Shown here: positions 1 through 64,000 of the stretch, in pieces
Layout of the letters: the number at the start of each line of letters is the position of its first letter
Position numbering within the stretch: the first letter of the stretch is position 1
Assembly (NCBI GenBank): GCA_023435745.1
Contig: JAEZMD010000018.1
Coordinates: forward strand, 472,265-536,264
DNA length: 64,000 bases
Reading direction: 5' to 3'
From: Bacillota bacterium
GTDB taxonomy: Bacteria > Bacillota > Clostridia > Acetivibrionales > DTU013
Translations under genes and position numbers: made by a program
Notes under the pieces: generated by a model
The model's database searches: none
Seen by the model: the letters and a program-made list of their open reading frames with translations, nothing else
What the model was told of the DNA's origin: nothing

Positions 1-155
1 CATAATGCAATAAATCTATTTCAGCTTAAAAACCTAGCAATTTGTCGGTAATTAATACCAATCAATCGAATTACTATACCTCCTTCATAAGCCTTCATAA
101 AAATTATTAAAGAGGCAAAACTATTACTGATAAAAATATGAAGGAGGAATTTAAT

Positions 156-581
156 ATGGCTCTTGTACCGTGGAACCCTTTTAGGGATATGGACAATATT
201 GGCAAGGAAATAAACAGCTTCTTTGACTTTCCCTCAAAGATATTTGGAGGTTTCTCTTCTCCCCGAGTGGATGTGTACCAGACGGAAGACGATGTAATTG
301 TAAAAGCAGAAATACCTGGTGTTTCAAAGGAAGATCTGAACTTATATATTGATGAGAACACTGTAAGACTTACAGGCCAGACAAAGAGGGAAAACGAATT
401 GAAGGATGAAAATGCTTACAGGACAGAACGGTATTACGGCAGCTTTTCGAGGACAATTCCGATGCCTGTCGAGGTAAAGTCCGAGAAGGCAAAAGCAGAG
501 TATAAGGATGGTATCCTTTCAATTAAAGTACCGAAGGTTGAACCAGCAAAAACAAAGTGTAAAAAAATTGATATTCAGTAG
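156..581 (+). CDS. Hsp20/alpha-crystallin family small heat-shock protein
   Basis: ORF 138..581 has alpha-crystallin-domain sequence (VDVYQTEDDVIVKAEIPGV...YYGSFSRTIPMP...GILSIKVPK). AAGGAGG at 141-147 lies 8 nt before ATG 156 (MALVPWNPF...), so the start is placed at 156 rather than 138. Confidence 0.9.
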   Translation: MALVPWNPFRDMDNIGKEINSFFDFPSKIFGGFSSPRVDVYQTEDDVIVKAEIPGVSKEDLNLYIDENTVRLTGQTKRENELKDENAYRTERYYGSFSRTIPMPVEVKSEKAKAEYKDGILSIKVPKVEPAKTKCKKIDIQ

Positions 582-593
582 AGTTAAATGGAG

Positions 594-621
594 GGCAGTC
601 TGGCAATTTTGTCAGGCTGCC
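594..621. terminator. stem-loop between convergent hsp20 and a small ORF (possible bidirectional terminator)
   Basis: ggcagtctggc (594-604) pairs with gtcaggctgcc (611-621): 11 bp including 2 G-U pairs, loop aatttt. Only a weak T tract follows. Confidence 0.4.
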
Positions 622-643
622 TTACGATGCATAAGTAAAGTTC

Positions 644-808
644 CTATTCGAAAAACGGCAAAATGTATTTCACCAGAAACCACAAGAAACCAAAAAATAT
701 TATCACATAAGCGGTATACTTGATAAAAGCTATCGCAACAGCCGTATAATCAGCTTTCTTTTCAACATGGGTATTTTTATATTCTCCGCCCTTCTCATCT
801 TCCCGCAT
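644..808 (-). CDS. small (54 aa) single-pass membrane protein, hypothetical
   Basis: Below the 60-aa cutoff of the ORF track; I translated it by hand: MREDEKGGEYKNTHVEKKADYTAVAIAFIKYTAYVIIFFGFLWFLVKYILPFFE*. GGGAGGA sits 6 nt upstream of the ATG (808). It has a charged N-terminus followed by one hydrophobic helix. Confidence 0.4.
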   Translation of the reverse strand: MREDEKGGEYKNTHVEKKADYTAVAIAFIKYTAYVIIFFGFLWFLVKYILPFFE

Positions 809-910
809 AATGATCCTCCCGTGCAGCTATAGATATAGTATTGCCCGTAGAGCTTTTTTGATGCAAAAAGCAGCACAAGTGTGGGAGGAAAATCAAAATT
901 CGAGCTTTTA

Positions 911-938
911 TTGACATATTATTTTAAATAGATATACT
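911..938 (+). promoter_or_regulatory. sigma-A-type promoter upstream of the DUF1848 gene
   Basis: TTGACA (911-916), 16-nt spacer, TATACT (933-938), about 100 nt upstream of ATG 1039. Confidence 0.45.
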
Positions 939-1038
939 GTTGTTACAACTAAGAGGCTGCTGATTGCGGCCCTTTATATATGGTTGCATACCTCCTTCTA
1001 AATGAAGTGATCGACGAGCAATAACGAGGCATGATATT

Positions 1039-1953
1039 ATGATATTAAGCGTTAGCAGAAGGACCGACATACCCGCATATTATTCGGAGTGGTTTATAAA
1101 CAGGCTGAAAGCTGGTTTTGTTTATATCAGGAATCCAATGAATAATGCTCAGATAAGCAAAGTTCTGCTTAATACTGATGTTGTAGACTGTATTGTGTTT
1201 TGGTCAAAAAATCCTCAGCCTATATTAGGAAAACTGGATATAATAGACAGCATGGGATACAAGTATTATTTCCAATTCACAATAACTCCGTACGATAAAG
1301 ACATTGAGACCGCACTGGTTAACAAAAGGCGGATTTTAGATACATTTATAAGGTTAAGTGACAGGATCGGAAGACAAAAGGTAATCTGGCGATATGATCC
1401 TATAATAATAAACGATCAATTTCCCATTGAGTTTCATATTGATTCATTCAATAAGCTAACAAATAAGCTTTCCGGATATACTGATGAATGCATTATTAGC
1501 TTCGCTGACCAGTACAGAAAAACTAATAAATACAATATTATTCGCGAAATTACTGAAACTGAAATGAATAAGATTGCTGAAGGATTCTCAGAAATTGCGG
1601 CGCAGAGGGGTATTACAATAAAAACATGCGCAGAAAAAATTGATTTGAGCAAATACAATATCCAACACTCTTCCTGCATTGACCGTGATAAGATCGAGAG
1701 TATTATTGATGCCCGTTTGAAGGATAAAGTAAAGAGAGATGGCCAGCGTAATGACTGCGGGTGCATTGAATGTATAGATATCGGAGCATATAACACCTGC
1801 AAAAATGGATGCCTGTACTGTTATGCGACATTCAACCTGGGACTGTCGGAGAAGAACTTCAAAATGCACTATCCTGATTCTCCTTTGCTGGTAGGATTGT
1901 CTGGTGACGTTAATGTGAGTGAACGAAGGGTAAAAAGTCTGAAAGAGAAATAA
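1039..1953 (+). CDS. DUF1848 family protein (C-terminal Cys cluster, probable Fe-S protein)
   Basis: The N-terminus MILSVSRRTDIPAYYSEWFINRLKAGFVYIRNP is characteristic of DUF1848. C-terminal cluster: CGCIECIDIGAYNTCKNGCLYCYA. Confidence 0.75.
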   Translation: MILSVSRRTDIPAYYSEWFINRLKAGFVYIRNPMNNAQISKVLLNTDVVDCIVFWSKNPQPILGKLDIIDSMGYKYYFQFTITPYDKDIETALVNKRRILDTFIRLSDRIGRQKVIWRYDPIIINDQFPIEFHIDSFNKLTNKLSGYTDECIISFADQYRKTNKYNIIREITETEMNKIAEGFSEIAAQRGITIKTCAEKIDLSKYNIQHSSCIDRDKIESIIDARLKDKVKRDGQRNDCGCIECIDIGAYNTCKNGCLYCYATFNLGLSEKNFKMHYPDSPLLVGLSGDVNVSERRVKSLKEK

Positions 1954-2043
1954 AAAGCACAAACAGATGGTACGCCTGGCCTGCTGGTGATAGTTATTTT
2001 TTTGATATGGTATTTTATAGGAAGAAATTAGTGATAGCGGGAG

Positions 2044-2925
2044 TTAAAATGCAATGTAAATATTTAACTTTCCATTGCTGAATTGTGCGCTTATCTTCCC
2101 ATTCATCTGCTCTGTCAGTGCTTTTGCAATAGAAAGCCCAAGACCGGTTGAACCTCTGCCATCCTCCACTGTGAAAAACCGATTAAACAATTGGCCAACT
2201 TTGATTTCATCAAGCTGTGGTGCGCTGTTCGAAAAAACGATTTCACCGCTGTCCAACAATGTGATTTTCAAATCCCCGCCGCTGTATTTAACGGCGTTGT
2301 TCAGGATGTTGCCGAAAACACGGGACAGCGCGTCGGCATTTAGAAACCTCGATATTTTTTGCCCGGTGATATTAATTTGGGGAATGATATTCTTTTCCTT
2401 CAGAACCGCATAATACGCGGCAATACTTTCTTCAAGCGCCTGATTCAACAATACTGGCTTACGGCTTTCATAAAGATTGACCGATGTAACAACTGAATAG
2501 GTGAACAGCTCGCCTGTCAGTTGCTTCAATGTATCGATGCGGTTTGTTATAATGCCGAGATAATGCCTGACCGTATCTGACGTATCTTCTCTGCGGAGCA
2601 ATTCCATATACCCGCAAATTGCGGTGAGCGGCGTTCGCAGGTCGTGGGAAATATTCGTTATGGCTTCCTTTAATTCCAGATCACCGCTTTGAAGCCGTCT
2701 ACGCTCCTTTCGGAGCAGGCGTAGCTGGGTATTCAAGTCTGCGGCGAGCCGCTTCATATGACGGTCGCCGCAGGAAATTGTAATCAGGGTGTTGGTGTCG
2801 GTGTCAAGTCTGGCTCCAAGCTCCGCACGGATTTCATCAGCTGCCCTGTGAAGCAGCACGACTTTAATAACCAGCACGGCAATGACGAGCACCAAAAACG
2901 CACATAAAACGTAAGGCCAGAACAT
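2044..2925 (-). CDS. sensor histidine kinase with one N-terminal TM helix and no extracellular domain (intramembrane-sensing type)
   Basis: H-box ISHDLRTPLTAI, N-box NILNNAVKYS, G-box STGLGLSIAKAL. AAGGAGGG lies 6 nt before the ATG. Last gene of the RR-ABC-permease-HK operon. Confidence 0.9.
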   Translation of the reverse strand: MFWPYVLCAFLVLVIAVLVIKVVLLHRAADEIRAELGARLDTDTNTLITISCGDRHMKRLAADLNTQLRLLRKERRRLQSGDLELKEAITNISHDLRTPLTAICGYMELLRREDTSDTVRHYLGIITNRIDTLKQLTGELFTYSVVTSVNLYESRKPVLLNQALEESIAAYYAVLKEKNIIPQINITGQKISRFLNADALSRVFGNILNNAVKYSGGDLKITLLDSGEIVFSNSAPQLDEIKVGQLFNRFFTVEDGRGSTGLGLSIAKALTEQMNGKISAQFSNGKLNIYIAF

Positions 2926-2936
2926 GATAACCCTCC

Positions 2937-3761
2937 TTACTTAAGGTCCTTCTTACGGAAGCGGAACAATCCGCAACCCGTCGAAACAAGTATAATGAGC
3001 AGCGAGTACAGCGGCATTTGCCACAAATGCGGCGTTGACTGTGTTGAAATCTCAATGGCCTGACCTGTCGGCAAGAAGTCGAGAAAAAAATGATAAATCT
3101 CACGTTTCATCCCGGTCAGGAATTGTGGGTTTTCTATCTGCCCCGGTGTAGGCTCAACACTGCCCAGAGAATCCGTAAACACATAGTTGTTGTAGAACTG
3201 CGGAGCCTCTAGCCTTGCGTTGATCATTGCTGCAAGAACAAACAGCGAGACAATGACAAGAATACAGATAACGGCGGCGAACGCCTTGTTCTGGTTTAAC
3301 ATACACAGCAGTGTAAACAGCGCGGTGCAGGCTATAACCATCATGAAGGCAACGAGAATGAGGATGACCACCGCTCCCATATTCGTCTCGGAAAGTCCAA
3401 GCAGCAACAGTCCGAAAGAAGCGACGGCGGCAAGATAGGAAAGACACATAATGATTCCTGCCGCCGAGCAGGTAATGAAATTGGACAGATAGACAGCGTT
3501 TCTTGAATGACCAACGATCAGCTTGTTGCGGATCGTTCCATCGCTGTACTCTGTGCCGATAAAAAGACTGCAAAACGCGGCGGAAACAATGCAGATAAGC
3601 ACTGGAAAAATTAACATCAGTTGATCCGCAGTCGCAGCAGGGTCATTTATGAGCTTCATAATAACGCCAAATATTCCTGCGGAAAACATGAACGCCATTC
3701 CGAACCAGAATATCTTGTCCTTCATCAAACGGGCAAAATTTGCCTTCAGCAGCTTATTCAT
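2937..3761 (-). CDS. ABC-2 type permease (lantibiotic/peptide-immunity-like, MutE/EpiE style)
   Basis: Polytopic hydrophobic protein of 6 predicted TM helices directly after the ATPase. Start placed at ATG 3761 (MNKLLKANF...), 8 nt after AGGAGG and overlapping the ATPase stop (ATGAATAA). The track ORF extends to 3770. Confidence 0.8.
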   Translation of the reverse strand: MNKLLKANFARLMKDKIFWFGMAFMFSAGIFGVIMKLINDPAATADQLMLIFPVLICIVSAAFCSLFIGTEYSDGTIRNKLIVGHSRNAVYLSNFITCSAAGIIMCLSYLAAVASFGLLLLGLSETNMGAVVILILVAFMMVIACTALFTLLCMLNQNKAFAAVICILVIVSLFVLAAMINARLEAPQFYNNYVFTDSLGSVEPTPGQIENPQFLTGMKREIYHFFLDFLPTGQAIEISTQSTPHLWQMPLYSLLIILVSTGCGLFRFRKKDLK

Positions 3762-4668
3762 GCCTGCCACCTCCTAACAGACTGATATAATAGCTCTCCA
3801 GGCTTTCGTCGCGCTCGTGTATTGACAGCACCTCGCAGTCTTCATTGTAAAGAGCTATCGTCAGAGAAGTAACATTCAATTTACCAAACACATCGGCTTC
3901 GCTTTCAGATACAACGTTGTAATCCATCCCCATGCTGTCCATCACACGGGTCAGAGCACGCATATCGGAGACGGTAAGCCTGACGCATTTCCGGCAGGCG
4001 GCCTCAAGCTCGGCGGCGCTTATTTCCTTCACCATTTGCCCGTGGTCGATGAAGCCGTAGTACGTCGCGAGGCGCGACAGCTCGTCGAGAATATGACTGG
4101 AGATGAGGACAGTTATTTGCCTCTCCCGGTTTAGCTTCAGAATCAGCTCGCGTATTTCTATGATACCCTCGGGGTCAAGACCGTTCACCGGCTCGTCGAG
4201 GACTAAAAAGTCCGGGTCGCCGGCCAGCGCTACAGCGATGCCAAGACGCTGGCGCATACCAAACGAAAAGTTCTTTGCTTTCTTCTTGCCGGTATTCTCA
4301 AGACCGACAAGTTTGAGAAGATCCGCAATACCCTCGAAAGACGGCAGGCCGAGAATCCGGTACTGCTCTTTTAAATTATCCTCGGCGGTCATGTCAAGAT
4401 AAACTGATGGGGTTTCCACCACCGCGCCCATTCTGCGGCGCATTTTCATTATGTCCGCATCATTGTTTTTTGTGCCATACAGTGCAAACCAGCCGGACGT
4501 GGGATTTTGCATACCGCAGATCAGCCTGATAAGCGTGGTCTTGCCCGCTCCGTTCTTACCTACAAAGCCGTAGATAGCGCCCTTTTCAATGTGCATGGAA
4601 AGCCCGTCCAGCGCTTTGAAGCTTTTGTATTGCTTCGACAGGTTTTCAACGGTCAATATATATTCCAT
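3754..4668 (-). CDS. ABC transporter ATP-binding protein
   Basis: Walker A GKNGAGKTT, signature FSFGMRQRLG, Walker B FLVLDEP. Start at ATG 4668 (MEYILTVENL...) preceded by GGAGGC. The track ORF extends to 4722. Confidence 0.9.
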   Translation of the reverse strand: MEYILTVENLSKQYKSFKALDGLSMHIEKGAIYGFVGKNGAGKTTLIRLICGMQNPTSGWFALYGTKNNDADIMKMRRRMGAVVETPSVYLDMTAEDNLKEQYRILGLPSFEGIADLLKLVGLENTGKKKAKNFSFGMRQRLGIAVALAGDPDFLVLDEPVNGLDPEGIIEIRELILKLNRERQITVLISSHILDELSRLATYYGFIDHGQMVKEISAAELEAACRKCVRLTVSDMRALTRVMDSMGMDYNVVSESEADVFGKLNVTSLTIALYNEDCEVLSIHERDESLESYYISLLGGGRHE

Positions 4669-4755
4669 ATATATGCCTCCTTTAGTTGATAAAGATATGG
4701 TAGCACTATATGGTAAAGACAACGGTTAAGGAAAGGGTAAAGATTCAGTAAAGAT

Positions 4756-5421
4756 TTATTCCTCATGCAGCTTAAACCCGATCCCCCAAACGGCCTCGAT
4801 GTAATCCTTTTTACCGGCCTCACGCAACTTTTTCCGCAGATTGCTGATATGTACCTTCAATGAACTTTCCATACAGTCTGGCGTATCAAGACTGATCAGG
4901 TCTAAAATCTGTGATTTTGTTACTACCTGCTTCGGGTTTCGCATAAGCAGCTTCAGAATCGCATATTCGGTCTTTGTCAGCTTTACTTGTATGTCGCTAA
5001 TGGTTACATCACGTGTGTTTGTATCGAGAGAAATCCCTTCGAATTCCAATACGGCAATATTCTCTGACGTGTCGATTCGCCGAAGCTGAGCCGCAATGCG
5101 CGCCTGCAGCTCATTTATATCAAATGGCTTTGTAACATAGTCTACTGCACCGCCTGTGAGCAGTGCAACCTTATCGTCAATACCAACCTTTGCGCTGACT
5201 ACAATGACCGGAATACCGGATGCTTTTTTTAGAACCTCTTCGCCTGTCAGCCCAGGCAGCATCAAGTCAAGCAGCATAAGATCCGGGTGGTTATCACGTA
5301 AAAGCAGAACAGCCTCCGTGCCTGAATAAGCTCGCAGAACGTCATAGCCTTCTTTTATAAGCACATCCTCAAGCATATTGCCGATATATACATCATCGTC
5401 TATAATCATGATCTTTTTCAT
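4756..5421 (-). CDS. OmpR/PhoB-family response regulator
   Basis: Receiver domain (MKKIMIIDDD...LMLLDLMLPG) plus a winged-helix Trans_reg_C domain (TKTEYAILKLL...VHISNLRKKL). Start at ATG 5421 after GGAGGT. Confidence 0.9.
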   Translation of the reverse strand: MKKIMIIDDDVYIGNMLEDVLIKEGYDVLRAYSGTEAVLLLRDNHPDLMLLDLMLPGLTGEEVLKKASGIPVIVVSAKVGIDDKVALLTGGAVDYVTKPFDINELQARIAAQLRRIDTSENIAVLEFEGISLDTNTRDVTISDIQVKLTKTEYAILKLLMRNPKQVVTKSQILDLISLDTPDCMESSLKVHISNLRKKLREAGKKDYIEAVWGIGFKLHEE

Positions 5422-5769
5422 TTGCAATACCTCCATGCTAAGGGCCGCCTATCAGTCAGTCAGTTAGCCTGTCTGTCTGTTATTATACCTCTTCTTTTAC
5501 GTGCTGTCAGGATGCCAAATGTAAATTATCCATCGAAATCTGCAGTCTGCCAAATCAAAGGATTCATACTCCTATATCGTACAGCCTGCCTGGCTAGAAT
5601 AAATACGTCTGTTTTACATGGATATTTTTAATGTTAAAAAATTACAGATATAAAGAATAGTTTTTTTTAAGCGATAATAAATTACCAGTATTTGATAATT
5701 ATCTCTATTTTGGCTTGCCATAACACAGTATAAAATTTATATTAATAATTTATAAATGGAGGAATGGTT

Positions 5770-6846
5770 ATGGCTAAAAAGTCAATCGTGTTATTATTGG
5801 TGCTGGCTATGCTGGCAGCTGTTTTCACAGGCTGTGCCCAGTCGAAATCAGGTAAGCTCGTTGGTGTAACGATGCCGACAAAATCGCTCCAGAGATGGAA
5901 TGAGGATGGCACCTTTGTTAAGGCTGCCCTGGAGGCAAAGGGATACAAAGTGGATCTTCAATATGCTGACAATCAACAGACCGTACAGAATACCCAGATT
6001 GAGAACCAGATCACCATGGGATGCGATGTTCTTGTCATAGCTTCGGTTGATGGCAGTGCTTTGGGCGGCGTTCTTAAGCAGGCAAAGGAAGCAAATATCC
6101 CCGTAATAGCTTATGACAGACTGATAACGAACACTGACAAGTGCGACTACTACGCTACATTCGACAACTATGGCATTGGCAAAATGCAGGCTGAGTTCAT
6201 TGAAAGTGATCTGGGACTTGACAAAGGCGAAAAGGGCCCCTTCTTGATGGAATGCTTCGGCGGTGACCCGGGCGATAATAACGCAGGATTGATTAGCCAG
6301 GGCTCCATGGACGTTCTACAACAATATATAGATAGCGGTGTACTCATAATTAAATCCGGCCAGACCAAATTCCCGGACCAGATCGCTATCACAAACTGGG
6401 ATTCCAAAGGAGCTCAGGACAGGATGGATAATCTTCTGACGGCATATTATGCAGATGAGAACATTGATGCGGTCCTGTCGCCGAATGACAGCCTTGCACA
6501 GGGCATCGTCGCTTCTCTGAAGTCCGCCGGATACGGCTCATCATCCAAACCTTTCCCGGCACTTACCGGACAGGACTGCGATAAGATTAACGTAGGCCAG
6601 ATCATTCGCGGCGAGCAATCAATGTCAATCTTCAAGGATACGAGAGTCCTGGCTGATCAGGTTATCGCTATGACGGATGCGATACTCGCAGGTGAGGAGG
6701 TCCCTACAAATGCCAGCTATAACAACGGAGTGATGGATGTTCCTTCATTCAACTGTGAGATAAAGTTTGCAAACAAGGATAACTGGAAAGAGCTGCTCGT
6801 TGACAGCAAATACTATGAGTTATCCGACATACCGGACGCTAAGTAA
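5770..6846 (+). CDS. sugar ABC transporter substrate-binding lipoprotein, ChvE-like (multiple-sugar/pentose type)
   Basis: Full-length similarity to Agrobacterium ChvE as I recall it (MPTKS..RW..DG, DLQYAD, QIENQ, VLVIASVDG, VIAYDRLI, YYATFDN, GPF..E.FGG.P.DNNA, RMDNLL.AYY, DAVLSP.D, GEQ..SIFKDTR). Lipobox LAAVFTGC. ATG 5770 lies 7 nt after GGAGG. Confidence 0.85.
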   Translation: MAKKSIVLLLVLAMLAAVFTGCAQSKSGKLVGVTMPTKSLQRWNEDGTFVKAALEAKGYKVDLQYADNQQTVQNTQIENQITMGCDVLVIASVDGSALGGVLKQAKEANIPVIAYDRLITNTDKCDYYATFDNYGIGKMQAEFIESDLGLDKGEKGPFLMECFGGDPGDNNAGLISQGSMDVLQQYIDSGVLIIKSGQTKFPDQIAITNWDSKGAQDRMDNLLTAYYADENIDAVLSPNDSLAQGIVASLKSAGYGSSSKPFPALTGQDCDKINVGQIIRGEQSMSIFKDTRVLADQVIAMTDAILAGEEVPTNASYNNGVMDVPSFNCEIKFANKDNWKELLVDSKYYELSDIPDAK

Positions 6847-6871
6847 GTTTGATGTATTGAAATGTATAAAA

Positions 6872-6898
6872 AATGGCGGTAGCATTGCTGCCGCCATT
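6872..6898 (+). promoter_or_regulatory. intercistronic stem-loop between the binding-protein and ATPase genes
   Basis: aatggcggtagc / gctgccgccatt: 12 bp with one G-U pair and a 3-nt loop, followed by tttaaat. Such hairpins typically stabilise or partially terminate the upstream SBP message. Confidence 0.5.
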
Positions 6899-6943
6899 TT
6901 AAATAACGAGAATAGAAAACCGGGTGTAATAAAGGAGCAGACA

Positions 6944-8494
6944 ATGTCGGAATATATCCTTGAAATGAAAAATATCACAAAAGAGTTCCCTGGCGTAACC
7001 GCTCTGAGCGATGTTACCATTCAAGTGAAAAGGGGCGGGATACATGCCCTGGTTGGGGAGAATGGGGCCGGCAAATCTACACTGATGAATGTTCTGAGCG
7101 GCATATATCCCTACGGTTCATATACCGGCGACATTATTTACAAGGGTACGGAATGCAGGTTTAAAAACATTCGTGACAGCGAAGCGGCAGGAATAGCCAT
7201 AATTCATCAGGAGTTGGCACTGAGCCCTTTCATGACTATCGCTGAAAACATTTTTTTAGGAAATGAAAGAGTGAAGAACGGTGTAATAAACTGGGATGAA
7301 ACAAACAAAGAAGCTATAAGATTAATGAAGAAAGTCGGCCTTAATGAAAGGTATACTGCACAGATAAAGAACATTGGCGTTGGAAAGCAGCAGCTTGTTG
7401 AGATAGCCAAGGCACTTTCGAAGAACTGCGAGCTGCTTATATTGGATGAGCCGACAGCAGCTCTCAACGACGAAGACTCAAACCATCTTCTCGAGCTATT
7501 AGGTACGCTTAATAAAGAGCATGGCATGACGTGCATTATGATTTCGCATAAAATCCACGAAGTCATAAAAATCGCAAACAGTATAACCGTTCTGCGGGAT
7601 GGCAGGACGATAGAGACTCTGGATAACACCGTACATGTCAGTGAAGGAAGGATAATAAAGGGGATGGTAGGCCGTGAGCTTACGGACCGTTTCCCTAAGC
7701 ATACGGCTAGGATTGGTGAGATAGGCTTTGAAATCAGGAACTGGGTCGCTTATGACCCTCTTGATGTGGAACGAGCTGTCATAAACAATGTCAGCATGTA
7801 CGTCAGAAAGGGCGAGATAGTTGGTCTCGCCGGGCTGTTGGGCGCGGGAAGGACAGAGCTTGCAATGAGCGTATTCGGCAGAGCCTACGGCAAAAGGATA
7901 AGCGGTACGCTTCTCAAGGATGGAATGGAAATAACTCTTGACAATATTGGGCAGGCAATAGCAAATGGTATAGCTTACGTTACCGAAGATCGTAAAACGG
8001 AGGGGCTGGTGCATATACAGGATATTAAGAAAAATATCACGCTGGCTAATTTGAAGGCAATTACAAGAGGTTTTATTGTAAACGAAGATGAAGAAATAAT
8101 TGTAGGAAAGGATTATAGGAAACGGTTTAACATAAAGTCATCAAGTGTGTTTCAAAAAGTGGGCAATTTATCGGGAGGAAACCAGCAGAAGGTGGTGCTT
8201 AGCAAATGGATCTTTGCATCCCCCGATGTGCTTATACTCGATGAACCTACGAGAGGAATCGACGTTGGAGCAAAGTATGAGATATACAAGATAATATTAG
8301 AATTGGCGGACGCCGGAAAATGCGTCGTAATGATTTCTTCGGAGCTGCCTGAAATTTTGGGAATTACGGACCGCCTGTACATAATCAACGAGGGACGTGT
8401 TGCAGGAGAAATGAAGACGTGCGAAGCGACCCAAGAGGATATTATGTCCACAATAATAAGAAGTTCGGCGGGACGACAGGGGGAAGATATATGA
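6944..8494 (+). CDS. sugar ABC transporter ATP-binding protein, duplicated ATPase (GguA/XylG/RbsA type)
   Basis: Two nucleotide-binding domains (GENGAGKST...ILDEPTAAL; GLLGAGRTE...LSGGNQQKVVL...ILDEPTRGID). Start at ATG 6944 (MSEYILEMKNITKEF) after AAAGGAG. The track ORF from 6767 is an upstream extension. Confidence 0.92.
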   Translation: MSEYILEMKNITKEFPGVTALSDVTIQVKRGGIHALVGENGAGKSTLMNVLSGIYPYGSYTGDIIYKGTECRFKNIRDSEAAGIAIIHQELALSPFMTIAENIFLGNERVKNGVINWDETNKEAIRLMKKVGLNERYTAQIKNIGVGKQQLVEIAKALSKNCELLILDEPTAALNDEDSNHLLELLGTLNKEHGMTCIMISHKIHEVIKIANSITVLRDGRTIETLDNTVHVSEGRIIKGMVGRELTDRFPKHTARIGEIGFEIRNWVAYDPLDVERAVINNVSMYVRKGEIVGLAGLLGAGRTELAMSVFGRAYGKRISGTLLKDGMEITLDNIGQAIANGIAYVTEDRKTEGLVHIQDIKKNITLANLKAITRGFIVNEDEEIIVGKDYRKRFNIKSSSVFQKVGNLSGGNQQKVVLSKWIFASPDVLILDEPTRGIDVGAKYEIYKIILELADAGKCVVMISSELPEILGITDRLYIINEGRVAGEMKTCEATQEDIMSTIIRSSAGRQGEDI

Positions 8495-9762
8495 ACAGTG
8501 AAAAGATATTGGTAAACCGTAATACACATGGAAAATACATAAACAGCATTAAAGAATTTATGAACCGTAACATACGGCAATATGGGATGATTTTTGCACT
8601 GTTTGTTATAATGGTGTTTTTTGGGATAGTGACCGGCGGCAAGCTTATCTGGCCAAGAAACGTGTCGATGCTGGTGCGCCAGAACGCCTATGTGCTGATA
8701 CTTGCCATAGGAATGATGTTTTGCATATTGACGGGAGGCAATGTCGACCTTTCGGTCGGCTCGTTGGTCGCCCTGGTAAGCGCTATGTCAGGACTGATGG
8801 CTACGACGATTGGCCTGCCATCATGGCTTGCAATAATCATCAGTATCATGACCGGCCTTTTGGCAGGTGTGTGGCAAGGCTTCTGGATTGCATATGTCAG
8901 GGTGCCGCCATTTATCACAACACTGGCAGGCATGCTTGTTTTCAGAGGCCTTAATAATATCATATTGGACGGACAGACCTTACCGCTCTCCGGCCTGTAT
9001 GTTACGATCGGGACTGGCTCGGTTCCCGATGTCGCTCCAAATACCGTCCCGGATTTTTTGCACATCGGCGAATTGCTTAAGTTACAAAACAAACCTGATT
9101 TTCTGAATGTAACGATGCTTATTGTGGGCCTTGCATTATCCATCATTTACGTTTTATTTGTGATTTTCAACAGAAAAAGTAAAATAATACGCGGTTATGA
9201 GGTATCGTCATTAATGTCGGTCACCGCAAAGGCTGTCTTATTCTTTATTTCTATTAATATTTTCGCTTACTGGCTGGCGATGGATGAAGGCTTGCCCATA
9301 ATGCTGATTTTACTTGCCGCTTTGTATGCAAGCTATACCTTTATTGCGACTAAGACTATTCCCGGACGGCATATTTACGCAATGGGAGGAAACATTAAGG
9401 CGGCGGAGCTTTCAGGGGTCAACACTAAAAGGATGATGTTTCTGGTGTATTCGAATATGGGGCTTTTAGCGGGTGTTGCAGCCGTAGTGACTGCCGGAAG
9501 AATGATGGCCTCCTCGCCGAATGTAGGAGCGAACTTTGAGCTTGACGCTATTGGTGCGTGCTTTATCGGCGGCGCTTCCGCATACGGCGGAATAGGAACT
9601 ATATGGGGTGCTGTTGTGGGCGCATTTATTATGGGCGTTATGAACAATGGCATGTCTATTATAGGCCTAAACGTCTTTCTGCAATCTGTCGCAAAAGGAC
9701 TGGTGGTGTTGCTCGCTGTAGCATTTGACATGTACTCGAAATCAAAGTCCAGACTCGGCTAG
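8491..9762 (+). CDS. sugar ABC transporter permease (GguB/XylH type)
   Basis: Polytopic membrane protein. ATG 8491 overlaps the ATPase stop (ATGA coupling). The C-terminal region (GGNIKAAELSGVN...) is typical of this permease family. Confidence 0.9.
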   Translation: MNSEKILVNRNTHGKYINSIKEFMNRNIRQYGMIFALFVIMVFFGIVTGGKLIWPRNVSMLVRQNAYVLILAIGMMFCILTGGNVDLSVGSLVALVSAMSGLMATTIGLPSWLAIIISIMTGLLAGVWQGFWIAYVRVPPFITTLAGMLVFRGLNNIILDGQTLPLSGLYVTIGTGSVPDVAPNTVPDFLHIGELLKLQNKPDFLNVTMLIVGLALSIIYVLFVIFNRKSKIIRGYEVSSLMSVTAKAVLFFISINIFAYWLAMDEGLPIMLILLAALYASYTFIATKTIPGRHIYAMGGNIKAAELSGVNTKRMMFLVYSNMGLLAGVAAVVTAGRMMASSPNVGANFELDAIGACFIGGASAYGGIGTIWGAVVGAFIMGVMNNGMSIIGLNVFLQSVAKGLVVLLAVAFDMYSKSKSRLG

Positions 9763-9778
9763 GTTGAACAAATAGTAT

Positions 9779-9819
9779 AAAAACACTAGGCATATCAATC
9801 ATATGCTTAGTGTTTTTAT
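9779..9819 (+). terminator. rho-independent terminator after the importer operon
   Basis: aaacactaggcat / atgcttagtgttt stem (one G-U pair), 7-9 nt loop, followed by a T run (tgtttttata). Confidence 0.7.
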
Positions 9820-9849
9820 ATACTAAAATTATTATCTGCTTCCGTTTTA

Positions 9850-9858
9850 TGGTATAAT
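9850..9858 (+). promoter_or_regulatory. extended -10 promoter element (TGgTATAAT) upstream of the sensor operon
   Basis: TGGTATAAT at 9850-9858, about 55 nt upstream of ATG 9912. No good -35 element. Confidence 0.4.
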
Positions 9859-9911
9859 TATTATTGGTGATTACGAACAAGCTCGTCGGCACGGTAGGGA
9901 GGGTGTAAAGA

Positions 9912-10922
9912 ATGAAATGGCTGTATAAAATAACATTAGCCTTTTTGTTTTCTACTGTGGTTACATCTGCGATAATGGCTGCACACTATTTTAGTATGCT
10001 CAATAAAGTCTATGACGAAAACGCTGCAAATGTATTTAGTGAGAATCCCAGATATCATTTTTCATTAATCATAAATTCCAGAGACGATGAGTATTGGCAG
10101 AGCTTTAAGGAAGGCGTATTTGAAGCCGGAAAAGTACATAACGCCGCAATCGAATACAACCCGATATCTGACCCGGACAGCATCGATAAAACTATAGAGT
10201 ATGTAAATATTGCGAACAAATCCAGGGTTGACGGTATCATTGCAAACGGCGAGAATTCACCCGAATATTCGGATGCAATTATAAACGCAGCCAGGTCAGG
10301 TATCTATATTGTTGTAGGACTGGCTGAATCTATAGACAGTGACAGGCTTTCTTATGTAGGAAACAATTTTTATGATTATGGAGTAAAGGCGGCAAAGCTC
10401 ATATCTCAAGCATCGGGCAAAGGTCCTCCGATCAATCTGGCGGTGATCTTAACAGATGAGAGCCGAAGTGAGACCGATAAAGCTTTAATATCGCAAAGTG
10501 ATATTATGCTGAACGGCATCACAAGTGTAATTGAAAGTGAGAAAAAGATAAACCTGCTGTGTACATTATATAAAAACAGCGATCTGCTTGGAGCGGAGGA
10601 TCTGACGAGAAGCATATTGACGCAGCACTCTGATGTCGACGTGATATTCTGCACAAATGCCAAGGATACGGCGGCAGCTGCACGAGTAATTGTAGAACGT
10701 AACCTGGTGGGGGAAGTTGTCATAGTAGGTACGGGTATCACTGATGAGATAAAGTACTATATTAAAAAAGGGATCATATTTGGTGTGATGGACAGGAACG
10801 GATATAATGCGGGATATAAGAGTGTGGAGGTATTGTGCGGAAGTTTCGGGGATTCCTTTCAGTCAAGTTATGTAAACATTGCTACAGATATATATACAAT
10901 TATAAATATCGATCAAAAATAA
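9912..10922 (+). CDS. membrane-anchored periplasmic-binding-protein-fold sugar sensor (XylFII-like)
   Basis: N-terminal TM helix with no lipobox (ITLAFLFSTVVTSAIMAAHYF), then a type-I PBP fold (DGIIANGE..., VDVIFCTNAKDTAAAA..., VIVGTG). It sits directly upstream of a LytS-type kinase. Confidence 0.7.
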   Translation: MKWLYKITLAFLFSTVVTSAIMAAHYFSMLNKVYDENAANVFSENPRYHFSLIINSRDDEYWQSFKEGVFEAGKVHNAAIEYNPISDPDSIDKTIEYVNIANKSRVDGIIANGENSPEYSDAIINAARSGIYIVVGLAESIDSDRLSYVGNNFYDYGVKAAKLISQASGKGPPINLAVILTDESRSETDKALISQSDIMLNGITSVIESEKKINLLCTLYKNSDLLGAEDLTRSILTQHSDVDVIFCTNAKDTAAAARVIVERNLVGEVVIVGTGITDEIKYYIKKGIIFGVMDRNGYNAGYKSVEVLCGSFGDSFQSSYVNIATDIYTIINIDQK

Positions 10923-10940
10923 CACAAAGGTAATCAAGCT

Positions 10941-12503
10941 ATGAAAAAAATATGGGATAGAATGTTCAATAGCATAAAGTCCAGGATTATTGCAATATTT
11001 GTCCTTACCATGATTTTAACCAGCGCTTCAGGCATATTTATCCTGGGATTATCAAGCAACATAATCGAAAAAATGGATGATATGTTTGCTGTCAATGTCG
11101 AAAATGAAAAATTTCTCAGCGATTTGTATAACGTAAATACCAATCTTACTAATTATCTTGTTACCTCCGATTCAGATAGTTTGATCAACTATTACAGATA
11201 CAAGGATATTTTCACTGAAAAGGCGCAGAGCATGTTTTACGAATTGCATGGGATATACAGCCAGAATGATTTGATTTACAAGGATATCGCATACATGGTC
11301 GATTCGTATTTCAATGAAACGGAAGCGGCCGTAGAGGCTAAAAGAACGGTTAACGCAGATGAATATATTGCCAGGTATGCCGAGGCAAACCGGATAGCGG
11401 GCTATATCCGAACATATACTGACCGACTGAACCTGAACATTTTAAAAACTAATACCACTCAATATCTTGGAATGTCGGAGAATCTGAACAAGCTGCGGAC
11501 AACGAATCTGATTCTTATAATATCTGTAATACTGCTCAATGTGCTTGTGATTTCCTACCTGACCTATAATATGACGAAACCGATAATAAAGCTCGCACAT
11601 TCTGCTGAGGAAATGTCCAAGGGCAATTTCAACGCCGACGATGTCGAAGTATATTCACAGGATGAGCTTAGTATAATGGCAAACGCATTTAACGCGATGA
11701 AGCACAGCATAAGGAATTACATCAGTGAGCTGCACAGTAAGGCTGACACGGAATCACAGCTTTTTGAGCAGCAGATAGAAAATTTAAGGATACAGTCGCT
11801 GCTTGCGGATGCAGAAATGAAGGCGCTGCAAATGCAGATAAACCCACATTTTCTTTTCAATACGCTCAATGCGGGCGTCCAGCTTGCAATGATCGAAGGG
11901 GCTGACAGGACATCGACCTTTCTTGACAATATGGCGATGATATTCAGATACAACGTTAAGAGCCTGGATAGAAAGGTCAGGCTCAAAGACGAGATAGATA
12001 CTATAAGGGCATACGAAGACCTGTTTTTCGTACGCTTTGGCGACATTATGAAATTCGAATATGACATTGACCAAAGCTTGCTCGATATTTATGTTCCGCC
12101 GCTGATTATCCAGCCTCTTGTTGAGAATGCTACGATTCATGGTATAGGGAACATGGAGAGAGGCGGGGTGATTAATATCTCGATTGATAAAAATGATACC
12201 GTTGTTAGAATAGGCGTGCAGGACAACGGAGCAGGGATGAGCGAGGGAACAAGACAAAAGGTATTAGACTGTCAAAGTTTTGAAAACGATATATCCGGTA
12301 ATATGACAGGGATTGGAATATACAACGTTGTGCAGAGGCTGAAGCTGTTTTTCAAATGTGAAGATGTGATAGAAGTGAAGAGCACTCCGGGCAGGGGTAC
12401 AAAAGTGACTTTAAAGATACCTTACAATCCAAAGCCGGAACAGGTGAACGATCTGATATTGTTGGATGAACAACAAAAAGAAGGATGTGATTGTTGTGTA
12501 TAG
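10941..12503 (+). CDS. LytS/YesM-type sensor histidine kinase (2 TM, extracellular domain, HAMP, His_kinase PF06580-type, HATPase)
   Basis: HAMP (TKPIIKLAHSAEEMSKGNF), the characteristic LQMQINPHFLFNTLN H-region, and an ATPase domain (PLVENATIHG...DNGAGM...TGIGIYNV). Confidence 0.9.
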   Translation: MKKIWDRMFNSIKSRIIAIFVLTMILTSASGIFILGLSSNIIEKMDDMFAVNVENEKFLSDLYNVNTNLTNYLVTSDSDSLINYYRYKDIFTEKAQSMFYELHGIYSQNDLIYKDIAYMVDSYFNETEAAVEAKRTVNADEYIARYAEANRIAGYIRTYTDRLNLNILKTNTTQYLGMSENLNKLRTTNLILIISVILLNVLVISYLTYNMTKPIIKLAHSAEEMSKGNFNADDVEVYSQDELSIMANAFNAMKHSIRNYISELHSKADTESQLFEQQIENLRIQSLLADAEMKALQMQINPHFLFNTLNAGVQLAMIEGADRTSTFLDNMAMIFRYNVKSLDRKVRLKDEIDTIRAYEDLFFVRFGDIMKFEYDIDQSLLDIYVPPLIIQPLVENATIHGIGNMERGGVINISIDKNDTVVRIGVQDNGAGMSEGTRQKVLDCQSFENDISGNMTGIGIYNVVQRLKLFFKCEDVIEVKSTPGRGTKVTLKIPYNPKPEQVNDLILLDEQQKEGCDCCV

Positions 12504-14103
12504 CCTTATGGTATGTGATGATGAACAGATAATGATCGAATCAGTACAGCATATAGTGGAAAAAGAATTCAGCAACGTAAAGATTATCGAGACAGCAAGA
12601 TCGGGAAGAGAAGCGATAGAAAAAACGTTGACAATAAAACCGGATATCATACTCACAGATATCAAGATGCCGGGTATAAACGGCCTTGATGCAATTAAAG
12701 AAATAAAAAAAGTCCATAGCGATGTAAAGATAGTTATAGTATCAGTCTATGAATTTTTCGAATATGCTAAACAGGCTGTAGAGCTGGGAGTCAGTGAATA
12801 TCTGATAAAACCTGTGAAAAAGGAAAGGCTGATAGATACTTTGCAGAGGATAACAGGCCAGTTGGATACTGAAAGGCAAAAATACAGATGGGAGCTCGAG
12901 GCGAAAGAGAGGATTGAAAAGATGCTCTCTGCCGTTGAACACAGCTTCATTTATTCATTACTTTTTGCTCAGGTACAGAAAACTGACATCATCAAGTACA
13001 AAAAGGAATTTTTTGATATAGAAAATAATACTGGCTTTATTTTCGTGCTGACTTTCAACAAAAGAGGTAAAATCAGCAATTGCGAAGCGCAATTGGGAGA
13101 AAGCCTTGATAATCAGGAAATTTATACCCTCCTAAAGAATAATTTCAAACACAGGTGCAAGTGCATAGTGGGCCCGGTAATGCTGGACAGGGTAGTTGTT
13201 TATGTTGCACAAAGCATTGATGATCTGTATCAGCAGAGAGTGCAGTCAATTACCTGCATAGAAGATATTATGCGCATATTGGAGGATAAATTCAACATTG
13301 AATTTAAGGCCGGAATAGGCAGAATCTGCAATGACCAGGATATAATGATATCCTATCAGGAAGCGTTAAAAGCGCTAAATAGTAATGAAGGCGGCAGGAT
13401 AGTGCACATAGATGATATAGCTCCCAATGTTTACAATGTGGGATATGAAATCGCGACTCAGGAGCATAAATTGATAATCGGCCTCGAAAATGGCGATGTG
13501 CAGAGATGCATGACGATTTTGTCCGATATCTTCCGGAAATATCCTAATTTCTTTGAACAGGAGAATATTCATTACAGAATTATCGAAATGATGGCGGCGG
13601 TTAGGCGGGTCGCGACGGAGAATGGGATTAACGATAATATCGAGCCTGGAAACTACATAAAAAAGATTCTATGCTGCAGGTCCAGTGAAGAGCTCGAGCA
13701 GATATGTACAGAGGAGATAAGGCATATTGCCTGTGAAATAAGCGCCAGGAAGAAATGTAATATAGGGAGGATAGTTGAAGAGACTAATATGCTGATAAAT
13801 GAAAGGTTTAACCAGGATTTAAATCTGGAAGACATTTCCAGGAAGCTGCATATCAGCCCCCAATATTTAAGCCGGCTGTATAAAAATGAAACGGGTGAGA
13901 ATTTTATTGATAGATTAACTTCAGTCCGGATTCAAAATGCGAAAAGACTGATGAAAGAAAGTAAATATTCTATTAAAGAAGTCTGTTATATGTCAGGATA
14001 CTGTGATCCCAATTATTTTAGCAAATTGTTTAAAAAGCGCGAGGGGATATCTCCGACAGATTACCAAAACAAATCCTCTAAAACAATAATAGAGGATGTT
14101 TAG
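12496..14103 (+). CDS. YesN-type response regulator with C-terminal AraC/XylS HTH
   Basis: Receiver domain (SLMVCDDE...ILTDIKMPGINGLD) plus an AraC HTH (ISPQYLSRLYK...GYCDPNYFSKLFKK). The start is uncertain: I prefer GTG 12496 (VYSLMVCDDE), 9-10 nt after AAGAAGGA and overlapping the kinase stop. Alternatives are ATG 12508 or the ORF-track ATG 12466. Confidence 0.85.
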   Translation: MYSLMVCDDEQIMIESVQHIVEKEFSNVKIIETARSGREAIEKTLTIKPDIILTDIKMPGINGLDAIKEIKKVHSDVKIVIVSVYEFFEYAKQAVELGVSEYLIKPVKKERLIDTLQRITGQLDTERQKYRWELEAKERIEKMLSAVEHSFIYSLLFAQVQKTDIIKYKKEFFDIENNTGFIFVLTFNKRGKISNCEAQLGESLDNQEIYTLLKNNFKHRCKCIVGPVMLDRVVVYVAQSIDDLYQQRVQSITCIEDIMRILEDKFNIEFKAGIGRICNDQDIMISYQEALKALNSNEGGRIVHIDDIAPNVYNVGYEIATQEHKLIIGLENGDVQRCMTILSDIFRKYPNFFEQENIHYRIIEMMAAVRRVATENGINDNIEPGNYIKKILCCRSSEELEQICTEEIRHIACEISARKKCNIGRIVEETNMLINERFNQDLNLEDISRKLHISPQYLSRLYKNETGENFIDRLTSVRIQNAKRLMKESKYSIKEVCYMSGYCDPNYFSKLFKKREGISPTDYQNKSSKTIIEDV

Positions 14104-14140
14104 CGCCAATGGCGCAGATTTCAAAGAAGTGAGGCTTGTT

Positions 14141-15163
14141 ATGAAGAAGGTATGTGTACTATCGCTGGCTGTGCTTTTAATATTCTTATACGGCTGCAGG
14201 CCGGACAAGACCTCCGGCCAAGAAGATGATGCGCTGAAAATAGGGTTTATCTATGAAACCATGACGTTGGAAAGGTGGCAGCGGGATAGAGACATATTTG
14301 TGGCAAAGGCCGAGAACCTGGGGGCAGAGGTTATTGTGAAGGATGCGTATGAGGATAGCGATCGGCAAAGAGAGATCGGCATTGAAATGATCAATCAGGG
14401 TGCAGATGTGCTTGTGATTGTCGCTTTCGATAAAGACAGTCTTAAAGATCTTGTTAAGTACGCGCACGGCAATAATGTAAAGGTCATTGCATATGACCGC
14501 ATGATAAGGGATATCGACGTTGACTTTTACATATCCTTTGATAACGCGGAGGTTGGTCGTTTAATGGGCAAATCCGCTACAGACAAAGTGCCTGAAGGGA
14601 ATTACCTGATTTTGAACGGTTCGCAAAGAGACAACAATTCTTTTATGCTAAACGATGGATATTACAGCGTACTCAAGCCGTTTATTGACAAAGGCGATAT
14701 AAATGTTGCAGGCGAGACCTGGATAGATGCCTGGCGTGACGAAGGCTCTTATGATTATGTAAGTAAGATTCTGAACAATGGACAGAAGATTGATGCTATC
14801 ATTGCGGCGAATGATCAACTCGCAAAGGGTGCGATAACGGCCTTAAGCGAAAACAGGCTTGCAGGGAAGGTGTTTGTTACAGGGCAGGACGCTGAGCTGG
14901 GCGCCTGCCAGAGAATAGTTGAAGGGACGCAGGGCTCTACGGTTTACAAGCCTATCAATATTCTCGCGGAGGGAGCGGCTGAGACTGCGGTAAAAATGGC
15001 AAGGGGCGAAGACATCGATCCCTATGAAGAAATGTCAAACGGGACATATAATGTCCCTTGTAAGATTTTCCAGCCGCTGCTTGTTACAAAAGATAACATT
15101 AATGATACGGTAATAAAGGATGGCTTTTTCACAGCCGAACAGGTATATACAAACGTACCGTAG
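14141..15163 (+). CDS. xylF: D-xylose-binding-protein (XylF) homologue, lipoprotein, with no cognate permease or ATPase adjacent
   Basis: Collinear similarity to E. coli XylF as I recall it (LERWQ.DRDIFV.KAE.LGA, VLVI, VKV.AYDRMI.D.D.DFYISFDN..VG, GNY....GS..DNN, VLKP..D.G.I.V.G..W.D.W, IDA..A.ND..A.GAI.ALS...L.GKV...GQDA.L......I..GTQ..TVYKPI, TVIKDGF). Lipobox IFLYGC. Start at ATG 14141 after GAAGTGAGG. Confidence 0.8.
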   Translation: MKKVCVLSLAVLLIFLYGCRPDKTSGQEDDALKIGFIYETMTLERWQRDRDIFVAKAENLGAEVIVKDAYEDSDRQREIGIEMINQGADVLVIVAFDKDSLKDLVKYAHGNNVKVIAYDRMIRDIDVDFYISFDNAEVGRLMGKSATDKVPEGNYLILNGSQRDNNSFMLNDGYYSVLKPFIDKGDINVAGETWIDAWRDEGSYDYVSKILNNGQKIDAIIAANDQLAKGAITALSENRLAGKVFVTGQDAELGACQRIVEGTQGSTVYKPINILAEGAAETAVKMARGEDIDPYEEMSNGTYNVPCKIFQPLLVTKDNINDTVIKDGFFTAEQVYTNVP

Positions 15164-15256
15164 GACTATTGCATTACATTCAAATTTATTGCAGAATAGA
15201 ATACAGATTACTTAAATCATTGTAGTTCACGATTTGAATGTTCAGGAGGATAAATA

Positions 15257-15976
15257 ATGCAGCTTGAGTTTATAACAGGTTTTGGGATACTACTTGCCTA
15301 TTTCATAGTCTGCGCGGCAAGTGCGCTCGCCTTGCGTCGGCTTGTCGCATTTCCTTCGGAGGTCTTCCGCAAGACACTACACATTATTCTTATAGGGTCA
15401 ATATTCGTATTTACATATGCGTTCAGGACATGGTGGGTATCGGCAATTGCAGCGGCAGCATTTGCAGCGGTGGTATTCCCGATACTCATGCTTGCAGAGC
15501 GAATACCCGGTTATTCCAAATTGCTGACAGAGCGCAAGAAGGGAGAAATAAAGAACAGTCTGGTCGTGGTGTTCGGCATGTTTACAGTTTTGATTTGCGT
15601 TTGCTGGGGCTGGTTCGGAGAGAAGTATCTGGTAATCGCATCGGTGCTTGCGTGGGGCTTGGGTGACGCGGCGGCGGCATTGGTCGGGAAACGCTTCGGA
15701 CAGCACTACATAGAAGGAAAACTGGTTGAAGGGCGTAAGAGCCTTGAGGGAACTATTTCAATGTTTGTCGTCTCGTTTATCACGGTGATTGCTGTCTTGC
15801 TTGTAAGCGGCTCAGTTGTGAGGTATAGCAGCATCCCGATTGCTTTTGTGACTGCGGCGGTATGTTCAGTCGTTGAGCTTTATACGAGGGGCGGAATGGA
15901 TACGCTTACCTGCCCGCTTGCGGCGGCGGCAGTCTTAATTCCTATGGTTTATGTGTGTGGGGGTGTAACACTGTGA
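15257..15976 (+). CDS. CdsA-related polyprenol/diacylglycerol (CTP-dependent) kinase-like membrane protein
   Basis: Polytopic protein with the WGLGDAAAALVGKRFG...KSLEG motif typical of the dolichol-kinase/phytol-kinase/CdsA superfamily. RBS AGGAGG. Confidence 0.55.
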   Translation: MQLEFITGFGILLAYFIVCAASALALRRLVAFPSEVFRKTLHIILIGSIFVFTYAFRTWWVSAIAAAAFAAVVFPILMLAERIPGYSKLLTERKKGEIKNSLVVVFGMFTVLICVCWGWFGEKYLVIASVLAWGLGDAAAALVGKRFGQHYIEGKLVEGRKSLEGTISMFVVSFITVIAVLLVSGSVVRYSSIPIAFVTAAVCSVVELYTRGGMDTLTCPLAAAAVLIPMVYVCGGVTL

Positions 15977-15978
15977 AA

Positions 15979-16596
15979 ATGAAATCAGGTGAGCGTACAC
16001 TCCTCGCTTCTGTATTGCTGAGTTCGCCCGGTCCCATAGTCGTAGGCGCAGGGCTTTTTCTTGGACGTTCATCTACGCAGCTCGCTGATTTCATTCGCAG
16101 AACGGTGGAATTGGCTGCGATTATAATTTCATGGATTGTGTTCCGCATTTTGCATAAAGGCGGAGAGCCGAGTGCTGAGCGTAAGGAAAAGCTGGAGCAT
16201 ACCGCTAATTTCTGTGTCGGGATAGCAATGTGCCTCTCCGGCGCGGCTATGCTGTTCGTTTTGCTGTTTTCACCTGTTACTGAAAAAGGGAATGTTATAC
16301 CGGGACTTGTAATAGCGGTGCTGGGAGTAACGACAAACTCGTGGTTCTGGCTGCGATACAGCAAACTCAACCGTGAAAATCCGGATGCAATACTAGCTGC
16401 ACAAAGCAAGCTCTACCGTGCAAAGTCGCTTGTGGATGCCTGTGTAACAATCGCTCTGACAGTTGTTGCTGTTGACAGCGTTGCTCCTGCGGCGAGGTAT
16501 GTAGATATCATTGGTTCGGTTATAGTTTCGTTTTATCTCATTTTAAATGGTATTATTATAATACGGGGCAAAAGGAGTGACTTTGTTTCAGAATGA
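15979..16596 (+). CDS. cation-diffusion-facilitator-like membrane protein (TM domain only)
   Basis: Six predicted TM helices with weak CDF-like motifs (STQLADFIRRTVE in TM2, KSLVDACVT in TM5). No cytoplasmic C-terminal domain. The start is 2 nt after the upstream stop. The function call is tentative. Confidence 0.4.
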   Translation: MKSGERTLLASVLLSSPGPIVVGAGLFLGRSSTQLADFIRRTVELAAIIISWIVFRILHKGGEPSAERKEKLEHTANFCVGIAMCLSGAAMLFVLLFSPVTEKGNVIPGLVIAVLGVTTNSWFWLRYSKLNRENPDAILAAQSKLYRAKSLVDACVTIALTVVAVDSVAPAARYVDIIGSVIVSFYLILNGIIIIRGKRSDFVSE

Positions 16597-16602
16597 CTCT
16601 TT

Positions 16603-18285
16603 TTACCTGATTTCTACAGCCAGCATTGTTACGTCATCATTCAGCTTTTCACCGGCGGAAAAATCATGAAGCTCCTTTGAGACCATGGCTGTAAGTTCAC
16701 TCAGAGGCTTATTGCCATGCCCCTTGAGAAACTGTTTCAGCCGATCCGGTGAATACAGCGCGTTCTGCTTATTTCGCGCTTCTACAAGGCCGTCAGTGTA
16801 CAGATATAGCCTGTCTCCGCGTTCCACAGGTATTTTGAATTCCTTGTACGCGGCCTTATATACTTCTTTGAGCCTGCAGATGGGGAAGCCGCTGATATTG
16901 ATTTCATTGACCTGGCCATCGGCATGAATCAAAACGGGTGTCTCATTCAACCCTGCCGAACTGTAAATAAGCTCTTTCTCACGTATATTGTAAATCAAAT
17001 AAATCAAAACAATATAAACGTCATCTTTGAAATTTGATTGGTTAAAAGCATCATAAACCTTCTGCAGTACGCATGACGGTGATGATATGGTGCCTTTATG
17101 TCTGTCAGCCTCCACGATACTGTCAACACATTGCTTCAAGAATACTGTAAGCATCGCTGCCGGCACACCATGGCCTGAAACATCACAGAGGTAGAAACCG
17201 ATATTGCTTTCATCAAGCTTAAAAACATCATAAAAATCACCGCTTAGCCTCTCCGCCGAAAGATATACAGAGCTGAAGCCTATATCCGGAGTATCGGGCA
17301 GGTATACCGGAAGCATTGATTTTTGTATTTCTCTGGCATACTCAAGGTCTTCCATAAGTCTTTTATTTATGATCTTCAGCTGCCTGGTGCGTTGCTCCAC
17401 AATCCTGTCCAGATTGTCAGCATAATCTCTAAGCGTTTTTTGAGCATTAGACAAAGCAATATAAGGCGTCTTTATGTGTTTTGAGAAAATCGCCCGGAAG
17501 ATCACAAACATCGACACAACTTTTAAAATATGACCCGCATAATTATATATTCCATAGACATCAATATATATTGTAAACGTAAACTCGCTCAATACACTGA
17601 CCAGCAAAGCGCAGAACATTACAAGATACATTTTATCCCGGTTCTTAACAGATTTATATAGATATCCGGCGGAGGCAATGATCAGCATCAGCATTATGAA
17701 GTATTCCAACAGCTTCTTTACCGTTGTCAGGCCGGTCCCTTCAATATACATGACGGGCAGATATGACGGGAACCAGGTGGCGATTATAAAGACGAGAATA
17801 GCTGTCAGAAATGCGGCTGCAGTAAAATATCCCTTTTTAACTGAACACTTTCTATCATTAGATAAAAGACTGACGGTAAGAAAGCCGGCCCCGGATATCA
17901 GCCTGGCCGTAATCCAGAAGGTAGTAGCTCTGTTTGCTGCTGCGTTTTCAATGAAGAATGCGGGCATTCCCTTATAGCTTAACATGTGGAACGCGTCAAG
18001 GATACCCGCAGCGAGCATCATATTACCCAGTAGAATAGCCCGCAGGCTTCTCGTCTGGTCATATGTATAAAAGGAAATAAGGAAAATAGCCATGCCCGCA
18101 ATAATTGCGCTTAGCTCGAATAAATTATGCCATGTCAGATAGGTGGCAACACTCATAATTTTGCTGAAGGGCTCCTCAAATACAGGTGTAAGCGCAAGAA
18201 ATAAAATAGATAAGACGGGCATAATGATCGTGGGTAAAATATGCTTATTTGATTTTATAAAAAGGTTGAAATTTTTTTTTGTCAT
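16603..18285 (-). CDS. membrane-bound PP2C (SpoIIE-type) serine phosphatase with a multi-TM N-terminal sensor domain
   Basis: About 270 aa of 8-9 hydrophobic helices, then a coiled-coil linker (DNLDRIVEQRTRQLKIINKRLMEDLEYAREIQ) and a PPM/SpoIIE domain (SGDFYDVF...CDVSGHGVPAA...LYTDGLVEA...DDVTMLAVE). Confidence 0.85.
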   Translation of the reverse strand: MTKKNFNLFIKSNKHILPTIIMPVLSILFLALTPVFEEPFSKIMSVATYLTWHNLFELSAIIAGMAIFLISFYTYDQTRSLRAILLGNMMLAAGILDAFHMLSYKGMPAFFIENAAANRATTFWITARLISGAGFLTVSLLSNDRKCSVKKGYFTAAAFLTAILVFIIATWFPSYLPVMYIEGTGLTTVKKLLEYFIMLMLIIASAGYLYKSVKNRDKMYLVMFCALLVSVLSEFTFTIYIDVYGIYNYAGHILKVVSMFVIFRAIFSKHIKTPYIALSNAQKTLRDYADNLDRIVEQRTRQLKIINKRLMEDLEYAREIQKSMLPVYLPDTPDIGFSSVYLSAERLSGDFYDVFKLDESNIGFYLCDVSGHGVPAAMLTVFLKQCVDSIVEADRHKGTISSPSCVLQKVYDAFNQSNFKDDVYIVLIYLIYNIREKELIYSSAGLNETPVLIHADGQVNEINISGFPICRLKEVYKAAYKEFKIPVERGDRLYLYTDGLVEARNKQNALYSPDRLKQFLKGHGNKPLSELTAMVSKELHDFSAGEKLNDDVTMLAVEIR

Positions 18286-18462
18286 TTCAATTCCTTTAAA
18301 GCGCTTATTTTTTATAATTTTACCATAGCTGCCGGCTCAATACAATGAAGGAGAAAAGAGCATGAATGAAAAAAAGCAATTGAGTGGAACTTTTTTTATA
18401 AATTTCCGTCAACAGATTTATTGATTTAATGTAGAGATATTAGAAAAGATGGAGGGCTTTTT

Positions 18463-18969
18463 GTGAGATCAAGAATTCCTGCGGCTTTAGTATGTGTTTG
18501 TTCTGTTTTTGCACTTTTCCCGGCGGCGTCCTATGCGAATTCATCCTGGCATTGGGTAACGACCAGCCCCATGACGGTATTCCCGTTTGCGGTGATCCTT
18601 ACGCTTTTGATTGAGACATTCGCAATGGTTAAATACGGCAAGGTATCAAATACGAAAAAATCCATCCTGGTAGTTGGCCTGGCAAATCTGCTCTCTTTCC
18701 TGGCGCCATACCTGGAACGTGCTTATCGATTCATACCCACAAGCGGAGGGTTTTCCATATTTGCCGCATTTAATAAAGGACCATATTATATGGTTCTATC
18801 GGGTTTTTTACTGCTAACGGTTGTGATTGAGTTTCCGCTGGTATATTTTTTACTAAAGGACCACACAACGAGTAAAAAAAGCCTGTTTGTATCTGTCCTG
18901 CTTTCAAATATTGCAACCACTGTGATCGTTGCGGGTCTGGAACGTCTTATCTGCATCGGCAGGTGGTAG
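18463..18969 (+). CDS. hypothetical membrane protein with signal peptide
   Basis: GTG start after GGAGGG, signal-like N-terminus (ALFPAASYANS), four hydrophobic segments. I recognise no family. Confidence 0.55.
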   Translation: MRSRIPAALVCVCSVFALFPAASYANSSWHWVTTSPMTVFPFAVILTLLIETFAMVKYGKVSNTKKSILVVGLANLLSFLAPYLERAYRFIPTSGGFSIFAAFNKGPYYMVLSGFLLLTVVIEFPLVYFLLKDHTTSKKSLFVSVLLSNIATTVIVAGLERLICIGRW

Positions 18970-19938
18970 GAGTCCCTGTGCATGGAATAGGTTTGTCAGC
19001 TCGTCAAAAATGCCCGCGCAGGCAATCGTGTCCTTCATTGGCATGATATCGCTTTGCTTTTTATTATTTCGGTACAGTTCCGTAAAGTGTTTGATTTGAA
19101 AGATAAAGCCGTCTTCAAAATCCGTCTCAAAACGCTCAATAAGATGGTTATCATTGTCCAGCAGGTCACATTTTTTTGCGCCAAGAAAATCATAGACGAT
19201 AATGCGTCCAGTGGTACCGTAGATGCATGCGTCACGGTTCGTAACCGCCGTCACTCCGCAGCTCAGTGAGGCAAGTGCGCCGCTTTCGAAGCTCATGTTG
19301 AATGCGGCAAAATCATCAACGCCGGTCTCGCAAATAGATGCAAATCCCCGGACCTGACAGGGATTCTCACCCAGGATCCCTGTAGTGAACTCGATAGGAT
19401 AAACGCCTGCATCATAAAGGCTTCCGCCGGCCAATGCCGGGTTGTATAACCTGTTAGACGGGTCAAAGGGAACGTTAAAGCAGAATGAGGCATTTATCAG
19501 CTTAATCTGGCCTATTCTGCCTTCGCTTGTCCATTCCTTCGCTTTAATAAAAGCGGGCGTGAACCTCGACCACATGGCCTCCATTAATAGAAGATTCTTT
19601 TCTTCTGCCAGTGCGGAGAGCTCTTGGGCGTCCCGTTTATGCAGAACCATCGGCTTTTCACAAAGGACCCCTTTTCCATGGTTCAGGCAGAGCTTGATGA
19701 TATCATAGTGAAAATTGTGTGTCAGACCAATGTATACGACATCTACGTCCTTATCCTCTACCAGCTCCAGATAGCTCTTTGATGCCTTCGCAGCATTATG
19801 CTTTTTCGCGAACTCAACAGCCTTGGCCACGTCGGAGGAAGCTACTGCTGTTAATTCGACATCCTCGACTGTATTGAGCACGGCGGCAAAGCGGTTTGAA
19901 ATACGGCCTAAGCCAATTATGCCAAATCTTACATTCAT
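18904..19938 (-). CDS. Gfo/Idh/MocA family NAD(P)-dependent oxidoreductase
   Basis: N-terminal Rossmann motif MNVRFGIIGLGRISNRF and the central EKP motif (VLCEKPM). Start at ATG 19938 after AAGGAGA. The 3' end overlaps the convergent gene by 66 nt. Confidence 0.85.
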   Translation of the reverse strand: MNVRFGIIGLGRISNRFAAVLNTVEDVELTAVASSDVAKAVEFAKKHNAAKASKSYLELVEDKDVDVVYIGLTHNFHYDIIKLCLNHGKGVLCEKPMVLHKRDAQELSALAEEKNLLLMEAMWSRFTPAFIKAKEWTSEGRIGQIKLINASFCFNVPFDPSNRLYNPALAGGSLYDAGVYPIEFTTGILGENPCQVRGFASICETGVDDFAAFNMSFESGALASLSCGVTAVTNRDACIYGTTGRIIVYDFLGAKKCDLLDNDNHLIERFETDFEDGFIFQIKHFTELYRNNKKQSDIMPMKDTIACAGIFDELTNLFHAQGLLPPADADKTFQTRNDHSGCNI

Positions 19939-20013
19939 TATGGTCTCCTTATCATTGTAAATAATATAGACTATCATTGCATTGTTCGATGATGTATACA
20001 TTGGAGGAGGCTT

Positions 20014-20205
20014 TTATGATTTGTTTTTGTCCTTCTGATTAAGCCTTTTCGCTTGACCGACTGCTTCCTTGTATGATAACGGCTTTTCAAAATTCATGCC
20101 GCGTCCGTCAATAACCCATTCCGTGCTTTTCTGGTTCTTATCGGGACAGTGCTGATTGGTGCATTCGCCCTTTATGATTATAGAACCGCATTTACAAAAG
20201 TCCAT
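20014..20205 (-). CDS. small Cys-rich (C-x-C...C-x4-C) basic-tailed hypothetical protein
   Basis: 63-aa ORF MDFCKCGSIIIKGECTNQHCPDKN... with a zinc-ribbon-like Cys pattern, preceded by GAGGTG. Same strand as, and 75 nt upstream of, the oxidoreductase gene. Confidence 0.5.
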   Translation of the reverse strand: MDFCKCGSIIIKGECTNQHCPDKNQKSTEWVIDGRGMNFEKPLSYKEAVGQAKRLNQKDKNKS

Positions 20206-20353
20206 CTACGTCACCTCATTCCCTTACTTTAATTATAATCTATCCTACTCTAAAATAAAAGATGTGCGAACACTACATTTAGGATATAATATCTGCATGT
20301 GAGCCGAGGCGCAGATATTATATGCCTCCGGCTCAGATAAAAAGGAGAACACG

Positions 20354-21502
20354 ATGATTATGCTGTTTGCAGAACTTGAGCTGCACTCTTCACTTTTAGC
20401 GGCACTGGAAAAAGAGAATATAACAACGCCAACGGAGGTTCAAAGACGCGTCATCCCGGAAATGATGAAAAACAGGGATTTGATCGTACAGTCGCAGACC
20501 GGTACGGGAAAGACGCTGTCCTACCTGCTTCCGTTATTTAAAAAAATCAATTCCACGTCAAGGGAGATGCAGGCAATAGTGCTTGTACCGACACATGAAC
20601 TGGCAATACAGGTGCAGCGAGTGATAGAGCATTTGTCACAGAATTCTGATGTAAAGGTAAGCTCGACGCCGATCATCGGAAACGTGAATATAGACAGGCA
20701 GATAGAAAAGCTTAGAGAGAAGCCGCATATCATCGTGGGTTCGCCGGGCAGGATCCTGGAGCTGATCAAAAAAAAGAAAATAGCCGCCCACACGATCAGG
20801 ACGATCGTCCTTGACGAAGCAGACAGGCTGATGAATGATATGGAAAATGTCAGAGCCGTCATCAAAAGCACCATGCGTGACAGGCAGCTGCTGATGTTCT
20901 CCGCATCCATTCCGAAGGAAACGGAGGCCTGGGGAAGGGAAATGATGAAGGAACCCTCGGTGATCAGAGAAGATGCGAAATTGTCCGTACCGGATACTAT
21001 CGAGCATATTTATTTTCTGAGCGAACAGAGAGGAAAATTTGATGTGCTCAGAAAGATTATCCGGATATTGGATCCTCAAAAAGCAATCGTATTCACCGCA
21101 GGGATCGAGGAGGCGGTACTGGTCACTGAGAAGCTGAAGCACCACGGCTTCGCTGTGGAGGGAATCCATGGGACAAATCTGAAGCTGGAGCGTAAAAGAG
21201 CTTTGGAGGGCTTCAGAACCGGGAAGATCCGGCTGCTGACCGCGTCGGACATTGCATCCAGAGGACTGGATATAGATGGAGTCACGCATATATTCAGCAT
21301 GAATACGCCGCAGGAGCCGGAGGATTACCTGCACCGGGCGGGCAGAGCCGGAAGGAACGGAAAGCCGGGCGTCGCTGTTTCCATAGTGACGGACCATGAA
21401 CTCCACCGGATCAGACAGTATGAGAAAGCCCTCAAAATAAAGGTTTCCGGGAAGTATATGTATAAGGGAAAAATTCTTGATATAGGAATAAAACCGGAGT
21501 GA
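20354..21502 (+). CDS. DEAD-box ATP-dependent RNA helicase (core only, 382 aa)
   Basis: Motifs Q/I (QSQTGTGKT), Ia (PTHELA), II (VLDEADRL), III (FSAS) and VI (HRAGRAGR). AAGGAG lies 6 nt before the ATG. Confidence 0.93.
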   Translation: MIMLFAELELHSSLLAALEKENITTPTEVQRRVIPEMMKNRDLIVQSQTGTGKTLSYLLPLFKKINSTSREMQAIVLVPTHELAIQVQRVIEHLSQNSDVKVSSTPIIGNVNIDRQIEKLREKPHIIVGSPGRILELIKKKKIAAHTIRTIVLDEADRLMNDMENVRAVIKSTMRDRQLLMFSASIPKETEAWGREMMKEPSVIREDAKLSVPDTIEHIYFLSEQRGKFDVLRKIIRILDPQKAIVFTAGIEEAVLVTEKLKHHGFAVEGIHGTNLKLERKRALEGFRTGKIRLLTASDIASRGLDIDGVTHIFSMNTPQEPEDYLHRAGRAGRNGKPGVAVSIVTDHELHRIRQYEKALKIKVSGKYMYKGKILDIGIKPE

Positions 21503-21646
21503 TCGTCAAAGCATTATTTTGGAAATGTCTAGTCAAATGCGCGATTGTGGGATGTGTCGGAGTTGTTCACGAACTTGTTGCAGGTAAAAAGCATAACATA
21601 ATATCACAATGATTATTTATGATTCTCATGAATAGGGAGTGAAATT

Positions 21647-22561
21647 ATGTTATCAAGAGAGGAATATGTCCGACTATCACTGGAGCTGGATCTTTTTTTC
21701 GGGAGAATTTTCAAGGAGCATTCCTTTTTCCTGGAAGCCGGTTTTGTCTGCAAGGATTCGCATTTAGCACAGGAAGCAGAAAATTTCAAAAACCAGTACG
21801 AAATGTTTTTGGCTGAAGTAATTCCGCTTGCAAATGGAGTTGTAAGCCCGGCCTCAATCAGGTCGGGAGAGTTTGTGACTCCATATACGCAAAATGCAGA
21901 GCAGGCATCTCAATTCTATACGGGAATATCGCTCAATTCCGGCTTGACTCAGGCGGAGGCAGGGCTTATCGGAGGCGCAGGCTCAATGTACATGCCTTTA
22001 CTGGAGCAAAGGGTACACATGCTCAATCAGAAGGCAATAATGCTAACGAATGCTTTGATTCAGTTCAAGGCCAGGATCCTGAATGATGTACTTGCCTGCA
22101 AGCTCTTTACGGTCAACTATCCGTTGCTTATCGATCATATCATGCGGGAGGCCAGATTCTTTATCATGATGATTACCAGGATCCAGAACAGACAAAGTAT
22201 CGGTACTGCCGAAGATCTCCAGGAGCAGGAGGTGTTCTGGAACAGGATCATGGCGGAGCATTCGAAGTTCATCCGGGGATTGCTGGATCCCACAGAGAAT
22301 GATCTTATCAATCAGGCAAATGCTTTCGGCAATGAGTTTGATGAATTGACGAAGAAGTCTGCAGAGGCTGCCGAACAGACGGCGCTTCTTGCAGGGGTGA
22401 CCCAGGAAAGCCTGAAGGCCGTGAATGAACTGAGAGGCTTCAAAGCGGCAGGGACAAAGGGTATGCTCGAGTGCAAGGTAAAATCGATCATGGTACCGCT
22501 GCTTGGTGATCATGTGCTTCGAGAAGCCAACCACTTTATGAGAATACTTCAAAGGAATTAA
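21647..22561 (+). CDS. DUF2935 family protein (two helical-bundle repeats)
   Basis: Repeated motif pattern LDLFFGRIFKEHSFFLEAGF / VFWNRIMAEHSKFIRGLLDP, which I associate with DUF2935. Confidence 0.6.
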   Translation: MLSREEYVRLSLELDLFFGRIFKEHSFFLEAGFVCKDSHLAQEAENFKNQYEMFLAEVIPLANGVVSPASIRSGEFVTPYTQNAEQASQFYTGISLNSGLTQAEAGLIGGAGSMYMPLLEQRVHMLNQKAIMLTNALIQFKARILNDVLACKLFTVNYPLLIDHIMREARFFIMMITRIQNRQSIGTAEDLQEQEVFWNRIMAEHSKFIRGLLDPTENDLINQANAFGNEFDELTKKSAEAAEQTALLAGVTQESLKAVNELRGFKAAGTKGMLECKVKSIMVPLLGDHVLREANHFMRILQRN

Positions 22562-22632
22562 GACACCTCAAAGGAGTTAAGACACCTCAAAGGAATTAAG
22601 ACACCTCAAAGGAATTTAGAACTTCAAAAGGG
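22544..22632. repeat. 19-nt tandem repeat (about 4.5 copies) seeded by the 3' end and stop codon of the DUF2935 gene
   Basis: atacttcaaaggaattaa (CDS end, 22544-22561) | gacacctcaaaggagttaa | gacacctcaaaggaattaa | gacacctcaaaggaatttag | aacttcaaaaggg. It fills the whole convergent gap to feoB. Confidence 0.9.
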
Positions 22633-22638
22633 CGGCGC

Positions 22639-24816
22639 TCAGCCTATTCCCAAAAGCCGAGACAGCTGGGCTACAAGGAATGTAATTGTGATTCCAGCTA
22701 TTGTAGGGACGAGGAAGGAAGTGACAGTCCACTTCCAGCTCTGAGTCTCTTTTCTTATGGTCAGTAATGTGGTAGCGCAGGGATAATGCATCAGGCTCAG
22801 CAGCATCGTATTGACGCCGGTAAGCCAGGTCCAGCCGTTCGCGGCCAGAATAGCGCCCAATGCCGCGGGATTATCCATTTCAATAATGGTCCCTGTGGAC
22901 ATATAGCTCATAAGAATGATCGGCATGACAATCTCATTAGCAGGCAGGCCAAGAATAAAGGCCATCAATATATAACCGTCCAGACCAAGCAGTACTGCAA
23001 ACGGCTGAAGAAAGCCCGCTCCATGATCCAGAAGGCTGATACCGCTGATATGGACATTTGCCATCAACCAGATTATAAGACCGGCAGGGGCGGCAACTGA
23101 TGCTGCTCTACTAAGAACAAACAATGTCCGATCCAGCATGGACCTGACCAGAACCTTGCCTATTTGCGGTTTGCGGAAGGGAGGCAGCTCCAGAGTAAAG
23201 GAGGATGGAAGCCCTTTGAGTATGGTTTTGGAAAGAAGCTTTGATACAAAGAGCGTTGTGACGACGCCAAGGATAATGACACAGGTAATAACTACAGAGC
23301 CGATGAGTCCATCAAGCATCCCGGAAGCTGTGTCTGATCGCGCTCCCGGATCCGTTCCCGCTCCTGCACTTGCACCAGCTCCAGCACCCGCGATGAATAT
23401 GGAGGCGATTGTCAGCAAGGTGGGGAAGCGGCCATTGCAGGGCACAAAGTTATTTGTGATTATTGCGATCAACCGTTCCCTGGGAGAATCAATAATTCTG
23501 CAGCCCACTACTCCCGCCGCATTACAGCCGAAGCCCATGCACATGGTAAGAGCCTGCTTCCCATGAGCACATGCCCTCTTGAAAAAATTGTCAAGATTAA
23601 AGGCAACTCTTGGCAAGTATCCCAGATCCTCCAGCAGGGTAAACAGCGGAAAGAAAATCGCCATGGGAGGCAGCATGACTGAAACAACCCAGGCGAGGGT
23701 CTTATATACTCCGAGGACTAACGCGCCGTGAAGCCAGTCCGGCAGATTGTTTGCAATAAAGAAGCCAGTCAGCCTGTCTTGAATGCCCATGAGAAAATTC
23801 ATGATGATCCCGGATGGAATGTTGGCTCCCTGAAGTGTGATCCAGAAGATCACTGCCAGCATAAGGATCATTGCAGGTATCCCGAATCTTTTCGAGGTCA
23901 ATACATTGTCGATCTTTCTGTCCAGCTCATGATATTTTTTGTTCTCTAAAAAAACCACTTGACGGCTGATGTCATTGGCCAGCCTGATGATAGCTGACAC
24001 GATCCTGTCCCGGAGCGGGGATTGGTCTGATAAGTCGAGAAACGTCCCCATATTTTCAAGAAACGTCCCCCCATTCCCAAGGAATGTCTCAATGGAAGCC
24101 AGAATCGCTTTGTCTCCGTCCAGCAGCTTCAGGCTGACCCATCTTGCGTCCAGCTTCTGTCCTGTCTGCGAGCTGACTTTGTCATGCAGGATATCCAGCA
24201 TATTTTCAATATCGGAATCGTATCGGACCTTGACCGGATTTGTATTGATCTCACAGAGGGATACCTTATGGACGGCCTCCGTTAATTCGTTCAGACCTGC
24301 CCCGGAGCGGGCGCTGGTTCCGACCACGGGAACGCCCAGCAGCTCGCTTAGCCTCTTCAGATCGATAGTGATTTTTTTCCTCCGGGCTTCATCCATCAGA
24401 TTGACGCACACAACCACCCTGCCGGTCATCTCAAGGATCTGCAGGACCAGATTCAGGTTTCTTTCCAGACAGGTCGCGTCAACGACAACAATGGTTACAT
24501 GGGGATTACCAAAGCATATGAAATTCCTCGCAACCTCTTCCTCCGGCGAATTGGACAGCAAAGAGTATGTCCCCGGCAGGTCGACAAGGGTAAAGCACTT
24601 GTCACGGTATCTGAAATGTCCTTGCGCACAGGAAACTGTTTTTCCCGTCCAATTGCCCGTATGCTGGTTTAAGCCCGTAAGATAGTTGAAAACAGTGCTT
24701 TTACCTGTGTTTGGGTTGCCTGCCAGCGCCGTGATGAACTCCTCCGGCGAGCGGAGCCGTACATCCTGCATTTGTTTTAATGAGGCAGCACCGGTAGATT
24801 GAGCGGTTAAACCCAT
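22639..24816 (-). CDS. feoB: ferrous iron transporter FeoB
   Basis: N-terminal G domain (GNPNTGKST, DLPGTYSL, NLMD) followed by a polytopic permease. Directly downstream of feoA. Confidence 0.93.
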   Translation of the reverse strand: MGLTAQSTGAASLKQMQDVRLRSPEEFITALAGNPNTGKSTVFNYLTGLNQHTGNWTGKTVSCAQGHFRYRDKCFTLVDLPGTYSLLSNSPEEEVARNFICFGNPHVTIVVVDATCLERNLNLVLQILEMTGRVVVCVNLMDEARRKKITIDLKRLSELLGVPVVGTSARSGAGLNELTEAVHKVSLCEINTNPVKVRYDSDIENMLDILHDKVSSQTGQKLDARWVSLKLLDGDKAILASIETFLGNGGTFLENMGTFLDLSDQSPLRDRIVSAIIRLANDISRQVVFLENKKYHELDRKIDNVLTSKRFGIPAMILMLAVIFWITLQGANIPSGIIMNFLMGIQDRLTGFFIANNLPDWLHGALVLGVYKTLAWVVSVMLPPMAIFFPLFTLLEDLGYLPRVAFNLDNFFKRACAHGKQALTMCMGFGCNAAGVVGCRIIDSPRERLIAIITNNFVPCNGRFPTLLTIASIFIAGAGAGASAGAGTDPGARSDTASGMLDGLIGSVVITCVIILGVVTTLFVSKLLSKTILKGLPSSFTLELPPFRKPQIGKVLVRSMLDRTLFVLSRAASVAAPAGLIIWLMANVHISGISLLDHGAGFLQPFAVLLGLDGYILMAFILGLPANEIVMPIILMSYMSTGTIIEMDNPAALGAILAANGWTWLTGVNTMLLSLMHYPCATTLLTIRKETQSWKWTVTSFLVPTIAGITITFLVAQLSRLLGIG

Positions 24817-24845
24817 AGTGGTTCCTCCGGATGGATTTTATCACT

Positions 24846-25085
24846 TCATATTAACTCAACAAGGATTTGAGACGCTTCTTCGGAACGAAGGGCGATAACG
24901 GCTCCCCGGATTTCGTATGCTGTCGGGTCCCCCGACGGACTTTTCCTCATGGACTCGACATATGTATCTACCACTAAGCCCAGGTCCAGCATTCTTCTTC
25001 TCAAATTACCCGAAGCGGTCAATTCCTTTACCTTTGCGCTCCTGCCGCATGGAATCAGATGCAGCGGAATTAAATCGCGTTCCAT
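24846..25085 (-). CDS. feoA: FeoA family iron transport protein
   Basis: 79-aa SH3-like FeoA sequence (LIPCGRSAKVKEL...RRRMLDLGLV...GDPTAYEIRGAVIALR). RBS GGAGGA. Confidence 0.88.
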   Translation of the reverse strand: MERDLIPLHLIPCGRSAKVKELTASGNLRRRMLDLGLVVDTYVESMRKSPSGDPTAYEIRGAVIALRSEEASQILVELI

Positions 25086-25223
25086 AGCATAATCCTCCGT
25101 ATCCTCATAAAGTTAGCCCCGTGCAAAACTTTTATCTATGGATAATATATGTACAATAATAAAATTATGTTACATATAATGTTAGGGAATGAAGAAAACC
25201 GTAAAGCAGTGAAGGAGAAGGCG

Positions 25224-25715
25224 GTGTTATCTTTGGGAAGCAAGGGCTTTCACACGGTTCGGGGCTATGAGATACTGGATAAACAGAATGAAGCTTTGTC
25301 ACACAGCATGGAGGATTATCTCGAGATGATCTACAGGGCTATTGAAAAGGAAGGATATGTCCGTATCAATACGCTGGCTGAGGCATTAAATGTGAAGGCG
25401 CCTTCCGCTACAAGAATGGTGCAGAAGCTGGGTGTGCTGAACCTTCTGCGATATGAAAAATACGGCATTGTCAGATTGACATCAAAAGGAGAAAAGTTAG
25501 GCAGGTTTCTTCTTGAACGCCACAATACGATCGAGAAATTCTTGACAAATGTGGGCGTTGTAGAGAATTTGCTGATCAACGTGGAGCTGATAGAGCATAA
25601 CGTCACAAATGACGCACTTCACAGAATAGATCTGTTGAACCGTTTTTTCAATGATTTCCCTGACATCCCGGTTAAATTTCAACAATATAGACTGTTGAGC
25701 GAGAAAACTGAATGA
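25224..25715 (+). CDS. DtxR/MntR-family metal-dependent transcriptional regulator
   Basis: MEDYLEMIYR...VRINTLAEALNVKAPSATRMVQKL...RYEKYGIVRLTSKGEKLG...RHNTIEKFL. I place the start at GTG 25224 (AAGGAG 6 nt upstream). The track ATG 25149 has no RBS and lies upstream of a TATAAT at 25175-25180. Confidence 0.8.
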   Translation: MLSLGSKGFHTVRGYEILDKQNEALSHSMEDYLEMIYRAIEKEGYVRINTLAEALNVKAPSATRMVQKLGVLNLLRYEKYGIVRLTSKGEKLGRFLLERHNTIEKFLTNVGVVENLLINVELIEHNVTNDALHRIDLLNRFFNDFPDIPVKFQQYRLLSEKTE

Positions 25716-25747
25716 ACATAATATAGCAAATATTAAAATAAAGGATA

Positions 25748-25776
25748 TTGACCTTTCATAAGAAGTGTTGTAGAAT
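25748..25776 (+). promoter_or_regulatory. sigma-A-type promoter of the trkAH leader
   Basis: TTGACC (25748-25753), 17-nt spacer, TAGAAT (25771-25776), about 150 nt upstream of trkA. Confidence 0.6.
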
Positions 25777-25930
25777 TCCATTTATGATGAGGAGTTATAA
25801 ATCAGAATATTGTATCCGGTTCGCAGGCAGTCGGGTCGGTATAAACGCAACGAATGGTGGGGAGCTTATTACAAGGCCTCATCTTTTTTAATGTGTTAGA
25901 TATGCAACATGCCTGCATAGGGGAGAGAAT

Positions 25931-27310
25931 ATGAAAATTATTATCATCGGTGATGGTAAAGTGGGATACAGCCTGGCCGAAAGCCTATCGAAGGAAGACA
26001 ATGATGTGACAATCATTGATAAAAACCCCGAGGCTTTAAAAAAAGCCAGCGAGTATCTGGATGTCATGTGTATCAGAGGAAATGGTGTGAGCACAAAGAT
26101 CCTTATGGAAGCAGGGGTTAGCGAAGCGGATTTGCTCATTGCCGCTACCAGCAGTGACGAAATGAATATGGTATGTTGTCTGACGGGGAAAAAGCTGGGC
26201 GCGGAGCATACAATCGCAAGGATCAGGGATCCGGAGTACGCAAGTGAATTGTCCATTCTCAAGAGGGATCTGGGACTTGATATGGTCATTAATCCTGAGC
26301 AGGCCTGTGCGAACGAAATGTCGCGAGTGCTCAGTTATCCTGCCGCTGTAAATGTGGAGCCTTTTGCAAAGGGACGGGTGGAATTGGTGGAAATCAAGGT
26401 GACTGCCGGTATGTCCATCGTCGGAATGAAAATCAGGGATGTGATGAGCAAGATATCATCTTCTTTCCTGATTGGAGCCATACAACGAGATGATGAGGTC
26501 GTTATCCCCAACGGTGAATTTGAAATCCATGCAAACGACAGGATCTATGTGATCGGAAGACCCTACAATATTTTAGACTTCTGCGGGCACATCGGCATTT
26601 ATGTTCAAAAAATTAAAAATGTTATGATCGTTGGCGGAGGAAGAATCGCCTATTATCTGGCCAAGTACCTTGAAGAAGCAAAGGTTAAGGCAAAGATCAT
26701 AGAGATTGATCGGGACAGATGCGTTGAACTGGCCGAGCTGCTGCCAAACACACTTATCATAAACGGTGACGGTTCTGATGAAACCGTGTTGAATTCAGAA
26801 AATCTGGCAGATATGGATGCATTTGTTTCTTTGACCGGACGCGACGAGGAAAATCTCATGTCTGCCTTATTCGCGAAGCAATCCGGTGTCTATAAGGTTG
26901 TGGCGAAAATAAACAGGATAAATTATACGGGTGTGATCAGCAGCCTGGGTCTTGACAGTGTGATCAGCCCAAAGCAAATTGTAACCAACAGTATTGTCAG
27001 ATTTGTCAGAGGCCTGAGTAATGCAATGGGCAACCCTGTGGAGACATTATACAGGATTATTGGAGACAAAGCGGAAGCAATTGAATTTATTGCCGGCCAG
27101 TCAACAAAGTTTTTAAATACACCGCTAAAAAATCTCAAGCTGGTCAAAGGTGTGCTGGTTGCCGCAATCGTCAGAAAAAATGAGATTATTATTCCTCATG
27201 GAAAGGATATCATCAAGCAGGGGGATAGCGTAATCCTCATTGTAAAAGATAAACAGTTTTCGGATTTTAATGATATTATTGCACCCGGAGGCGTGACGAA
27301 TGAACTTTAG
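25931..27310 (+). CDS. trkA: Trk potassium uptake system, NAD-binding subunit TrkA
   Basis: Two RCK_N/RCK_C repeats (MKIIIIGDGKVGYSLA...; VMIVGGGRIAYYLA...). Confidence 0.92.
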   Translation: MKIIIIGDGKVGYSLAESLSKEDNDVTIIDKNPEALKKASEYLDVMCIRGNGVSTKILMEAGVSEADLLIAATSSDEMNMVCCLTGKKLGAEHTIARIRDPEYASELSILKRDLGLDMVINPEQACANEMSRVLSYPAAVNVEPFAKGRVELVEIKVTAGMSIVGMKIRDVMSKISSSFLIGAIQRDDEVVIPNGEFEIHANDRIYVIGRPYNILDFCGHIGIYVQKIKNVMIVGGGRIAYYLAKYLEEAKVKAKIIEIDRDRCVELAELLPNTLIINGDGSDETVLNSENLADMDAFVSLTGRDEENLMSALFAKQSGVYKVVAKINRINYTGVISSLGLDSVISPKQIVTNSIVRFVRGLSNAMGNPVETLYRIIGDKAEAIEFIAGQSTKFLNTPLKNLKLVKGVLVAAIVRKNEIIIPHGKDIIKQGDSVILIVKDKQFSDFNDIIAPGGVTNEL

Positions 27311-28751
27311 AATGATTTTCAGAAGCCTTGGGAAAGTGCTTTTCATTGAAGCTGCCTGTATGGTGCCTTCTCTGATAGTATCGTTGATTTATCGTCAGAA
27401 CGATACTCGGGCGTTTTTGATTTCCATAATTATGGTGCTTATCGTTGGATTTGTGCTGCAGAGAATCAAACCTGTATCAACGGATATGTATGCCAGAGAC
27501 GGCTTTGCGATCGTATCGCTGGCCTGGATCATGGTGGCTCTCTTCGGGGCGGTGCCTTTTGTCATCAGCGGAGCCATACCTTCTTATGTAGATGCTTTTT
27601 TTGAGTCTGTGTCCGGATTCACAACGACTGGTTCATCAATCCTGCAGGAAGTGGAAAGCCTGCCAAGGGGCATTTTATTTTGGAGAAGCTTTACCCACTG
27701 GGTCGGCGGCATGGGCGTATTGGTCCTGATGCTGGCTGTTTTGCCATCCGTGAAGGCGAGCTCGCTTTCTATCATGCAGGCGGAGAGCCCGGGTCCAAAT
27801 CCGGGAAAGGTCGTTCCAAAACTGGGCCAGTCTGCAAAATACCTATATATCATTTATATTGTGATGACTGTCATTCTGGTGATTTTACTACTGATTGCGA
27901 GAATGCCGCTGTTTGACTCTCTTTGCCATGCATTCGGAACGGCGGGCACAGGTGGATTTTCCATTAAGAGCACCAGCATTGGCGCATACAACAATGTCTA
28001 TATCGAAGTGATTATAACGGTATTCATGTTCTTATTCGGCGTGAATTTTTCTCTGTATTATCAAGTCGTCAGAGGCAATATAAAGTCATTCTTCAAAGAC
28101 GCGGAGCTTCGTTTGTACCTTGGAATCGTATTAGTCTGTATGCTGCTTATCACGCTTGATCTGAACGGAAAAGTTTTCGGGTCTGTCTGGGAATCGCTTA
28201 GACACGCTTCATTCCAGGTGAGCACAATAATAACCACAACAGGCTATGCAACGACGAATTTTGATCTTTGGACGTCCTTCAGCAAATCCATACTGGTTAT
28301 GCTTATGTTTATCGGAGCTTGCGCCGGATCGACGGGCGGCGGCATTAAAAATATCAGGATCGTTATATTGATGAAAACCGTCCGCCGGGAGATTTCGAAA
28401 ATTATTCACCCCAGGTCGGTGTACACCATCAAGGTGGATGGAAAAACGGTAGATAACGATACCTTGTCCGGCGTGATGACATTTTTCTTTGCCTTTATTA
28501 CAATATTTACATTATCGGTTTTGGTGGTCTCTCTGGATGGAAAGGATATGATCACCAACTTTACGGCTGTGGCCACTTCCATTGGAAATGTCGGCCCCGG
28601 GTTGGGTATTGTCGGCCCGATGGGCAATTTTTCAAGTTATTCAGAGCTCAGCAAGTTGGTTTTCTCGTTCTGCATGATCGTTGGCAGGCTGGAAATTTTC
28701 CCTGTGCTTTTGCTTATGACGCCGACATTCTGGAAACGTGTCAACATATGA
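27300..28751 (+). CDS. trkH: Trk/Ktr potassium uptake membrane subunit TrkH
   Basis: Polytopic protein with the repeated pore-loop signature (SGFTTTGSS, GTAGTGGFS, TTTGYAT, CAGSTGGGIK). It overlaps the trkA stop by 11 nt. Confidence 0.92.
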   Translation: MNFRMIFRSLGKVLFIEAACMVPSLIVSLIYRQNDTRAFLISIIMVLIVGFVLQRIKPVSTDMYARDGFAIVSLAWIMVALFGAVPFVISGAIPSYVDAFFESVSGFTTTGSSILQEVESLPRGILFWRSFTHWVGGMGVLVLMLAVLPSVKASSLSIMQAESPGPNPGKVVPKLGQSAKYLYIIYIVMTVILVILLLIARMPLFDSLCHAFGTAGTGGFSIKSTSIGAYNNVYIEVIITVFMFLFGVNFSLYYQVVRGNIKSFFKDAELRLYLGIVLVCMLLITLDLNGKVFGSVWESLRHASFQVSTIITTTGYATTNFDLWTSFSKSILVMLMFIGACAGSTGGGIKNIRIVILMKTVRREISKIIHPRSVYTIKVDGKTVDNDTLSGVMTFFFAFITIFTLSVLVVSLDGKDMITNFTAVATSIGNVGPGLGIVGPMGNFSSYSELSKLVFSFCMIVGRLEIFPVLLLMTPTFWKRVNI

Positions 28752-28764
28752 TCGGATGGAAAAA

Positions 28765-28793
28765 TTGACCTATCCAATTTGCGTGAATATAAT
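28765..28793 (+). promoter_or_regulatory. near-consensus sigma-A promoter with no downstream CDS
   Basis: TTGACC (28765-28770), 17-nt spacer, TATAAT (28788-28793), starting 14 nt after the trkH stop. The next genes are on the opposite strand. Confidence 0.6.
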
Positions 28794-28799
28794 AAGCAA

Positions 28800-28967
28800 G
28801 TTGGGACAAAATAATAAGCATAGGGACACAACAGTTGAACCAAGGCTTTCATATCTAATCAGATATGTATTTGTTGCCTGAGGATCGTAATAAGCTCTGG
28901 TGGCGAATTACGATCCGACGGAAGACTTTGCCTCAGGGAATCATACTGTTGTGTTCCTTGTTTTTTG
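28800..28967 (+). ncRNA. candidate orphan small RNA (~165 nt): promoter, multi-helix structure, U-tract
   Basis: Closing helix gggacacaacagt (28823-35) / actgttgtgttcc (28945-57), 13 bp. Inner hairpin catatct-aatc-agatatg (28850-67). Inner extended hairpin cctgag+gatcgtaat (28877-91) / attacgatc (28907-15) + ctcagg (28932-37). Then ttgttttttg (28958-67). No ORF with an RBS. Confidence 0.4.
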
Positions 28968-29003
28968 TAGACAGTACAGAAGCTTCAAATCAGGCCACAT
29001 ACT

Positions 29004-29567
29004 TCAGATCAGACCATAAACAATAACACCTGCTGTACCTGCAATAAGCATGGTGTAAATTGGGTTTAGTTTAAATTTTCTTAATATGAACAGGCTCACC
29101 GCAAATAAAAGAACTGCTATCCAGTTTAAATCTGACGGTTTTAGCGGCAATGCAGCTTTGTTGAAAAAGGCGGTCATCAGAATGGATAGACCCGCAGAGG
29201 CTATCAATGCAACCACGGCAGGTCGCAGTCCCTTTATGATCCCCTGAACCATGCTCAGTCCTTTGTACTTATAGTAAAGTGTGGCAAGGATCAGCACAAT
29301 GATGCAGGATGGAGTGATACAGCCTACTGTGGCAATAATCGCACCGGGTATTCCTGCAAGCTTGGTACCAACAAAGGTCGATGCGTTGATGGCGATCGGC
29401 CCGGGCGTCATCTGAGATATAGTCAGAACGTCAACAAATTCTGCCGACGTCAGCCAGGGGTGTATTTCAAGGACTTGCTCCTGGATCAGCGGAAGAGCAG
29501 CATATCCGCCGCCGAAGCTGAACAGGCCTACCAGAAAAAAGCTCCAGAAGAGCTGCAGATAGATCAT
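29004..29567 (-). CDS. chromate transporter (CHR) family protein, short-chain half 2
   Basis: MIYLQLFWSFFLVGLFSFGGGYAALPLI... is typical of CHR proteins. The ATG overlaps the upstream stop (ATGA). The track ORF extends to 29636. Confidence 0.85.
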   Translation of the reverse strand: MIYLQLFWSFFLVGLFSFGGGYAALPLIQEQVLEIHPWLTSAEFVDVLTISQMTPGPIAINASTFVGTKLAGIPGAIIATVGCITPSCIIVLILATLYYKYKGLSMVQGIIKGLRPAVVALIASAGLSILMTAFFNKAALPLKPSDLNWIAVLLFAVSLFILRKFKLNPIYTMLIAGTAGVIVYGLI

Positions 29568-30172
29568 TTTTGCTCCTCCTTCTCTCCGGCCGTCCGGCTC
29601 GTACGGTATGTGGTATAAGCGCCAAGTACTCCGCAAACAAGCAGAATAATAACGATGTTGACATTCAGGATTGCGGCAGCTATAAATGCCAGTACCATGA
29701 CCGCAATGGGAAGCACATGTTTGTTTTTAATAATCTTTGAGGCCATATTGATGACCACATCGACGATGACCGCCGCAACACCTGCCTGCATGCCTTTAAG
29801 AAGAGCCTGAATGATTTTGTTGTCTCGAAAGGCGATGTAAAAAAATGAAATGACCGTAATGGTAATCAGTGGTGGCAGCACTGTTCCGAATACAGTGAGA
29901 AAAGCGCCCGGTATTCCTGCCATCCGATATCCGACCAGAATGGAGGTGTTTATCGCGATGGGACCGGGTGCAGACTGACCGATGGCCACCAGATCCAGCA
30001 TTTCATCTTCTTCAATCCACTTAAGCTCACTGACAAAGCGTTTTTGCATCAGCGGTACAATCACGTATCCGCCGCCAAATGTAAAAGCGCTCAGCGTAAA
30101 TGTAGAAAAAAACAAATTCCAATAAAATCGTTTGTCCTTCTTCACAAAATCTTCCCCGTTTCGACGTAACAT
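29564..30172 (-). CDS. chromate transporter (CHR) family protein, short-chain half 1
   Basis: FTLSAFTFGGGYVIVPLM...IGQSAPGPIAINTS. Paired short CHR genes as in B. subtilis ywrAB-type loci. Confidence 0.85.
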   Translation of the reverse strand: MLRRNGEDFVKKDKRFYWNLFFSTFTLSAFTFGGGYVIVPLMQKRFVSELKWIEEDEMLDLVAIGQSAPGPIAINTSILVGYRMAGIPGAFLTVFGTVLPPLITITVISFFYIAFRDNKIIQALLKGMQAGVAAVIVDVVINMASKIIKNKHVLPIAVMVLAFIAAAILNVNIVIILLVCGVLGAYTTYRTSRTAGEKEEQK

Positions 30173-30214
30173 GATGTGACTGCAATTATTTCAGATACCG
30201 GCAGTGCCGGTACC

Positions 30215-30403
30215 TTACTCTACCTTGATAACCGATGTTGGACAGCCATCCTCGGCTTCCCTGGCCAGATCCTCCGATTCTTCGGGGATTTCATCCACAT
30301 AGACCTCTGCAAGTCCGTCATCAGCCATCCTGAACACCTCAGGGCAGGTAGTGGCACACAACTCGCAAGCAATACAGCCGTCTCTGTCAATAGATGCTTT
30401 CAT
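30215..30403 (-). CDS. small single-cluster ferredoxin
   Basis: 62 aa, C-I-A-C-E-L-C...C-P pattern (CIACELCATTCP ... DGCP) and acidic composition. Confidence 0.85.
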   Translation of the reverse strand: MKASIDRDGCIACELCATTCPEVFRMADDGLAEVYVDEIPEESEDLAREAEDGCPTSVIKVE

Positions 30404-30481
30404 AGTTCAGATCTCCTTAAATAAATTTACTGTACCTTTATTATATCAAATTGGCAATGGATGATACACTCATTCTGTGAT

Positions 30482-30510
30482 TTGACTTTCAGTACAGCAG
30501 GCAATATAAT
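30482..30510 (+). promoter_or_regulatory. near-consensus sigma-A promoter of the DUF4846 gene
   Basis: TTGACT (30482-87), 17-nt spacer, TATAAT (30505-10). Confidence 0.6.
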
Positions 30511-30573
30511 ATTTCCAACAGTTCAAACCTTTGAAACAGCTTTCTAATGACGAAGGGAAAAGGAAAAGCTTTT

Positions 30574-31650
30574 ATGACAAAGAACCGAAGCATATGGATT
30601 CTTGTATTGGCCGTATTGGCTGCTGCGCTTTTTTTGTATGGTGATCAGATCGCGCAGAATCTAAGGTCTATATTGCCGGATACCTTGCAAAAGGCCGGAC
30701 CGGGAAATGTGACAGAAGATACGGCAGCGGATAATGCCGCAGATAATATTACGGGCAGGAGTATAAATACGGCTCCGGAGCATAATGACGGACTTGACGA
30801 CGGAAACGTCGATGAGCTTAACGAGGATTCAGGCAAGGGTCGGATCGCAGACGACGCTGCAGATGTCATCGAGGTCAACGGGGAGGCAGAGACTTCATTG
30901 ATCAATGAGAAGGGTGCGACCGTCCGTGAGAGGATTTTAGTGCCTGATGGCTTTGAAAGAGTTGCCACGGCAGAGGGTTCCTTTGGAGAATATCTTAAAA
31001 ACCTGCCGTTAAAGCCCCATGGTTCGCAGGTTACCTATTACAATGGAGAAATAAAGCCGTTCGATGTTCATGCTGCGGTACTCGACATCGATGTCGGAAG
31101 CCGGGACCTCCAGCAATGCGCTGATTCCGTCATCCGACTCAGGGCTGAATACCTGTATGGGCAGGGACTGTTTAACAGGATCCATTTTAACTTCACGAAT
31201 GGCTTTCGTGCGGATTATGCGAAATGGTCACAGGGATACAGGATCAAGGTCGCCGGCAACAAAGCCCAATGGGTGGAACAGGGAAGCAGCGGCACCGATT
31301 ACGCCGGATTCAGGAAGTACCTTGATATGGTATTTTCCTATGCGGGTACATTGTCGCTTTCAAAGGAAATGAAAAATATCAAGGTTGAAGAAATGCAGCC
31401 GGGTGATGTATTTTTAAAGGGAGCTTCACCGGGACATTGCGTTATTGTTCTGGATGCGGCAAAAAACGAAAAAACCGGTGAGATGAGGTTTATAATAGCC
31501 CAGGGGTACATGCCCGCTCAGGAAATGCATATTTTAAAAAATCCGATCAATGCACAGGGGGATCCATGGTACAGCACGGATTTCGGAGAGCAGCTCGTCA
31601 CGCCCGAATGGACGTTCACAAGAGATCAGCTTTTCAGGTTCGTGGAGTAA
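30574..31650 (+). CDS. secreted/anchored DUF4846-like protein
   Basis: N-terminal TM/signal sequence (IWILVLAVLAAALFLY), an acidic linker, then a domain with ...CADSVIRLRAEYLY...GDVFLKGASPGHCVIVLD..., which I associate with DUF4846. Start ATG 30574 (purine-rich GGAAAAGGAAAAG upstream) or ATG 30547. Confidence 0.6.
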   Translation: MTKNRSIWILVLAVLAAALFLYGDQIAQNLRSILPDTLQKAGPGNVTEDTAADNAADNITGRSINTAPEHNDGLDDGNVDELNEDSGKGRIADDAADVIEVNGEAETSLINEKGATVRERILVPDGFERVATAEGSFGEYLKNLPLKPHGSQVTYYNGEIKPFDVHAAVLDIDVGSRDLQQCADSVIRLRAEYLYGQGLFNRIHFNFTNGFRADYAKWSQGYRIKVAGNKAQWVEQGSSGTDYAGFRKYLDMVFSYAGTLSLSKEMKNIKVEEMQPGDVFLKGASPGHCVIVLDAAKNEKTGEMRFIIAQGYMPAQEMHILKNPINAQGDPWYSTDFGEQLVTPEWTFTRDQLFRFVE

Positions 31651-31665
31651 ATAGCGGCATGTTCT

Positions 31666-31751
31666 GGATTCAGGTTTGTAGTGGAGTGGATTCGGGTTTG
31701 TAGTGAAGAGGATTCGGGTTTGTAGTGAAGAGGATTCGGGTTTGGTTTGGG
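31666..31751. repeat. 22-nt tandem repeat, about 3.9 copies, between the DUF4846 gene and xth
   Basis: ggattcaggtttgtagtggagt | ggattcgggtttgtagtgaaga | ggattcgggtttgtagtgaaga | ggattcgggtttggtttggg. The unit resembles the CDS end ttcaggttcgtggagtaa (31634-50). Confidence 0.9.
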
Positions 31752-31823
31752 AAAACTGATTCAGTGGTATGAAATTATCAGGTGGCAGGAGCAGGCGGTC
31801 TGTTTGTATAGGGGGGCATAGCA

Positions 31824-32588
31824 GTGACAAAATTGATTTCGTGGAATGTCAATGGATTGAGAGCATGCTTAGGAAAGGGATTTCTTGAGTGGTTCAAGGC
31901 AGAGGATGCCGATATCGTCTGCCTTCAGGAGATAAAGCTGTCGGAAGGGCAGCTGCAGCTGGAACTGGAGGGGTATGATCAATTTTGGAATTATGCGAAG
32001 AGAAAGGGATATTCCGGAACTGCTGTTTTCACCAGAAACAGGCCCATTAGCGCAACCTGCGGCATTGGTATCGAGGAATATGACAATGAAGGAAGGGTTA
32101 TTACTCTTGAGTTTGACGAATACTTTCTCGTTACCGTATACACGCCCAATTCACAGCGCGATCTGGTTCGGCTGCCTTACAGGATGATGTGGGAAGACGC
32201 TTTCCGCGGCTATTTGAAAAAGCTGGATGAAATTAAACCTGTTATTATCTGCGGGGATCTGAATGTTGCCCATCAGGAAATTGATTTAAAGAATCCCGCC
32301 TCCAACAGAAAAAACGCCGGATTTTCCGACGAGGAGCGCGCCAAGTTTACTGAACTAATGGAAGCAGGCTTCATTGATACCTTCCGTTATTTTTATCCTG
32401 ACAGGGAAAATGCATACACCTGGTGGTCCTATATGTTCAACGCCCGTGAGAAAAACGTCGGTTGGCGCATTGACTATTTTTGTGTGTCTGCCCGCCTGAA
32501 GGATCGACTGCTGTGTGCTAATATACAGGATAAGGTATATGGCTCTGACCATTGCCCAGTAGAGCTCAGGCTTGCTAAAATGCCGTAA
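31824..32588 (+). CDS. xth: exodeoxyribonuclease III (AP endonuclease)
   Basis: SWNVNGLRA, CLQEIK, TPNSQ, GDLNVAH, WWSY, GSDHCPV. GTG start. Confidence 0.92.
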   Translation: MTKLISWNVNGLRACLGKGFLEWFKAEDADIVCLQEIKLSEGQLQLELEGYDQFWNYAKRKGYSGTAVFTRNRPISATCGIGIEEYDNEGRVITLEFDEYFLVTVYTPNSQRDLVRLPYRMMWEDAFRGYLKKLDEIKPVIICGDLNVAHQEIDLKNPASNRKNAGFSDEERAKFTELMEAGFIDTFRYFYPDRENAYTWWSYMFNAREKNVGWRIDYFCVSARLKDRLLCANIQDKVYGSDHCPVELRLAKMP

Positions 32589-32605
32589 TACGGCGTTAGA
32601 GAGGA

Positions 32606-33044
32606 CTGCAAAATCGGTTACATGTCACACATATGCGCCCTCATCGACAGCTTTCTTCGCCTTGTCTTACAGCATTTTATCTATGCCTTCCGATCCCTCT
32701 GCGCTTTCTAAAAACCGACAATACCGCGTTATAATATTTAATCTTTCCTGCTGTCGATTTTGACCGCTTAAAAATCGGCGTAAAGGCATCACTCAAGCGA
32801 CGTAACGTCTGTTAGGGCGCAAAGGAAAAGCTTCTATATATCAGAGCGGTGAAAACTTCGCAGCGCACTACTCAAAATATCAAGTATAGGACGCAACCTT
32901 TAGTATTTTAATAATTTTTGCATTAAAAGTAGTAGAAAACAAGAGTTTATTGGCCAAAATTGCATCAGATTTGTCCTCTATTCGAAATTTTGTGCACCCC
33001 TCTCGTCAATACCACGTTGCGAAGGTCTGCAAAATCGGTTACAT
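32606..33044. repeat. pair of perfect 18-nt direct repeats bracketing ~400 bp of non-coding DNA
   Basis: ctgcaaaatcggttacat occurs at 32606-32623 and at 33027-33044. Degenerate copies of the core aaaatcgg(t/c)(t/g)ta lie near 32769 and 33098. No convincing ORF lies between them. Confidence 0.85.
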
Positions 33045-33111
33045 ATAAAAATATGTATTCTCATTTAAGGCCTGCACGTCAGTACCGCGTCGGATAAGGT
33101 TGTCAATTCGG

Positions 33112-35529
33112 TTATCCCCAAAAGTCCTGCAGCACTTCAGAGAGCAGACAGCCCTCGGAGGCCCTGGCGATCGGATTCCATTCGGGTGGGAGCAGGTCTT
33201 CGTAGACGTGGTAGGAGAAGCGTTCATCCAGCAGCACCACCACGCCCATGTCCTCCTCTGTGCGGATGACGCGGCCTGCGGCCTGCAACACCCGGTTTAT
33301 GCCGGGATAGGTATAAGCATATTCGAATCCGGCGCCTGTCTGATCGTCAAAGTGCTTTCGAATAATGTTTCGTTCATTACAAAGCTGAGGAAGGCCTACG
33401 CCAACGATGATTGCACCTGAGAGTCTGTCGCCGGTCAGGTCGATGCCCTCGCCGAAAACTCCGCCCATGACCGCAAATCCGACCAGACTCGTTTCTCCGA
33501 AGCTGTCGAACTCATTCAGAAATTCCTGCCTGGCGGCCTCCGACATGCCGGGGATCTGATAGATCGTTCTAATATCGGTATTGACTCCCATAAAGCGATA
33601 ATAGACTTCATTGAGGTATTCGAAGGACGGGAAGAAAACCATATAATTGCCGGTCCTGGCCGACGCGGTTTCCAGTATTGCCCCGGCAATTCTGTCATAC
33701 GAGGAAGACCTTGTTTTGTATTTTGTTGAGATTGTATCATCCACATAAACACAAAGATTCTCCTTCGGGAACGGGGATGGGATGGTCAGGACCTCCGCAT
33801 CGCTTCCACCGCCCAGCATAGCTGTATAATAGCGGATCGGGGAGAGGGTAGCGGAAAACAGCACCGAAGAGCGTCCCTTATCCATTGCTTCCCGAAGCAG
33901 ACTGGAGGGATCCACGCAGAACAGCTTGATCTTAAAATCTCCTGAGGTCTTATCATAACAGGTCACATATTTTTCATCATAAAACTCTGCTATCTTCACA
34001 AAATGCAAGCCTTCATAGTATATATCCAAAAGCTCATCCATGAATGAGATCGGAGAATTTTCCGACAATCTGTGAGACAGATCCTCAGTAAATCGGTTCA
34101 GGTACTCTACCAGCTCATCCGGACGGGATCTGCGCACCTTGTAAAAGATTTTTGCATCGCTGTCCTCAGTGGCCAGCTCTTTGGCTGTCTTTTGAAAACA
34201 CTTGTATATTTGGTCCGCAAGCATGGAAATCTCCGGGAGTTCAACCTTCGCGAGCCGCTTCAGTTCAAAAAAGGCCCGCCTGGACAGCTCCGAAGAATAC
34301 ATTTCTCTTGCCCGGTCAACCAGATTGTGTGCTTCATCAATCAGGAAGCAGTAGCTGCCTCGGCGGTTGAAAAACCGTTTCAGATAGACTCTGGGATCAA
34401 AAAGGTAGTTATAGTCGCAAATTATCACATCACACCAGAGAGAAAGGTCCAGTGTCAGTTCAAAAGGGCAGACCGTATGCTTACGAGCATATTTTTCGAT
34501 AGTTGGCTTGTCAAGGACATCTTCGGTTAAAGCATCCGCGACCGCCTTTTTTATTTTCCCGAAATAATTCTTCGCATATTCGCAGCTGTCCGGATTGCAG
34601 CTGTGCCCCGTGTCGAAGCAGATTTTTTCCTTCGCCGATATGGTGAGCGACTTCATACTTAGCCCATTCTCCCGCATATCGGAAACTGCCTTTTCAGCCA
34701 ATGAACGGGTGGTGGTTTTCGCAGTCAGATAAAACACCTTTGAAACGAGGCCATCCCCGACTGCTCTGACTGCGGGATACAGGGATGCGATGGTCTTGCC
34801 GGTACCGGTCGGAGCTTGTGCGAAAAGTATTTCACCATTTTCAACCGCGTCGTATACGCTGTCGATCATTTCACGCTGTCCCTGTCTGTAGCCGGAGTAT
34901 GGAAATCCAAGTTCCAGGATGGAGCTGTCGCGGGTAGAATACCAGCTGTGGATCATCTCCTGCCAGGATAAAAACTCCTGTGCCAACGGCATGAAGAATT
35001 CTTCCAGAGCGTCTTCGCTGTAAATATCGACGAAGGATTTTTCACGTTTCTCATGCAGTTGATAATAGGTGAGCCGGATTGCAATGTAATCCAGGCCGTA
35101 AAGCGATGCGAACATGCAGCCGTAGCATTTGGCCTGTGCCCAATGAAGGGGGTTATGGTCGTGTTCGATACGGTCCAGCGAAAGTGTGGTCGTTTTGATC
35201 TCATGTATCGCAATGCCGGACGCATCCCTCAACACACCGTCTATGCGGCCGATGATCTCCAGATCGACGTTTTTGCCTTCCAAACGGTAACTGATCGGAA
35301 CCTCGGCTTCGTAGATGTCTCCTTCCGTCAGTGTATCCTGCAGAAGCTTCCTTACTGCGGCATGGCCTCTGGTGCCCTCGACCGCTCTTGCGGAGGAAAA
35401 GAGTCCGGCTGACAGATCGCCTGATTGCATGGTATAGTCAAGTAGATTCTGGATGGATACGGTAACAGTTTTTTTGCTTCCGGCTGCTTCATCCCCCGGA
35501 TGAATGCCTTTTGACGGTTCATTCTTCAA
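33112..35529 (-). CDS. DinG/Rad3(XPD)-family Fe-S DNA helicase with an N-terminal PD-(D/E)XK (Cas4/AddB-like) nuclease domain
   Basis: Nuclease motifs (...GRIDGV...IHEIKT...). Helicase motifs: Walker A AQAPTGTGKT, DEAH (LIDEAHNL), four Cys between them (CFDTGHSCNPDSCEY...CPFE), and a C-terminal QAAGRVIR. I place the start at TTG 35529 after GGAAGGAAG; the longer track ORF would run into the engB promoter. Confidence 0.85.
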   Translation of the reverse strand: MKNEPSKGIHPGDEAAGSKKTVTVSIQNLLDYTMQSGDLSAGLFSSARAVEGTRGHAAVRKLLQDTLTEGDIYEAEVPISYRLEGKNVDLEIIGRIDGVLRDASGIAIHEIKTTTLSLDRIEHDHNPLHWAQAKCYGCMFASLYGLDYIAIRLTYYQLHEKREKSFVDIYSEDALEEFFMPLAQEFLSWQEMIHSWYSTRDSSILELGFPYSGYRQGQREMIDSVYDAVENGEILFAQAPTGTGKTIASLYPAVRAVGDGLVSKVFYLTAKTTTRSLAEKAVSDMRENGLSMKSLTISAKEKICFDTGHSCNPDSCEYAKNYFGKIKKAVADALTEDVLDKPTIEKYARKHTVCPFELTLDLSLWCDVIICDYNYLFDPRVYLKRFFNRRGSYCFLIDEAHNLVDRAREMYSSELSRRAFFELKRLAKVELPEISMLADQIYKCFQKTAKELATEDSDAKIFYKVRRSRPDELVEYLNRFTEDLSHRLSENSPISFMDELLDIYYEGLHFVKIAEFYDEKYVTCYDKTSGDFKIKLFCVDPSSLLREAMDKGRSSVLFSATLSPIRYYTAMLGGGSDAEVLTIPSPFPKENLCVYVDDTISTKYKTRSSSYDRIAGAILETASARTGNYMVFFPSFEYLNEVYYRFMGVNTDIRTIYQIPGMSEAARQEFLNEFDSFGETSLVGFAVMGGVFGEGIDLTGDRLSGAIIVGVGLPQLCNERNIIRKHFDDQTGAGFEYAYTYPGINRVLQAAGRVIRTEEDMGVVVLLDERFSYHVYEDLLPPEWNPIARASEGCLLSEVLQDFWG

Positions 35530-35633
35530 TTGCAGCTTCCTTCCCGTGCATGTTTGCAAATTCGTTTTTTTTAGTATAATAGAATAATATAATACTTGTC
35601 GGGGAATGAAAAGAGAAACAAGGAGAATGAATT

Positions 35634-36353
35634 GTGGACTTAAGTAAAGCAAAATATGAATCAACGGCAGTCAGGCCGAACCAGTATCCTGCCGGAAGTA
35701 TGCCGGAGATTGCCCTGGTTGGCAGATCCAATGTAGGTAAATCCACTATAATCAATACGCTTTTAAACAGAAAAGGTATCGCACGAGTTTCATCAGAACC
35801 GGGGAAGACCAGAGGGATCAATTTCTATAATATTGATGAGGTGCTCTACCTTGTCGATCTTCCCGGCTATGGGTATGCCAGGGTTTCGAAGGATGAGAAG
35901 GCAAAGTGGGGAAAGATGATAGAGACCTATCTGAATTCCCGCCGTCAGTTGGAAATGGCAGTGCTGCTGGTCGATATCAGACATGCGCCAAGCGAAGATG
36001 ACAAAATGATGTACCAATGGATCACGGGACGGGGGCTCAGACATCTGGTGGTTGCCACGAAAACGGATAAGATATCCCGGGGTCAGATCCATAGCAGGCT
36101 GCAGGAAATTAAAAAGGTGTTGGGACTGACGAAGGAGGATACGGTGATAGCCTATTCCTCCGAGACTAAGCAGGGAAAGGATGAGATTTGGGAAGCGATC
36201 AGGGCCATTCTCGACGGCTCGGGCAGTATGAGCGGCACAAGCGGTATGAGCGGCACGAGCAGCATGAGCGACGAAGTCAATACGAGTGGTAAAAACGGCA
36301 CGGGCGGCTCGGACAGTACTGTTGTCGCAGCTCTCCCGGATGGCAGCCGTTAA
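35634..36353 (+). CDS. engB: ribosome-biogenesis GTPase EngB/YsxC with a ~45-aa Ser/Gly/Met-rich C-terminal tail
   Basis: G1 GRSNVGKST, G3 DLPGYGYA, G4 TKTDK. GTG start 6 nt after AAGGAGAA. Tail: GSGSMSGTSGMSGTSSMSDEV... Confidence 0.9.
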   Translation: MDLSKAKYESTAVRPNQYPAGSMPEIALVGRSNVGKSTIINTLLNRKGIARVSSEPGKTRGINFYNIDEVLYLVDLPGYGYARVSKDEKAKWGKMIETYLNSRRQLEMAVLLVDIRHAPSEDDKMMYQWITGRGLRHLVVATKTDKISRGQIHSRLQEIKKVLGLTKEDTVIAYSSETKQGKDEIWEAIRAILDGSGSMSGTSGMSGTSSMSDEVNTSGKNGTGGSDSTVVAALPDGSR

Positions 36354-36354
36354 C

Positions 36355-36849
36355 ATGATCTATTCATTTCCGCCGATAGTATCGGATAATTGCAAAGTGC
36401 TGCTGCTTGGAACCATGCCGGGGGTTGAGTCGCTCAGAAGGCAGCAGTATTACGGCTACAGGCATAATGCGTTCTGGCGCATCATTTATGCGCTTTTTGG
36501 CCGGGAGCCTGAAGAGGAATATGAAAAACGGAAGTCCTTCCTGCTGGAGCATAATATAGCGGTGTGGGATGTATTGAAGGCATGTGAACGGGAAGGCAGC
36601 AGCGACAGTGATATTAAGCAGCCTGTGCCCAATGATTTTAAAAGCCTGTATCTGAGATACCCCAACATAAGTAGCGTGTGCTTCAACGGAGGACCGGCAG
36701 CCAGATTTTACAAACGTTTCGTCGGAAAAACGGGAGAGGTCGGTTCACCCAAAGACTTTTACCACCTGCCGTCCACCAGTCCCGCCTATACAATTCCTTT
36801 TGAAAAAAAGCTGGAACAGTGGCAATTGCTTTTGCAACTGCTTCGTTGA
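36355..36849 (+). CDS. DNA-deoxyinosine (hypoxanthine) glycosylase, UDG family 6-like
   Basis: MIYSFPPIV...VLLLGTMPG..S......YYG...NAFW...VWDV...C.R.GS.D..I...LPSTSPA pattern. The ATG is 1 nt after the engB stop. The track ORF from 36286 overlaps engB. Confidence 0.7.
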   Translation: MIYSFPPIVSDNCKVLLLGTMPGVESLRRQQYYGYRHNAFWRIIYALFGREPEEEYEKRKSFLLEHNIAVWDVLKACEREGSSDSDIKQPVPNDFKSLYLRYPNISSVCFNGGPAARFYKRFVGKTGEVGSPKDFYHLPSTSPAYTIPFEKKLEQWQLLLQLLR

Positions 36850-36877
36850 CCGGTCGCTACTGTCCAGACAGTACATT

Positions 36878-37079
36878 GAGCTATTGTACAATATAAGGAA
36901 ACCATAGCGGAATGAAGCTTAGAGATATATAGTCAGAGCGAGGATAAGCAAGTCGACTGTCTGAGCAAAATGCTTTCATATCAATACCTTTAGAAGCATT
37001 TTGCGAGTTTCGACTTGCCCGAGCTGAACTATATAGCTCTTGCAAATGCAGCTTTGTTTCTGTTATTGTACAATAGCTC
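36878..37079. repeat. 202-nt imperfect palindrome (rod-like hairpin) with perfect 16-bp termini
   Basis: gagctattgtacaata (36878-93) pairs with tattgtacaatagctc (37064-79). Interior arms are partially complementary (atatatagt/actatatag, gcaagtcga/tcgacttgc). Apical stem gcaaaatgctt (36965-75) / aagcattttgc (36994-37004) closes an 18-nt loop. Confidence 0.9.
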
Positions 37080-37250
37080 AATAAATACTTGGTCTACTCA
37101 GCCAGCTGCTCCGCTGACGCATTTTTAATGAACTTGTAACCAAATGACACAAAAATTCGTGGTATAATATAGACAACGAGGAAATTTTATGGTGTACATC
37201 GCCATTAACAGGCGTACATCACCATTCTACAAAGGAAAAGGGGGATTCAT

Positions 37251-37832
37251 ATGAAACGCCGATATAAAATCCTTACAGTCGCAGTGCTTATCATACTTGC
37301 CATCTCACTGAGCATGAATATTGTCTCTGCAGTCACCCAGAACGCAGAGCCCGGTTCCGATCAGGATCCAATCGTCAGTAAAAGCTACGTTGATGCAGCA
37401 ATAAACCAATTATCATCAAAGCTCCAGTCTTTGCTTAATGAGGTCGGCGCATTGAAAACACAGAACACCCAGCTGACGACGAAGCTGACAAGTCAGGAGC
37501 AGACAATCAAGGCATTGCAGACGGAACTGAAGGCAGTGAAGGAAGGCGTCAAAGGCTCCGGATCAACCGGCTCAGGGACCTCAGAGTCAGGCGGTAACAC
37601 AGGTACTCCCGGCGGGACAGCGACTGCGCCGACGACACTTGGCACAGGAGTAATTAAAACAGCAGTCGTCAATTTACGCGCACAGCCGAATACCACATCA
37701 ACCATAGTGGGTAAGCTGCTCTTGAATAACACCGTAACGCTGGTATCCAAAACCGGTAACTGGTATCAGGTAAAGACCGCCAGCGGAAAGACAGGATATA
37801 TCAGAGAAGATTTACTTACAGTAAAAAAATAA
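37251..37832 (+). CDS. membrane-anchored coiled-coil protein with a C-terminal bacterial SH3 domain
   Basis: Signal anchor (ILTVAVLIILAISL), a coiled coil (LQSLLNEVGALKTQNTQLTTKLTSQEQTIKALQTELKAVK), a G/S/T linker, and SH3b (VNLRAQPNTTSTIVGKLLLNNTVTLVSKTGNWYQVKTASGKTGYI). Confidence 0.85.
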   Translation: MKRRYKILTVAVLIILAISLSMNIVSAVTQNAEPGSDQDPIVSKSYVDAAINQLSSKLQSLLNEVGALKTQNTQLTTKLTSQEQTIKALQTELKAVKEGVKGSGSTGSGTSESGGNTGTPGGTATAPTTLGTGVIKTAVVNLRAQPNTTSTIVGKLLLNNTVTLVSKTGNWYQVKTASGKTGYIREDLLTVKK

Positions 37833-37877
37833 TGTGAAGCTTATAACGAACTGGCGGGAGACATTTCTGCAGCCCCG

Positions 37878-40253
37878 TTACAGCTTCACCTTGCCGTTCT
37901 TTATCAGTTCCAGATTTTTATCGATGAGGCTGCTTCTGATCTGCACACATTCGTAGGATATGAGCGGATCCTCCGGTGTGTTGAGCACATAGTCCAGCAT
38001 TTTGTCTATGGAGGTTCTTGCTACGTGCATCCGTGTGTCTGAGGAGGCGTAATAGATTAGAAGCTCGCCATTGTCTCTGGCTACTGCGCCGTTGCAGAAG
38101 ATAACATTGGATACGTCTCCGATCCTTTCCTCGCCTTCGGGTGCGATCAGGAAGCCTCCCGGCCTATGGGTGACCACGTGTGGGTTCCGAAGGTCGGAAA
38201 GGAATGCGTATACCACATAGCGCAGTCCTGCCGCGGTATTCCTGACACCGTGTGCGATATGCAGCCAGCCTTTTTTTGTTTTGATTGGCGCAGGCCCCTG
38301 ACCATTTTTTACTTCCTTGATGGTATGGTATTCCTTGCACTCCATCAGAGTTTCTTCATCGATGCGGGCGTTCTCCATGGAGTCTGTAAGCCCCCAGCCA
38401 ATGCCGCCGCCTTTTCCGGTTTCGATAAAGCCGTCCTGCGGTCTGGTATAGAGGGCATATTTTCTATCGACAAATTCCGGATGAAGTACAACATTTCTCT
38501 GTTGAGGAGATTTTGTCTTCAAATCGGGGAGACGCTCCCACGTCTTTAAATCTCTGGTGCGAGCTATACCACAGGCAGCCACTGCGCTTGAGGTGTCACC
38601 GAACGGAGCGTCCGGATCCTTGCGCTCTGTGCAGAACAAGCCGTACATCCAGCCGTCCTCATGCTTTGTGATCCTCATATCATAAACATTCACGTCGGGA
38701 TTCTCTGTTTGCGGCATCACAATGGGATAATCCCAGAATTTGAAATGGTCAATGCCATTATCGCTTTCCGCTATGGCAAAGAAGGATTTGCGGTCATTTC
38801 CCTCAACACGGGCCACCAGATATATCCTGCCGTCAAGCTCAACAGCTCCCGCATTGAATACGCAGTTTACTCCAATGCGTTCCATAAGCCAGGGGTTTGT
38901 TCTTTCATCCAGATCATATTTCCAGAAAACAGGGATATGATCGCGGGTCAGAACCGGATTCTCAAATCTCTCAAATATCCCGTTCCCGACGCTCTTTGGC
39001 GTATTGCTGAGCTGCGTGACCGTATTGTATTCCTGCATCAGCAGGTTGAGTCTTTTTTCAAAGGCTTGGCTGGACACTCTTGAAACTATCTCAAAGCACA
39101 TTCTGCTGTTGTGATACGGGCATTTCCATGAACCGGCTTTTTCCTCGCTGGTAAGTTCCGAGCCGTCCCGTGTGACTCCCCAATACCACTCGCCGTTTTC
39201 ACGGTCGACAAGATATTTTTGGATAAACTTCCATGTTTTCAATGCTTCGTCCAGGTATGCTTCATCGCCGGTGATCTGCCAGGCGTTGAAGAAACCAACC
39301 ACTGCTTCTGCCTGAGGCCACCAATCCTTCCGGTCATCAATTCCGGAAGACTCCATCTCATAGTATATACCGCCGTTGGCATGGTCCAGACCGTTTGCGC
39401 GCACCTCCTGCGCCATGCGGACAGCCGCTGTTTTTGCTTTCTCCAGCAACTCCGGATCTCCAAGAACATCTGCCGATTCATAGATGAGCCAGCTGCCTTC
39501 GATATTATGCCCATACGAATAGACATCGGCACAGGAAGTCCAGTCCATTGTAAAGAATAAGTCAAAGCTCCATGTTTCATGATTAATGATATGCTCAAGC
39601 AGAACTATCAGCAGCGAACGGAGGCTTTCTCTGAGCTGCGGGGAATCATGCACTCTCAGAAGGTTTGTATAGGCCTCCATTACGTGCAGATGTGTATTCA
39701 TCGACTTGGGTACATTCATATCCTTGTCGCTCAGACTCATATCGGTAAGTGCGGACCAATCCTGCTCAAGCGCTTCTATATATCCTCCGTACACCCTGTC
39801 ACGGGCATGCTTTTCCAGGCTCTCATACAGCTTGAGCGCCAGATCCAGAGCTTCAGTTTCGCCGAAAGCCCTGTAGTATTCGGACAGGCCGTAGATCGCA
39901 AAGGCTACCGAATACACCTGGTTTTTGGCGTCTATGGGCTGACCCTTGTGGTCGAGCATCCAGTATACACCGTAATTTTTATTATCTATGAAATGCTTTT
40001 TAATATATTCATAGGCCCGCCGGGCAATGTGCAGGTACTTTTCCTGAGAATAAAGCCGGTAGGCGGCGGAAAAGGTCCAGAGTATCCTGAAATTGAGAAC
40101 TGAAGCCTTGGCATAATCGGCTTTTATTTTCAGGTCATGAGAAATATAGCCATAAAATCCGCCATATTCGTTATCCTGTGAATAATTGATCCAAAACTCC
40201 AGAATATTGTCTCTCAGTTCTTTTTCTATTTCAGACTTAAATCGATTAAGCAT
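37878..40253 (-). CDS. fusion protein: N-terminal AGE-family cellobiose 2-epimerase and C-terminal GH130 4-O-beta-D-mannosyl-D-glucose phosphorylase
   Basis: One open frame. The N-half is collinear with Ruminococcus albus cellobiose 2-epimerase as I recall it. The C-half (from ...[12 protein letters not shown]) is collinear with Bacteroides fragilis mannosylglucose phosphorylase. Start ATG 40253 (MLNRFK...); TTG 40265 or GTG 40274 are possible. Confidence 0.85.
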
Positions 40254-40280
40254 ATCATTTTCCAAACAAACCACCTCTGA

Positions 40281-41291
40281 TTATCTGTATTCTAATTCAT
40301 CTCCGGGAGCCAGCTCGGAATGACTCTTTATGTAATCCACCAATTCATCAGCCTGTGCGAAGGCAAGAGCAACGTATGTGTCTGCCGCGCCATAATAGAT
40401 GGCAATCCTGCCGGTCTGTGCATCTGTGAGTGTTGCACAGGGGAATGCTACATTGGGAACAAAGCCTGTTGTTTCGTAGGGCTTTTCCGGAGTCAGAAGG
40501 TGTTCGTAGGCTCTGTACAGCACCTTTGACGGATTGCTGATATCGAGGATGGCGGCGCTCATACTGTAAACGTAACCGTTACAGGTAGTACAAACGCCGT
40601 GATAAAATAACAGCCAGCCTTCATCAGTCTCAATCGGGATAGGGCCTGCGCCGATTTTTGTTCCCTGCCACCAGCCGTTACCGCCTTTGGACATCACGCG
40701 CCTATGCCTGCCCCAGTACCTAAGGTCGGAGCTTTCACTGATAAATATGTCGCCAAAGGGCGTATGGCCGCTATCGCTTGGTCTGCTGAGCAGCATGTAC
40801 TTGTCGTTTATTTTTCTCGGGAAAAGGACGCCATTTCTATTGAAAGGAGGAAATGGGTTTTCAAGCCGGACAAAGCTCTTAAAATCGGTTGTCATTCCCA
40901 TGCCCAGCGCTGCTCCGCCAAAATCGGTACACCAGATAATATAATATACGCCGTCGATTTCGACAAGTCTTGGATCATATGCATAATTGGGATTGAAGGG
41001 CTTGCCATCCTCGTCCTTCCAGTCAATGACATTGTCGTCGAGATCCCAGTGGATAGCGTCCTTGCTGCGCCCGACGTGAAGATTGGCTTTACCGTCGGTG
41101 CGATCCGCCCTGAAAATGCCCATGAATCCGTCTCCGTACGGAACCACTGCGCTATTGTAAACGCGCGGGCAATGAGGTGTGGGATTGCGGTCAATGATAG
41201 GGTTCTGGTCATACCTCCATATTACGCCCTGATACCCTTCAGGTTTGTCCTGCCAGGGAATATTCTTCAGTGGTCTGCCGATAATGCCCAT
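40281..41291 (-). CDS. GH130 beta-1,4-mannoside (oligosaccharide-type) phosphorylase
   Basis: 341 aa with a GH130 five-bladed propeller sequence (YNSAVVPYGDGF.GIFR, DPR...IDG.YYI.WC, NRNGVLFPRKI, LSRP, DIF...S.DL..WG, KIGAGP.PIET..GWL..YHGV, YYGAADT). ATG 41291 lies 8 nt after GGAGG. Its stop is 6 nt before the fusion gene. Confidence 0.88.
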   Translation of the reverse strand: MGIIGRPLKNIPWQDKPEGYQGVIWRYDQNPIIDRNPTPHCPRVYNSAVVPYGDGFMGIFRADRTDGKANLHVGRSKDAIHWDLDDNVIDWKDEDGKPFNPNYAYDPRLVEIDGVYYIIWCTDFGGAALGMGMTTDFKSFVRLENPFPPFNRNGVLFPRKINDKYMLLSRPSDSGHTPFGDIFISESSDLRYWGRHRRVMSKGGNGWWQGTKIGAGPIPIETDEGWLLFYHGVCTTCNGYVYSMSAAILDISNPSKVLYRAYEHLLTPEKPYETTGFVPNVAFPCATLTDAQTGRIAIYYGAADTYVALAFAQADELVDYIKSHSELAPGDELEYR

Positions 41292-41310
41292 GGATATGTC
41301 CTCCAAATAG

Positions 41311-41341
41311 TAATATTACACATAACAATATGTAATATTAT
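41311..41341. promoter_or_regulatory. AT-rich palindrome (candidate operator) in the divergent GH130/LacI control region
   Basis: aatattaca (41312-20) - 10 nt - tgtaatatt (41331-39), 20-50 nt upstream of the GH130 start codon. Confidence 0.4.
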
Positions 41342-41465
41342 CTTACCAGATGACAAGTGGGTTGTAAAGTGGTAATATAGTAGCAGGGGACATCGCTGTG
41401 AATAGATTCTGGGTATCGAAAAGCGGATGAATAAGGGATAAAAGTTCTTTATTGTTGGAGGAGTT

Positions 41466-42497
41466 ATGGCGGACAAGGTAAGCATGAATTCTATCGCAAA
41501 AAAACTTGGCATTTCAAAAAACACAGTATCACTGTCTCTCAGGGGAATGCCGGGCATAAGTGCGCATACCCGCAGGCTTGTACTGGATACTGCCGCGGAG
41601 CTTGGATATCATTACAAGCCATCGGGCGGGCAGGAGGAGAGCGCAAAGAACCTGTGCCTGGTCGTTCCGAAGAGTGCACAGAACTCATTTGACTTTTTCA
41701 GTCTGATTCAGATGGGCATTGAAGATGAAGCAAAGAAAAACAATATGAATACGATACTGCATTACTATGATGAGAACGATGAGGAATTCCAGACCCCACT
41801 TTGCATCAAGGACAAAATCGTGTCAGGCATCATCACCCTCGGCAGGGTATCTGAAAATACCGTAAAGGCCTTAAGTACCTATGAACTTCCGATTGTAATG
41901 GCGGACAATTATTTTGACGATATTGAAGTCGACTGTGTTTTGACGGATAATCACAATGGAGGCTACATAGCCACCGAATTTCTTATTGGCAAAGGACATA
42001 CGCAGATCGGTTTTTTCGGAAGCATCGATACATCCATCAGCTTTTATGACAGATTCATGGGTTACAAAAAAGCAATTGAGAGCCGCGGCCTGAAGATAAA
42101 TGAAAATATTGCCCCTTTTATTTCTGATGAAGTAAACACATGCGACGAGGCTGTGATCAGACTGAAGCAGCTGATGGCGAAGGGAAGTTTTCCTACAGCA
42201 TTTGTGTGCCGTAATGATGCCAGTGCTATTATCCTTTACAAAGCATTGAAGCAGATGGATGTTTCTATCCCGGGGCAGGTTTCTGTGATCGGCTTTGATG
42301 ATATCAGCTCGGCTGTTGATGTCTCCCCCGAATTGACGACAATGAGGGTCAATAAGGAATGGATGGGACGCAAGGCTGTTATGAAGCTGTTGGCGAGACT
42401 TGTCGAGCACGACGGCATTGCAGAAAAGCTGCTGCTGGCAGCCGAATTAGTAGAAAGGGACTCAGTCCGCACTTTAAAAATTATTTTTCAATTGTAA
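41466..42497 (+). CDS. LacI/GalR-family transcriptional regulator
   Basis: N-terminal HTH MNSIAKKLGISKNTVSLSLRG followed by a PBP-type effector domain. Divergent from the GH130 operon. Confidence 0.9.
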   Translation: MADKVSMNSIAKKLGISKNTVSLSLRGMPGISAHTRRLVLDTAAELGYHYKPSGGQEESAKNLCLVVPKSAQNSFDFFSLIQMGIEDEAKKNNMNTILHYYDENDEEFQTPLCIKDKIVSGIITLGRVSENTVKALSTYELPIVMADNYFDDIEVDCVLTDNHNGGYIATEFLIGKGHTQIGFFGSIDTSISFYDRFMGYKKAIESRGLKINENIAPFISDEVNTCDEAVIRLKQLMAKGSFPTAFVCRNDASAIILYKALKQMDVSIPGQVSVIGFDDISSAVDVSPELTTMRVNKEWMGRKAVMKLLARLVEHDGIAEKLLLAAELVERDSVRTLKIIFQL

Positions 42498-42618
42498 GTA
42501 TGTAAAAAAATGCAAAAAATAGTTAAGGAAAATTTACAAAGGGTGGAAAATCTACAAATAATGCCGTATAATAGAACTGTGGGGTCGGTTTAATTAATAC
42601 GGAACCTGCAGTTTTTAT

Positions 42619-43257
42619 TTGCCGGGGGAAGCTTTGAGAGGAATCAGCGAGACTAAATTTATATCAAGAGTTAAAAAGAAAAGCAATAAGAAAAGGATAT
42701 TTGCCGTTGTATTGCTTTTGTTGCTTCTTCAATTTGCTGCGATCGAAGGGCTGATCATCCTCAATGGACGATCTGACGCCGAGGTCAGAACAGACTTTCT
42801 GATTATTCCGGGCGCGGGGTTAAAAGGCAGAATCATTTCTCCGGCCCTTCAATCCAGACTTGACGCGGGTTTGCGCTATTTGCAGAAAAACCCTGATGTG
42901 AAGGTAGTAGTATCCGGGGGGCAGGGAAGAGGCGAGGACATTACTGAGGCGGAGGCTATGCGCGAATTTTTGACAGCCAACGGCATCGATGAGAGCAGAG
43001 TACTGTCCGAACCAAATGCGACGAGCACGATGGAGAACTTCAAATTCAGCAAGGCTCTGATAGAACAAGAATCAGGCAAACCAGCTTCTGAGATCACTTT
43101 CGTAACAAACAGCTTCCATGTTCTCCGGGCAAAAATGCTGTCGGGACGCAACGGCCTTAACGCAAACGCTATCGCCTGCGATACGTGGAAGGACCTTCCT
43201 CTGTATTATCTGAGGGAATACTTTGCAATAATCAAATCTTTTTTCATAGACCATTAA
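42619..43257 (+). CDS. YdcF/DUF218 (ElyC/SanA-like) family membrane-anchored protein
   Basis: TM anchor followed by DFLIIPGAG...VVVSGGQG...EAEAM...NS.H..RA, typical of DUF218. The start codon is uncertain (TTG 42619 or TTG 42634). Confidence 0.75.
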   Translation: MPGEALRGISETKFISRVKKKSNKKRIFAVVLLLLLLQFAAIEGLIILNGRSDAEVRTDFLIIPGAGLKGRIISPALQSRLDAGLRYLQKNPDVKVVVSGGQGRGEDITEAEAMREFLTANGIDESRVLSEPNATSTMENFKFSKALIEQESGKPASEITFVTNSFHVLRAKMLSGRNGLNANAIACDTWKDLPLYYLREYFAIIKSFFIDH

Positions 43258-43394
43258 TAGAAAATCAAACGGTAAATTAACAAATTGTTCAAAAAAAATA
43301 TGAAGATTCTTAACAAAAGCAGGGTAATATTAAGCTGTGCAAAAAAATAATGCGATAGCCTAATTTGGGTTATTTTAGAATGGAGGTAGTAGAC

Positions 43395-44699
43395 ATGAAT
43401 GGTTACAACAATTATTATGACAATTATAGTTACAGGCCTCAAAAGAAAAAAAGCAGAGCGTTCTCTTACATAGCGCTTGTTCTTGTTACTTCCATTGTGA
43501 GCAGTCTGACAGTCGGAGGTATTTTGTACAATAAGTTTTCAGGGGAACTGAAGGCCATTGAACAAGTCGCTGTAGGGAATTCTGCTATTGTTGAGCAGGC
43601 TGTTTCAGCGGCTGTTGCGGATCAGTTGCAGCTTAGCGGGTCACAGGAGGATAAGGGGAATGCTTTGACGGATACACAAGGGTCAGCTTCGGATTTGGAG
43701 AAGGGATCAGGTGTGGATAGCCTGATAAATACAGCCCTGCTGAAAGGATCAGATGTGACAGCCATCGCAAAGAAGGCAGGGCCTTCAATTGTTGGGATAC
43801 GTATGACGGTTGCCGGTACAAGACGGAACTATTATGGATTTTCGAACAGCCGGGTGGGAGAGGGCTCCGGGATCATTATCAGCAAAGACGGCTATATCAT
43901 GACCAATTATCATGTGGTCTCAAGTGCCGATCCAAAGGGCTTAGAAAGCAGCAATACCGTACTTGAGGTGTTCCTGCCGGATGGAAGAGAGGCAAAGGCC
44001 ACATTTAAGGGCGGAGATGAAAAAACGGACCTTGCTGTCATAAAGATCGATCTGAAAAACCTTCCGGTCGCGGATCTGGGTGATTCCTCCGAATTGGAGG
44101 TCGGCGAACTTGCAGTAGCTATAGGTAACCCATTGGGAATGGAATTTGCGGGATCCGTTACAGTAGGCGTTATCAGTGCATTGAACAGAACGGTCGCAAT
44201 GGAAGACAAAACGATGAACCTGATACAGACGGACGCTGCGATCAATGAGGGGAACAGCGGCGGAGCATTGTTAAATTCCCGCGGAGAAGTGATCGGGATC
44301 AATTCGGCCAAGATATCGGCATCAGGAGTTGAAGGCCTTGGCTTTGCAATTCCGATCAATGATGCCAGACCGATAGTGAATCAGTTGATTGACTTCGGGT
44401 ATGTCAGAGGCAGACCGTTCATCGGCATCTCAGGCAAGGAAATTACCAGTGTCTATGCTAACTATTATAACCTGCCTGAAGGGATTCTGATCACAGATGT
44501 TACTCCTAGCAGTGGCGCTCAGAAGGCCGGTATAAAAACAGGGGATGTATTGGTCAGCCTGGACGGAAAGGACATAAAGACCATGGCAGATCTGGATGCG
44601 GTCAAGAAAGCCCACAAACCCGGAGATACGGTAACGGCAATTGTCAGCCGGAACGGAAGCAGAGTGATACTGAAACTGACCTTTGGGGAAGAAACCTAA
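43395..44699 (+). CDS. htrA: HtrA/DegP-family S1C serine protease with a PDZ domain, membrane anchored
   Basis: Catalytic triad context TNYHVV / DLAVIK / GNSGGALLN and a C-terminal PDZ domain (GILITDV...AGIKTGDVLVSLDGK). ATG 43395 lies 8 nt after GGAGG. Confidence 0.9.
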   Translation: MNGYNNYYDNYSYRPQKKKSRAFSYIALVLVTSIVSSLTVGGILYNKFSGELKAIEQVAVGNSAIVEQAVSAAVADQLQLSGSQEDKGNALTDTQGSASDLEKGSGVDSLINTALLKGSDVTAIAKKAGPSIVGIRMTVAGTRRNYYGFSNSRVGEGSGIIISKDGYIMTNYHVVSSADPKGLESSNTVLEVFLPDGREAKATFKGGDEKTDLAVIKIDLKNLPVADLGDSSELEVGELAVAIGNPLGMEFAGSVTVGVISALNRTVAMEDKTMNLIQTDAAINEGNSGGALLNSRGEVIGINSAKISASGVEGLGFAIPINDARPIVNQLIDFGYVRGRPFIGISGKEITSVYANYYNLPEGILITDVTPSSGAQKAGIKTGDVLVSLDGKDIKTMADLDAVKKAHKPGDTVTAIVSRNGSRVILKLTFGEET

Positions 44700-44739
44700 A
44701 AAACGGCATAAGGCTTAAAGGCCTGTATGCTTCATAATA

Positions 44740-44772
44740 AAAGGCTGAAGCGTGTAAACACCTTCAGCCTTT
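44740..44772. terminator. bidirectional rho-independent terminator between htrA and murA
   Basis: aaaggctgaag / cttcagccttt: 11-bp perfect stem, 11-nt loop. T-rich on the minus-strand side (ccttttattatg) and weaker on the plus side. Confidence 0.7.
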
Positions 44773-44798
44773 ACTGATTTGAAATTGTCTGCCGGCTC

Positions 44799-46097
44799 TT
44801 ATTTCAAGGACTGCCGCAGCAGATCCGTTTCTTCGTTCATTCCGTCGCCGGACAATAGGGAGATTTCAGCCCCAAGCTGCCTGAAATCACGGACGATGTC
44901 CTCATAACCACGTTCGATATGCTCCACTCCAGTGATCCTGGTGGTGCCATCCGCCATCAGCCCGGCAAGCACAAGCGCTGTTCCCGCCCTGATGTCACCC
45001 GCATGTACCCATGTCCCTGTCAGGCTTCTATGGCTGTTGATACGGGCGATGCCATTTCTGACGGTAATGTCGGCGCCCATTCTGTTAAGCTGGTCACAGT
45101 GGTTGAAGCGTTTTGGATAGATTCGGTCTGAAACGGTGCTTCTGCCAAGAGCCTTCAGCAGTAAAACCGTAACGGGCTGTTGAAAGTCGCTTTCGAACAT
45201 GGGATATTTTCCTGTGCGAATTCTGGTTGCTTTGATCCTGCCCTCACCATGAACTGTGATGCAGGTATCGGACTGTTCGAAGGAAAGGCCTGTTTCCGTG
45301 AGCTTGGCCATACAGGGCTCAAGATGCTCCGGAATGACATCCTCTACAGTCAGAGTACCTCCGGTGATGCCGGCTCCGATCAGATAAGCTCCTGCGATCA
45401 GGCGGTCGGGAGCGGCGCTATGCGTGCAGCCTCCAAGCGAGGTGACTCCCTGTATCCGGATGGTATCCGTGCCTGCTCCAAAAATACGCGCCCCCATTTT
45501 ATTCAGAAGAACAGCGGTATCCACGACTTCCGGATCCTTTGCCGCATTATAAAGCGTTGTTTTGCCTTTGGCAAGCACAGCGGCCAGCATCACATTGATC
45601 GTAGCGCCGCCGGTCACCACGTCGAAGAAGACCTCGGCTCCGGATAGACCGTCAGCTTCCAGCGTATAGTAGGTATCATAGAGGGTGACATTCGCGCCTA
45701 ACGCTTTCAGTCCTTTAATATGCTGATCGATAGGACGCGAAACAAAGTTATCTCCTCCCGGATAGCCAATCGAGACCTTATGGTGCTTGACAAGCAATGC
45801 GCCGATAAAATAATAGGCGGCACGAAAGGAAGAGGACAGCTGTCGATCAATGTCAGCCGTGCGGATATTTCGTGGATCGATTATGTATGTGTTGTTTTCT
45901 TTCTTAAGATCGGCGCCAATACTTTTCAATATTTGAAATACTACTTTAATATCTGATATCTCAGGTATATTTGAAATACTTACCGGCTCATCTGCCAGAC
46001 AACAGGCCGCCAGCAACGCGAGAGAGCTGTTCTTGGAACCGGGGGCTTTGATCTTTCCATTCAGTGGTTTGGAGCAGTTTACTTCAAGCCATCTCAT
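44799..46097 (-). CDS. murA: UDP-N-acetylglucosamine 1-carboxyvinyltransferase paralogue with Asp in place of the catalytic/fosfomycin-target Cys
   Basis: Collinear with E. coli MurA as I recall it (PGSKNS..., SRPIDQHIKGL, AAKDPEVVDTA, PDRLIAGAY, ESDFQ, GDIRAGTALVLAGL, ERGYEDI). At the PGGC(115) position the sequence reads YPGGDNFVSRPID. Confidence 0.8.
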   Translation of the reverse strand: MRWLEVNCSKPLNGKIKAPGSKNSSLALLAACCLADEPVSISNIPEISDIKVVFQILKSIGADLKKENNTYIIDPRNIRTADIDRQLSSSFRAAYYFIGALLVKHHKVSIGYPGGDNFVSRPIDQHIKGLKALGANVTLYDTYYTLEADGLSGAEVFFDVVTGGATINVMLAAVLAKGKTTLYNAAKDPEVVDTAVLLNKMGARIFGAGTDTIRIQGVTSLGGCTHSAAPDRLIAGAYLIGAGITGGTLTVEDVIPEHLEPCMAKLTETGLSFEQSDTCITVHGEGRIKATRIRTGKYPMFESDFQQPVTVLLLKALGRSTVSDRIYPKRFNHCDQLNRMGADITVRNGIARINSHRSLTGTWVHAGDIRAGTALVLAGLMADGTTRITGVEHIERGYEDIVRDFRQLGAEISLLSGDGMNEETDLLRQSLK

Positions 46098-46231
46098 TTG
46101 TTTTCCCGCTTTCTTGTGTCATATTGATGTAACAATTCTATTATACCCGTTAATACCAAAAATGTTAATCAAAATTTTAACATAATCACGATAATAATAA
46201 TAAAAACAGCTTGTAATTCATACCAATTATG

Positions 46232-47386
46232 TCATTCTTCCAAGGGCTGCCTGAAAAGCATGGTGAAGTAGCTTGTGGTATAGTCGGCGCCACCGCCCGC
46301 GATTGCATATGAATTACTGTGACCGGTCACCAGGGGTCCCGACGCGCCGATTTCATCCATTGCAGCGAGCAGGGACAGGATGGAGGGAGGTGAGTCGATG
46401 TTATCGTTCCCCATCCGGATTATCGCTTCAGTATTACGTGATTCAATTGCTTTGAGTGTGATTTCATCCATTCTGTCTGCGGTGTATGTGTCAAGATAAT
46501 GCGAAAAATCAATAGAAGCGATGACCATAATCTCCGGATTATCCTGCATTGCTGCTGCGAGATGCTCACCAAGTTTCTTTGAGTCGGCTGCGGAATAATT
46601 TCCGTGGAGCAGGATGGGAACGATCTTTGTATCGGGCAGATAGTATTTTATATATGGTACCAGTCCGGAGATTGAATGCTCGAGCTCCATAAGCGAATCG
46701 TTTTCAGACGAGCCCAGTTCGTCAATCAGGCCGGTGGCAAGCTTCCGGTCGGCTTCAAGCATTCCAAAGGGCGTTCTCCAATCCAAAAGGGAGGTGTGCA
46801 GACCTTTCAGCCCAATTCGTCTGTGGTTGGGTGCAATCACGACAATTGTTTCGGGAGGTTCGTTAGAGAGCATCTGAAAAAAATCCGCAATCATATTTGC
46901 AGCCAGCAAATGATGCGGAACAACGCCGCCTGCAATGCGGCCGGATTCAACATTATCAATGTCATCAGCGCTATCGCTGCTAACGCCGCTGTCTCCGGCT
47001 GATTCAGCTTTAGTATTTGCGGCGGCAGCTGTTACCGATTTAAAAAAATCTTTTTCGGAATAGTGGATACATTGCAGTGTTGTGGTGGTACTGGTCACTG
47101 CTCCGGCGGGAAGGTCTTCAGATTCGGCGGGAATGTCCTCAGATTTGCCGGGAAAGTCTTCTGACTCGCCGGAATTAGTCGAATGACCGGCGGAAGAACC
47201 TCCGGATTGACTGGCATCAGCTGACTTGCCGGCAGAATCCGGCTGATCTGGAGACAGTGGTTTTTCGACCTCCAAAGTCTGTATCTGATTAGCCTGTCCT
47301 ATGAAGTCGAGGTTGAGAATCAGTACCAAAAAAAGGCAAAGCACGGCTGCAATGATTATTACTCTGCGCAAACCGTGCTTTGTCAT
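46232..47386 (-). CDS. Memo-family (AmmeMemoRadiSam system protein B-type) protein with an N-terminal TM anchor and an acidic repeat linker
   Basis: TM anchor RRVIIIAAVLCLFLVLILNL. The linker carries three SED(F/I/L)P units. Memo-like core: GGVVPHHLLA, VVIAPNHRR, LEHSISGLVPYIKYY, IASIDFSHYL, GHSNS. AGGAGG lies 7 nt before the ATG, 25 nt after the A2M stop. Confidence 0.75.
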   Translation of the reverse strand: MTKHGLRRVIIIAAVLCLFLVLILNLDFIGQANQIQTLEVEKPLSPDQPDSAGKSADASQSGGSSAGHSTNSGESEDFPGKSEDIPAESEDLPAGAVTSTTTTLQCIHYSEKDFFKSVTAAAANTKAESAGDSGVSSDSADDIDNVESGRIAGGVVPHHLLAANMIADFFQMLSNEPPETIVVIAPNHRRIGLKGLHTSLLDWRTPFGMLEADRKLATGLIDELGSSENDSLMELEHSISGLVPYIKYYLPDTKIVPILLHGNYSAADSKKLGEHLAAAMQDNPEIMVIASIDFSHYLDTYTADRMDEITLKAIESRNTEAIIRMGNDNIDSPPSILSLLAAMDEIGASGPLVTGHSNSYAIAGGGADYTTSYFTMLFRQPLEE

Positions 47387-47411
47387 GGCTGAACCTCCTG
47401 TTTTCTGATGG

Positions 47412-50400
47412 TTACCTGATTGTTATCTGATCTTTTTTGGTAAACCCGGATATTGCATTATCTGTATGGCGGATCGCCGCGTTGTCCGCAGTAAACGCTC
47501 CTTCGGTGACAGCCATTGCTTCATAAAAAATTGCTTTTACAGGTTTGCCCTTTACATAGTAGTATCCAAAGACTACCTTCTGACCGGTCACTTCGTCCGG
47601 CCAGGAATTGTCATCATAGTATGCCGACGGAATAAATCTGAAGCCGGCAGGCAATATATCAGTGATCTGGTAGTAGCCGTCCGGCGCTGTAGCGCCAAAT
47701 ACGGGCGTAATCGTTATTTTTACCTTATCGGACCGGTTAAAATCGGTTGTTGTTTTGTTGCCGGAGACGAGAGCGTAGGAGCGTAAAATTGACACCTGGC
47801 TGCCGTCGGTATTGCGGATCTGACTGACAGGAGCAACATGGGAGGCCGCAACCTGCACTTTTCCCTGTATATTACTGAATTTGAGGGAGGCAAGCAGCTC
47901 CGGCGTCAGATCAAGTCTGAAGGTTCCGCCATTCTGCAATTCCACCTGCTTTTTCACTCCGTTCAGTTCATAGCTGAAGCTGTTGTTCAGACTGGCCTGC
48001 TTGATATGATTCGACACAAAGATCATTCTTTCCAGGTTGACCAGAAGCTCTGAGGTGGAATTCGACTTGATATAATTGAAGAGCTTTAGCTTTTCAGGTT
48101 CATTCGTCTTCAGCGCGATCAGTGAGCAAAGAGCGGTAGCGTCAATGCTCTCATCCCTTGTTCCTGTCTCAAGCCAAGCCAGTGTTTCGGTGATTGTTCC
48201 GGATCTTTCCATTGCTTCGGTGTAAATATCCTTTGCGCCCTGGAAATCGCCTATTTCTGCCAGCGCCACGCCAAGTACCAGCCTGAGCTCAGGGGTCAGT
48301 TCATCTGACTCAAGAGCCGCGCGTATATCAAGCAACACCGGTTCGTTCAAGGCTGCAAGACCCCAATAGCTGTAGGCGGCATCCTCCGGCATGGTTTCTT
48401 CATTTTCAAGAATCCTTGTGAAGTATGCTGCAAGAGCGTCCCTGTCAATACCATCGGCAGCAAGAGCGGCCATTTTTGCGGATAACGCGGGGTTGCTGCT
48501 GTCATAAGTAAGCAGCGCGAGTCCGCCGTCGTCGGTCTGATATTGACGCAGATCAGATTCTTCATCCATATATGGTTCTTCATTGAAATAATTGAGTAAA
48601 AGCTTTCCTGCCAACTGGCGCGCCAGCTTCTGATCCAGCCTCTGACCCCAACTCCAGTACAGTGAATGCAGTTCATTGTAAAGTGCCGCCGAGTCTTCGC
48701 CGTAGAACACCAGTGAAGTCAGGCCCTTAGCTGAATTTTCTATGGTCATGCCTTCGGCAAGGCTTATATAATCTGTCACAGAGGTCTCCAACAGGCTGTC
48801 TGAAACTCTGAATGGACGTTCCATGGCATCCGTCAGTTTACCGCTGGAGGCTTCCACCTTTACGGTATAGCTGCCTGCGGAAAGGGGCCCCACGGGCAGT
48901 TGAACAGGTGTGTGTGCCACGCCTGCTGCTGTAAATGATTTGGATGCGCCGCCGGTTTGCGTAACGGTGATTTTGTAGTCTACAGCGGCTTTTTCCGCGA
49001 GCTCTGTACCGTAGGCTCTCATCAATATTGATGGATTATCTCCCGTGATAAAGTTCGAATTAAATATCGTATCGACAAAGAATGGCAGCTTCGAGGAAAT
49101 GTTGAGCTTCCCGCTCCCTGCAAACAGGTCTTCTGTGACAGCCTGCCAGGTGATTCTCCAGGAAGTCAGGTTATCTGGCAGCTTGAAGCTGACTTCCGCC
49201 TTTCCGTCACTTCCTGCGGTAACAGTCGTGAACAGAGCACTGTCCTTGAAGTCCGCTCTGACGTAAGCGTCGCCGCCTTCTCCCATCTCCGCCATCGGCG
49301 GACCCATTGTACTCAGGGGTGAAGAATATGAGAGATACTCCGTGAGGATGCCTGATGAGATCCCGGCTCCGTAAATAGAGGACAACAGATCGACAGACTG
49401 ATTGTACATGGCAAAGAAAGCCTCATCCACAACGCTGATATTCATTTGTGCAGCATGCGGCTTTCCGTCGGCGTCTTTTATCTCAAAGGCAAGGTTGACA
49501 GTCTCACCGGGCTTATAGTACTCTTTATCCTGTTTTATGCTGACCTCCAGATTTTTCTCGGTCTTATCAAACCGATATTCCAGGATGCCGGCATCGTACA
49601 TGTCCGTTCCGTCAAAGTACACGGCTTTGATATAAATATTCGGAATGAATTTCTCCTCATAGTTGAAATTAAACACAGGATCGGGAGACAGTTTGTAATC
49701 CATTACGCCGTTTTGCAGACGGAGGAACAGGAATTTGCCGTTTCCGCTATTTACAACGGGCTCTCCCTTATACTTCACTTCAAGAGATACAGGGGCGCCC
49801 AGCCTGCGTGAACGGTCAGGATCCTTTGAGGTCAGTGAGTAAAGGCTGGTGTCATAGGGATCATAATAGTCCCAGTTATAGATGTATTCCGTCTCATCAA
49901 TAACACGACCCTGGGAGTCTGCACCGGTGATACGAACATGGTAGTTTTTGTTCTTTTCGGTGGTGAACTCGAGCTCATATTTGCCGTTCACAGTATTGAA
50001 TGCGTATTGGTTAATCAGATTGTTCACTTCTTTATAATCATAGGTATTCCTTTTTACCTTGTTGATATAGTCATAATATTCTCCTGTGATGATCTGTTCG
50101 TAATATCTTTCGTAAAGCTCCACCCGTACAGGCATATCAACGGAGGCGCCTTTGTATGCTTCCTCCATATAATAGTAGTTTGAGGAATTATTCTCCAGCT
50201 TAGATAGATCAATCCTGTTAGTTTCAAAGCTCAGTGTTGCTTTATTGCCCTCGATGTCTGAATCCATGGAAATCATCGTATCCTTTGGGAATACGGTCAC
50301 AAAGCCGGAAGCCTGAATCTGGCGCTCCTCCGCTTCACGGTTGTTGATATTCAGATAGAGAGAAACCGGTCTCCAACCGACGCTTATATTTGAAGAGGGC

Positions 50401-52361
50401 TGGATGGTCAATTTGGAGGAGCCCGCAGTATCGCTGGTCAGCACTCCGTTTTTATTATCAAATGCTCCTATGGAATAGTAGTAGTCAAGTTCGACGCCTG
50501 ATACCGGCGTGCCCTCAAAGAAGGAGGTGAGGAAGTTGAAATTGACGCTATCCCATGCGTACATATAATTCTTGTCTTTAGTGACATCAATTTTATATAC
50601 GGGTTTTGTGTATTCAATAATCTGAAGGTAGCGGGTTTGCATGATCTGGTCGCCGATACGCAGCCGTACCTCATAAGAGCCAGGGTTATAGTTGGATATT
50701 GCGAGTGTGCCGGTATAGGCGCCATTCGGCGAAATTTCGACATTCTGTGAGGCCAATACCGAGGGCTCCGAATCACCGGACGAATAGTAGTTGTACCTTA
50801 TCAATTCCAGTACGGCATCCTTTTGGCTGTCTTTCCCATCACGTGGTTTAAAAATGCCCCAGATGTTGATTTTATCAGTTGGAAGGAATACATCTTTATC
50901 CAGATAGATATACGACCAGTAATGATCTATAATATCCGTACCGTCGTAATAGCTGTAATATGGTTGGTATTGATAGTTCGCAAGCTCTGCAATATATACC
51001 GGACCCGATGCCGGAGTGATTAGGAAGAAGGAGGAGGAGTCCCTGCTGTTGGGTACATCAAGAACGGCCAATCCATTCCGATCCGATTTGACCGATTTTC
51101 CGCCGTCAAGCTTGAACTCTGCGCCGGACAATGGTTCGCCGGTGGCCGAATCATTCAGCCAGGCCAGTGTCTCAGAGGTGGTCTTCATGATATACACCGA
51201 CGCGGGATGAACCTGAACCTGAGTATAGTACTTTACTCCGTCAACCTCTGCTACCATCAGGTAATAACCACTGGGCAGAGCAGAAGGGAGTACGAGGAAA
51301 TTGCTGTGCCAGTAGCTTTGTACAAATTTAGCGACTCTGCCGGTGAGCGTTGCTGTTTTTTGCAGCTTTGTCTCATCGTATCCGACCTTTGTTCTATCGC
51401 GCAAATACCACGTGGACGAAAGCTGGGAGGCATCCTTCAGATCCTTCAGAAAGCTGTTCGCGTCCGGGTAGCTGTATATCTCAAGAGGAACCTCGGAATC
51501 TGTCATATCGTTCTGCGAATAAATCTCAAAGGCCGGAGCGGTCTGAGGATTGAAGCTGTAGAAGGTATTTGAAAATTCAAAATAAGTGCGGTTGGTTTGG
51601 GTTTCCGGCAAAACGGTCTGGAAACTGAAGGTATAGTCTTCCTTGAGGGGATCTGCGCTGCCTTCGACGGCAATGCCCTTTTTAATTGTGACCGTATAGA
51701 TAGTGCTTTCCTCCAGACCTTCCGGAACAAAGACGACAGTTTTGCCGTGCCACTCAAAACGGCCTTTTACAGCGGGTGATATTTCAAAGAATTTTTCAAT
51801 GTTCTGAGCATTTTCATGGCTGAAGGTGATTTCGATACCGGATGCCAGCGGCACCTGCACGCCTTGATTGCGGGGCAGGGTACGGACGACATTAAAGGCT
51901 TTTTTAGTCTGGAATGCCCACGAATGCTTTTCTCCTGTGTTATTATCGCTCAAAATAAAGTTATAAACGCTGTCGCTTTGCAGTGGCTTTTCAAACTCCA
52001 TGCTGTATTCCTTTGCAGAAACCTTTGTCAGCTTGAATTTCTGTTTTGGCTTGATACTCAGAGATTTCTCAAGCTCCTTTTCGTCCGGCGTCCTGGTGAA
52101 TACAAGCTTGAATGCGGAGGTCAGGCTCACACCCAGACTGTCGGCGTCGACGGCCGATATCTTTACATCCGTATCCAGAAAGCGCACAGTTCCCTCTTGT
52201 GTGGCGGTGGGTTCTTCATTGTAAGACGGCTGCTCCATATCCTTGCGGTCGAATGCACCCAGCAGCGCAGCGGCGCCAAAGCCGACAGCCAGCACGAGAA
52301 CAGATATTATTGTGATCAAAACGGGTTTTTTTCTTAGATACCCTGACAATTTATTTATCAT
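47412..52361 (-). CDS. giant (1649 aa) membrane-anchored alpha-2-macroglobulin family protein with no thioester motif
   Basis: N-terminal TM anchor and Ig-like/SbsA-type N-terminal domains. A2M hallmark FKDSALFTTVTAGSDGKAEVSFKLPDNLTSWRITWQAVT. The TED-like alpha-helical region reads LYWSWGQRLDQ where CxEQ would be expected. Confidence 0.8.
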   Translation of the reverse strand: MINKLSGYLRKKPVLITIISVLVLAVGFGAAALLGAFDRKDMEQPSYNEEPTATQEGTVRFLDTDVKISAVDADSLGVSLTSAFKLVFTRTPDEKELEKSLSIKPKQKFKLTKVSAKEYSMEFEKPLQSDSVYNFILSDNNTGEKHSWAFQTKKAFNVVRTLPRNQGVQVPLASGIEITFSHENAQNIEKFFEISPAVKGRFEWHGKTVVFVPEGLEESTIYTVTIKKGIAVEGSADPLKEDYTFSFQTVLPETQTNRTYFEFSNTFYSFNPQTAPAFEIYSQNDMTDSEVPLEIYSYPDANSFLKDLKDASQLSSTWYLRDRTKVGYDETKLQKTATLTGRVAKFVQSYWHSNFLVLPSALPSGYYLMVAEVDGVKYYTQVQVHPASVYIMKTTSETLAWLNDSATGEPLSGAEFKLDGGKSVKSDRNGLAVLDVPNSRDSSSFFLITPASGPVYIAELANYQYQPYYSYYDGTDIIDHYWSYIYLDKDVFLPTDKINIWGIFKPRDGKDSQKDAVLELIRYNYYSSGDSEPSVLASQNVEISPNGAYTGTLAISNYNPGSYEVRLRIGDQIMQTRYLQIIEYTKPVYKIDVTKDKNYMYAWDSVNFNFLTSFFEGTPVSGVELDYYYSIGAFDNKNGVLTSDTAGSSKLTIQPSSNISVGWRPVSLYLNINNREAEERQIQASGFVTVFPKDTMISMDSDIEGNKATLSFETNRIDLSKLENNSSNYYYMEEAYKGASVDMPVRVELYERYYEQIITGEYYDYINKVKRNTYDYKEVNNLINQYAFNTVNGKYELEFTTEKNKNYHVRITGADSQGRVIDETEYIYNWDYYDPYDTSLYSLTSKDPDRSRRLGAPVSLEVKYKGEPVVNSGNGKFLFLRLQNGVMDYKLSPDPVFNFNYEEKFIPNIYIKAVYFDGTDMYDAGILEYRFDKTEKNLEVSIKQDKEYYKPGETVNLAFEIKDADGKPHAAQMNISVVDEAFFAMYNQSVDLLSSIYGAGISSGILTEYLSYSSPLSTMGPPMAEMGEGGDAYVRADFKDSALFTTVTAGSDGKAEVSFKLPDNLTSWRITWQAVTEDLFAGSGKLNISSKLPFFVDTIFNSNFITGDNPSILMRAYGTELAEKAAVDYKITVTQTGGASKSFTAAGVAHTPVQLPVGPLSAGSYTVKVEASSGKLTDAMERPFRVSDSLLETSVTDYISLAEGMTIENSAKGLTSLVFYGEDSAALYNELHSLYWSWGQRLDQKLARQLAGKLLLNYFNEEPYMDEESDLRQYQTDDGGLALLTYDSSNPALSAKMAALAADGIDRDALAAYFTRILENEETMPEDAAYSYWGLAALNEPVLLDIRAALESDELTPELRLVLGVALAEIGDFQGAKDIYTEAMERSGTITETLAWLETGTRDESIDATALCSLIALKTNEPEKLKLFNYIKSNSTSELLVNLERMIFVSNHIKQASLNNSFSYELNGVKKQVELQNGGTFRLDLTPELLASLKFSNIQGKVQVAASHVAPVSQIRNTDGSQVSILRSYALVSGNKTTTDFNRSDKVKITITPVFGATAPDGYYQITDILPAGFRFIPSAYYDDNSWPDEVTGQKVVFGYYYVKGKPVKAIFYEAMAVTEGAFTADNAAIRHTDNAISGFTKKDQITIR

Positions 52362-52587
52362 ATAAACCTCACATCCTTAATCGGAAATTCTTATTTATAA
52401 TATCAGTATATTACCTATTGAGACGAAAACCAAACAGAATTTGTTTCGTAAATGAAGCTATAATTCATAAAAACCGTTTAAATGGAGCAGATGAAAGCCG
52501 GTCTCAATGAGTTAGTTCTTCAGTATCTGTATCGTATAACAAATAATTATTAAAGGTTAAACTTGCGTGATTATATTTATTTAAGTA

Positions 52588-52616
52588 TTGACTTATGTCC
52601 ATACAACATATATAAT
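52588..52616 (+). promoter_or_regulatory. near-consensus sigma-A promoter of the GH3/ABC operon
   Basis: TTGACT (52588-93), 17-nt spacer, TATAAT (52611-16), 35 nt before ATG 52652. Confidence 0.6.
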
Positions 52617-52651
52617 TAGTTCGTTAAATACTTTAAGGAAGTGGTTGAATA

Positions 52652-54979
52652 ATGACTGGCGATAATATTTTAGCATTAATCGATAAAATGACACTTGAAG
52701 AAAAAGCAGGTATGTGCTCGGGCAAAAATTGGTTCGAAACTAAAGATGTAGAGCGATTGGGCATCCCTAGAATACAGATGTTTGATGGACCAAATGGTCT
52801 TAGAAAAAATGCGGGTAGAAGTGAGAATGATAATTTTGGAGGGTATACTGCTGTAAAGTCTACTTGTTTTCCCACGGGTAGCGCAATGGCAGCATCATGG
52901 GACGTTGATCTTCTTTATGAGATTGGGCAAAAAATGGGCGAAGAATGTCAAACGGAGCAAGTTCCGCTTTTACTTGGCCCAGCAATTAATATGAAGCGTT
53001 CTCCTCTTTGCGGAAGAAATTTTGAATATCTATCGGAGGATCCATATCTAGGAGGCAAACTTGCAGCTGCTCTTGTGAAAGGCATACAATCGCAAGGGGT
53101 AGGAGCATGCTTGAAACATTTTGCAGCGAACAATCAAGAATATAGACGATTGTCCGTAAATAGCATAATAGACGAACAAACACTAAGAGAAATTTATTTG
53201 ACTGCTTTTGAGATTGCAGTAAAAGAAGCAAGTCCGCTGACAATTATGTGTGCATATAACATGATTAACGGTACGCATTGCTGTGAGAACAAGCACATAC
53301 TTAATGACATATTGCGTGAAGAGTGGGGCTTTGAAGGAATTGTCATATCTGATTGGGGTGCTATGAATCATAGAGTTGAATCGCTTGCTGCAGGACTTGA
53401 ACTTGAGATGCCTTACAGTGGACCTGAAAATGACAGTCAAATTATTAGTGCTGTAAAGTCGGGTGAGCTCAGTGAAGATATACTCAACAGATCTGTTTAC
53501 AGATTATTAAAGTTTATTTTTAAAGTATATGAATCAAAGAAGAAAAGTTATATTTTCAATAATAAAGAACATCATCATTTCGCAAGAAAAGCTGCATCAG
53601 AATGTATGGTTCTTCTGAAAAATTCTGATAGCCTGCTCCCTCTTAAAGCCAATACAAAAATTGCGCTTATCGGAGAAATGGCAGAGTTCACAAGATATCA
53701 GGGCGGTGGAAGTTCTCATGTTACAGCTACATGTATAGACAATATCTTAACCGAAATGAAGTCAAAGACCGGTAGTTTTACATATGCAAAGGGTTATAGC
53801 CTTTCAGAGGATGATGTAAATTATGATCTGATAAATGAAGCTACATTACTTGCCCAACAAAATGAAGTGGCTGTTATTATTGCAGGACTCCCGGATAAAT
53901 ATGAATCTGAACATTACGACAGGCCTTCTATGAAGATGCCTGACGGTCATGTTAAATTGATTGAAGCGGTAGCGAAAGCTAATCCTAACACGGTGGTTGT
54001 TCTGCTAAATGGATCCCCGGTTGAAATAGGCTGGGAAAGCAGTGTTAAAGGAATTCTTGAAGCTTATCTTGGGGGTCAGGCTACAGCAGGAGCTATTTGT
54101 GATATTTTGTTCGGGGATGTAAACCCAAGCGGAAAACTGGCAGAATCTTTTCCTATAAAGCTTGAAGATAATCCGTCATTTCTCAATTATTCAGACGATA
54201 CATATGAAGTTAATTACCATGAGTGCGTTTATATCGGCTATCGGTACTATGATAAAAAAAAGATGCAAGTACAGTATCCTTTTGGATTTGGCTTAAGTTA
54301 TACAACATTTTCTTACAGTGATATCAGGGTTGATAAAAAAGACATAATTGCCGGTGAAGAAGTATGTATCACAGTAAAAATAAAGAATACCGGAAAAGTC
54401 AAGGGTAAAGAGATTGTTCAGCTTTACACCGGGCCTGTTTGCACTGCAGGAAGACCGGTCAAGGAACTTAGGGCATTTAAAAAAGTTGAACTTTACCCCG
54501 GAGAGGAAAAAACAATTTCCTTCACACTTGGTAAACGTGGATTTGCGTATTACAACGCTTATATTAGTGACTGGCATGTGAAAAGCGGAAAATATAGTAT
54601 CTATGTTGGATCATCATCCAGAGATATTCACCTGATTGAAACAATTAACATAATTACTGATGTTGATGTAACACGTGCTATTGATATTAATACAACACTG
54701 GGCGATTTGCTCGAAGACAGCAGGACTGCAGAAGTAACGCTGGAAATGCTAAAAAAACATGCCCCTAGTGTTTTAGCATATCACAATAAAGATACAGACA
54801 TTGATTACAGCGCTATTAGTGTAGATATGGCAAAAGAGATGCTGCATAATATGCCGCTTAGAGAGGCGCGCCTATTTTCAAAAGGAACAATGACTGACGC
54901 AATATTAAATGATTTTATTATAAAACTTAATAATATTATTAATGCATCGGAGGTTCCAAATGGAAAAGTCGCCCATTAA
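52652..54979 (+). CDS. GH3 family beta-glucosidase/beta-glycosidase (no signal peptide)
   Basis: GPNGLR, KHFAANNQE, nucleophile context GIVISDWGA, and a C-terminal fibronectin-III-like domain (FGFGLSYTTF...). Confidence 0.9.
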   Translation: MTGDNILALIDKMTLEEKAGMCSGKNWFETKDVERLGIPRIQMFDGPNGLRKNAGRSENDNFGGYTAVKSTCFPTGSAMAASWDVDLLYEIGQKMGEECQTEQVPLLLGPAINMKRSPLCGRNFEYLSEDPYLGGKLAAALVKGIQSQGVGACLKHFAANNQEYRRLSVNSIIDEQTLREIYLTAFEIAVKEASPLTIMCAYNMINGTHCCENKHILNDILREEWGFEGIVISDWGAMNHRVESLAAGLELEMPYSGPENDSQIISAVKSGELSEDILNRSVYRLLKFIFKVYESKKKSYIFNNKEHHHFARKAASECMVLLKNSDSLLPLKANTKIALIGEMAEFTRYQGGGSSHVTATCIDNILTEMKSKTGSFTYAKGYSLSEDDVNYDLINEATLLAQQNEVAVIIAGLPDKYESEHYDRPSMKMPDGHVKLIEAVAKANPNTVVVLLNGSPVEIGWESSVKGILEAYLGGQATAGAICDILFGDVNPSGKLAESFPIKLEDNPSFLNYSDDTYEVNYHECVYIGYRYYDKKKMQVQYPFGFGLSYTTFSYSDIRVDKKDIIAGEEVCITVKIKNTGKVKGKEIVQLYTGPVCTAGRPVKELRAFKKVELYPGEEKTISFTLGKRGFAYYNAYISDWHVKSGKYSIYVGSSSRDIHLIETINIITDVDVTRAIDINTTLGDLLEDSRTAEVTLEMLKKHAPSVLAYHNKDTDIDYSAISVDMAKEMLHNMPLREARLFSKGTMTDAILNDFIIKLNNIINASEVPNGKVAH

Positions 54980-55853
54980 TAGACGGAAGCTTGATTTCTT
55001 TCCCTACCTGATGTCTTTGCCTTCATTAGTAGGGATCGGACTAATTTGCTTTTATCCCATGTTCCAAGGTATATATTTGAGCTTCACGAAAACAAAGTTG
55101 ACGGCGCCGGGGGATATGCGATTTATTGGCTTGGAAAATTTTCAAAAACTTGCCGTTGACAAACAATTTTGGAATTCATTTTATTTTACAATTGTATATA
55201 CCTTAGTATCTACCATATTTGCTTACCTGCTAGGCCTTGCTGTGGCATTGATGATGAATAGAGATTTAAGATTTAAAAGTGCCATAAGAGCATTATTGCT
55301 GCTTCCTTGGGTTGTACCTGCGGTTGTAGGGACAACTGCATGGCAGTGGATACTTAATGATCAGTCCGGTGTTGTTAACATTTTTTTGCAGAGCATCGGA
55401 TTAATAAAATCACCTATTCTATTTCTTGCAAATCCGGATTATGCAGTAATAACAGTTATCGCGTTTTGCGTATGGAAGACCTTCCCGTTTATGGCTATTA
55501 CAATCCTGGCAAGCTTGCAAGGAATAAGCGGTGATATAAATGAAGCGGCATTGATGGACGGTACTAATATATTTCAAAGATTTCACTATATTACATTACC
55601 AATGATCAAGCGAGAGAGTATTCTTGCAATTATGCTTATGATTATGTGGAACTTCAATAGGATGGACTACATATATCTTATGACACAAGGCGGCCCGGTT
55701 TCGGCAACTCGAGTATCAGCTATCTATGCATATTTTACGGCTTTCTTCAGAGGAAGCCTGGGTAGTGCTTCTGCTATATCTGTGTCAATGATGCTGATTA
55801 TGATTGCTTTTCTGTTTGTCTACTTTAAAATACGGAAGGATGGGAATGACTGA
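54960..55853 (+). CDS. carbohydrate ABC transporter permease (MalF/CUT1 type)
   Basis: Six TM helices and an EAA loop (EAALMDGTNIFQRFHYITLPM). ATG 54960 follows GGAGG and overlaps the GH3 3' end. Confidence 0.9.
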   Translation: MEKSPINRRKLDFFPYLMSLPSLVGIGLICFYPMFQGIYLSFTKTKLTAPGDMRFIGLENFQKLAVDKQFWNSFYFTIVYTLVSTIFAYLLGLAVALMMNRDLRFKSAIRALLLLPWVVPAVVGTTAWQWILNDQSGVVNIFLQSIGLIKSPILFLANPDYAVITVIAFCVWKTFPFMAITILASLQGISGDINEAALMDGTNIFQRFHYITLPMIKRESILAIMLMIMWNFNRMDYIYLMTQGGPVSATRVSAIYAYFTAFFRGSLGSASAISVSMMLIMIAFLFVYFKIRKDGND

Positions 55854-56686
55854 TGGCAAAGAAAATATTAAATAGAATTGGCGCCGATTTGTTGCTTGCA
55901 ATAATGTTATTCATTATCCTTTTTCCGATAATGTATATGATTATTACATCATTAAAATCCAGCGGTGAAATACTGGTAAATAGGAGCTTAGTACCAAAGG
56001 AGATTTCTCTGGAAAATTACAGAGAGATTGTTATTAAAACGAATTTTGGTAAATACACATTAAATTCATTATATGTAGCTATTATAGTTACAATATGGAC
56101 GACTATTTTTGCATCAATGACAGGCTATGTTATTGCGCTTTATAAAAATAAAAATATATTCTTTAATATTTTTTCAAAATTGCTTTTAGTGCTTCAAATG
56201 TTTCCAATTATGCTAATGATCATACCTCTTTACAGGACATTCTCACTTTTTGAATTACTTAATTCGAAAAATGCGCTAGTAATTATTTATGGTACATTTT
56301 CATTACCTTTTTCAATATGGCTTCTTTCAGGCTTTTTTGAAGGGTTCCCAAGAGAATTGGCGGAATCGGGCCGTATTGATGGGTGCAATAAACTGGAAAT
56401 ATTTATAAAGCTTGTGATTCCAATCTCGAGTCCGGGTATAGCGTCTGCAGCTATATTTACATTCATCAATTCATGGAATGAATTTATGATTGCAAATATA
56501 TTTATTCAAAGCGATTCAGAAAAAACAATTCCATTGGGTCTTACAAATTTCATTCTGCAATTCGGTTCAGAGTGGGGTAATTTGATGGCGGCAGCAACCA
56601 TCACTATTATACCGGTATCAATTTTCCTGGTCTTCACACAAAAGTATATTGTACAGGGTTTAACTGCCGGGGCAATTAAAGGATAG
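55853..56686 (+). CDS. carbohydrate ABC transporter permease (MalG/CUT1 type)
   Basis: EAA loop ESGRIDGCNKLEIFIKLVIPIS. ATGA overlap with the upstream permease. Confidence 0.9.
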   Translation: MAKKILNRIGADLLLAIMLFIILFPIMYMIITSLKSSGEILVNRSLVPKEISLENYREIVIKTNFGKYTLNSLYVAIIVTIWTTIFASMTGYVIALYKNKNIFFNIFSKLLLVLQMFPIMLMIIPLYRTFSLFELLNSKNALVIIYGTFSLPFSIWLLSGFFEGFPRELAESGRIDGCNKLEIFIKLVIPISSPGIASAAIFTFINSWNEFMIANIFIQSDSEKTIPLGLTNFILQFGSEWGNLMAAATITIIPVSIFLVFTQKYIVQGLTAGAIKG

Positions 56687-56797
56687 CTTTACGCGTAAAG
56701 GATCAATAATAAAGACGAGGAAAGGAGGAGAACCGGAAGGGTAAAGAAGTATGTTTAAATCCAGATGCAAAACAATTATATGAGGGGGGTAACAAGA

Positions 56798-58168
56798 ATG
56801 AAAAAACTAGTATGTCTTACCATGTGTTGTCTGCTTATATTTAGTATTGCAGCTTGCGGCAATACGGTAAATGAGAAATCACCTGCTACAAATGAGAAAT
56901 CACCTGCTACATCAGAGAGTACAGAACCAGCAGCTTCATCGGCAAGTACTCAGAAAGATACAGAAGCCGGTGATGTTACATTGGAGTTCTGGGACATGCC
57001 ATGGGGCGGTACAGATTATCAAGCGGAGGTTAACTCACTTTTAGCATCATATACAGAGAAAACAGGTATTAAGTTCAACTACACAAGTCTTTCTTGGGAT
57101 AAATGGCTGCAGGTTTTTATGACAGCTGTTTCCTCGGGAACCGCTCCTGATTTTAGTACAGGCGGGTCACTGTTAGGTCATCGTTTGGCTTTAACAGACG
57201 ATGCATACAATATGGCGGACTTTGTAAAAGAGAACTTCGAAGATGACTTCTTTGCTGATGAAGCTGTTGATACCTTCTATTCCGGGGACACACTTGTCGG
57301 CGTACCGTGGAATATGGATCTTCGCAGTATATACTACCGTAAAGATATATTTGAGAAAGCGGGCATCACTAAGCTCCCGACAACATGGGATGAGTTTTAT
57401 GAGACATGTAAAAAGTTAACACATGATAGTCAGTACGGATATGTTACAAGTGGCAGTGATAATATGGCATATTGGGAATTCATGTTTTGGTCAGTGAGTA
57501 ACGGAGGGCACTTCCTTAATAGTGAGATGAAATCTGAAATGGATAACGATGCAAACATAGAAGTGGCGAATTATCTTCGTAAGCTTTACAAGGATGGTCT
57601 CATGCCTGAGGGAACGCCGGGTTATACAAAGAGTGATTCAAAAACTGCATTCCTGTCAGGTACATCAGCTATGGTAATGGCAGGTCCAAGTTTTCTAGCT
57701 GAAATTAAAAAAGCTAATCTTGGGGATGTTGTCGGTGTACTTCCTCCTATGACATCACCTGGCGGATTAACACAGTCAGTTGGCAGCTTTAATGCGATAT
57801 TTGTTTATGCAGACTCGGAATATACAAAAGAATCACTTGATTTTATTTCATGGTATCTAAGAAACAATAGTACATTATGGTCAAAAGGTGGTATGGGATC
57901 TCTGCCGGCAGTAAAAAGTACTCTATCTGATAAGTTCTTTTCAGATAGTAAACTGCACAAGGAGCTTATTGATAATATCATTCCGAAGACCGTAATTCAA
58001 GCGTATCCGTTTAAGAGCTATTCAATTGAAATGGATCTGATGGACAGTGAGCAGTACTACACAGATGTTCTTCAGGCTGTTTATGTAACAGATACAGATG
58101 CAAAAGCAATTCTGGAAGATGCAGATGATAACTATAATGCTGCACTTGAAGAACTAAAGTCTAACTAA
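56798..58168 (+). CDS. extracellular solute-binding lipoprotein (CUT1 family)
   Basis: Lipobox FSIAAC and an SBP_bac_1-type sequence. Start at ATG 56798 after GAGGGGGG. The linker carries a perfect NEKSPAT duplication. No ATPase gene lies in the island. Confidence 0.88.
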   Translation: MKKLVCLTMCCLLIFSIAACGNTVNEKSPATNEKSPATSESTEPAASSASTQKDTEAGDVTLEFWDMPWGGTDYQAEVNSLLASYTEKTGIKFNYTSLSWDKWLQVFMTAVSSGTAPDFSTGGSLLGHRLALTDDAYNMADFVKENFEDDFFADEAVDTFYSGDTLVGVPWNMDLRSIYYRKDIFEKAGITKLPTTWDEFYETCKKLTHDSQYGYVTSGSDNMAYWEFMFWSVSNGGHFLNSEMKSEMDNDANIEVANYLRKLYKDGLMPEGTPGYTKSDSKTAFLSGTSAMVMAGPSFLAEIKKANLGDVVGVLPPMTSPGGLTQSVGSFNAIFVYADSEYTKESLDFISWYLRNNSTLWSKGGMGSLPAVKSTLSDKFFSDSKLHKELIDNIIPKTVIQAYPFKSYSIEMDLMDSEQYYTDVLQAVYVTDTDAKAILEDADDNYNAALEELKSN

Positions 58169-58181
58169 AATTAAAAGCGTC

Positions 58182-58213
58182 ATTCGGCGCCTGTGGTTAT
58201 ACAGGCGCCGAAT
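58182..58213 (+). terminator. GC-rich stem-loop after the binding-protein gene (putative terminator)
   Basis: attcggcgcctgt / acaggcgccgaat: 13-bp perfect stem, 6-nt loop. The T-rich tract is on the opposite-strand side only, so efficiency is uncertain. Confidence 0.5.
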
Positions 58214-58350
58214 AATGCATGACAAACGGCAATACCTTTTGACGTGGTTCTGTAATTGGGTATGGAATATTTGTTTAATATAGTCATTTTGCAGTATTTA
58301 TGTTAGACTTAAATAAACTATTTAATTAATAAAGATGGAGTCAATATAAT

Positions 58351-59535
58351 ATGAGTAATGCAACATACTTAAAAAAAGAGAATATTAAACAGGTTGTTCA
58401 TGCAATCATTAACAATGAACTGATTTCCGTTCCTAAAATAGCACAAGTCACAGAGCTTACCGGTGCTACGGTACATGGAATCACATCAAAATTAGAAGCG
58501 CAAGGAGTATTATCAAAATGTGGCTATTCTTCTTCAAACGGAGGAAGAAAAGCACAATTATATACATTAAATAAAGATTATAAGTATTTGGTTGGAATAT
58601 CGATTCGGACAAACAAAATAGCTGTTGGTATATTTGATTTTAAAATGAATTTGATTTGTAAATCCGAAGCTTACAGAGATTTAGGTGAAAAAAGCGTTGA
58701 GGAAACTATTCATCATATATACTCCTTTCTTGATAAAACAATAAAAGAAAGCCGGGTGGATCATAACAAAATTGCGTCTATTGGCATTAATGTACCGGGG
58801 CCGGTTGATTATCTGGCTGGGAAAGTGATTGCCCTCCGAGGGTATCCTAAATGGCACAATATTAACCTGGCATACCAGCTGAAACAGTTAGTTGGAATTC
58901 CGGTATATATTGATAAGGATGTTAGCAGTGGGCTATTGCTTATTAAGCAAATATATAAATGCCAGGACAATTCAAATGTGCTGTATATATCTATTGATGG
59001 CGGTATTGGTGCCAGTATAATGACAGGCGGGCAGATTTACAGAGGGAATCACGGTGTAGCTGGAGAGATTGGTCATACTACTGTCCAGCAGAATGGGGAG
59101 CGCTGTAATTGTGGTAATATCGGTTGCCTTGAGCTTGTATCTTCGGATTATGCAATTATAAGAAAGTCTAAAAAGATACTGGGTATACCGGACAAACAGA
59201 ATTTTTCAATTGATGATGCTATTCAAAAATACAAAGAAGGCTGCAGTGAGATAAATGATGTTTTTATTGAAGCGACAATGTATCTGGCAACAACAATCCG
59301 AAATTCATTTATGATCTATGATCCTGACGATATTTATATTAGGTGTAAATGGCTTGAATTCAATAAAACATTGTTATTTAAATTAATTGATGAGCTTTAT
59401 GATAATAACACATTGATTGATAGAGGTGATGTAAAGATATCTCTGATACAAGAAGAGAATTTTGTTTTAAGGAGTGCTGCAATTATTGCATGGAATAATG
59501 AGTTGCATTCTATTGACACCAGTTTTGATTATTAG
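58351..59535 (+). CDS. ROK-family transcriptional repressor (N-terminal winged HTH plus ROK sugar-binding domain)
   Basis: N-terminal HTH (ISVPKIAQVTELTGATVHGITSKLEAQGVL), ROK signature GEIGH and zinc motif CNCGNIGCLE. Confidence 0.88.
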   Translation: MSNATYLKKENIKQVVHAIINNELISVPKIAQVTELTGATVHGITSKLEAQGVLSKCGYSSSNGGRKAQLYTLNKDYKYLVGISIRTNKIAVGIFDFKMNLICKSEAYRDLGEKSVEETIHHIYSFLDKTIKESRVDHNKIASIGINVPGPVDYLAGKVIALRGYPKWHNINLAYQLKQLVGIPVYIDKDVSSGLLLIKQIYKCQDNSNVLYISIDGGIGASIMTGGQIYRGNHGVAGEIGHTTVQQNGERCNCGNIGCLELVSSDYAIIRKSKKILGIPDKQNFSIDDAIQKYKEGCSEINDVFIEATMYLATTIRNSFMIYDPDDIYIRCKWLEFNKTLLFKLIDELYDNNTLIDRGDVKISLIQEENFVLRSAAIIAWNNELHSIDTSFDY

Positions 59536-59564
59536 AATTTAAAGCTTATGAAGGGGGAATCATT

Positions 59565-60134
59565 TTGAAAACATATTTAAATAATTATATAAATGAAGTA
59601 GCCAGTAATGTTTGTAAGAGCGATATAGAAATATTGGGTAAAATTGCTGAATTTATTATAAATACAAAAAAAACAAATTCTCGCATTTTTACTGCAGGTA
59701 ATGGTGGAAGTGCTGCTACAGCATCACATATTACGAATGATTTGCTAAAGGGATGCCGAGTAGGTTCAAATACAGGATTTGCTGCTTTTTCGCTAAATGA
59801 TTCGGTACCAATAATAACATGTCTTGCAAATGATTTTAGCTATGATGAGGTTTATTCAATTCAACTTGAGACTTATGGGCAAAAAGGTGATTTGCTTATT
59901 GTATTTAGCGGAAGCGGGAATTCCAGAAATATAGTAAATGCGGTTAAAAAAGCAAAAGAAATGGGTATCGTGACAGTTGGATTTACTGGCCGCGACGGAG
60001 GTGAATTGAAACATTTGTGCGATATGCTAATTATTGCTCCAACAAAATCAATGGAACAGATTGAAGATATTCACATGATATATGAGCACGCCTTGGTTAG
60101 TTATATACAAGAAGCCTTGAAGGAATTGGTATAA
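59565..60134 (+). CDS. SIS-domain sugar-phosphate isomerase (GmhA/DiaA-like)
   Basis: 189 aa with FTAGNGGSAATASH...LIVFSGSGNS...VGFTGRDGG. TTG start after GAAGGGGGA. Confidence 0.8.
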   Translation: MKTYLNNYINEVASNVCKSDIEILGKIAEFIINTKKTNSRIFTAGNGGSAATASHITNDLLKGCRVGSNTGFAAFSLNDSVPIITCLANDFSYDEVYSIQLETYGQKGDLLIVFSGSGNSRNIVNAVKKAKEMGIVTVGFTGRDGGELKHLCDMLIIAPTKSMEQIEDIHMIYEHALVSYIQEALKELV

Positions 60135-60138
60135 TAAG

Positions 60139-61089
60139 ATGAATATAGGAGCTATTGATATTGGAGGTACAAAAACAATTGTTGCAATTTCAGATGAAAA
60201 TAGCAACATTCTTGAGAAGGTCACATTCAAAACGCCCTTAAAGGATTGTTATCAAACATTTGATTTATGTTGCAGGTATTTGTATGAGCTAACCGCAAAG
60301 CTTTCCATCAATATTAGTGATTTATATGGAATCGGCATAAATGTTCCCGGGATGTTTAATTCTGATACACAAAAATTGATTAAGGCTCCATTTGCGACAT
60401 GGGAAAATATCCCTGTAACAGAGTATTTCAAAATAAAGCTTAATTTTCAAAAAGTATTTGTAGAAAATGATGTTAATAATTGTGCACTTGGCGAAAAATA
60501 TTTCGGCTACCAGGATTTATATAACAACTATATTTGGATTACTGTAAGTACGGGAATTGGCAGTGCGATTGTTATAAATGGTAAAATTCTGCATGGGAAT
60601 GATAATATGGCTGGCGAAATCGGACATGTAAAGGTAGAATACGAGCAGCCGATAAAGTGCACATGCGGTGCGTATGGATGCCTTGAGGGGTACGCATCAG
60701 GCAACGCAATCACTCAAAAAGTAATTGCAAGAATAAAAGATGACAATAATTTTAGAAATGAGTTTGAATGCAGAAATCTTAGCTTTGATGCAAAAGGATG
60801 CTCATACTTGGCGGAAATTGGTGTGCCAAGTGCTGTTGAGATTTATGATAATATGGCAAACTACTTATCAAGGGGAATTGCTGCTGCAATCAATTTAATA
60901 AATCCTCAGGTCGTTATTATAGGCGGGGGTGTTGCACGCTCATTTGATTTGTTACTGCCGTTGATTAGAAAGCATATTAAGAATTACATTCTAAATACCT
61001 TATCAAATGTGCCAATCATACAGACAAAGCTTGGATACGAAGCAGCGTTGGTTGGAACGATTGCCTTAGTGCTCGAAAACACGAAATAA
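60139..61089 (+). CDS. ROK-family sugar kinase
   Basis: N-terminal ATP motif IGAIDIGGTKT, GEIGH, and zinc motif CTCGAYGCLE. No HTH. Confidence 0.88.
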   Translation: MNIGAIDIGGTKTIVAISDENSNILEKVTFKTPLKDCYQTFDLCCRYLYELTAKLSINISDLYGIGINVPGMFNSDTQKLIKAPFATWENIPVTEYFKIKLNFQKVFVENDVNNCALGEKYFGYQDLYNNYIWITVSTGIGSAIVINGKILHGNDNMAGEIGHVKVEYEQPIKCTCGAYGCLEGYASGNAITQKVIARIKDDNNFRNEFECRNLSFDAKGCSYLAEIGVPSAVEIYDNMANYLSRGIAAAINLINPQVVIIGGGVARSFDLLLPLIRKHIKNYILNTLSNVPIIQTKLGYEAALVGTIALVLENTK

Positions 61090-61163
61090 AGTAGTTTAGA
61101 TATTGCCAATGATTTTATTATTTCGTTCATGCTATTATATCAGTTCAATGTCGAGGGGGCTAA

Positions 61164-62366
61164 ATGCCGTTGAAAATTGAAAACAGAAGTAAGATTACCT
61201 TGATAATATGTTGTTTTGCCTATGCTTGTATCTATACAGGAAGAATGAATTTATCAATAGCTACACCATTATTTCAAAATAATGGTGTACTGGATAAAAT
61301 TGAAATTGGAATTCTGGGGAGTGCATTTTTTGGAGTTTATGCTTTTGGTCGTATTCTAAATGGTTATAGTGGCGATAAAAGGTCCCCGCGGCTATTGATG
61401 ACAATTTCTCTTTGCGGGGCGGGACTGTGTAATATTTTTTTTAGTATTATGTCCCAATTTACAGGGATGCTATTATTATGGGCGGCCAATGGCTTTTTTC
61501 AGTCTATACTTTGGGGGCCTACTTTAAAGGCTGTTGCGCTGACGTATGGAGAAAAAAGTAAAAAAAAAGGAGCTGTGATGATTCTTTCATCTTCTGTCGG
61601 AATTGGAAGTATATTAGCTATAGGCATCGCAACATTTAACGCGAATGTTAGTGTACAAATGGTTTTCCTAATACCTGGAATTATTATGGTGTGTATGGGT
61701 ATTGTCGTGTGGCTTTTTTTATCTGTTGAAAAACAGTTGGATGAACAAAAAATACCACCCCTTTGTTTTAGGAAAATGCTAAAGAGCACTAACCTTTTTA
61801 ACATATTAGTTCCGGCAGCTATACATGGTATGATAAAAGATAATTTAGTACTATGGGTACCTCTTTTATTTATAGAAATGTTTGATTTGAATGTTGCATC
61901 TGCAGCGATATACATTTTTATGATGCCTATTGCAACTTTATTTGGCAGACTAATGTTTCCGTTTCTTTATAAGGCTTTTAAACAAAGGGAGTTATCTGTT
62001 GCATCATTTTCATTCCTTTTATGTGCGGTATCTTTAGTACCATTCGTTATTTGGAAACCTTCGCTTATATTGGCGACATTACTGTTAATTCTTGTTGCTT
62101 CTTTTACTTCCATGATAAATGCCTCATTTTTATCTATATATCCGCTGCATTTCCAAAAGAGCGATCAGATTTCTACTGTTTCAGGTATAATTGATTTTGC
62201 TACATATGCAGGATCGGCAATCGGATCGGCTATTTTCGGAATGCTAATTTACTCGTTAGGATATTCATCTATGATTTTTGTATGGGTTTTACTATGCTTT
62301 ATTTCAGTATTAATCTGCATATTTGCTGAAATAAAAAAAGTAAAAAATTCCTATAATATTTCATAA
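61164..62366 (+). CDS. MFS transporter, organophosphate:Pi antiporter (UhpC/GlpT-like) family
   Basis: Twelve TM helices. The N-terminal CFAYACIYTGRMNLSIATP...GYSGDKRSPR resembles the OPA-family signature. Confidence 0.75.
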   Translation: MPLKIENRSKITLIICCFAYACIYTGRMNLSIATPLFQNNGVLDKIEIGILGSAFFGVYAFGRILNGYSGDKRSPRLLMTISLCGAGLCNIFFSIMSQFTGMLLLWAANGFFQSILWGPTLKAVALTYGEKSKKKGAVMILSSSVGIGSILAIGIATFNANVSVQMVFLIPGIIMVCMGIVVWLFLSVEKQLDEQKIPPLCFRKMLKSTNLFNILVPAAIHGMIKDNLVLWVPLLFIEMFDLNVASAAIYIFMMPIATLFGRLMFPFLYKAFKQRELSVASFSFLLCAVSLVPFVIWKPSLILATLLLILVASFTSMINASFLSIYPLHFQKSDQISTVSGIIDFATYAGSAIGSAIFGMLIYSLGYSSMIFVWVLLCFISVLICIFAEIKKVKNSYNIS

Positions 62367-62508
62367 ACAACTGGCTCGTATTTGCAGCAAGTCCGATGAT
62401 GTCATCAATGTGGTCGGCGGAGTAATTTTTAGTGAAGTATGCACCTCCTTGTTTTCTTTGTCCGATATGCTAAAATAGTGCATATTAAAGCAGTTTGGAA
62501 GGAATCTC

Positions 62509-63858
62509 ATGGGAACGGCTGTACATCCGCCAAAGAGCGTATCTATAATATTGAGCGTATTGAAAGAGCATGGCTATGAAGCCTATGTAGTGGGTGGCTG
62601 TGTGCGGGACTCAGTAATGGGTGTTGAACCGAAGGACTGGGACATTGCCTCCAATGCGCTGCCGTCTGTCATAAAAGAACTCTTTCCGAGAACCGCCGAT
62701 ACCGGACTCAGGCATGGAACGGTCACTGTGCTGCTGGATGGGGAGGCTTTCGAGGTCACTACCTTCCGGATAGACGGAGAGTACGGCGACAGCAGGCATC
62801 CGGAACAGGTCGAATTCACGGATTTGATTGAGGAGGATCTTCGTCGGAGGGATTTTACGATCAATGCCATGGCCTGGAATGAGGAGATAGGCCTGGTTGA
62901 CCCCTTTGGCGGAATGCGGGATATCGCTGACAGCTGCATCAGGTGCGCCGGAGATCCGAATGAGAGATTCCGTGAGGACGCGCTTCGGATGCTGAGGGCT
63001 GTTAGGTTTGCGGCCAGACTTGGGTTTCAGATTGAGTCTGGCACAAAAAGAGGGATCGCCGAAAACAGTAACCTGATCCTTCATATCAGCAGTGAGAGAA
63101 TCCGGGATGAACTGACGGGAATCCTCACAGCGGATCACCCGATGGAATTTCTTCTTCTGAGGGGCACCGGCCTGCTCAGAAGGATCCTGCCTGAGGTGGA
63201 GGCCTGCTTCGACACATTACAAAATAACCCCCATCATATATATAATGTTGGAGAGCACAGCATACGTGCGGTTGCTGCCATTGAAAACAACAGATGTCTG
63301 AGATGGGCGATGCTGCTGCATGACATCGGAAAGGCCGTGACGCGGACTACTGATGAAAAAGGGGTGGACCATTTTTACGGACATGCGGCCAAAAGTACGG
63401 AAATGGCGGAGAGTATCCTTCGCAGGCTGAGGTTTGACAACAGAAGTCTGGACAGGATTCTGCGGCTAATCCGGTATCATGACCGGGAAATCGTTCCACA
63501 GCCGACTGCCGTCGCAAGGGCGGTCAATCAGATCGGGGAAGATATTTTTCCGGAGCTTCTGAAGGTGAAGCGGGCGGACAGGTCGGCACAGAATCCGGAA
63601 GACTTGGATAAAGGTCTTGAGGCAATCGACCAGATCGAAGAGGTTTATATGGAACTGCTGGAACAGAAGCATTGTCTGAAGTTGAAGGATTTGGCTGTCA
63701 ATGGGGAGGATCTGATCAGGATGGGCTTTAAAAAAGGCCCGGAAATCGGGAAGGTGCTTGAGGCTTTGTTTGACAGGGTGCTGGCGGATTCAACGCTGAA
63801 CGATAGGGAAATACTGAAGGGTATTGCAAATAAAATTCTGGAACAAAGATCTGAATAG
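62509..63858 (+). CDS. cca: CCA-adding tRNA nucleotidyltransferase with HD domain
   Basis: GYEAYVVGGCVRD, DWDI, RRDFTINA, and an HD region LLHDIGK. RBS GGAAGGA. Confidence 0.9.
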   Translation: MGTAVHPPKSVSIILSVLKEHGYEAYVVGGCVRDSVMGVEPKDWDIASNALPSVIKELFPRTADTGLRHGTVTVLLDGEAFEVTTFRIDGEYGDSRHPEQVEFTDLIEEDLRRRDFTINAMAWNEEIGLVDPFGGMRDIADSCIRCAGDPNERFREDALRMLRAVRFAARLGFQIESGTKRGIAENSNLILHISSERIRDELTGILTADHPMEFLLLRGTGLLRRILPEVEACFDTLQNNPHHIYNVGEHSIRAVAAIENNRCLRWAMLLHDIGKAVTRTTDEKGVDHFYGHAAKSTEMAESILRRLRFDNRSLDRILRLIRYHDREIVPQPTAVARAVNQIGEDIFPELLKVKRADRSAQNPEDLDKGLEAIDQIEEVYMELLEQKHCLKLKDLAVNGEDLIRMGFKKGPEIGKVLEALFDRVLADSTLNDREILKGIANKILEQRSE

Positions 63859-63870
63859 AGATCTGAATAG
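63847..63870 (+). repeat. perfect 12-nt tandem duplication of the cca 3' end including its stop codon
   Basis: agatctgaatag (63847-58, ...R S E stop) is immediately repeated at 63859-70. Confidence 0.95.
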
Positions 63871-63912
63871 CATTGATATCATTGTTTAATTATGACTTGG
63901 GAATATGATGAG

Positions 63913-63940
63913 TTGACAATATTGAACCAAGTGATAGAAT
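63913..63940 (+). promoter_or_regulatory. sigma-A-type promoter for the gene starting at the window edge
   Basis: TTGACA (63913-18), 16-nt spacer, TAGAAT (63935-40). Confidence 0.5.
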
Positions 63941-63977
63941 TTATGAAAGATACAGTATGTTTGAGGGTGGTGCAAAT

Positions 63978-64000
63978 ATGGGAGATTTATTGAAGGGCAG
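63978..64000 (+). CDS. 5' end of an unidentified CDS running off the window
   Basis: ATG 63978 (MGDLLKG...) lies 7-8 nt after GAGGGTGG. Only 7 codons are visible. Confidence 0.3.

Follow-up and report, generated by a model that had tools for sequence, protein, structure and literature searches.

A 64,000-nt stretch of Clostridia DNA from an uncultured member of the Bacillota (Acetivibrionales/Hungateiclostridiaceae type), here called the window, carries a structured element between trkH and a split chrA pair that we regard as rather probably a gene for an uncatalogued structured small RNA (sRNA) on the + strand. As judged from sequence comparison, this sRNA would have its own promoter, its long closing helix (P1) would double as a terminator that is probably shared with trkAH, and the product would act in trans; alternatively, or in addition, the predicted RNA may form the 3' end of the mRNA of trkAH. 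The initial annotation had proposed a stand-alone structured sRNA belonging to no known family, a proposal now supported by covariation, pairing selected on the + strand, a -10 box at a fixed distance, the lack of a conserved open reading frame (ORF), and the lack of an Rfam match.

The element fills the gap between two convergent operons, trkAH (+) and ferredoxin-chrA-chrA (-). The genes of the locus and the parts of the element are as follows.

Before trkA, in this order: feoB (- strand), feoA (- strand), a DtxR-like repressor gene (+ strand)
25931-27310, + strand: trkA, 5' of trkH
27300-28751, + strand: trkH, a K+ transporter gene, with its stop at 28751
28765-28770, + strand: -35 hexamer TTGACC, from the promoter scan
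28784-28793, + strand: TGAA and -10 box TGAATATAAT (TATAAT at 28788-28793), conserved
28800-28967, + strand: predicted transcript of ~165 nt, its start inferred ~7 nt past the -10 box and its end within the U-tract
28800-28822, + strand: A/U-rich 5' leader GUUGGGACAAAAUAAUAAGCAUA, conserved (alignment A6, MFE)
28823-28835, + strand: core of the P1 5' strand GGGACACAACAGT, with an interrupted extension to 28839 (MFE, covariation)
28850-28867, + strand: hairpin H1, CAUAUCU-AAUC-AGAUAUG (28850-28856/28861-28867), 7 bp, in the MFE structure
28882-28916, + strand: hairpin H2 (28882-28891/28907-28916), 10 bp, in the MFE structure
28895-28903, + strand: H2 apical sequence CUCUGGUGG, near-invariant
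28920-28925, + strand: purine block GGAAGA (GGMAGA across the family), single-stranded, between H2 and the P1 3' strand
28942-28957, + strand: P1 3' strand ACTGTTGTGTTCC, core 28945-28957 (MFE, covariation)
28958-28967, + strand: U-tract TTGTTTTTTG / UUGUUUUUUG, directly abutting P1
29004-29636, - strand: half-size chrA gene, the first 3' of the element
29564-30172, - strand: second half-size gene of the split chrA pair
Before the chrA pair on the - strand: small ferredoxin gene
30547, + strand: DUF4846 gene, beyond the chrA/ferredoxin operon

By the listed ORFs, the chromate transporter comprises two half-size genes with a 73-nt overlap, and a 62-aa ferredoxin-like ORF (30215-30403, - strand) precedes the chrA pair; the same trio (29004-30403, - strand, in the window) is found in loci L081 and L082. 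Repeats occur elsewhere in the window. A tandem array at 22549-22628 (4.3 copies of the 19-nt unit TCAAAGGAATTAAGACACC, 91% match) lies just past the 3' end of feoB (-), and another at 31666-31744 (3.6 copies of the 22-nt unit GGATTCGGGTTTGTAGTGAAGA, 94% match) directly follows the stop codon of the DUF4846 gene. An inverted repeat at 36875-36900/37057-37082 has 26-nt arms that are 88% complementary and 156 nt apart, and contains the palindrome TTGTACAA.

The initial annotation had placed a near-consensus promoter 14 nt past the trkH stop, facing minus-strand genes. With trkH ending at 28751 and the chrA pair on the - strand, that geometry holds, and TTGACC-17-TATAAT (28765-28793) matches the consensus at 11 of 12 positions, one of two such sites in 6 kb. 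Across the family, (T/C)GAATAnnnT is present in 14 of the 15 loci, L218 being a weak case, and TAnnnT ends 28 to 31 nt ahead of P1. The hexamers seen are TATAAT, TAGAAT, TAAATT, TATTTT, TAATAT, TAAAAT, TATGAT, TAACAT, and TAGCAT; the fixed positions of the conserved motif are only those critical for a -10 box, and the sequence around the box diverges. A -35 TTGnnn at a distance of 17 to 18 nt accompanies the box in lineages A (TTGCCC, TTGCCT, TTGACC) and C (TTGCTT with a 17-nt spacer, identified by eye); lineages D and E have only a poor one. Between trkH and the -10 box, L081 and L002 carry 100 to 250 nt of extra, unrelated DNA, and the distance from the box to the RNA is unchanged, as expected of the RNA's own promoter.

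At the 3' end, the base of P1 (GGG/UCC) runs directly into the U-tract, which is the stem and U-tract arrangement of an intrinsic terminator. It is not a compact hairpin: P1 encloses 109 nt here and about 350 to 360 nt in the long forms described below, and a terminator scan that required a loop of 3 to 8 nt did not call it. The U-tract is good in lineages A and D and moderate in B, and lineage C has only an A/U-rich sequence (CCUUAAUAUAUAUUAA); the lineage E contig ends ahead of this position. In lineage C, trimming as far as P1 may generate the 3' end of the RNA. In most lineages, the segment that separates trkH from the element contains no terminator-like sequence, suggesting that trkAH transcripts probably end at P1 and the U-tract too.

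The predicted fold of the window copy is far more stable than chance. The MFE of 28800-28970 on the + strand is -62 kcal/mol, compared with -37.9 +/- 4.4 for 200 shuffled sequences (z, -5.5; none of the shuffles was as good), and the structure contains P1, H1, and H2. The core of P1 is 13 bp, including one G.U pair (28823-28835/28945-28957), and the 5' leader can pair with the U-rich trailer to extend it (MFE, alignment A6). At the H2 apex, G28894-C28904 and C28895-G28903 close the loop UCUGGUG (28896-28902). The closing helix, the hairpin at 28850-28867, and the U-tract of the initial annotation all read as it had described them. It had also drawn a two-segment hairpin, of which the inner segment (28882-28891/28907-28916) is present in the MFE structure and the outer one (28877-28882/28932-28937) is not robust: the latter competes with other MFE pairing, and its counterpart is CCUG/CAGG in L218 and absent in lineage C.

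A 22-nt tandem duplication (28789-28828; 1.9 copies, 85% match) spans the start of the transcript. Its first unit, which extends from the -10 box up to the first GGGACA (ATAATAAGCAAGTTGGGACAAA), is repeated as the leader and the start of P1 (ATAATAAGCATAGGGACAC), a two-unit pattern that is recognizable in other lineages too. The duplication might provide a second start site or another pairing partner for the 3' strand of P1.

To follow the element beyond the window, we collected loci around TrkH relatives in GTDB genomes and by exact-protein look-up of twelve TrkH homologues with 72 to 91% identity; the closest genome matches are metagenome-assembled genomes labeled Bacillota, Clostridiaceae, and Hungateiclostridiaceae. 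Fourteen distinct copies were recovered from five lineages of uncultured Clostridia.

Lineage A, short form (~165 nt): the window, L001, L081, L082, L219
Lineage B, short form: L218
Lineage C, short form: L223, L224, L225, L228 (L226 and L229 repeat L224)
Lineage D, long form (~390 nt): L002 (also L095, L096), L220, L221, L222
Lineage E, long form: L227

All copies are found between two convergent neighbors, trkH (+) and the split chrA pair (-). L083 has neither chrA nor the element; in L003, trkH and chrA converge in the same way across a spacer of only 64 nt that lacks the element. From the core we built a covariance model (CM R1), which was searched over the window and 91 loci (667 kb). In the window it gave a single match (28796-28971; 158.9 bits, E 1e-32), and in the 667 kb of related loci its accepted matches were the known members only, all of them syntenic; matches in L004 and L005 (E 0.04 to 0.7) were rejected as simple terminator hairpins that lack the conserved loops. 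A profile of the extra long-form module found no further match in 1.8 Mb. When JGI metagenomes were scanned with the pattern AGCTCTGGTGGC-N(8-30)-GGAAGAYTTT, only 2 of 12 matches were real: L096, whose element does not differ from that of L002, and L095, which has the same long form. The others were chance occurrences inside coding sequences. A looser pattern gave only chance matches in viral contigs, and none of these resembled the H3-H5 module profile save at noise level (L139, E 0.09). Neither form, short or long, had a blastn match in phage or plasmid collections. The RNA family is real but narrow in range.

Among close relatives, the RNA is 90 to 94% identical, compared with 68 to 85% for the promoter spacer, 53 to 69% for the spacer between the RNA and chrA, and 72 to 93% for the neighboring genes. 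In L082 and L219, trkH alone is divergent (72 to 74% nucleotide identity to window 27300-28751), and the flanking segments (trkA, the RNA, and chrA) are 83 to 94% identical to the window; this pattern suggests allelic replacement of trkH by recombination. A linkage between the RNA and chrA had been hinted at by L082, in which ChrA identity is 94 to 95% versus 74% for TrkH, and was rejected on finding segment by segment that trkH alone diverges.

The initial annotation had called for evidence of conservation outside this strain, and the structure proves to be kept with compensatory changes in five lineages. The core alignment (A6) contains 13 sequences aligned with plain MAFFT and not fitted to the structure; hairpins H3 to H5 of the long forms were excised because MAFFT misaligned the 3' end of these sequences. 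In A6, 90.0% of helix cells are paired, versus 32 to 46% when partners are slid by 1 to 3 columns; 14 pairs are changed on both sides, versus 1 to 4 in the slid controls; and the covariation score is 0.299, versus 0.04 to 0.06, all of this covariation resting on five lineages. Among 500 shuffles, none reached the observed percentage of paired cells, number of double-change cells, or covariation score, and 10 reached the observed number of pairs changed on both sides. In helix 1 (P1), 93.9% of cells are paired, with 4 double-change pairs, e.g., C-G/U-A/U.G at columns 37/175; in helix 3 (H1), the values are 93% and 3. Separate MFE predictions for each lineage agree on the arrangement, in which a long closing helix encloses H1 and an H2 with the same tip loop, and in every lineage the H1 position is occupied by a hairpin of differing sequence and length.

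Conservation of sequence is concentrated at particular sites. The stems of H2 are unrelated between lineages (GGAUCGUAAU, GAUUGUAUAUAAAC, GCUUAUAUAUAGAC, GACUC..AUGCAAGC). The apex CUCUGGUGG is identical in 13 of the 14 distinct sequences, the exception being L227 (UCCGGGUGG); the loop displayed across the family reads C(U/C)C(U/G)GGUGG. The GGMAGA block 3' of H2 is invariant except at M (A6 columns G126, G127, A129, G130, and A131). P1 varies in length from 13 to 22 bp, and its arms (AAGGRACAYAAC / GUURNGUYCCUU), together with the A/U-rich leader, are conserved beyond pairing needs.

Three additional hairpins, H3 to H5, of 25 to 30 bp each, are inserted between GGAAGA and the P1 3' strand in lineages D and E. 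RNAalifold predicts 139 pairs for the long form. In the long-form alignment (A10; 5 sequences), 96.8% of cells are paired versus 36 to 43% in slid controls, and 17 pairs are changed on both sides versus 1 to 6, with prediction and scoring of the structure both based on this one alignment. The fold z scores are -10.5 (L002) and -12.9 (L227), and the added hairpins are G.U rich. The apical stem of H3 (UUCUGUUAUAG...UUAUAACAGAA; tip CUGUUAUA/UAUAACAG) resembles the P1 arms (ACAUAACAG/CUGUUAUGU) in L002 (2530-2560), L220, L221, L222, and L227, and the covariance model aligned the tip as the P1 3' strand in error. The H3/H4 and H4/H5 junctions share GGGUCGARC. By these likenesses, the long-form module may have been born by internal duplication. 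In L002 only, a 97-nt near-perfect long hairpin (2243-2339) lies between the trkH stop and the -10 box; it gave only noise-level matches to miRNA precursors in Rfam and may be a separate trkH terminator or an inserted repeat.

The minus strand also folds well (MFE, -51; z, -5.4). Such a fold is expected for any region with inverted repeats, so the strand was judged by other means. In helix cells, G.U pairs outnumber A.C by 173 to 4 in the long forms (A10) and by 77 to 17 in the core (A6), indicating that pairing is selected on the + strand only; this asymmetry argues against a double-stranded DNA palindrome. No ORF over the element is conserved across lineages. Starts, frames, and lengths (7 to 126 codons) vary, and we conclude that the element is noncoding. 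Where the initial annotation had reported no ORF in the unit, the homologues thus share none, and the minus-strand ORF that it had listed (28637-28852) is present and lies mostly antisense inside trkH.

Searches of all 4,227 Rfam 15 families with cmscan gave no match on the element in any lineage, even at E ≤ 10. The families covered include 6S, SRP, tmRNA, RNase P, Y RNA, raiA, ROOL, GOLLD, OLE, ydaO/c-di-AMP, and other riboswitches. There were no matches in the whole window at the gathering threshold or in 28600-29100 at E ≤ 10. The L002 long form gave only noise miRNA matches, on a different hairpin, and L227, L220, L223, and L218 gave nothing on the element. The initial annotation had recognized none of SRP RNA, tmRNA, RNase P, and 6S RNA in the unit and had named cmscan as a check; run against Rfam 15, it agrees.

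The likeness to the trkA leader that the initial annotation had pointed out is superficial: there is no sequence relation, and the terminator there is a local hairpin. The 5' leader of trkA (25780-25935) follows the promoter TTGACC-17-TAGAAT at 25748-25776. Its GAUGAGG (25786-25792) can pair with CCUCAUC (25877-25883) ahead of UUUUUU (25884-25889), and CCUCAUC also forms a local terminator-like hairpin with GGUGGGG. The fold is only modestly better than chance (z, -2.1), no Rfam family matched, including the c-di-AMP riboswitch, and the leader is conserved only in lineage A, with L082 lacking the 5' arm. With its alternative pairings, this leader of the K+ uptake operon resembles an ordinary attenuator and is unrelated to the element.

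By the tests run, the element belongs to none of the known classes that come nearest to it in function, namely 3'-UTR sRNAs with a promoter of their own, protein-binding RNAs with paired ends, and the orphan structured RNAs of Bacillota. DapZ and MicL of enterobacteria are 3'-UTR sRNAs that have their own promoters and share the terminator of the upstream mRNA. In the same manner, the promoter of the element sits at the end of the upstream gene, 14 nt past the trkH stop, and one terminator probably serves both transcripts. Unlike DapZ and MicL, which base pair in an Hfq-dependent way through a linear seed and have a small hairpin as terminator, the element is enclosed by its terminator helix and has no evident seed or target. 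With 6S RNA, Y RNA/YrlA, and SRP RNA it shares ends paired in a long closing helix, displayed conserved loops, and modular size variants; on the other hand, no covariance model of these RNAs matches, the junction is multibranched rather than a 6S-type central bubble, and no rsr/Ro or other partner gene adjoins it as for Y RNA/YrlA, the neighbors being trkA, trkH, chrA, chrA, ferredoxin, and DUF4846. Bidirectional intrinsic terminators likewise have a G/C-based stem with an A-rich 5' side and a U-tract on the 3' side and stand between convergent operons, but the "loop" here is 110 to 360 nt of covarying structure conserved on one strand.

Two further comparisons draw on published Bacillota systems. 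The raiA motif/ModT, ROOL, and OLE are large structured noncoding RNAs (ncRNAs) of Bacillota whose function is unknown or recently found (PMC10861870, PMC11706538). The element is similar to them in being multihelical, with conserved unpaired nucleotides, predicted independent transcription, and an occurrence in Clostridia, and the long form nears their size; it differs in showing no similarity to them (cmscan, E ≤ 10) and in its far narrower distribution (14 distinct sequences, one syntenic site). An antisense-acting S-box riboswitch lies downstream of the ubiG-mccBA operon of Clostridium acetobutylicum (PMC2566862). There too, a structured RNA with its convergent promoter and its terminator sits past the end of an operon and faces it; unlike that S-box, the element matches no known aptamer and showed no conserved antiterminator pairing in the folds or alignments, and its P1 is very long and stable.

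We propose that a sigma-A-type promoter would start the RNA at ~28800 and that P1 with the abutting U-tract would act as an intrinsic terminator, with P1 also clamping the ends against exonucleases. The same terminator would probably end the trkAH mRNA, as in 3'-UTR sRNAs that have their own promoter. The RNA would then act in trans, with the exposed H2 loop and GGMAGA binding a partner; the lineage D and E form, which adds three hairpins to the same core, would fit a modular scaffold. We slightly favor a protein or a complex over an mRNA as the partner, since the ends are locked in a long helix as in 6S, Y, and SRP RNAs, there is no free 5' seed, no local complementary target was found, and hairpins are gained in modular fashion. 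Matches to CCACCAGAG (≤1 mismatch), sought as local mRNA targets of the H2 loop, were at chance level and on the wrong strand. Other candidate functions of the conserved segments were rejected: lineages B and C do not preserve the candidate pseudoknot pairing of UGGU in the H2 loop with ACCA of the P1/H1 junction, the GGCAGA of lineage C conflicts with a CsrA-type GGA sponge, and a hammerhead-like CUGAUGA was found in L218 only.

Several features weigh against an sRNA. The -35 element is poor in lineages D and E, and the conserved TGAATA could belong, rather than to a promoter, to a longer RNA reading through from trkH. A terminator with a structured "loop" of 110 to 360 nt is atypical, and lineage C lacks a clean U-tract. 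All members occupy one syntenic site in a narrow clade, so the role may be purely local and in cis.

The plausibility of the other explanations falls from a cis-acting 3'-end structure through an antisense leader and a relic MITE to a small ORF. If the element were only a 3'-end structure in cis (a bidirectional terminator, an insulator, or an mRNA-stabilizing cap), its promoter would be incidental A/T-rich sequence and there would be neither a separate RNA nor a trans function. We consider this unlikely. Its position exactly between two convergent operons in every genome, the lack of another terminator past trkH in most lineages, the A-rich leader and U-rich trailer that flank P1 as in bidirectional terminators, and the good fold of the minus strand (z, -5.4) all suit such a role, but a single hairpin would suffice for it, leaving the near-invariant 9-nt apex, the unpaired GGMAGA, and up to five covarying hairpins unneeded. 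One-strand selection (G.U versus A.C, 173 to 4) and a -10 box that keeps its distance even with extra DNA past trkH also speak against it, as does L003, where trkH and chrA converge across 64 nt without any element. A riboswitch-like leader acting in antisense, in which a stop at P1 and the U-tract would alternate with read-through into an antisense RNA silencing ferredoxin-chrA, appears less probable still. The geometry, with a convergent promoter and a structured RNA placed past the end of an operon, has precedent (PMC2566862, PMC9943018), and here the chrA pair and ferredoxin gene do lie directly downstream on the - strand, convergent with the element. The element and the chrA pair co-occur in all members, L083 being without both, and the conserved unpaired nucleotides in a multihelix junction are aptamer-like. 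However, P1 is very stable at 13 to 22 bp, and no conserved antiterminator pairing or other competitor for its strands was seen in the folds or alignments, which leaves no evident switch; the leader copy of GGGACA gives 6 bp in lineage A only. No known aptamer in Rfam 15 matches, L003 carries chrA without the element, and the gain or loss of a ~230-nt module would be unusual for an aptamer.

The two remaining explanations are far weaker. A DNA-level feature, i.e., a relic MITE or a palindrome bound by a protein, in which the P1 arms would serve as terminal inverted repeats and the RNA fold would be a by-product, is very improbable. Inverted repeats of 13 to 22 bp do bound a segment of 135 to 370 bp, the size classes differ by an inserted block, and the resemblance of the H3 tip (CUGUUAUA/UAUAACAG) to the P1 arms suggests internal duplication. 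Yet the element is single copy in the 64 kb, with the P1 arm motif nowhere else, all 14 homologues share one syntenic site, the 667 kb of related loci contain no others, we see no target-site duplication, and phage and plasmid collections gave no match; internal hairpins that covary with G.U on one strand only are not expected of DNA repeats. That the element encodes a small protein, e.g., from TTG 28836 or ATG 28865, is hardly credible: mechanical ORFs exist, and in L222 automatic gene calling placed an ORF of 136 aa on the element, but start, frame, and length (7 to 126 codons) differ between lineages, substitutions are compensatory in stems rather than synonymous, and the L222 product lacks both an RBS-like context and a Pfam match.

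We read the element as a new family of structured sRNA that most probably uses its own promoter. More tentatively, it is possible that the family forms a modular structured ncRNA class, with a 165-nt core and a ~390-nt five-hairpin form of ~140 bp, that has a dedicated role as a ribonucleoprotein scaffold or sensor wired into an ion-transport locus. Bacterial RNAs that are so structured and conserved and yet belong to no family are uncommon, and the orphan RNAs 6S, OLE, raiA/ModT, and ROOL later showed unusual biochemistry. The immediate impact is limited by a narrow range in uncultured anaerobes. The anatomy is testable, with a near-invariant 7-nt loop, an unpaired purine block, and short and long forms that amount to a natural deletion experiment; modularity of this kind is unusual. 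The design would also be unusual in that the helix closing the whole RNA is the terminator itself, probably for the trkAH mRNA too. If the assignment is correct, an ncRNA that shares the trkAH terminator and fires toward the chromate transporter genes could couple both convergent operons.

Follow-up and report, generated by a model that had tools for sequence, protein, structure and literature searches.

Mannan breakdown by a disaccharide 2-epimerase together with GH130 phosphorylases, and the gene sets that encode it, are known for Ruminococcus albus, Bacteroides fragilis, F. prausnitzii and C. japonicus (PMC8262883; PMC12871903). In the mannan gene sets of PMC8262883 (R. albus, B. fragilis, Roseburia intestinalis, F. 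prausnitzii and C. japonicus), GH130_2, Mep/CE (cellobiose 2-epimerase) and GH130_1 are encoded by separate genes, and the C. japonicus genes for CE and mannosylglucose phosphorylase (MGP) lie 2 bp apart (PMC12871903). Known MGPs are stand-alone chains of about 390 aa; BfMGP is given as hexameric and RaMP1 as trimeric (PMC8950772). In this study, we analysed a stretch of 64,000 nucleotides from a Bacillota bacterium (hereafter the window), whose locus has the same enzyme set and inferred reaction order as those mannan gene sets, but merges two of the three genes into one ORF (Table 1). We found no description of a CE-MGP fusion in the open-access papers searched, and the statement of an earlier note on this DNA that the two-domain architecture is uncharacterised appears to hold within those papers. 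The fusion is confirmed as a real, unstudied variant of a known pathway, and the chemistry itself is already known. Taken as a whole, the gene probably encodes a cytoplasmic bifunctional enzyme of about 90 kDa that would act in mannan breakdown and was fused from adjacent genes; we infer which sugars it acts on, that both halves are active and what selective benefit the fusion brings.

Table 1. Features of the CE-MGP locus, in positions of the window
Feature	Position	Strand	Basis or remark
CE-MGP fusion gene, 795 aa, likely start TTG 40265	37878..40265	-	ORF listing and Shine-Dalgarno GAGGTG
Cellobiose/mannobiose 2-epimerase domain, residues 9-400, (alpha/alpha)6 barrel	39075..40250	-	RmCE 3WKF match
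Epimerase H197	39684-39686	-	alignment to RmCE H200
Epimerase H256, presumably catalytic	39507-39509	-	alignment to RmCE H259
Epimerase H388, presumably catalytic	39111-39113	-	alignment to RmCE H390
Junction, residues 401-404 (SSQA)	39063..39074	-	no stop, start codon or Shine-Dalgarno remnant
A6 run in codons E406-K407-R408	39053..39058	-	MGP-type sequence in the same frame on either side
GH130_1 MGP domain, predicted catalytic D532 (38679-38681)	37881..39062	-	BfMGP 3WAS and RaMP1 5AY9 matches
Intrinsic-terminator-like hairpin, then U7	37823..37889	-	begins in the last fusion-gene codons
GH130_2-type gene, 336 aa, ATG 41291	40281..41291	-	PF04041 at 237 bits; Shine-Dalgarno GGAGG 41300-41304
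13-nt inverted repeat TAATATTACACAT / ATATGTAATATTA	41311..41340		between promoter-like sites and GH130_2 ribosome-binding site
Two sigma-70-like promoter matches	41340..41402	-	consensus matches only
LacI-family regulator, 343 aa, divergent	41466..42497	+	PF00356, PF00532, PF13377

The fusion gene lies in a single ORF at 37878-40274 on the minus strand, which has 798 codons at most, contains no internal stop and ends with TAA at 37878-37880. This is the continuous ORF that the earlier note had described, and all 14 of the peptide motifs quoted there are present in its translation. Residues are numbered here according to the 798-aa version, which begins with GTG 40274. This GTG is the most upstream possible start and falls within the Shine-Dalgarno sequence, which is located 6 nt ahead of TTG 40265. 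The identical 795-aa product (P0001) is recorded from NCBI, ENA and Logan assemblies. Public gene calls for the fusion gene and for the upstream GH130_2 gene begin at later codons than the longest ORFs, and the latter is also called as 336 aa in locus L001. The gap of 6 nt to the upstream gene that had been reported is correct only when counted from GTG 40274; from the likely TTG start, it is 15 nt.

Both halves of the protein were assigned in Pfam, where residues 39-388 hit PF07221 (E = 1.4e-42) and residues 469-763 hit PF04041 (E = 1.7e-24), in agreement with the previous placement of a cellobiose 2-epimerase at residues 8-400 or so and a GH130_1 MGP at about 401-798. The N-terminal half aligns end to end with RmCE of R. 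marinus: residues 9-400 match residues 12-402 of 3WKF in the PDB (E = 2.3e-102, 41% identity), and Foldseek superimposed this half of the model on 3WKF with a TM score of 0.96 and an rmsd of 1.0. RmCE, RaCE of R. albus (3VW5) and C. japonicus EpiA are AGE-superfamily CEs of the same type, but unlike known CEs, the window protein bears a C-terminal phosphorylase of 400 aa. The best PDB matches of the half are all CEs, with E-values of 1e-90 to 1e-102, and none is a GlcNAc 2-epimerase, whereas other AGE enzymes match at 1e-50 or weaker. The top NCBIfam model was EpiA, whose 364 bits are below its strict equivalog cutoff of 800 bits. R63, Y121, N193, H197, H256, E259, W318, W319, W383 and H388 are invariant across 43 fusion proteins and presumably include the sugar-contacting residues; we take H256, H388, H197 and E259 (aligned to RmCE E262) to have the catalytic roles of their RmCE equivalents. 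Thus, fold, catalytic residues and nearest matches support the assignment of the N-terminal half as a cellobiose/mannobiose 2-epimerase (EC 5.1.3.11).

In the C-terminal half, residues 408-792 match residues 7-390 of BfMGP (3WAS; E = 1.6e-164, 61% identity) and residues 413-791 match RaMP1 (5AY9; E = 2.9e-158, 62% identity). The MGP half of the model superimposes on 3WAS with a TM score of 0.95 and an rmsd of 1.9 in Foldseek. Residues 405-792 are collinear with the whole of these enzymes, and both the N- and C-terminal helices of 3WAS are present. D532, located in NVYDMR, is aligned with D131 of BfMGP, and all 43 fusions have it. These results support the classification of this half as GH130 subfamily 1 (mannosylglucose phosphorylase, EC 2.4.1.281), with a predicted five-bladed beta-propeller.

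The joint between the halves contains neither a stop nor a start and virtually no linker, as had been noted, and, unlike in stand-alone MGPs, the MGP N-terminal helix is joined straight to the epimerase C-terminus. An MGP-type oligomer of fused chains would have to accommodate N-terminal barrels of 45 kDa. In L026, the unfused pair closest to the window gene, a stop codon, a 38-nt spacer and an ATG stand at this point, and all three are gone from the window gene. The source is a metagenome assembly and a homopolymer sits at the junction, so it could be argued that there are really two genes and that the stop between them was lost by a base-call or indel error; a deletion of one base in the A6 run would bring a TGA in frame, overlapping the ATG of M413 as TGATG. 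However, the sequences that flank the run, FEK ahead of it and RLNLL behind it, correspond in one frame to the N-terminal helix that homologues have in their MGP part (compare FEKRLALL in P0004), and therefore the present frame is the coding frame. Besides, the window DNA is 100% identical to the ENA and Logan assemblies over 4429 nt, no stop-plus-start remnant is found at the junction, and seven other loci, one of them in the complete genome of an isolate, were verified to have the same architecture (see below). With this evidence, an artefact is extremely improbable, and the view that the fusion was not produced by the A6 run stands. At the sequence level, the gene is confirmed as a genuine natural single-chain fusion in which both sets of catalytic residues are intact. 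We also considered M413 as an internal start that would give free MGP from the window gene. This was rejected, as there is no Shine-Dalgarno-like sequence ahead of M413; the Kineothrix-type junction, in contrast, keeps an internal AGGAGA-N6-ATG element.

The product of the gene upstream of the fusion gene is most similar to phosphorylases of beta-1,4-mannooligosaccharides or N-glycan mannosides (best PDB matches TM1225, 3.2e-147; RaMP2, 8e-121; UhgbMP, 3.7e-118) and is probably a beta-1,4-mannooligosaccharide phosphorylase, as judged from its sequence. Ahead of it are two putative promoters on the minus strand that match the consensus, TTCACA-17-TATATT (41402-41374) and TTTACA-17-TAAGAT with a TG (41368-41340). 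The TGTAATATTACA-like motif is present in two copies at the inverted repeat, and elsewhere in the window it occurs at chance level only. This suggests that the repeat is a candidate operator of the divergent LacI-family regulator, whose gene reached no NCBIfam equivalog cutoff and lies where the earlier note had seen it. The terminator-like hairpin (-24 kcal/mol, z-score -2.6) is followed by AUUAUUUUUUU. These signals support the idea that the fusion gene comes second in an operon of two genes, composed of promoter-like sites and the palindrome, GH130_2, the fusion and the terminator, and that the two genes are co-transcribed, as had been proposed.

The window locus consists of two genes and a regulator and lacks the esterases, GH113 or GH26, transporter and PMM found elsewhere. 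Mannanase, transporter, phosphomannomutase and isomerase genes are not next to the module, unlike in two other loci with the fusion (L083 and L084), which have the make-up of canonical mannan loci, namely GH26, CE2 or GDSL esterases, GH130_2 and PMM. The claim that the window holds no transporter is correct for the immediate neighbourhood, but not for the whole window: the segment 52652-59535 carries a GH3 gene along with genes for two permeases, for a solute-binding protein and for a ROK regulator, and 5764-9762 holds a second sugar ABC system. Neither cluster is adjacent to the module, and the operator-like motif did not occur above chance at these distant ABC/GH3 clusters.

We propose that GH130_2 shortens longer beta-1,4-manno-oligosaccharides to mannobiose, that the N-terminal barrel of the fusion would then epimerise the reducing-end mannose of beta-1,4-mannobiose to give Man-beta-1,4-Glc, and that the C-terminal GH130_1 domain would phosphorolyse this product to alpha-mannose-1-phosphate together with glucose. 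The operon is probably under LacI control. Alternatively, only one half might be catalytically relevant, with the epimerase serving as a binding or regulatory module, or the enzyme might have another specificity and act on cellobiose- or lactose-type beta-1,4 disaccharides. Characterised cellobiose 2-epimerases accept several beta-1,4 disaccharides, and in the window the module has neither a mannanase nor a mannan-specific transporter next to it, both of which favour this alternative. However, the catalytic residues of both halves are invariant in 43 diverged fusions, and the C-terminal half matches MGPs at 1e-164 but other GH130 specificities in the PDB (RaMP2, UhgbMP and beta-1,2 enzymes) at 1e-20 or weaker. 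Furthermore, other fusions sit in the canonical mannan loci mentioned above. We consider this alternative very unlikely, and a mannobiose-directed bifunctional enzyme remains our preferred reading.

The fusion is not restricted to the window. The PF07221 plus PF04041 architecture was found in 42 further clusters at 90% identity, with proteins of 773-839 aa in which the epimerase always comes first. The architecture is thus not singular, and it also occurs in an isolate genome. Continuous fused ORFs were verified on the DNA of L006, L021, L022, L043, L083, L084 and L085; L085 is the cultured isolate Kineothrix sp. MB12-C1, whose complete genome (CP132957.1) carries a 780-aa fused ORF. Other examples are an 825-aa protein (P0026) of a Spirochaetaceae MAG and the Treponema MAG locus L006. 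The other fusions share with the window protein the domain order, intact catalytic residues and short linkers, but those given here as examples (Kineothrix, P0026 and L006) are only 45-57% identical to it. This low identity and their phylogenetic separation suggest that the window fusion and the other fusions are independent in origin.

Adjacent but unfused genes are the majority state, with CE-to-MGP spacers of 0-50 nt, and adjacent pairs at the loci examined are in the order CE-MGP in 38 cases and MGP-CE in 13. The loci came from a scan of species representatives, among which the window's own genome is not included. The nearest relatives of the window genes (L026, L027 and L034) are all unfused; the epimerase and MGP halves are 58% and 78% identical to those of L026 and 51% and 76% to those of L027, compared with 46% and 71% for the best fusion. 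In neighbour-joining trees of each half, 13 changes between the fused and unfused states and 17-18 separate all-fused clades were counted, although the number of independent origins is approximate because the trees are simple and midpoint-rooted, and fission is indistinguishable from fusion. The sequence comparisons therefore indicate that the fusion arose repeatedly, in an approximate number of events, from neighbouring genes. It would have originated by loss of the stop codon, spacer and start codon between tightly coupled epimerase and MGP genes. Adjacent genes in this order are what is usually found in Bacillota and in several further phyla. Such an event has occurred repeatedly in other lineages.

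The earlier note had also suggested that the fusion channels the epimerised disaccharide. In such an enzyme, the active sites would have a fixed geometry, maybe within an MGP oligomer, and Man-Glc would be passed on without bulk equilibration, a property that would have been selected for. The fusion has recurred convergently with the epimerase always first, linkers are mostly very short (median 5 residues; 8 or fewer in 29 of the 43 fusions), and some fused clades hold 5-11 diverged members, which suggests that the fused state persists. In the window model, one continuous helix (residues 387-420) is predicted to run across the junction. All of these are in favour of channelling. However, linkers range from 2 to 36 residues, and the independently fused P0028 was modelled with a helix-loop-helix at the junction. 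The pTM values of the window and P0028 models are 0.66 and 0.68 in spite of a pLDDT of about 90 per domain, and therefore the relative orientation of the domains is not confidently predicted. Most lineages, moreover, manage with two separate genes. Neither the constant order nor the short linkers need selection for geometry, because the former follows from the CE-MGP gene order in those lineages and the latter from the spacers of 0-50 nt. Thus, with linkers that vary, junctions that differ in geometry and mediocre inter-domain confidence, the channelling claim is left without support, and we consider true channelling unlikely. We are similarly doubtful of a reading in which the recurrent fusions reflect convergent adaptation and not a near-neutral decay of operons. 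In that case, the fused chains would form an MGP-type oligomer decorated with epimerase barrels, a de facto "mannobiose phosphorylase" in which kinetic coupling or channelling draws the reversible epimerisation forward. The benefit of the fusion most likely lies in obligatory 1:1 co-expression and co-localisation of two enzymes, the first of which catalyses a freely reversible step; a dedicated channel is the less probable benefit.

If both halves are active, the protein would be a natural single-chain catalyst that converts mannobiose and Pi to mannose-1-phosphate and glucose. It may then be useful for the enzymatic synthesis of sugar phosphates and oligosaccharides, or as a compact module where mannan use is to be engineered. 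The fusions, repeated and independent as they are, also offer a clean natural experiment on the circumstances in which neighbouring genes of a pathway become fused and on whether a kinetic benefit follows. Surveys of GH130 that count CAZy modules alone cannot detect the CE-MGP architecture. In the Kineothrix genome, the NCBI protein record consists of the C-terminal 392 aa only; since at least one complete isolate genome records only this half, pathway reconstructions may wrongly miss the epimerase step.

Fused and unfused proteins were found together within 90%-identity clusters, and strain-level polymorphism or read-through by gene callers was considered. These were rejected on the DNA: read with the standard code, L083 and L084 have clean ORFs, what passes for a "separate" GH130 in Kineothrix is a partial call within the intact 780-aa ORF, and P0293 begins at an internal Met within the last epimerase helix. 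Programmed read-through was also considered, as in 13 top-ranked loci CE and MGP are in the same frame with one stop between them. This was rejected as a ranking artefact. The in-frame excess at the top ranks arises because tblastn scores straight through one stop, and among the lower-ranked adjacent CE-MGP pairs (L026-L082), two of 18 are in frame.

An earlier note had claimed a single uninterrupted ORF joining a cellobiose/mannobiose 2-epimerase (CE) to a GH130_1 mannosylglucose phosphorylase (MGP). All peptide motifs that it quoted were found in the translation, and the CE/MGP junction reads through without a stop. GTG 40274, the most upstream start, falls within the Shine-Dalgarno sequence GAGGTG; TTG 40265, located 6 nt past GAGGTG, is the likely start, and its 795-aa product matches public gene calls. 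The upstream GH130 gene is a co-directional neighbour as stated, but the gap from TTG 40265 is 15 nt, not 6 nt.

Both halves of the protein (798-aa numbering from GTG 40274) were identified. Pfam assigns PF07221 to residues 39-388 and PF04041 to residues 469-763. Residues 408-792 are collinear, end to end, with residues 7-390 of B. fragilis BfMGP (PDB 3WAS; E 1.6e-164, 61% identity), and residues 413-791 match R. albus RaMP1 (E 2.9e-158, 62% identity). Residues 9-400 match residues 12-402 of R. marinus RmCE (PDB 3WKF; E 2.3e-102, 41% identity), and the remaining strong matches of this half are cellobiose 2-epimerases without exception. When superposed, the AlphaFold2 model (mean pLDDT 91.5) reaches TM 0.95 against 3WAS and 0.96 against 3WKF; structure comparison found no solved chain spanning more than half of it. 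The MGP catalytic Asp is kept (D532, BfMGP D131), as are H197, H256, E259 and H388 (RmCE H200, H259, E262 and H390, whose roles in the epimerase are described in the literature). Each is invariant in 43 fusion proteins.

The fusion is very unlikely to be an assembly artefact of the A6 run at the junction. Over 4429 nt, the window DNA has the same sequence as a metagenome scaffold from ENA and a Logan contig that was built independently. Both flanks of the run match, in the same frame, the N-terminal helix of homologous MGPs (FEK|RLNLL vs FEKRLALL in database protein P0004), and thus the run did not create the fusion, as had been argued.

Among 5.8 billion proteins searched, the identical protein was found along with 42 further clusters with both domains (773-839 aa, 45-57% identity, 97-99% query coverage), and the epimerase is N-terminal in all 42. 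When 1.84 billion representatives clustered at 50% identity were searched exhaustively, only about three of the best 150 matches were fused, the rest being stand-alone epimerases and phosphorylases. We also scanned species-representative genomes, checking each locus for one stop-free ORF with both domains. True fusions occurred in one Treponema, two Clostridia and one Lachnospiraceae MAG. The majority state was two adjacent genes, 38 CE→MGP and 13 MGP→CE. The latter (L058-L060, L064-L066, L069, L070, L073, L074, L077 and L080 among the loci compared) are mostly from Bacteroidota, plus the Treponema MAG L064, and their gene ends overlap in some cases. No MGP-first fusion was found among the proteins listed.

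Annotation conceals part of the family. Some 90%-identity clusters contain both fused and half-length members. At the DNA level, L083 and L084 are clean fused ORFs in the standard code. In the isolate Kineothrix sp. MB12-C1, the complete genome (CP132957.1) carries an intact 780-aa CE-MGP ORF (L085 1837-4179; 778/780 identical to the database protein P0034), of which only the C-terminal 392-aa GH130 is recorded (WP_306722141.1), started at an internal AGGAGA-N6-ATG; no recorded product spans the epimerase half. P0293, an NCBI 'glycosidase' of 404 aa, starts at a Met within the last epimerase helix. These cases indicate that the mixed clusters arise from partial gene calls on intact ORFs. In Lachnospiraceae junctions (L012, L013, L014, L083, L085), the epimerase C-terminal Arg-Arg codons AGG AGA are the Shine-Dalgarno of the downstream MGP. 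This signal and the ATG are retained inside some fused ORFs, suggesting that these may also make free MGP.

The halves of the window protein (CE/MGP) are nearest to unfused pairs, L026 (58%/78%) and L027 (51%/76%), the best fused homologue reaching only 46%/71%. L026 and L027 are its sisters in neighbour-joining trees of either half. Parsimony on the two trees requires 13 switches between the fused and unfused states; separate all-fused clades number 17-18, and some of them have 5-11 diverged members. Spacers in unfused pairs are 0-50 nt long, and in some pairs an ATG immediately follows the stop. Compared with L026, the window gene lacks the stop codon, the 38-nt spacer and the ATG and retains both protein termini. 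In-frame single-stop pairs seemed over-represented among the top matches, which was rejected as a tblastn ranking artefact.

The closest solved relatives of the upstream GH130 are TM1225, RaMP2 and UhgbMP, and it is therefore of GH130_2 type. By homology to the mannan pathway of R. albus, B. fragilis, F. prausnitzii and C. japonicus (PMC12871903 and PMC8262883), this enzyme would shorten manno-oligosaccharides to mannobiose, the N-domain would epimerise mannobiose to Man-Glc, and the C-domain would phosphorolyse Man-Glc to Man1P and glucose. The earlier proposal that the fusion channels the epimerised disaccharide between domains is not supported. Linkers vary from 2 to 36 residues (median 5), the junction is one continuous helix (residues 387-420) in the window model but helix-loop-helix in an independently fused member, and pTM is 0.66 and 0.68 for the two models. 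Simpler explanations are that the two enzymes are co-expressed and kept close together, or that coupled genes fused near-neutrally.

The LacI-family gene reported beside the module is present. The inverted repeat contains two TGTAATATTACA-like palindromes and is a candidate operator for this regulator; elsewhere in the window, this operator-like motif did not rise above chance.

Features of the fusion operon and its surroundings (window positions)
Feature	Position	Strand	Remarks
CE-MGP fusion ORF	37878..40274	-	uninterrupted; 798 codons at longest
Hairpin then U7	37889-37823	-	3' end of fusion gene
GH130_2/fusion spacer	15 nt	-	includes Shine-Dalgarno of fusion gene
GH130 gene, 336 aa	ATG 41291	-	GGAGG before start; first gene of operon
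13-nt inverted repeat	41311-41340		between promoter-like sites and GH130_2 ribosome-binding site
Two sigma-70-like promoter matches	41402-41340	-	consensus matches upstream of GH130_2 gene
LacI-family gene	from 41466		divergent to operon
Monosaccharide-type ABC transporter	5.8-9.8 kb		Peripla_BP_4, double ABC ATPase, BPD_transp_2
ABC transporter, then second binding protein, His_kinase/HAMP sensor, AraC-type response regulator	5764-14103
GH3 gene (775 aa), two CUT1 ABC permeases, solute-binding protein, ROK regulator	52652-59535		~11 kb from mannan module

Both enzymes and the pathway are already known, and the fusion, already present in databases, is of the classic Rosetta-stone type. The architecture had been called uncharacterised, and no description of it was found in the open-access full-text literature searched. 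A 2020 GH130 survey counted CAZy modules alone and gave >99% of predicted mannoside phosphorylases as monomodular. We regard the CE-MGP fusion as an uncharacterised form of well-known enzymes and a well-known pathway. Pfam scans also showed GH130_1 with phosphomannose isomerase (P0048) or phosphoglucomutase/phosphomannomutase (P0049, P0125), GH113 with epimerase (P0063) and epimerase with aldose 1-epimerase (P0071); GH5 and GH9 with epimerase come from precomputed database Pfam domains only. P0055, P0064, P0074, P0101, P0119 and P0120 are further entries in this list of same-pathway fusions. P0068 showed the epimerase domain alone at E<=1e-8 in the Pfam scan, and P0143 this domain with a below-cutoff Lar_N-like match.

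The module had been said to have no transporter of its own in the window; this is true of its immediate neighbourhood, but two sugar ABC systems lie elsewhere in the window. In F. prausnitzii, GH3 beta-glucosidases are part of the mannan system (PMC8262883). No link of the GH3/ABC cluster or the monosaccharide-type ABC system to the fusion operon was found. The unit at 5764-14103 is a sugar-sensing two-component unit, separate from the fusion finding. A 1649-aa bacterial alpha-2-macroglobulin-like protein (Big_5, A2M_BRD, A2M; 47412-52361, minus strand) adjoins a Memo-like protein (46232-47386, minus strand).

Follow-up and report, generated by a model that had tools for sequence, protein, structure and literature searches.

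Why is a gene for a protein of the alpha-2-macroglobulin (A2M) family followed directly by one for a Memo-like protein in a Clostridia-type genome, and do the two products act together at the cell surface? We address these questions by analysis of the window, the whole 64-kb stretch of DNA that contains the two genes, and of related loci.

The locus

The two open reading frames (ORFs), the 25-nt gap between them and the AGGAGG sequence lie exactly where the initial annotation placed them.

47412..52361, minus strand: gene for a membrane-anchored A2M-family protein without thioester, 1649 aa (ORF and translation, Pfam, AF2, Foldseek)
47387..47411, minus strand: intergenic spacer of 25 nt with the Shine-Dalgarno sequence AGGAGG at 47394-47399 (sequence, coordinates checked)
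46232..47386, minus strand: gene for an exported Memo-fold protein, 384 aa (ORF, Pfam, TIGR04336, AF2, Foldseek)

With middling confidence, we regard the two genes as one operon. The MurA gene next to them (44799-46097) had been described as divergent and as an echo of the link between A2Ms and peptidoglycan synthases. In fact, it lies on the same (-) strand downstream of the Memo gene, is preceded by a promoter-like site of its own, and follows Memo only in a close clade (20 related loci with A2M identity of at least 50%), never in distant loci; its position is lineage synteny only. There is no pbpC near the A2M-like gene of the window, and the 10 kb around it contain no sigma gene.

The A2M-like protein

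The features of the larger protein are the following.

52254..52322, minus strand: N-terminal transmembrane (TM) anchor, residues 14-36, after K4, R10, K11 and K12 (hydropathy scan, coordinates checked)
51615..51902, minus strand: Big_5 Ig-like domain, residues 154-249 (Pfam E 4.9e-11)
49407..49805, minus strand: A2M bait-region domain, residues 853-985 (Pfam A2M_BRD E 2.1e-11)
49266..49343, minus strand: disordered bait-position loop, residues 1007-1032, ...PPMAEMGEGGDA, whose core AE.GGEGG is conserved in the family (AF2 pLDDT <50, model residues 558-583; alignment)
49029..49238, minus strand: A2M domain, residues 1042-1111, with PDNLTSWR (Pfam A2M E 7.9e-8)
48630..48650, minus strand: WGQRLDQ at the thioester position, residues 1238-1244, with Arg1241 at the place of the Cys and the Gln kept (sequence; spacing relative to CxEQ-bearing relatives)
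47997..48698, minus strand: TED-like all-helical domain, residues 1222-1455 (AF2 model helices 773-1006; profile match to the TED/C-terminal region of the Salmonella and E. coli A2Ms)
47415..47984, minus strand: C-terminal beta-sandwich region, residues 1460-1649, MG8/bMG10-like (AF2 strands; profile match to 4u48 residues 1297-1626)

Membership in the A2M family, as originally proposed, is borne out by Pfam scores above the cut-offs for A2M_BRD (44.7 bits; cut-off 22.7), A2M (32.5 bits; cut-off 21) and Big_5 (43.7 bits; cut-off 23.6), MG2 falling short (29.4 bits; cut-off 32.8), and by the predicted fold. The best Foldseek matches of the AF2 model of residues 450-1649 (pLDDT 85.4) are ECAM (5a42, E 5e-56) and Salmonella A2M (4u48, E 2e-55). 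The protein has the complete A2M architecture, in which MG domains are joined by a bait-region domain, a helical TED-like domain and a C-terminal MG. The model superimposes better on protease-activated ECAM (TM 0.60) than on the native forms (0.33-0.35), so that the classical "native", spring-loaded state could be absent from this family.

As noted initially, the thioester motif CxEQ is missing; it is also absent from about 100 members of the subfamily. By spacing, the motif of CxEQ-bearing relatives maps to position 1243-1246, approximately. Family members share the pattern G-x-R-[LIV]-[DE]-Q at the site, and an invariant Arg stands in place of the thioester Cys. The bait-position loop is not hypervariable, its core being conserved in 75 homologues, and is exactly the site at which a Hint domain is inserted in other lineages. 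Such conservation is a poor fit to a promiscuous bait or a broad-spectrum trap, and the early suggestion of a protease trap plus an accessory enzyme is not upheld and stays a conjecture.

The Memo-like protein

The smaller protein consists of three parts.

47306..47362, minus strand: N-terminal signal-anchor, residues 9-27, after K3, R7 and R8 (hydropathy, coordinates checked)
47078..47305, minus strand: variable acidic linker rich in S, G, D and E, residues 28-103, containing SEDFP, SEDIP and SEDLP at 47108-47164 (residues 75-93) (sequence)
46235..47077, minus strand: Memo-fold domain, residues 104-384, with PHH at 46910-46918 (residues 157-159), PNH at 46823-46831 (186-188), EHS at 46673-46681 and DFSH at 46499-46510 (293-296) (AF2, alignment)

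The anchor, the three SED(F/I/L)P repeats and the PHH, PNH and DFSH motifs are present as first described; the supposed single linker of about 110 aa is instead a linker of about 76 aa, followed by a conserved helix that starts at L104-Q-C106 and then by a second, low-confidence acidic insert (residues 130-149, approximately). Neither the length nor the sequence of the linker is conserved among homologues. The Memo domain (Pfam Memo E 1.6e-28) had been called complete and is nearly so, with a match to positions 44-256 of the 269 in the profile; its AF2 model (pLDDT 93.9) aligns with MEMO1 (3bcz/7kq8) at a Foldseek TM of 0.68.

Among 146 non-redundant Memo partners, H158, P186, H188, G208, D293, F294, S295, H296 and D331 are invariant. 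Residues H188, H237, D293 and H296 align with MEMO1 H81, H131, D189 and H192 (residue roles from PMC11081632), and H158 probably corresponds to MEMO1 H49. No equivalent of the third MEMO1 ligand, C244, was identified in the Memo-like protein, and H356 is conserved in just 99 of the 146 partners. The protein has a Memo/LigB fold with the strictly conserved His/Asp constellation of the MEMO1 metal site. Enzymatic activity was not found for MEMO1 itself (PMC11081632). Given that the hosts are mostly anaerobes, dioxygenase or oxidase chemistry is unlikely for the Memo partner, and a substrate cannot be named.

Topology

Both proteins carry a positively charged N-terminus (that of the A2M-like protein is MINKLSGYLRKKP) and a single N-terminal helix; a hydropathy scan of the A2M-like protein shows no second hydrophobic segment. 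The same segment is present in 69 of 79 A2M homologues and is replaced by a lipobox in 8 of the 79. An N-terminal hydrophobic segment is also found in 69 of 73 Memo partners in related loci, 26 of the 73 having a lipobox, and in 124 of the 136 Memo-subfamily representatives in the library. These features support the predicted N-in/C-out topology, with both proteins exposed outside the cytoplasmic membrane, in agreement with the initial annotation.

Conservation of the gene pair

Relatives of the A2M-like protein are encoded in 533 species genomes, and neighbourhoods were scored at the best 80 loci. Memo lies directly downstream and co-directional in 71 of 72 informative loci; of the nine A2M loci that lack it, eight end at a contig edge and the ninth, L048, has a transposase at the Memo place. 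Conversely, searching metagenomes from the Memo side, an A2M-like gene lies directly upstream and co-directional in 67 of 68 informative loci. With adjacency conserved in both search directions, the pairing is not due to chance. In 72 related loci, the two genes overlap by 4 nt in 28 cases, overlap otherwise in 6 and are separated by 0-30 nt in 19; in one locus, L024, a gene for a parallel-beta-helix lipoprotein is inserted between them.

The pair is found in Bacillota, Chloroflexota and Patescibacteria. No further conserved neighbour family exists across 82 clustered genome loci, and in Petroclostridium, the flanks are wholly different from those in the window. The pair is kept in hundreds of monoderm bacteria from three phyla, often translationally coupled, while its surroundings change. 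With adjacency, topology and A2M profile matches all in agreement, the originally suggested two-component extracytoplasmic unit is supported. The searchable literature yielded no previous description of the pair, as the initial annotation had surmised, and a thioester-less surface A2M with an exported Memo partner adds to the range of bacterial A2M systems. Contrary to what had been implied, the pairing is not tied to thioester-less A2Ms: a sister group that has both CxEQ and a TED domain likewise shows Memo directly downstream.

Relationships to known systems

The type II A2Ms, MagD of P. aeruginosa and YfaS of E. coli, also lack the thioester, have a bait-position loop within a full A2M architecture, associate with the membrane and need co-operonic accessory proteins; MagD needs MagB (PMC5764988). 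The family profile scores YfaS at 168 bits and YfhM at 61 bits. However, the window operon has two genes rather than the six of the Mag/yfa operon and lacks the yfa/mag partner families DUF2138, DUF1175, DUF2300 and DUF2135, the partner being a Memo-fold metalloprotein instead. Furthermore, the window protein has its own N-terminal TM anchor in a monoderm, whereas MagD/YfaS are periplasmic with a TM partner, and the loop core AE.GGEGG is missing from YfaS.

The type I A2Ms, ECAM/YfhM and Salmonella A2M (with PBP1c), are the best structural matches and share with the window protein the domain order, membrane tethering and one conserved neighbour gene. They are, however, Gram-negative periplasmic lipoproteins with marginal sequence similarity to the window protein, and YfhM has CLEQ (residue 1187) as opposed to G-Q-R-L-D-Q.

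The Memo-like protein shares the class III extradiol dioxygenase (LigB) fold with human MEMO1 and archaeal TK2203, and the equivalents of the four aligned MEMO1 residues are invariant or nearly so among the partners. It differs from MEMO1 in being exported and membrane-tethered, at about 18-20% identity, with no identifiable Cys244 ligand, and in that its gene always sits behind an A2M-like gene.

A proposed two-protein surface module and its alternatives

Our preferred reading, to which we assign roughly even chances, is that the A2M-like and Memo-like proteins constitute an obligate surface module of two proteins in a monoderm (Clostridia-type) bacterium. From gene order only, we infer that they interact physically, in what would be a roughly 1:1 complex. 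The A2M-like body would undergo a large conformational switch, as in A2Ms, set off when the flexible loop that separates its bait-region domain from its A2M domain is cut. The conserved loop core, together with a self-cleaving Hint domain at that loop elsewhere, suggests that scission is probably specific and programmed, not arbitrary protease capture. By analogy with thioester-less MagD, which traps a protease non-covalently and depends on operon partners for stability (PMC5764988), non-covalent trapping would be the default model. Memo may be a metal-dependent enzyme or a cofactor-bearing subunit for the switch cycle, rather than a passive anchor, with maturation, stabilisation or chemistry on captured or cleaved species as its possible tasks; the physiological role of the module could be protection or surveillance of the cell envelope. 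Memo is not just the enzyme that cuts the loop, because it is kept in loci where the Hint domain alone could cut the loop.

Variant loci point to another possible function, in which the A2M-like ectodomain would serve mainly as a receptor that signals across the membrane when its loop is attacked or processed, trapping being secondary. A gene for an ECF sigma factor (TIGR02937 88.7 bits, cut-off 42.9; Sigma70_r2 and r4_2) overlaps the start of the A2M-like gene at 7 of the 80 genome loci and at 3 loci from metagenomes, and precisely these sigma-linked A2M-like proteins bear a conserved cytoplasmic extension of 85-125 aa ahead of the TM helix, a layout present in both Bacillota and Dehalococcoidia. 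In these lineages, the A2M-like protein itself would be the anti-sigma factor, given that, as in known pairs of ECF sigma and single-pass anti-sigma factors, the overlapping gene encodes an N-domain in the cytoplasm, a single TM helix and a large ectodomain, although here an entire A2M forms the ectodomain and the next gene is Memo. Against this, the extension has no match in Pfam or in a database search, nor to any known anti-sigma family, its anti-sigma nature being deduced from gene order and topology; the majority of loci have no sigma gene; and the A2M-like protein of the window, with just 13 cytoplasmic residues and outside this layout, would have to signal via another partner or be a decoy. 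We consider this reading rather unlikely.

Alternatively, the A2M-like protein could be a substrate that Memo modifies or processes once, Memo being dispensable thereafter. The strict, coupled gene order, with Memo always right after A2M, fits this possibility, as do the strong conservation of both candidate targets (the Gly/Glu loop and the R-x-[DE]-Q site in place of the thioester), the invariant catalytic-type residues of Memo and the recurrent fusion of Memo to PGA_cap, a domain whose NCBIfam match to MslH, the lasso-peptide C-terminal Trp epimerase, is weak and lies far below threshold (30.8 bits; cut-off 700). Such an outcome is unlikely, however: modification chemistry is known for no Memo-family protein (PMC11081632 for the lack of activity in MEMO1), and Memo persists next to forms with a cleavage-type Hint domain in the loop and next to thioester-bearing forms that lack the R-x-D-Q site, so that neither site is a universal Memo target.

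It is still less probable that the A2M-like protein is an MG-domain scaffold or adhesin with no protease role, and that a cell-wall or extracellular polymer bound to this protein is the target of Memo and, in the fusions, of PGA_cap. The Memo-PGA_cap fusions (four loci), the beta-helix lipoprotein of L024, the loss of the thioester and a bait loop that is conserved rather than variable are consistent with such a role. Yet the A2M domains keep their complete order, bait-position loop and TED-like domain included, across phyla at 25-30% identity, which one would hardly expect of a simple scaffold, and sister forms retain a genuine CxEQ/TED.

Finally, it is highly improbable that the Memo-like protein works in the cytosol as an ordinary AmmeMemoRadiSam system protein B and is adjacent to A2M incidentally, even though it passes the TIGR04336 cut-off (109.8 bits against 26) and its homologues are so named in public annotation, because nearly all members have a signal-anchor or lipobox, adjacency to A2M holds, whichever gene the search starts from, in about 99% of informative loci, other conserved neighbour families are absent across the 82 clustered genome loci, and, as first noted, neither the Radical_SAM nor the AMMECR1 Pfam family is listed for the contig within 10 kb, with no ORF with an N-terminal CxxxCxxC in the window. 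For the A2M-paired Memo subfamily, that name is probably misleading.

An A2M-like and a Memo-like gene form a conserved pair

The window, a metagenome-assembled contig (ENA ERZ28596075), is most closely related among genomes to uncultured MAGs of Bacillota, Oscillospiraceae and Hungateiclostridiaceae. Both ORFs agree with their description in the initial annotation, with lengths of 1649 and 384 aa and a 25-nt gap that holds AGGAGG:

47412-52361, minus strand: A2M-like ORF, 1649 aa
47394-47399, minus strand: AGGAGG in the 25-nt intergenic spacer
46232-47386, minus strand: Memo-like ORF, 384 aa

The pairing itself, which the initial annotation had singled out, is kept when surveyed from either side. 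Relatives of the A2M-like protein are present in 533 species-representative genomes, and neighborhoods were counted for the best 80 loci. Memo lies directly downstream, on the same strand, in 71 of these 80; eight of the remaining nine loci are cut by contig ends, and one, from Patescibacteria, has a transposase at this position. Starting from Memo, 68 metagenome loci reach far enough upstream, and in 67 of them the gene directly before Memo is A2M-like; in L107, the exception, this place is taken by HipA fragments. Of 72 related loci, 28 show a 4-nt overlap between the two genes, 6 show a different overlap, and 19 have a gap of 0-30 nt. All-against-all clustering of the flanking ORFs from 82 genome loci detected no further family that extends over more than one clade, and Memo is the only conserved partner over 160 loci. 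In Petroclostridium sp. X23, for example, the flanks of the pair are entirely different from those in the window. We consider it established that the A2M-like and Memo genes are an obligate, coupled pair.

The pair is represented in Clostridia, Tissierellales, Peptococcia, Syntrophomonadales, Symbiobacterium, Tepidanaerobacter, Dehalococcoidia, Limnocylindria and Parcubacteria, all of which we take to be single-membrane lineages. The Memo partners form ~1,460 clusters at 50% identity (E<=1e-30).

Other genes in the neighborhood

The pair has the following neighbors in the window:

42619-43257: DUF218 gene
43365-44699: membrane-anchored HtrA-type Trypsin_2+PDZ protease, convergent with MurA
44799-46097, minus strand: MurA, same strand as the pair, downstream of the Memo gene
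46168-46140: MurA promoter-like site, TTAACA-17-TATAAT
52652-62366: low-GC block of ~10 kb, GC 0.365 vs 0.48-0.52 on either side
62509-63858: CCA-adding/poly(A)-polymerase-like gene, parted from the A2M gene by the low-GC block

MurA had been described as divergent and as an echo of the PBP1c association of other bacterial A2Ms. It is actually co-directional with the pair and downstream of Memo. The block consisting of MurA, the HtrA-type protease and DUF218 (42619-46097) follows the pair only in the close clade (>=50% A2M identity), that is, in ~16-20 loci. Because synteny is limited to this clade and MurA has its own strong promoter-like site, we rejected it as a member of the system, and the proposed echo is not supported.

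The CCA-adding/poly(A)-polymerase-like gene is immediately upstream of A2M in 22 related loci (e.g., L003). The intervening low-GC block encodes, by Pfam, a GH3 glycosidase, two ABC permeases and a solute-binding protein and, by N-terminal sequence only, apparent ROK-type regulator and kinase genes plus an MFS-like gene; it looks like an inserted sugar-utilization island. Rfam had no match anywhere in the window.

The reported absence of AMMECR1 and radical-SAM partners holds: neither is found within 10 kb or conserved across the 82 clustered loci. In a crude scan of the 64-kb window, no ORF had an N-terminal CxxxCxxC; an unrelated ORF of 304 aa has the sole such motif, at residue 254. By its gene context, the Memo-like protein does not belong to the AmmeMemoRadiSam system, although it passes the TIGR04336 cut-off, and the name “AmmeMemoRadiSam system protein B” that public annotation gives to its homologs is probably misleading for this exported Memo subfamily.

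Membrane topology

Each protein starts with a positively charged N-terminus (K4, R10, K11 and K12 in the A2M-like protein; K3, R7 and R8 in the Memo-like protein), followed by one hydrophobic helix (residues 14-36 and 9-27, respectively) and then by acidic sequence; neither protein of the window has a second hydrophobic segment. Under the positive-inside rule, both protein bodies are predicted to face outward.

Comparative counts are stronger evidence of topology than the window's own two sequences. In related loci, an N-terminal hydrophobic segment is present in 69/73 Memo partners and 69/79 A2M homologs, and a lipoprotein lipobox (LSGC, LTGC, LVAC and similar) in 26/73 and 8/79, respectively. 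In a library of 1.8 billion proteins, 124 of the 136 full-length representatives of the Memo subfamily begin with a hydrophobic stretch. Tat export of the Memo-like protein, considered because of its L-R-R-V motif, is not indicated, since the twin arginine is not conserved among close homologs.

An A2M fold with a replaced thioester

The large protein and the small protein are members of the A2M and Memo families, respectively, by both HMM and fold. In line with its original assignment to the A2M family, the large protein passes A2M-family HMMs, with A2M_BRD (44.7, cut-off 22.7) and A2M (32.5, cut-off 21) both above the gathering score; Big_5 is passed as well, MG2 (29.4) is just under its cut-off of 32.8, and no NCBIfam model matches. 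An AlphaFold2 model of residues 450-1649, built on 77 homologs, has a pLDDT of 85.4. The best PDB matches of this model in Foldseek are E. coli ECAM (5e-56) and Salmonella A2M (2e-55), followed by complement C3/C4/C5, CD109 and TEP1, with E-values overall from 1e-44 to 5e-56. The model thus predicts the overall A2M-family fold, with an MG-domain ring, a CUB/TED-type helical domain and a C-terminal MG domain.

The model (47415-51014) is closer to protease-activated ECAM (TM 0.60 for 4ziq, 0.57 for 4rtd) than to native ECAM and Salmonella A2M (TM 0.33-0.35). This better fit may be a modeling artefact, or the thioester-less family may rest in an “activated-like” shape.

The CxEQ thioester motif is absent from the window protein and from ~100 members of its subfamily (proteins P0121-P0221) but is present in more distant relatives of ~1950 aa, where, by spacing from the last aligned block, it corresponds to query position ~1243-1246. 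The family consensus at this position is G-x-R-[LIV]-[DE]-Q, conserved in 75 homologs, and the window protein has G-Q-R-L-D-Q, with Arg at the position of the Cys and the Gln kept. This conserved replacement indicates that the thioester is lost, yet the site remains under selection.

The sole long disordered segment of the model consists of residues 1007-1032 (26 residues), between the bait-region and A2M domains, where the bait of an A2M is located. Unlike a classical bait, this loop has a strongly conserved core, AE.GGEGG[DS]..R.DF, in the homolog alignment; AE.GGEGG is not found in E. coli YfaS. Against the family profile, E. coli YfaS (type II) reaches 168 bits and YfhM (type I, CLEQ at residue 1187) only 61 bits. 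In the patescibacterial locus with the transposase, L048, the loop is a run of ~11 glycines; transposase-like ORFs (L048:6341-7044) come right after A2M in this locus, the only informative one among those found from the A2M-like protein to lack Memo.

A Memo fold with a conserved His/Asp site

The small protein scores 100.1 bits against Pfam Memo (PF01875; cut-off 27) and 109.8 bits against NCBIfam TIGR04336 (cut-off 26). The AlphaFold2 model of residues 100-384 has a pLDDT of 93.9 and matches MEMO1 in Foldseek (E 1.6e-13, TM 0.68), as well as archaeal TK2203 and class III extradiol dioxygenases.

Nine residues, H158, P186, H188, G208, D293, F294, S295, H296 and D331, are invariant in 146/146 non-redundant partners, and H159 and H237 are found in 141/146. 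MEMO1 binds iron or copper via H49, H81 and C244, with H131, D189 and H192 near the metal site (PMC11081632). In the profile alignment, H188, H237, D293 and H296 correspond to MEMO1 H81, H131, D189 and H192, and H158 is the probable equivalent of H49, by motif only. No equivalent of C244 is assignable in the window protein from the alignment of the 146 partners; H356, a candidate third metal ligand, was rejected, being His in only 99/146 sequences. The acidic linker (residues 28-103), with its three SED[FIL]P repeats, is not conserved among homologs, and the conserved helix starts at L104-Q-C106.

We regard it as established that the pair combines an extracytoplasmic, membrane-tethered, thioester-less A2M-fold protein with an extracytoplasmic Memo-fold protein that has an intact His/Asp site.

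Variants of the pair in related loci

Related loci (L) and A2M homologs (P) with variant architectures
L054, L057, L069, L074, L075, L076, L078: sigma-linked genome loci; sigma ~7040-7660, A2M from ~7590
L130, L154, L163: sigma-linked metagenome loci
L087:6001-11349: Hint insert in P0183, residues 1017-1152; Memo directly downstream
P0178, P0180, P0184, P0186, P0193, P0198, P0203, P0215: further Hint-bearing proteins
L114, L115, L118, L125, L134, L135, L141, L142, L145, L147, L152, L157: CxEQ sister group; Memo at ~6800
L086:10863-12965, L121/L122:6872-8848, L131:2466-4601: Memo-PGA_cap fusions

Ten loci, from Bacillota and Dehalococcoidia, have an ECF-type sigma-70 gene that runs into the start of the A2M-like gene. 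The A2M-like proteins of these loci, and only these, carry 85-125 conserved cytoplasmic residues ahead of the TM helix; this extension had no Pfam match and no homolog in a database search. Judging from gene order and topology, the sigma factor, the extended A2M and Memo are a three-gene arrangement with the classical sigma/anti-sigma layout, the extension being putatively anti-sigma-like.

In Parcubacteria-type homologs, it is precisely the conserved bait-position loop that a Hint/PT-HINT domain interrupts (…AEGGG|C…VHN|QKGG.R..F.D). No C, S or T follows the terminal His-Asn of the insert, the residue there being Q, D, E, N or A; by the established chemistry of inteins and BIL domains, ligation at such a non-nucleophile is not expected, so we rejected a splicing intein, and these forms are expected to cleave rather than splice. 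A Hint-bearing homolog would be a self-cleaving A2M.

A sister group of ~1,700 aa has a genuine CxEQ and Memo directly downstream in all 12 loci; 11 of the 12 proteins have, by motif, a Hint-type insert at the same loop, and all four scanned with Pfam contain both TED_complement and Hint domains. P0224, a CxEQ relative of the classical kind (1971 aa), lacks a Memo neighbor, from which we had at first concluded that Memo is specific to thioester-less A2Ms; the CxEQ+Hint forms contradict this. Memo is thus tied to this A2M lineage, not to thioester loss, and the partnership predates or outlasts that loss.

Four loci encode Memo fusions of 659-712 aa with PGA_cap, a CapA-like metalloenzyme domain, at the C-terminus, and 9 of the top 150 Memo representatives in the library are 515-681 aa long. 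Some single loci have further arrangements. L132 has the order A2M-Memo-A2M (A2M 1675-6582, Memo 6869-7759, and a second, lipoprotein-type A2M paralog at 7858-12735). In L024, a 251-aa lipoprotein with weak parallel-beta-helix/NosD-like similarity (L024:5973-6728) is inserted between A2M and Memo and overlaps the A2M stop by 4 nt; the A2M-Memo gap in L026 is similar in size to this insert.

Relationship to known A2M systems

Current descriptions recognize two types of bacterial A2M, both Gram-negative, one associated with PBP1c and the other with the Mag/Yfa proteins. Type I (ECAM/YfhM, Salmonella A2M) is characterized by a thioester, adjacency to pbpC and a Gram-negative periplasmic lipoprotein form. 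The window protein, which lacks CxEQ, has no PBP gene within 10 kb, carries a TM anchor and has homologs in monoderm phyla, does not belong to type I. The pair appears to work most like the type II MagD/YfaS system: type II proteins also lack CxEQ, keep the A2M architecture and are membrane-associated, and the need of MagD for operon partners is paralleled here by a strictly paired gene. However, the window pair differs in partner, anchor and host envelope, and the partners from the six-gene mag/yfa operon (DUF2138, DUF1175, DUF2300, DUF2135) are absent from its neighborhood. PADLOC matched neither protein.

The pair defines a third, phylogenetically broad context of bacterial A2Ms (Bacillota, Chloroflexota and Patescibacteria; at least 533 species genomes) with a different, strictly conserved partner. 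We found no description of the pair, of the sigma-linked forms or of the Hint-in-bait forms in 8 million full texts, absence from which is not proof. To our knowledge, the biochemical function of the Memo family is unknown, from humans to archaea; the family thereby gains a fixed, genetically tractable protein partner, and a probable mis-annotation of one of its subfamilies as “AmmeMemoRadiSam system protein B” is flagged.

Possible functions

The structural and genomic claims can be made with high confidence. The two proteins may form a stoichiometric surface complex, in which the A2M-like body would undergo the conformational switch of its family upon cleavage. The trigger would be scission of the one conserved loop, programmed rather than promiscuous. 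For the A2M-like protein, we take non-covalent trapping, as in MagD (PMC5764988), as the default model of function. A trap-type function is tentative, being slightly disfavored in our estimate; together with the structural and genomic claims, the statement as a whole is about evenly balanced.

The main rival is envelope sensing rather than trapping. The sigma-linked forms in related loci speak for it; the window lacks the ECF sigma/anti-sigma layout, with 13 cytoplasmic residues and no sigma gene within 10 kb.

Memo would have a metal-dependent role, enzymatic or as a cofactor, that is shared by all three architectures. Forms with a Hint domain able to cut the loop and forms with a thioester both retain Memo, so it is not simply the loop protease and does not stand in for the thioester. 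Most hosts of the pair are anaerobes, which argues against oxygenase chemistry.

These elements can be joined in a broader reading, which we consider unlikely as a whole. Monoderm and CPR bacteria would share an ancient A2M-Memo surface machine, triggered by scission of the conserved Gly/Glu-rich loop. The loop would be cut by a protease, cognate or foreign, or, in Patescibacteria-type forms, would be cleaved autocatalytically through a Hint domain making a Gly-Cys thioester there; the readout would be capture, or ECF-sigma activation where the anti-sigma-like domain is present. Were this so, A2M would be a transmembrane protease/damage receptor with a Memo-fold metalloprotein as its catalytic subunit, and a prokaryotic Memo protein would have its first defined molecular partner and context. 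The Hint-in-bait-loop, sigma-linked and thioester-bearing variants suggest testable mechanisms for the action and purpose of thioester-less A2Ms. Experiments on the pair are possible because several hosts are cultured, including Pseudobacteroides cellulosolvens ATCC 35603, Brassicibacter mesophilus DSM 24659, Tepidanaerobacter sp. GT38 and Petroclostridium sp. X23.
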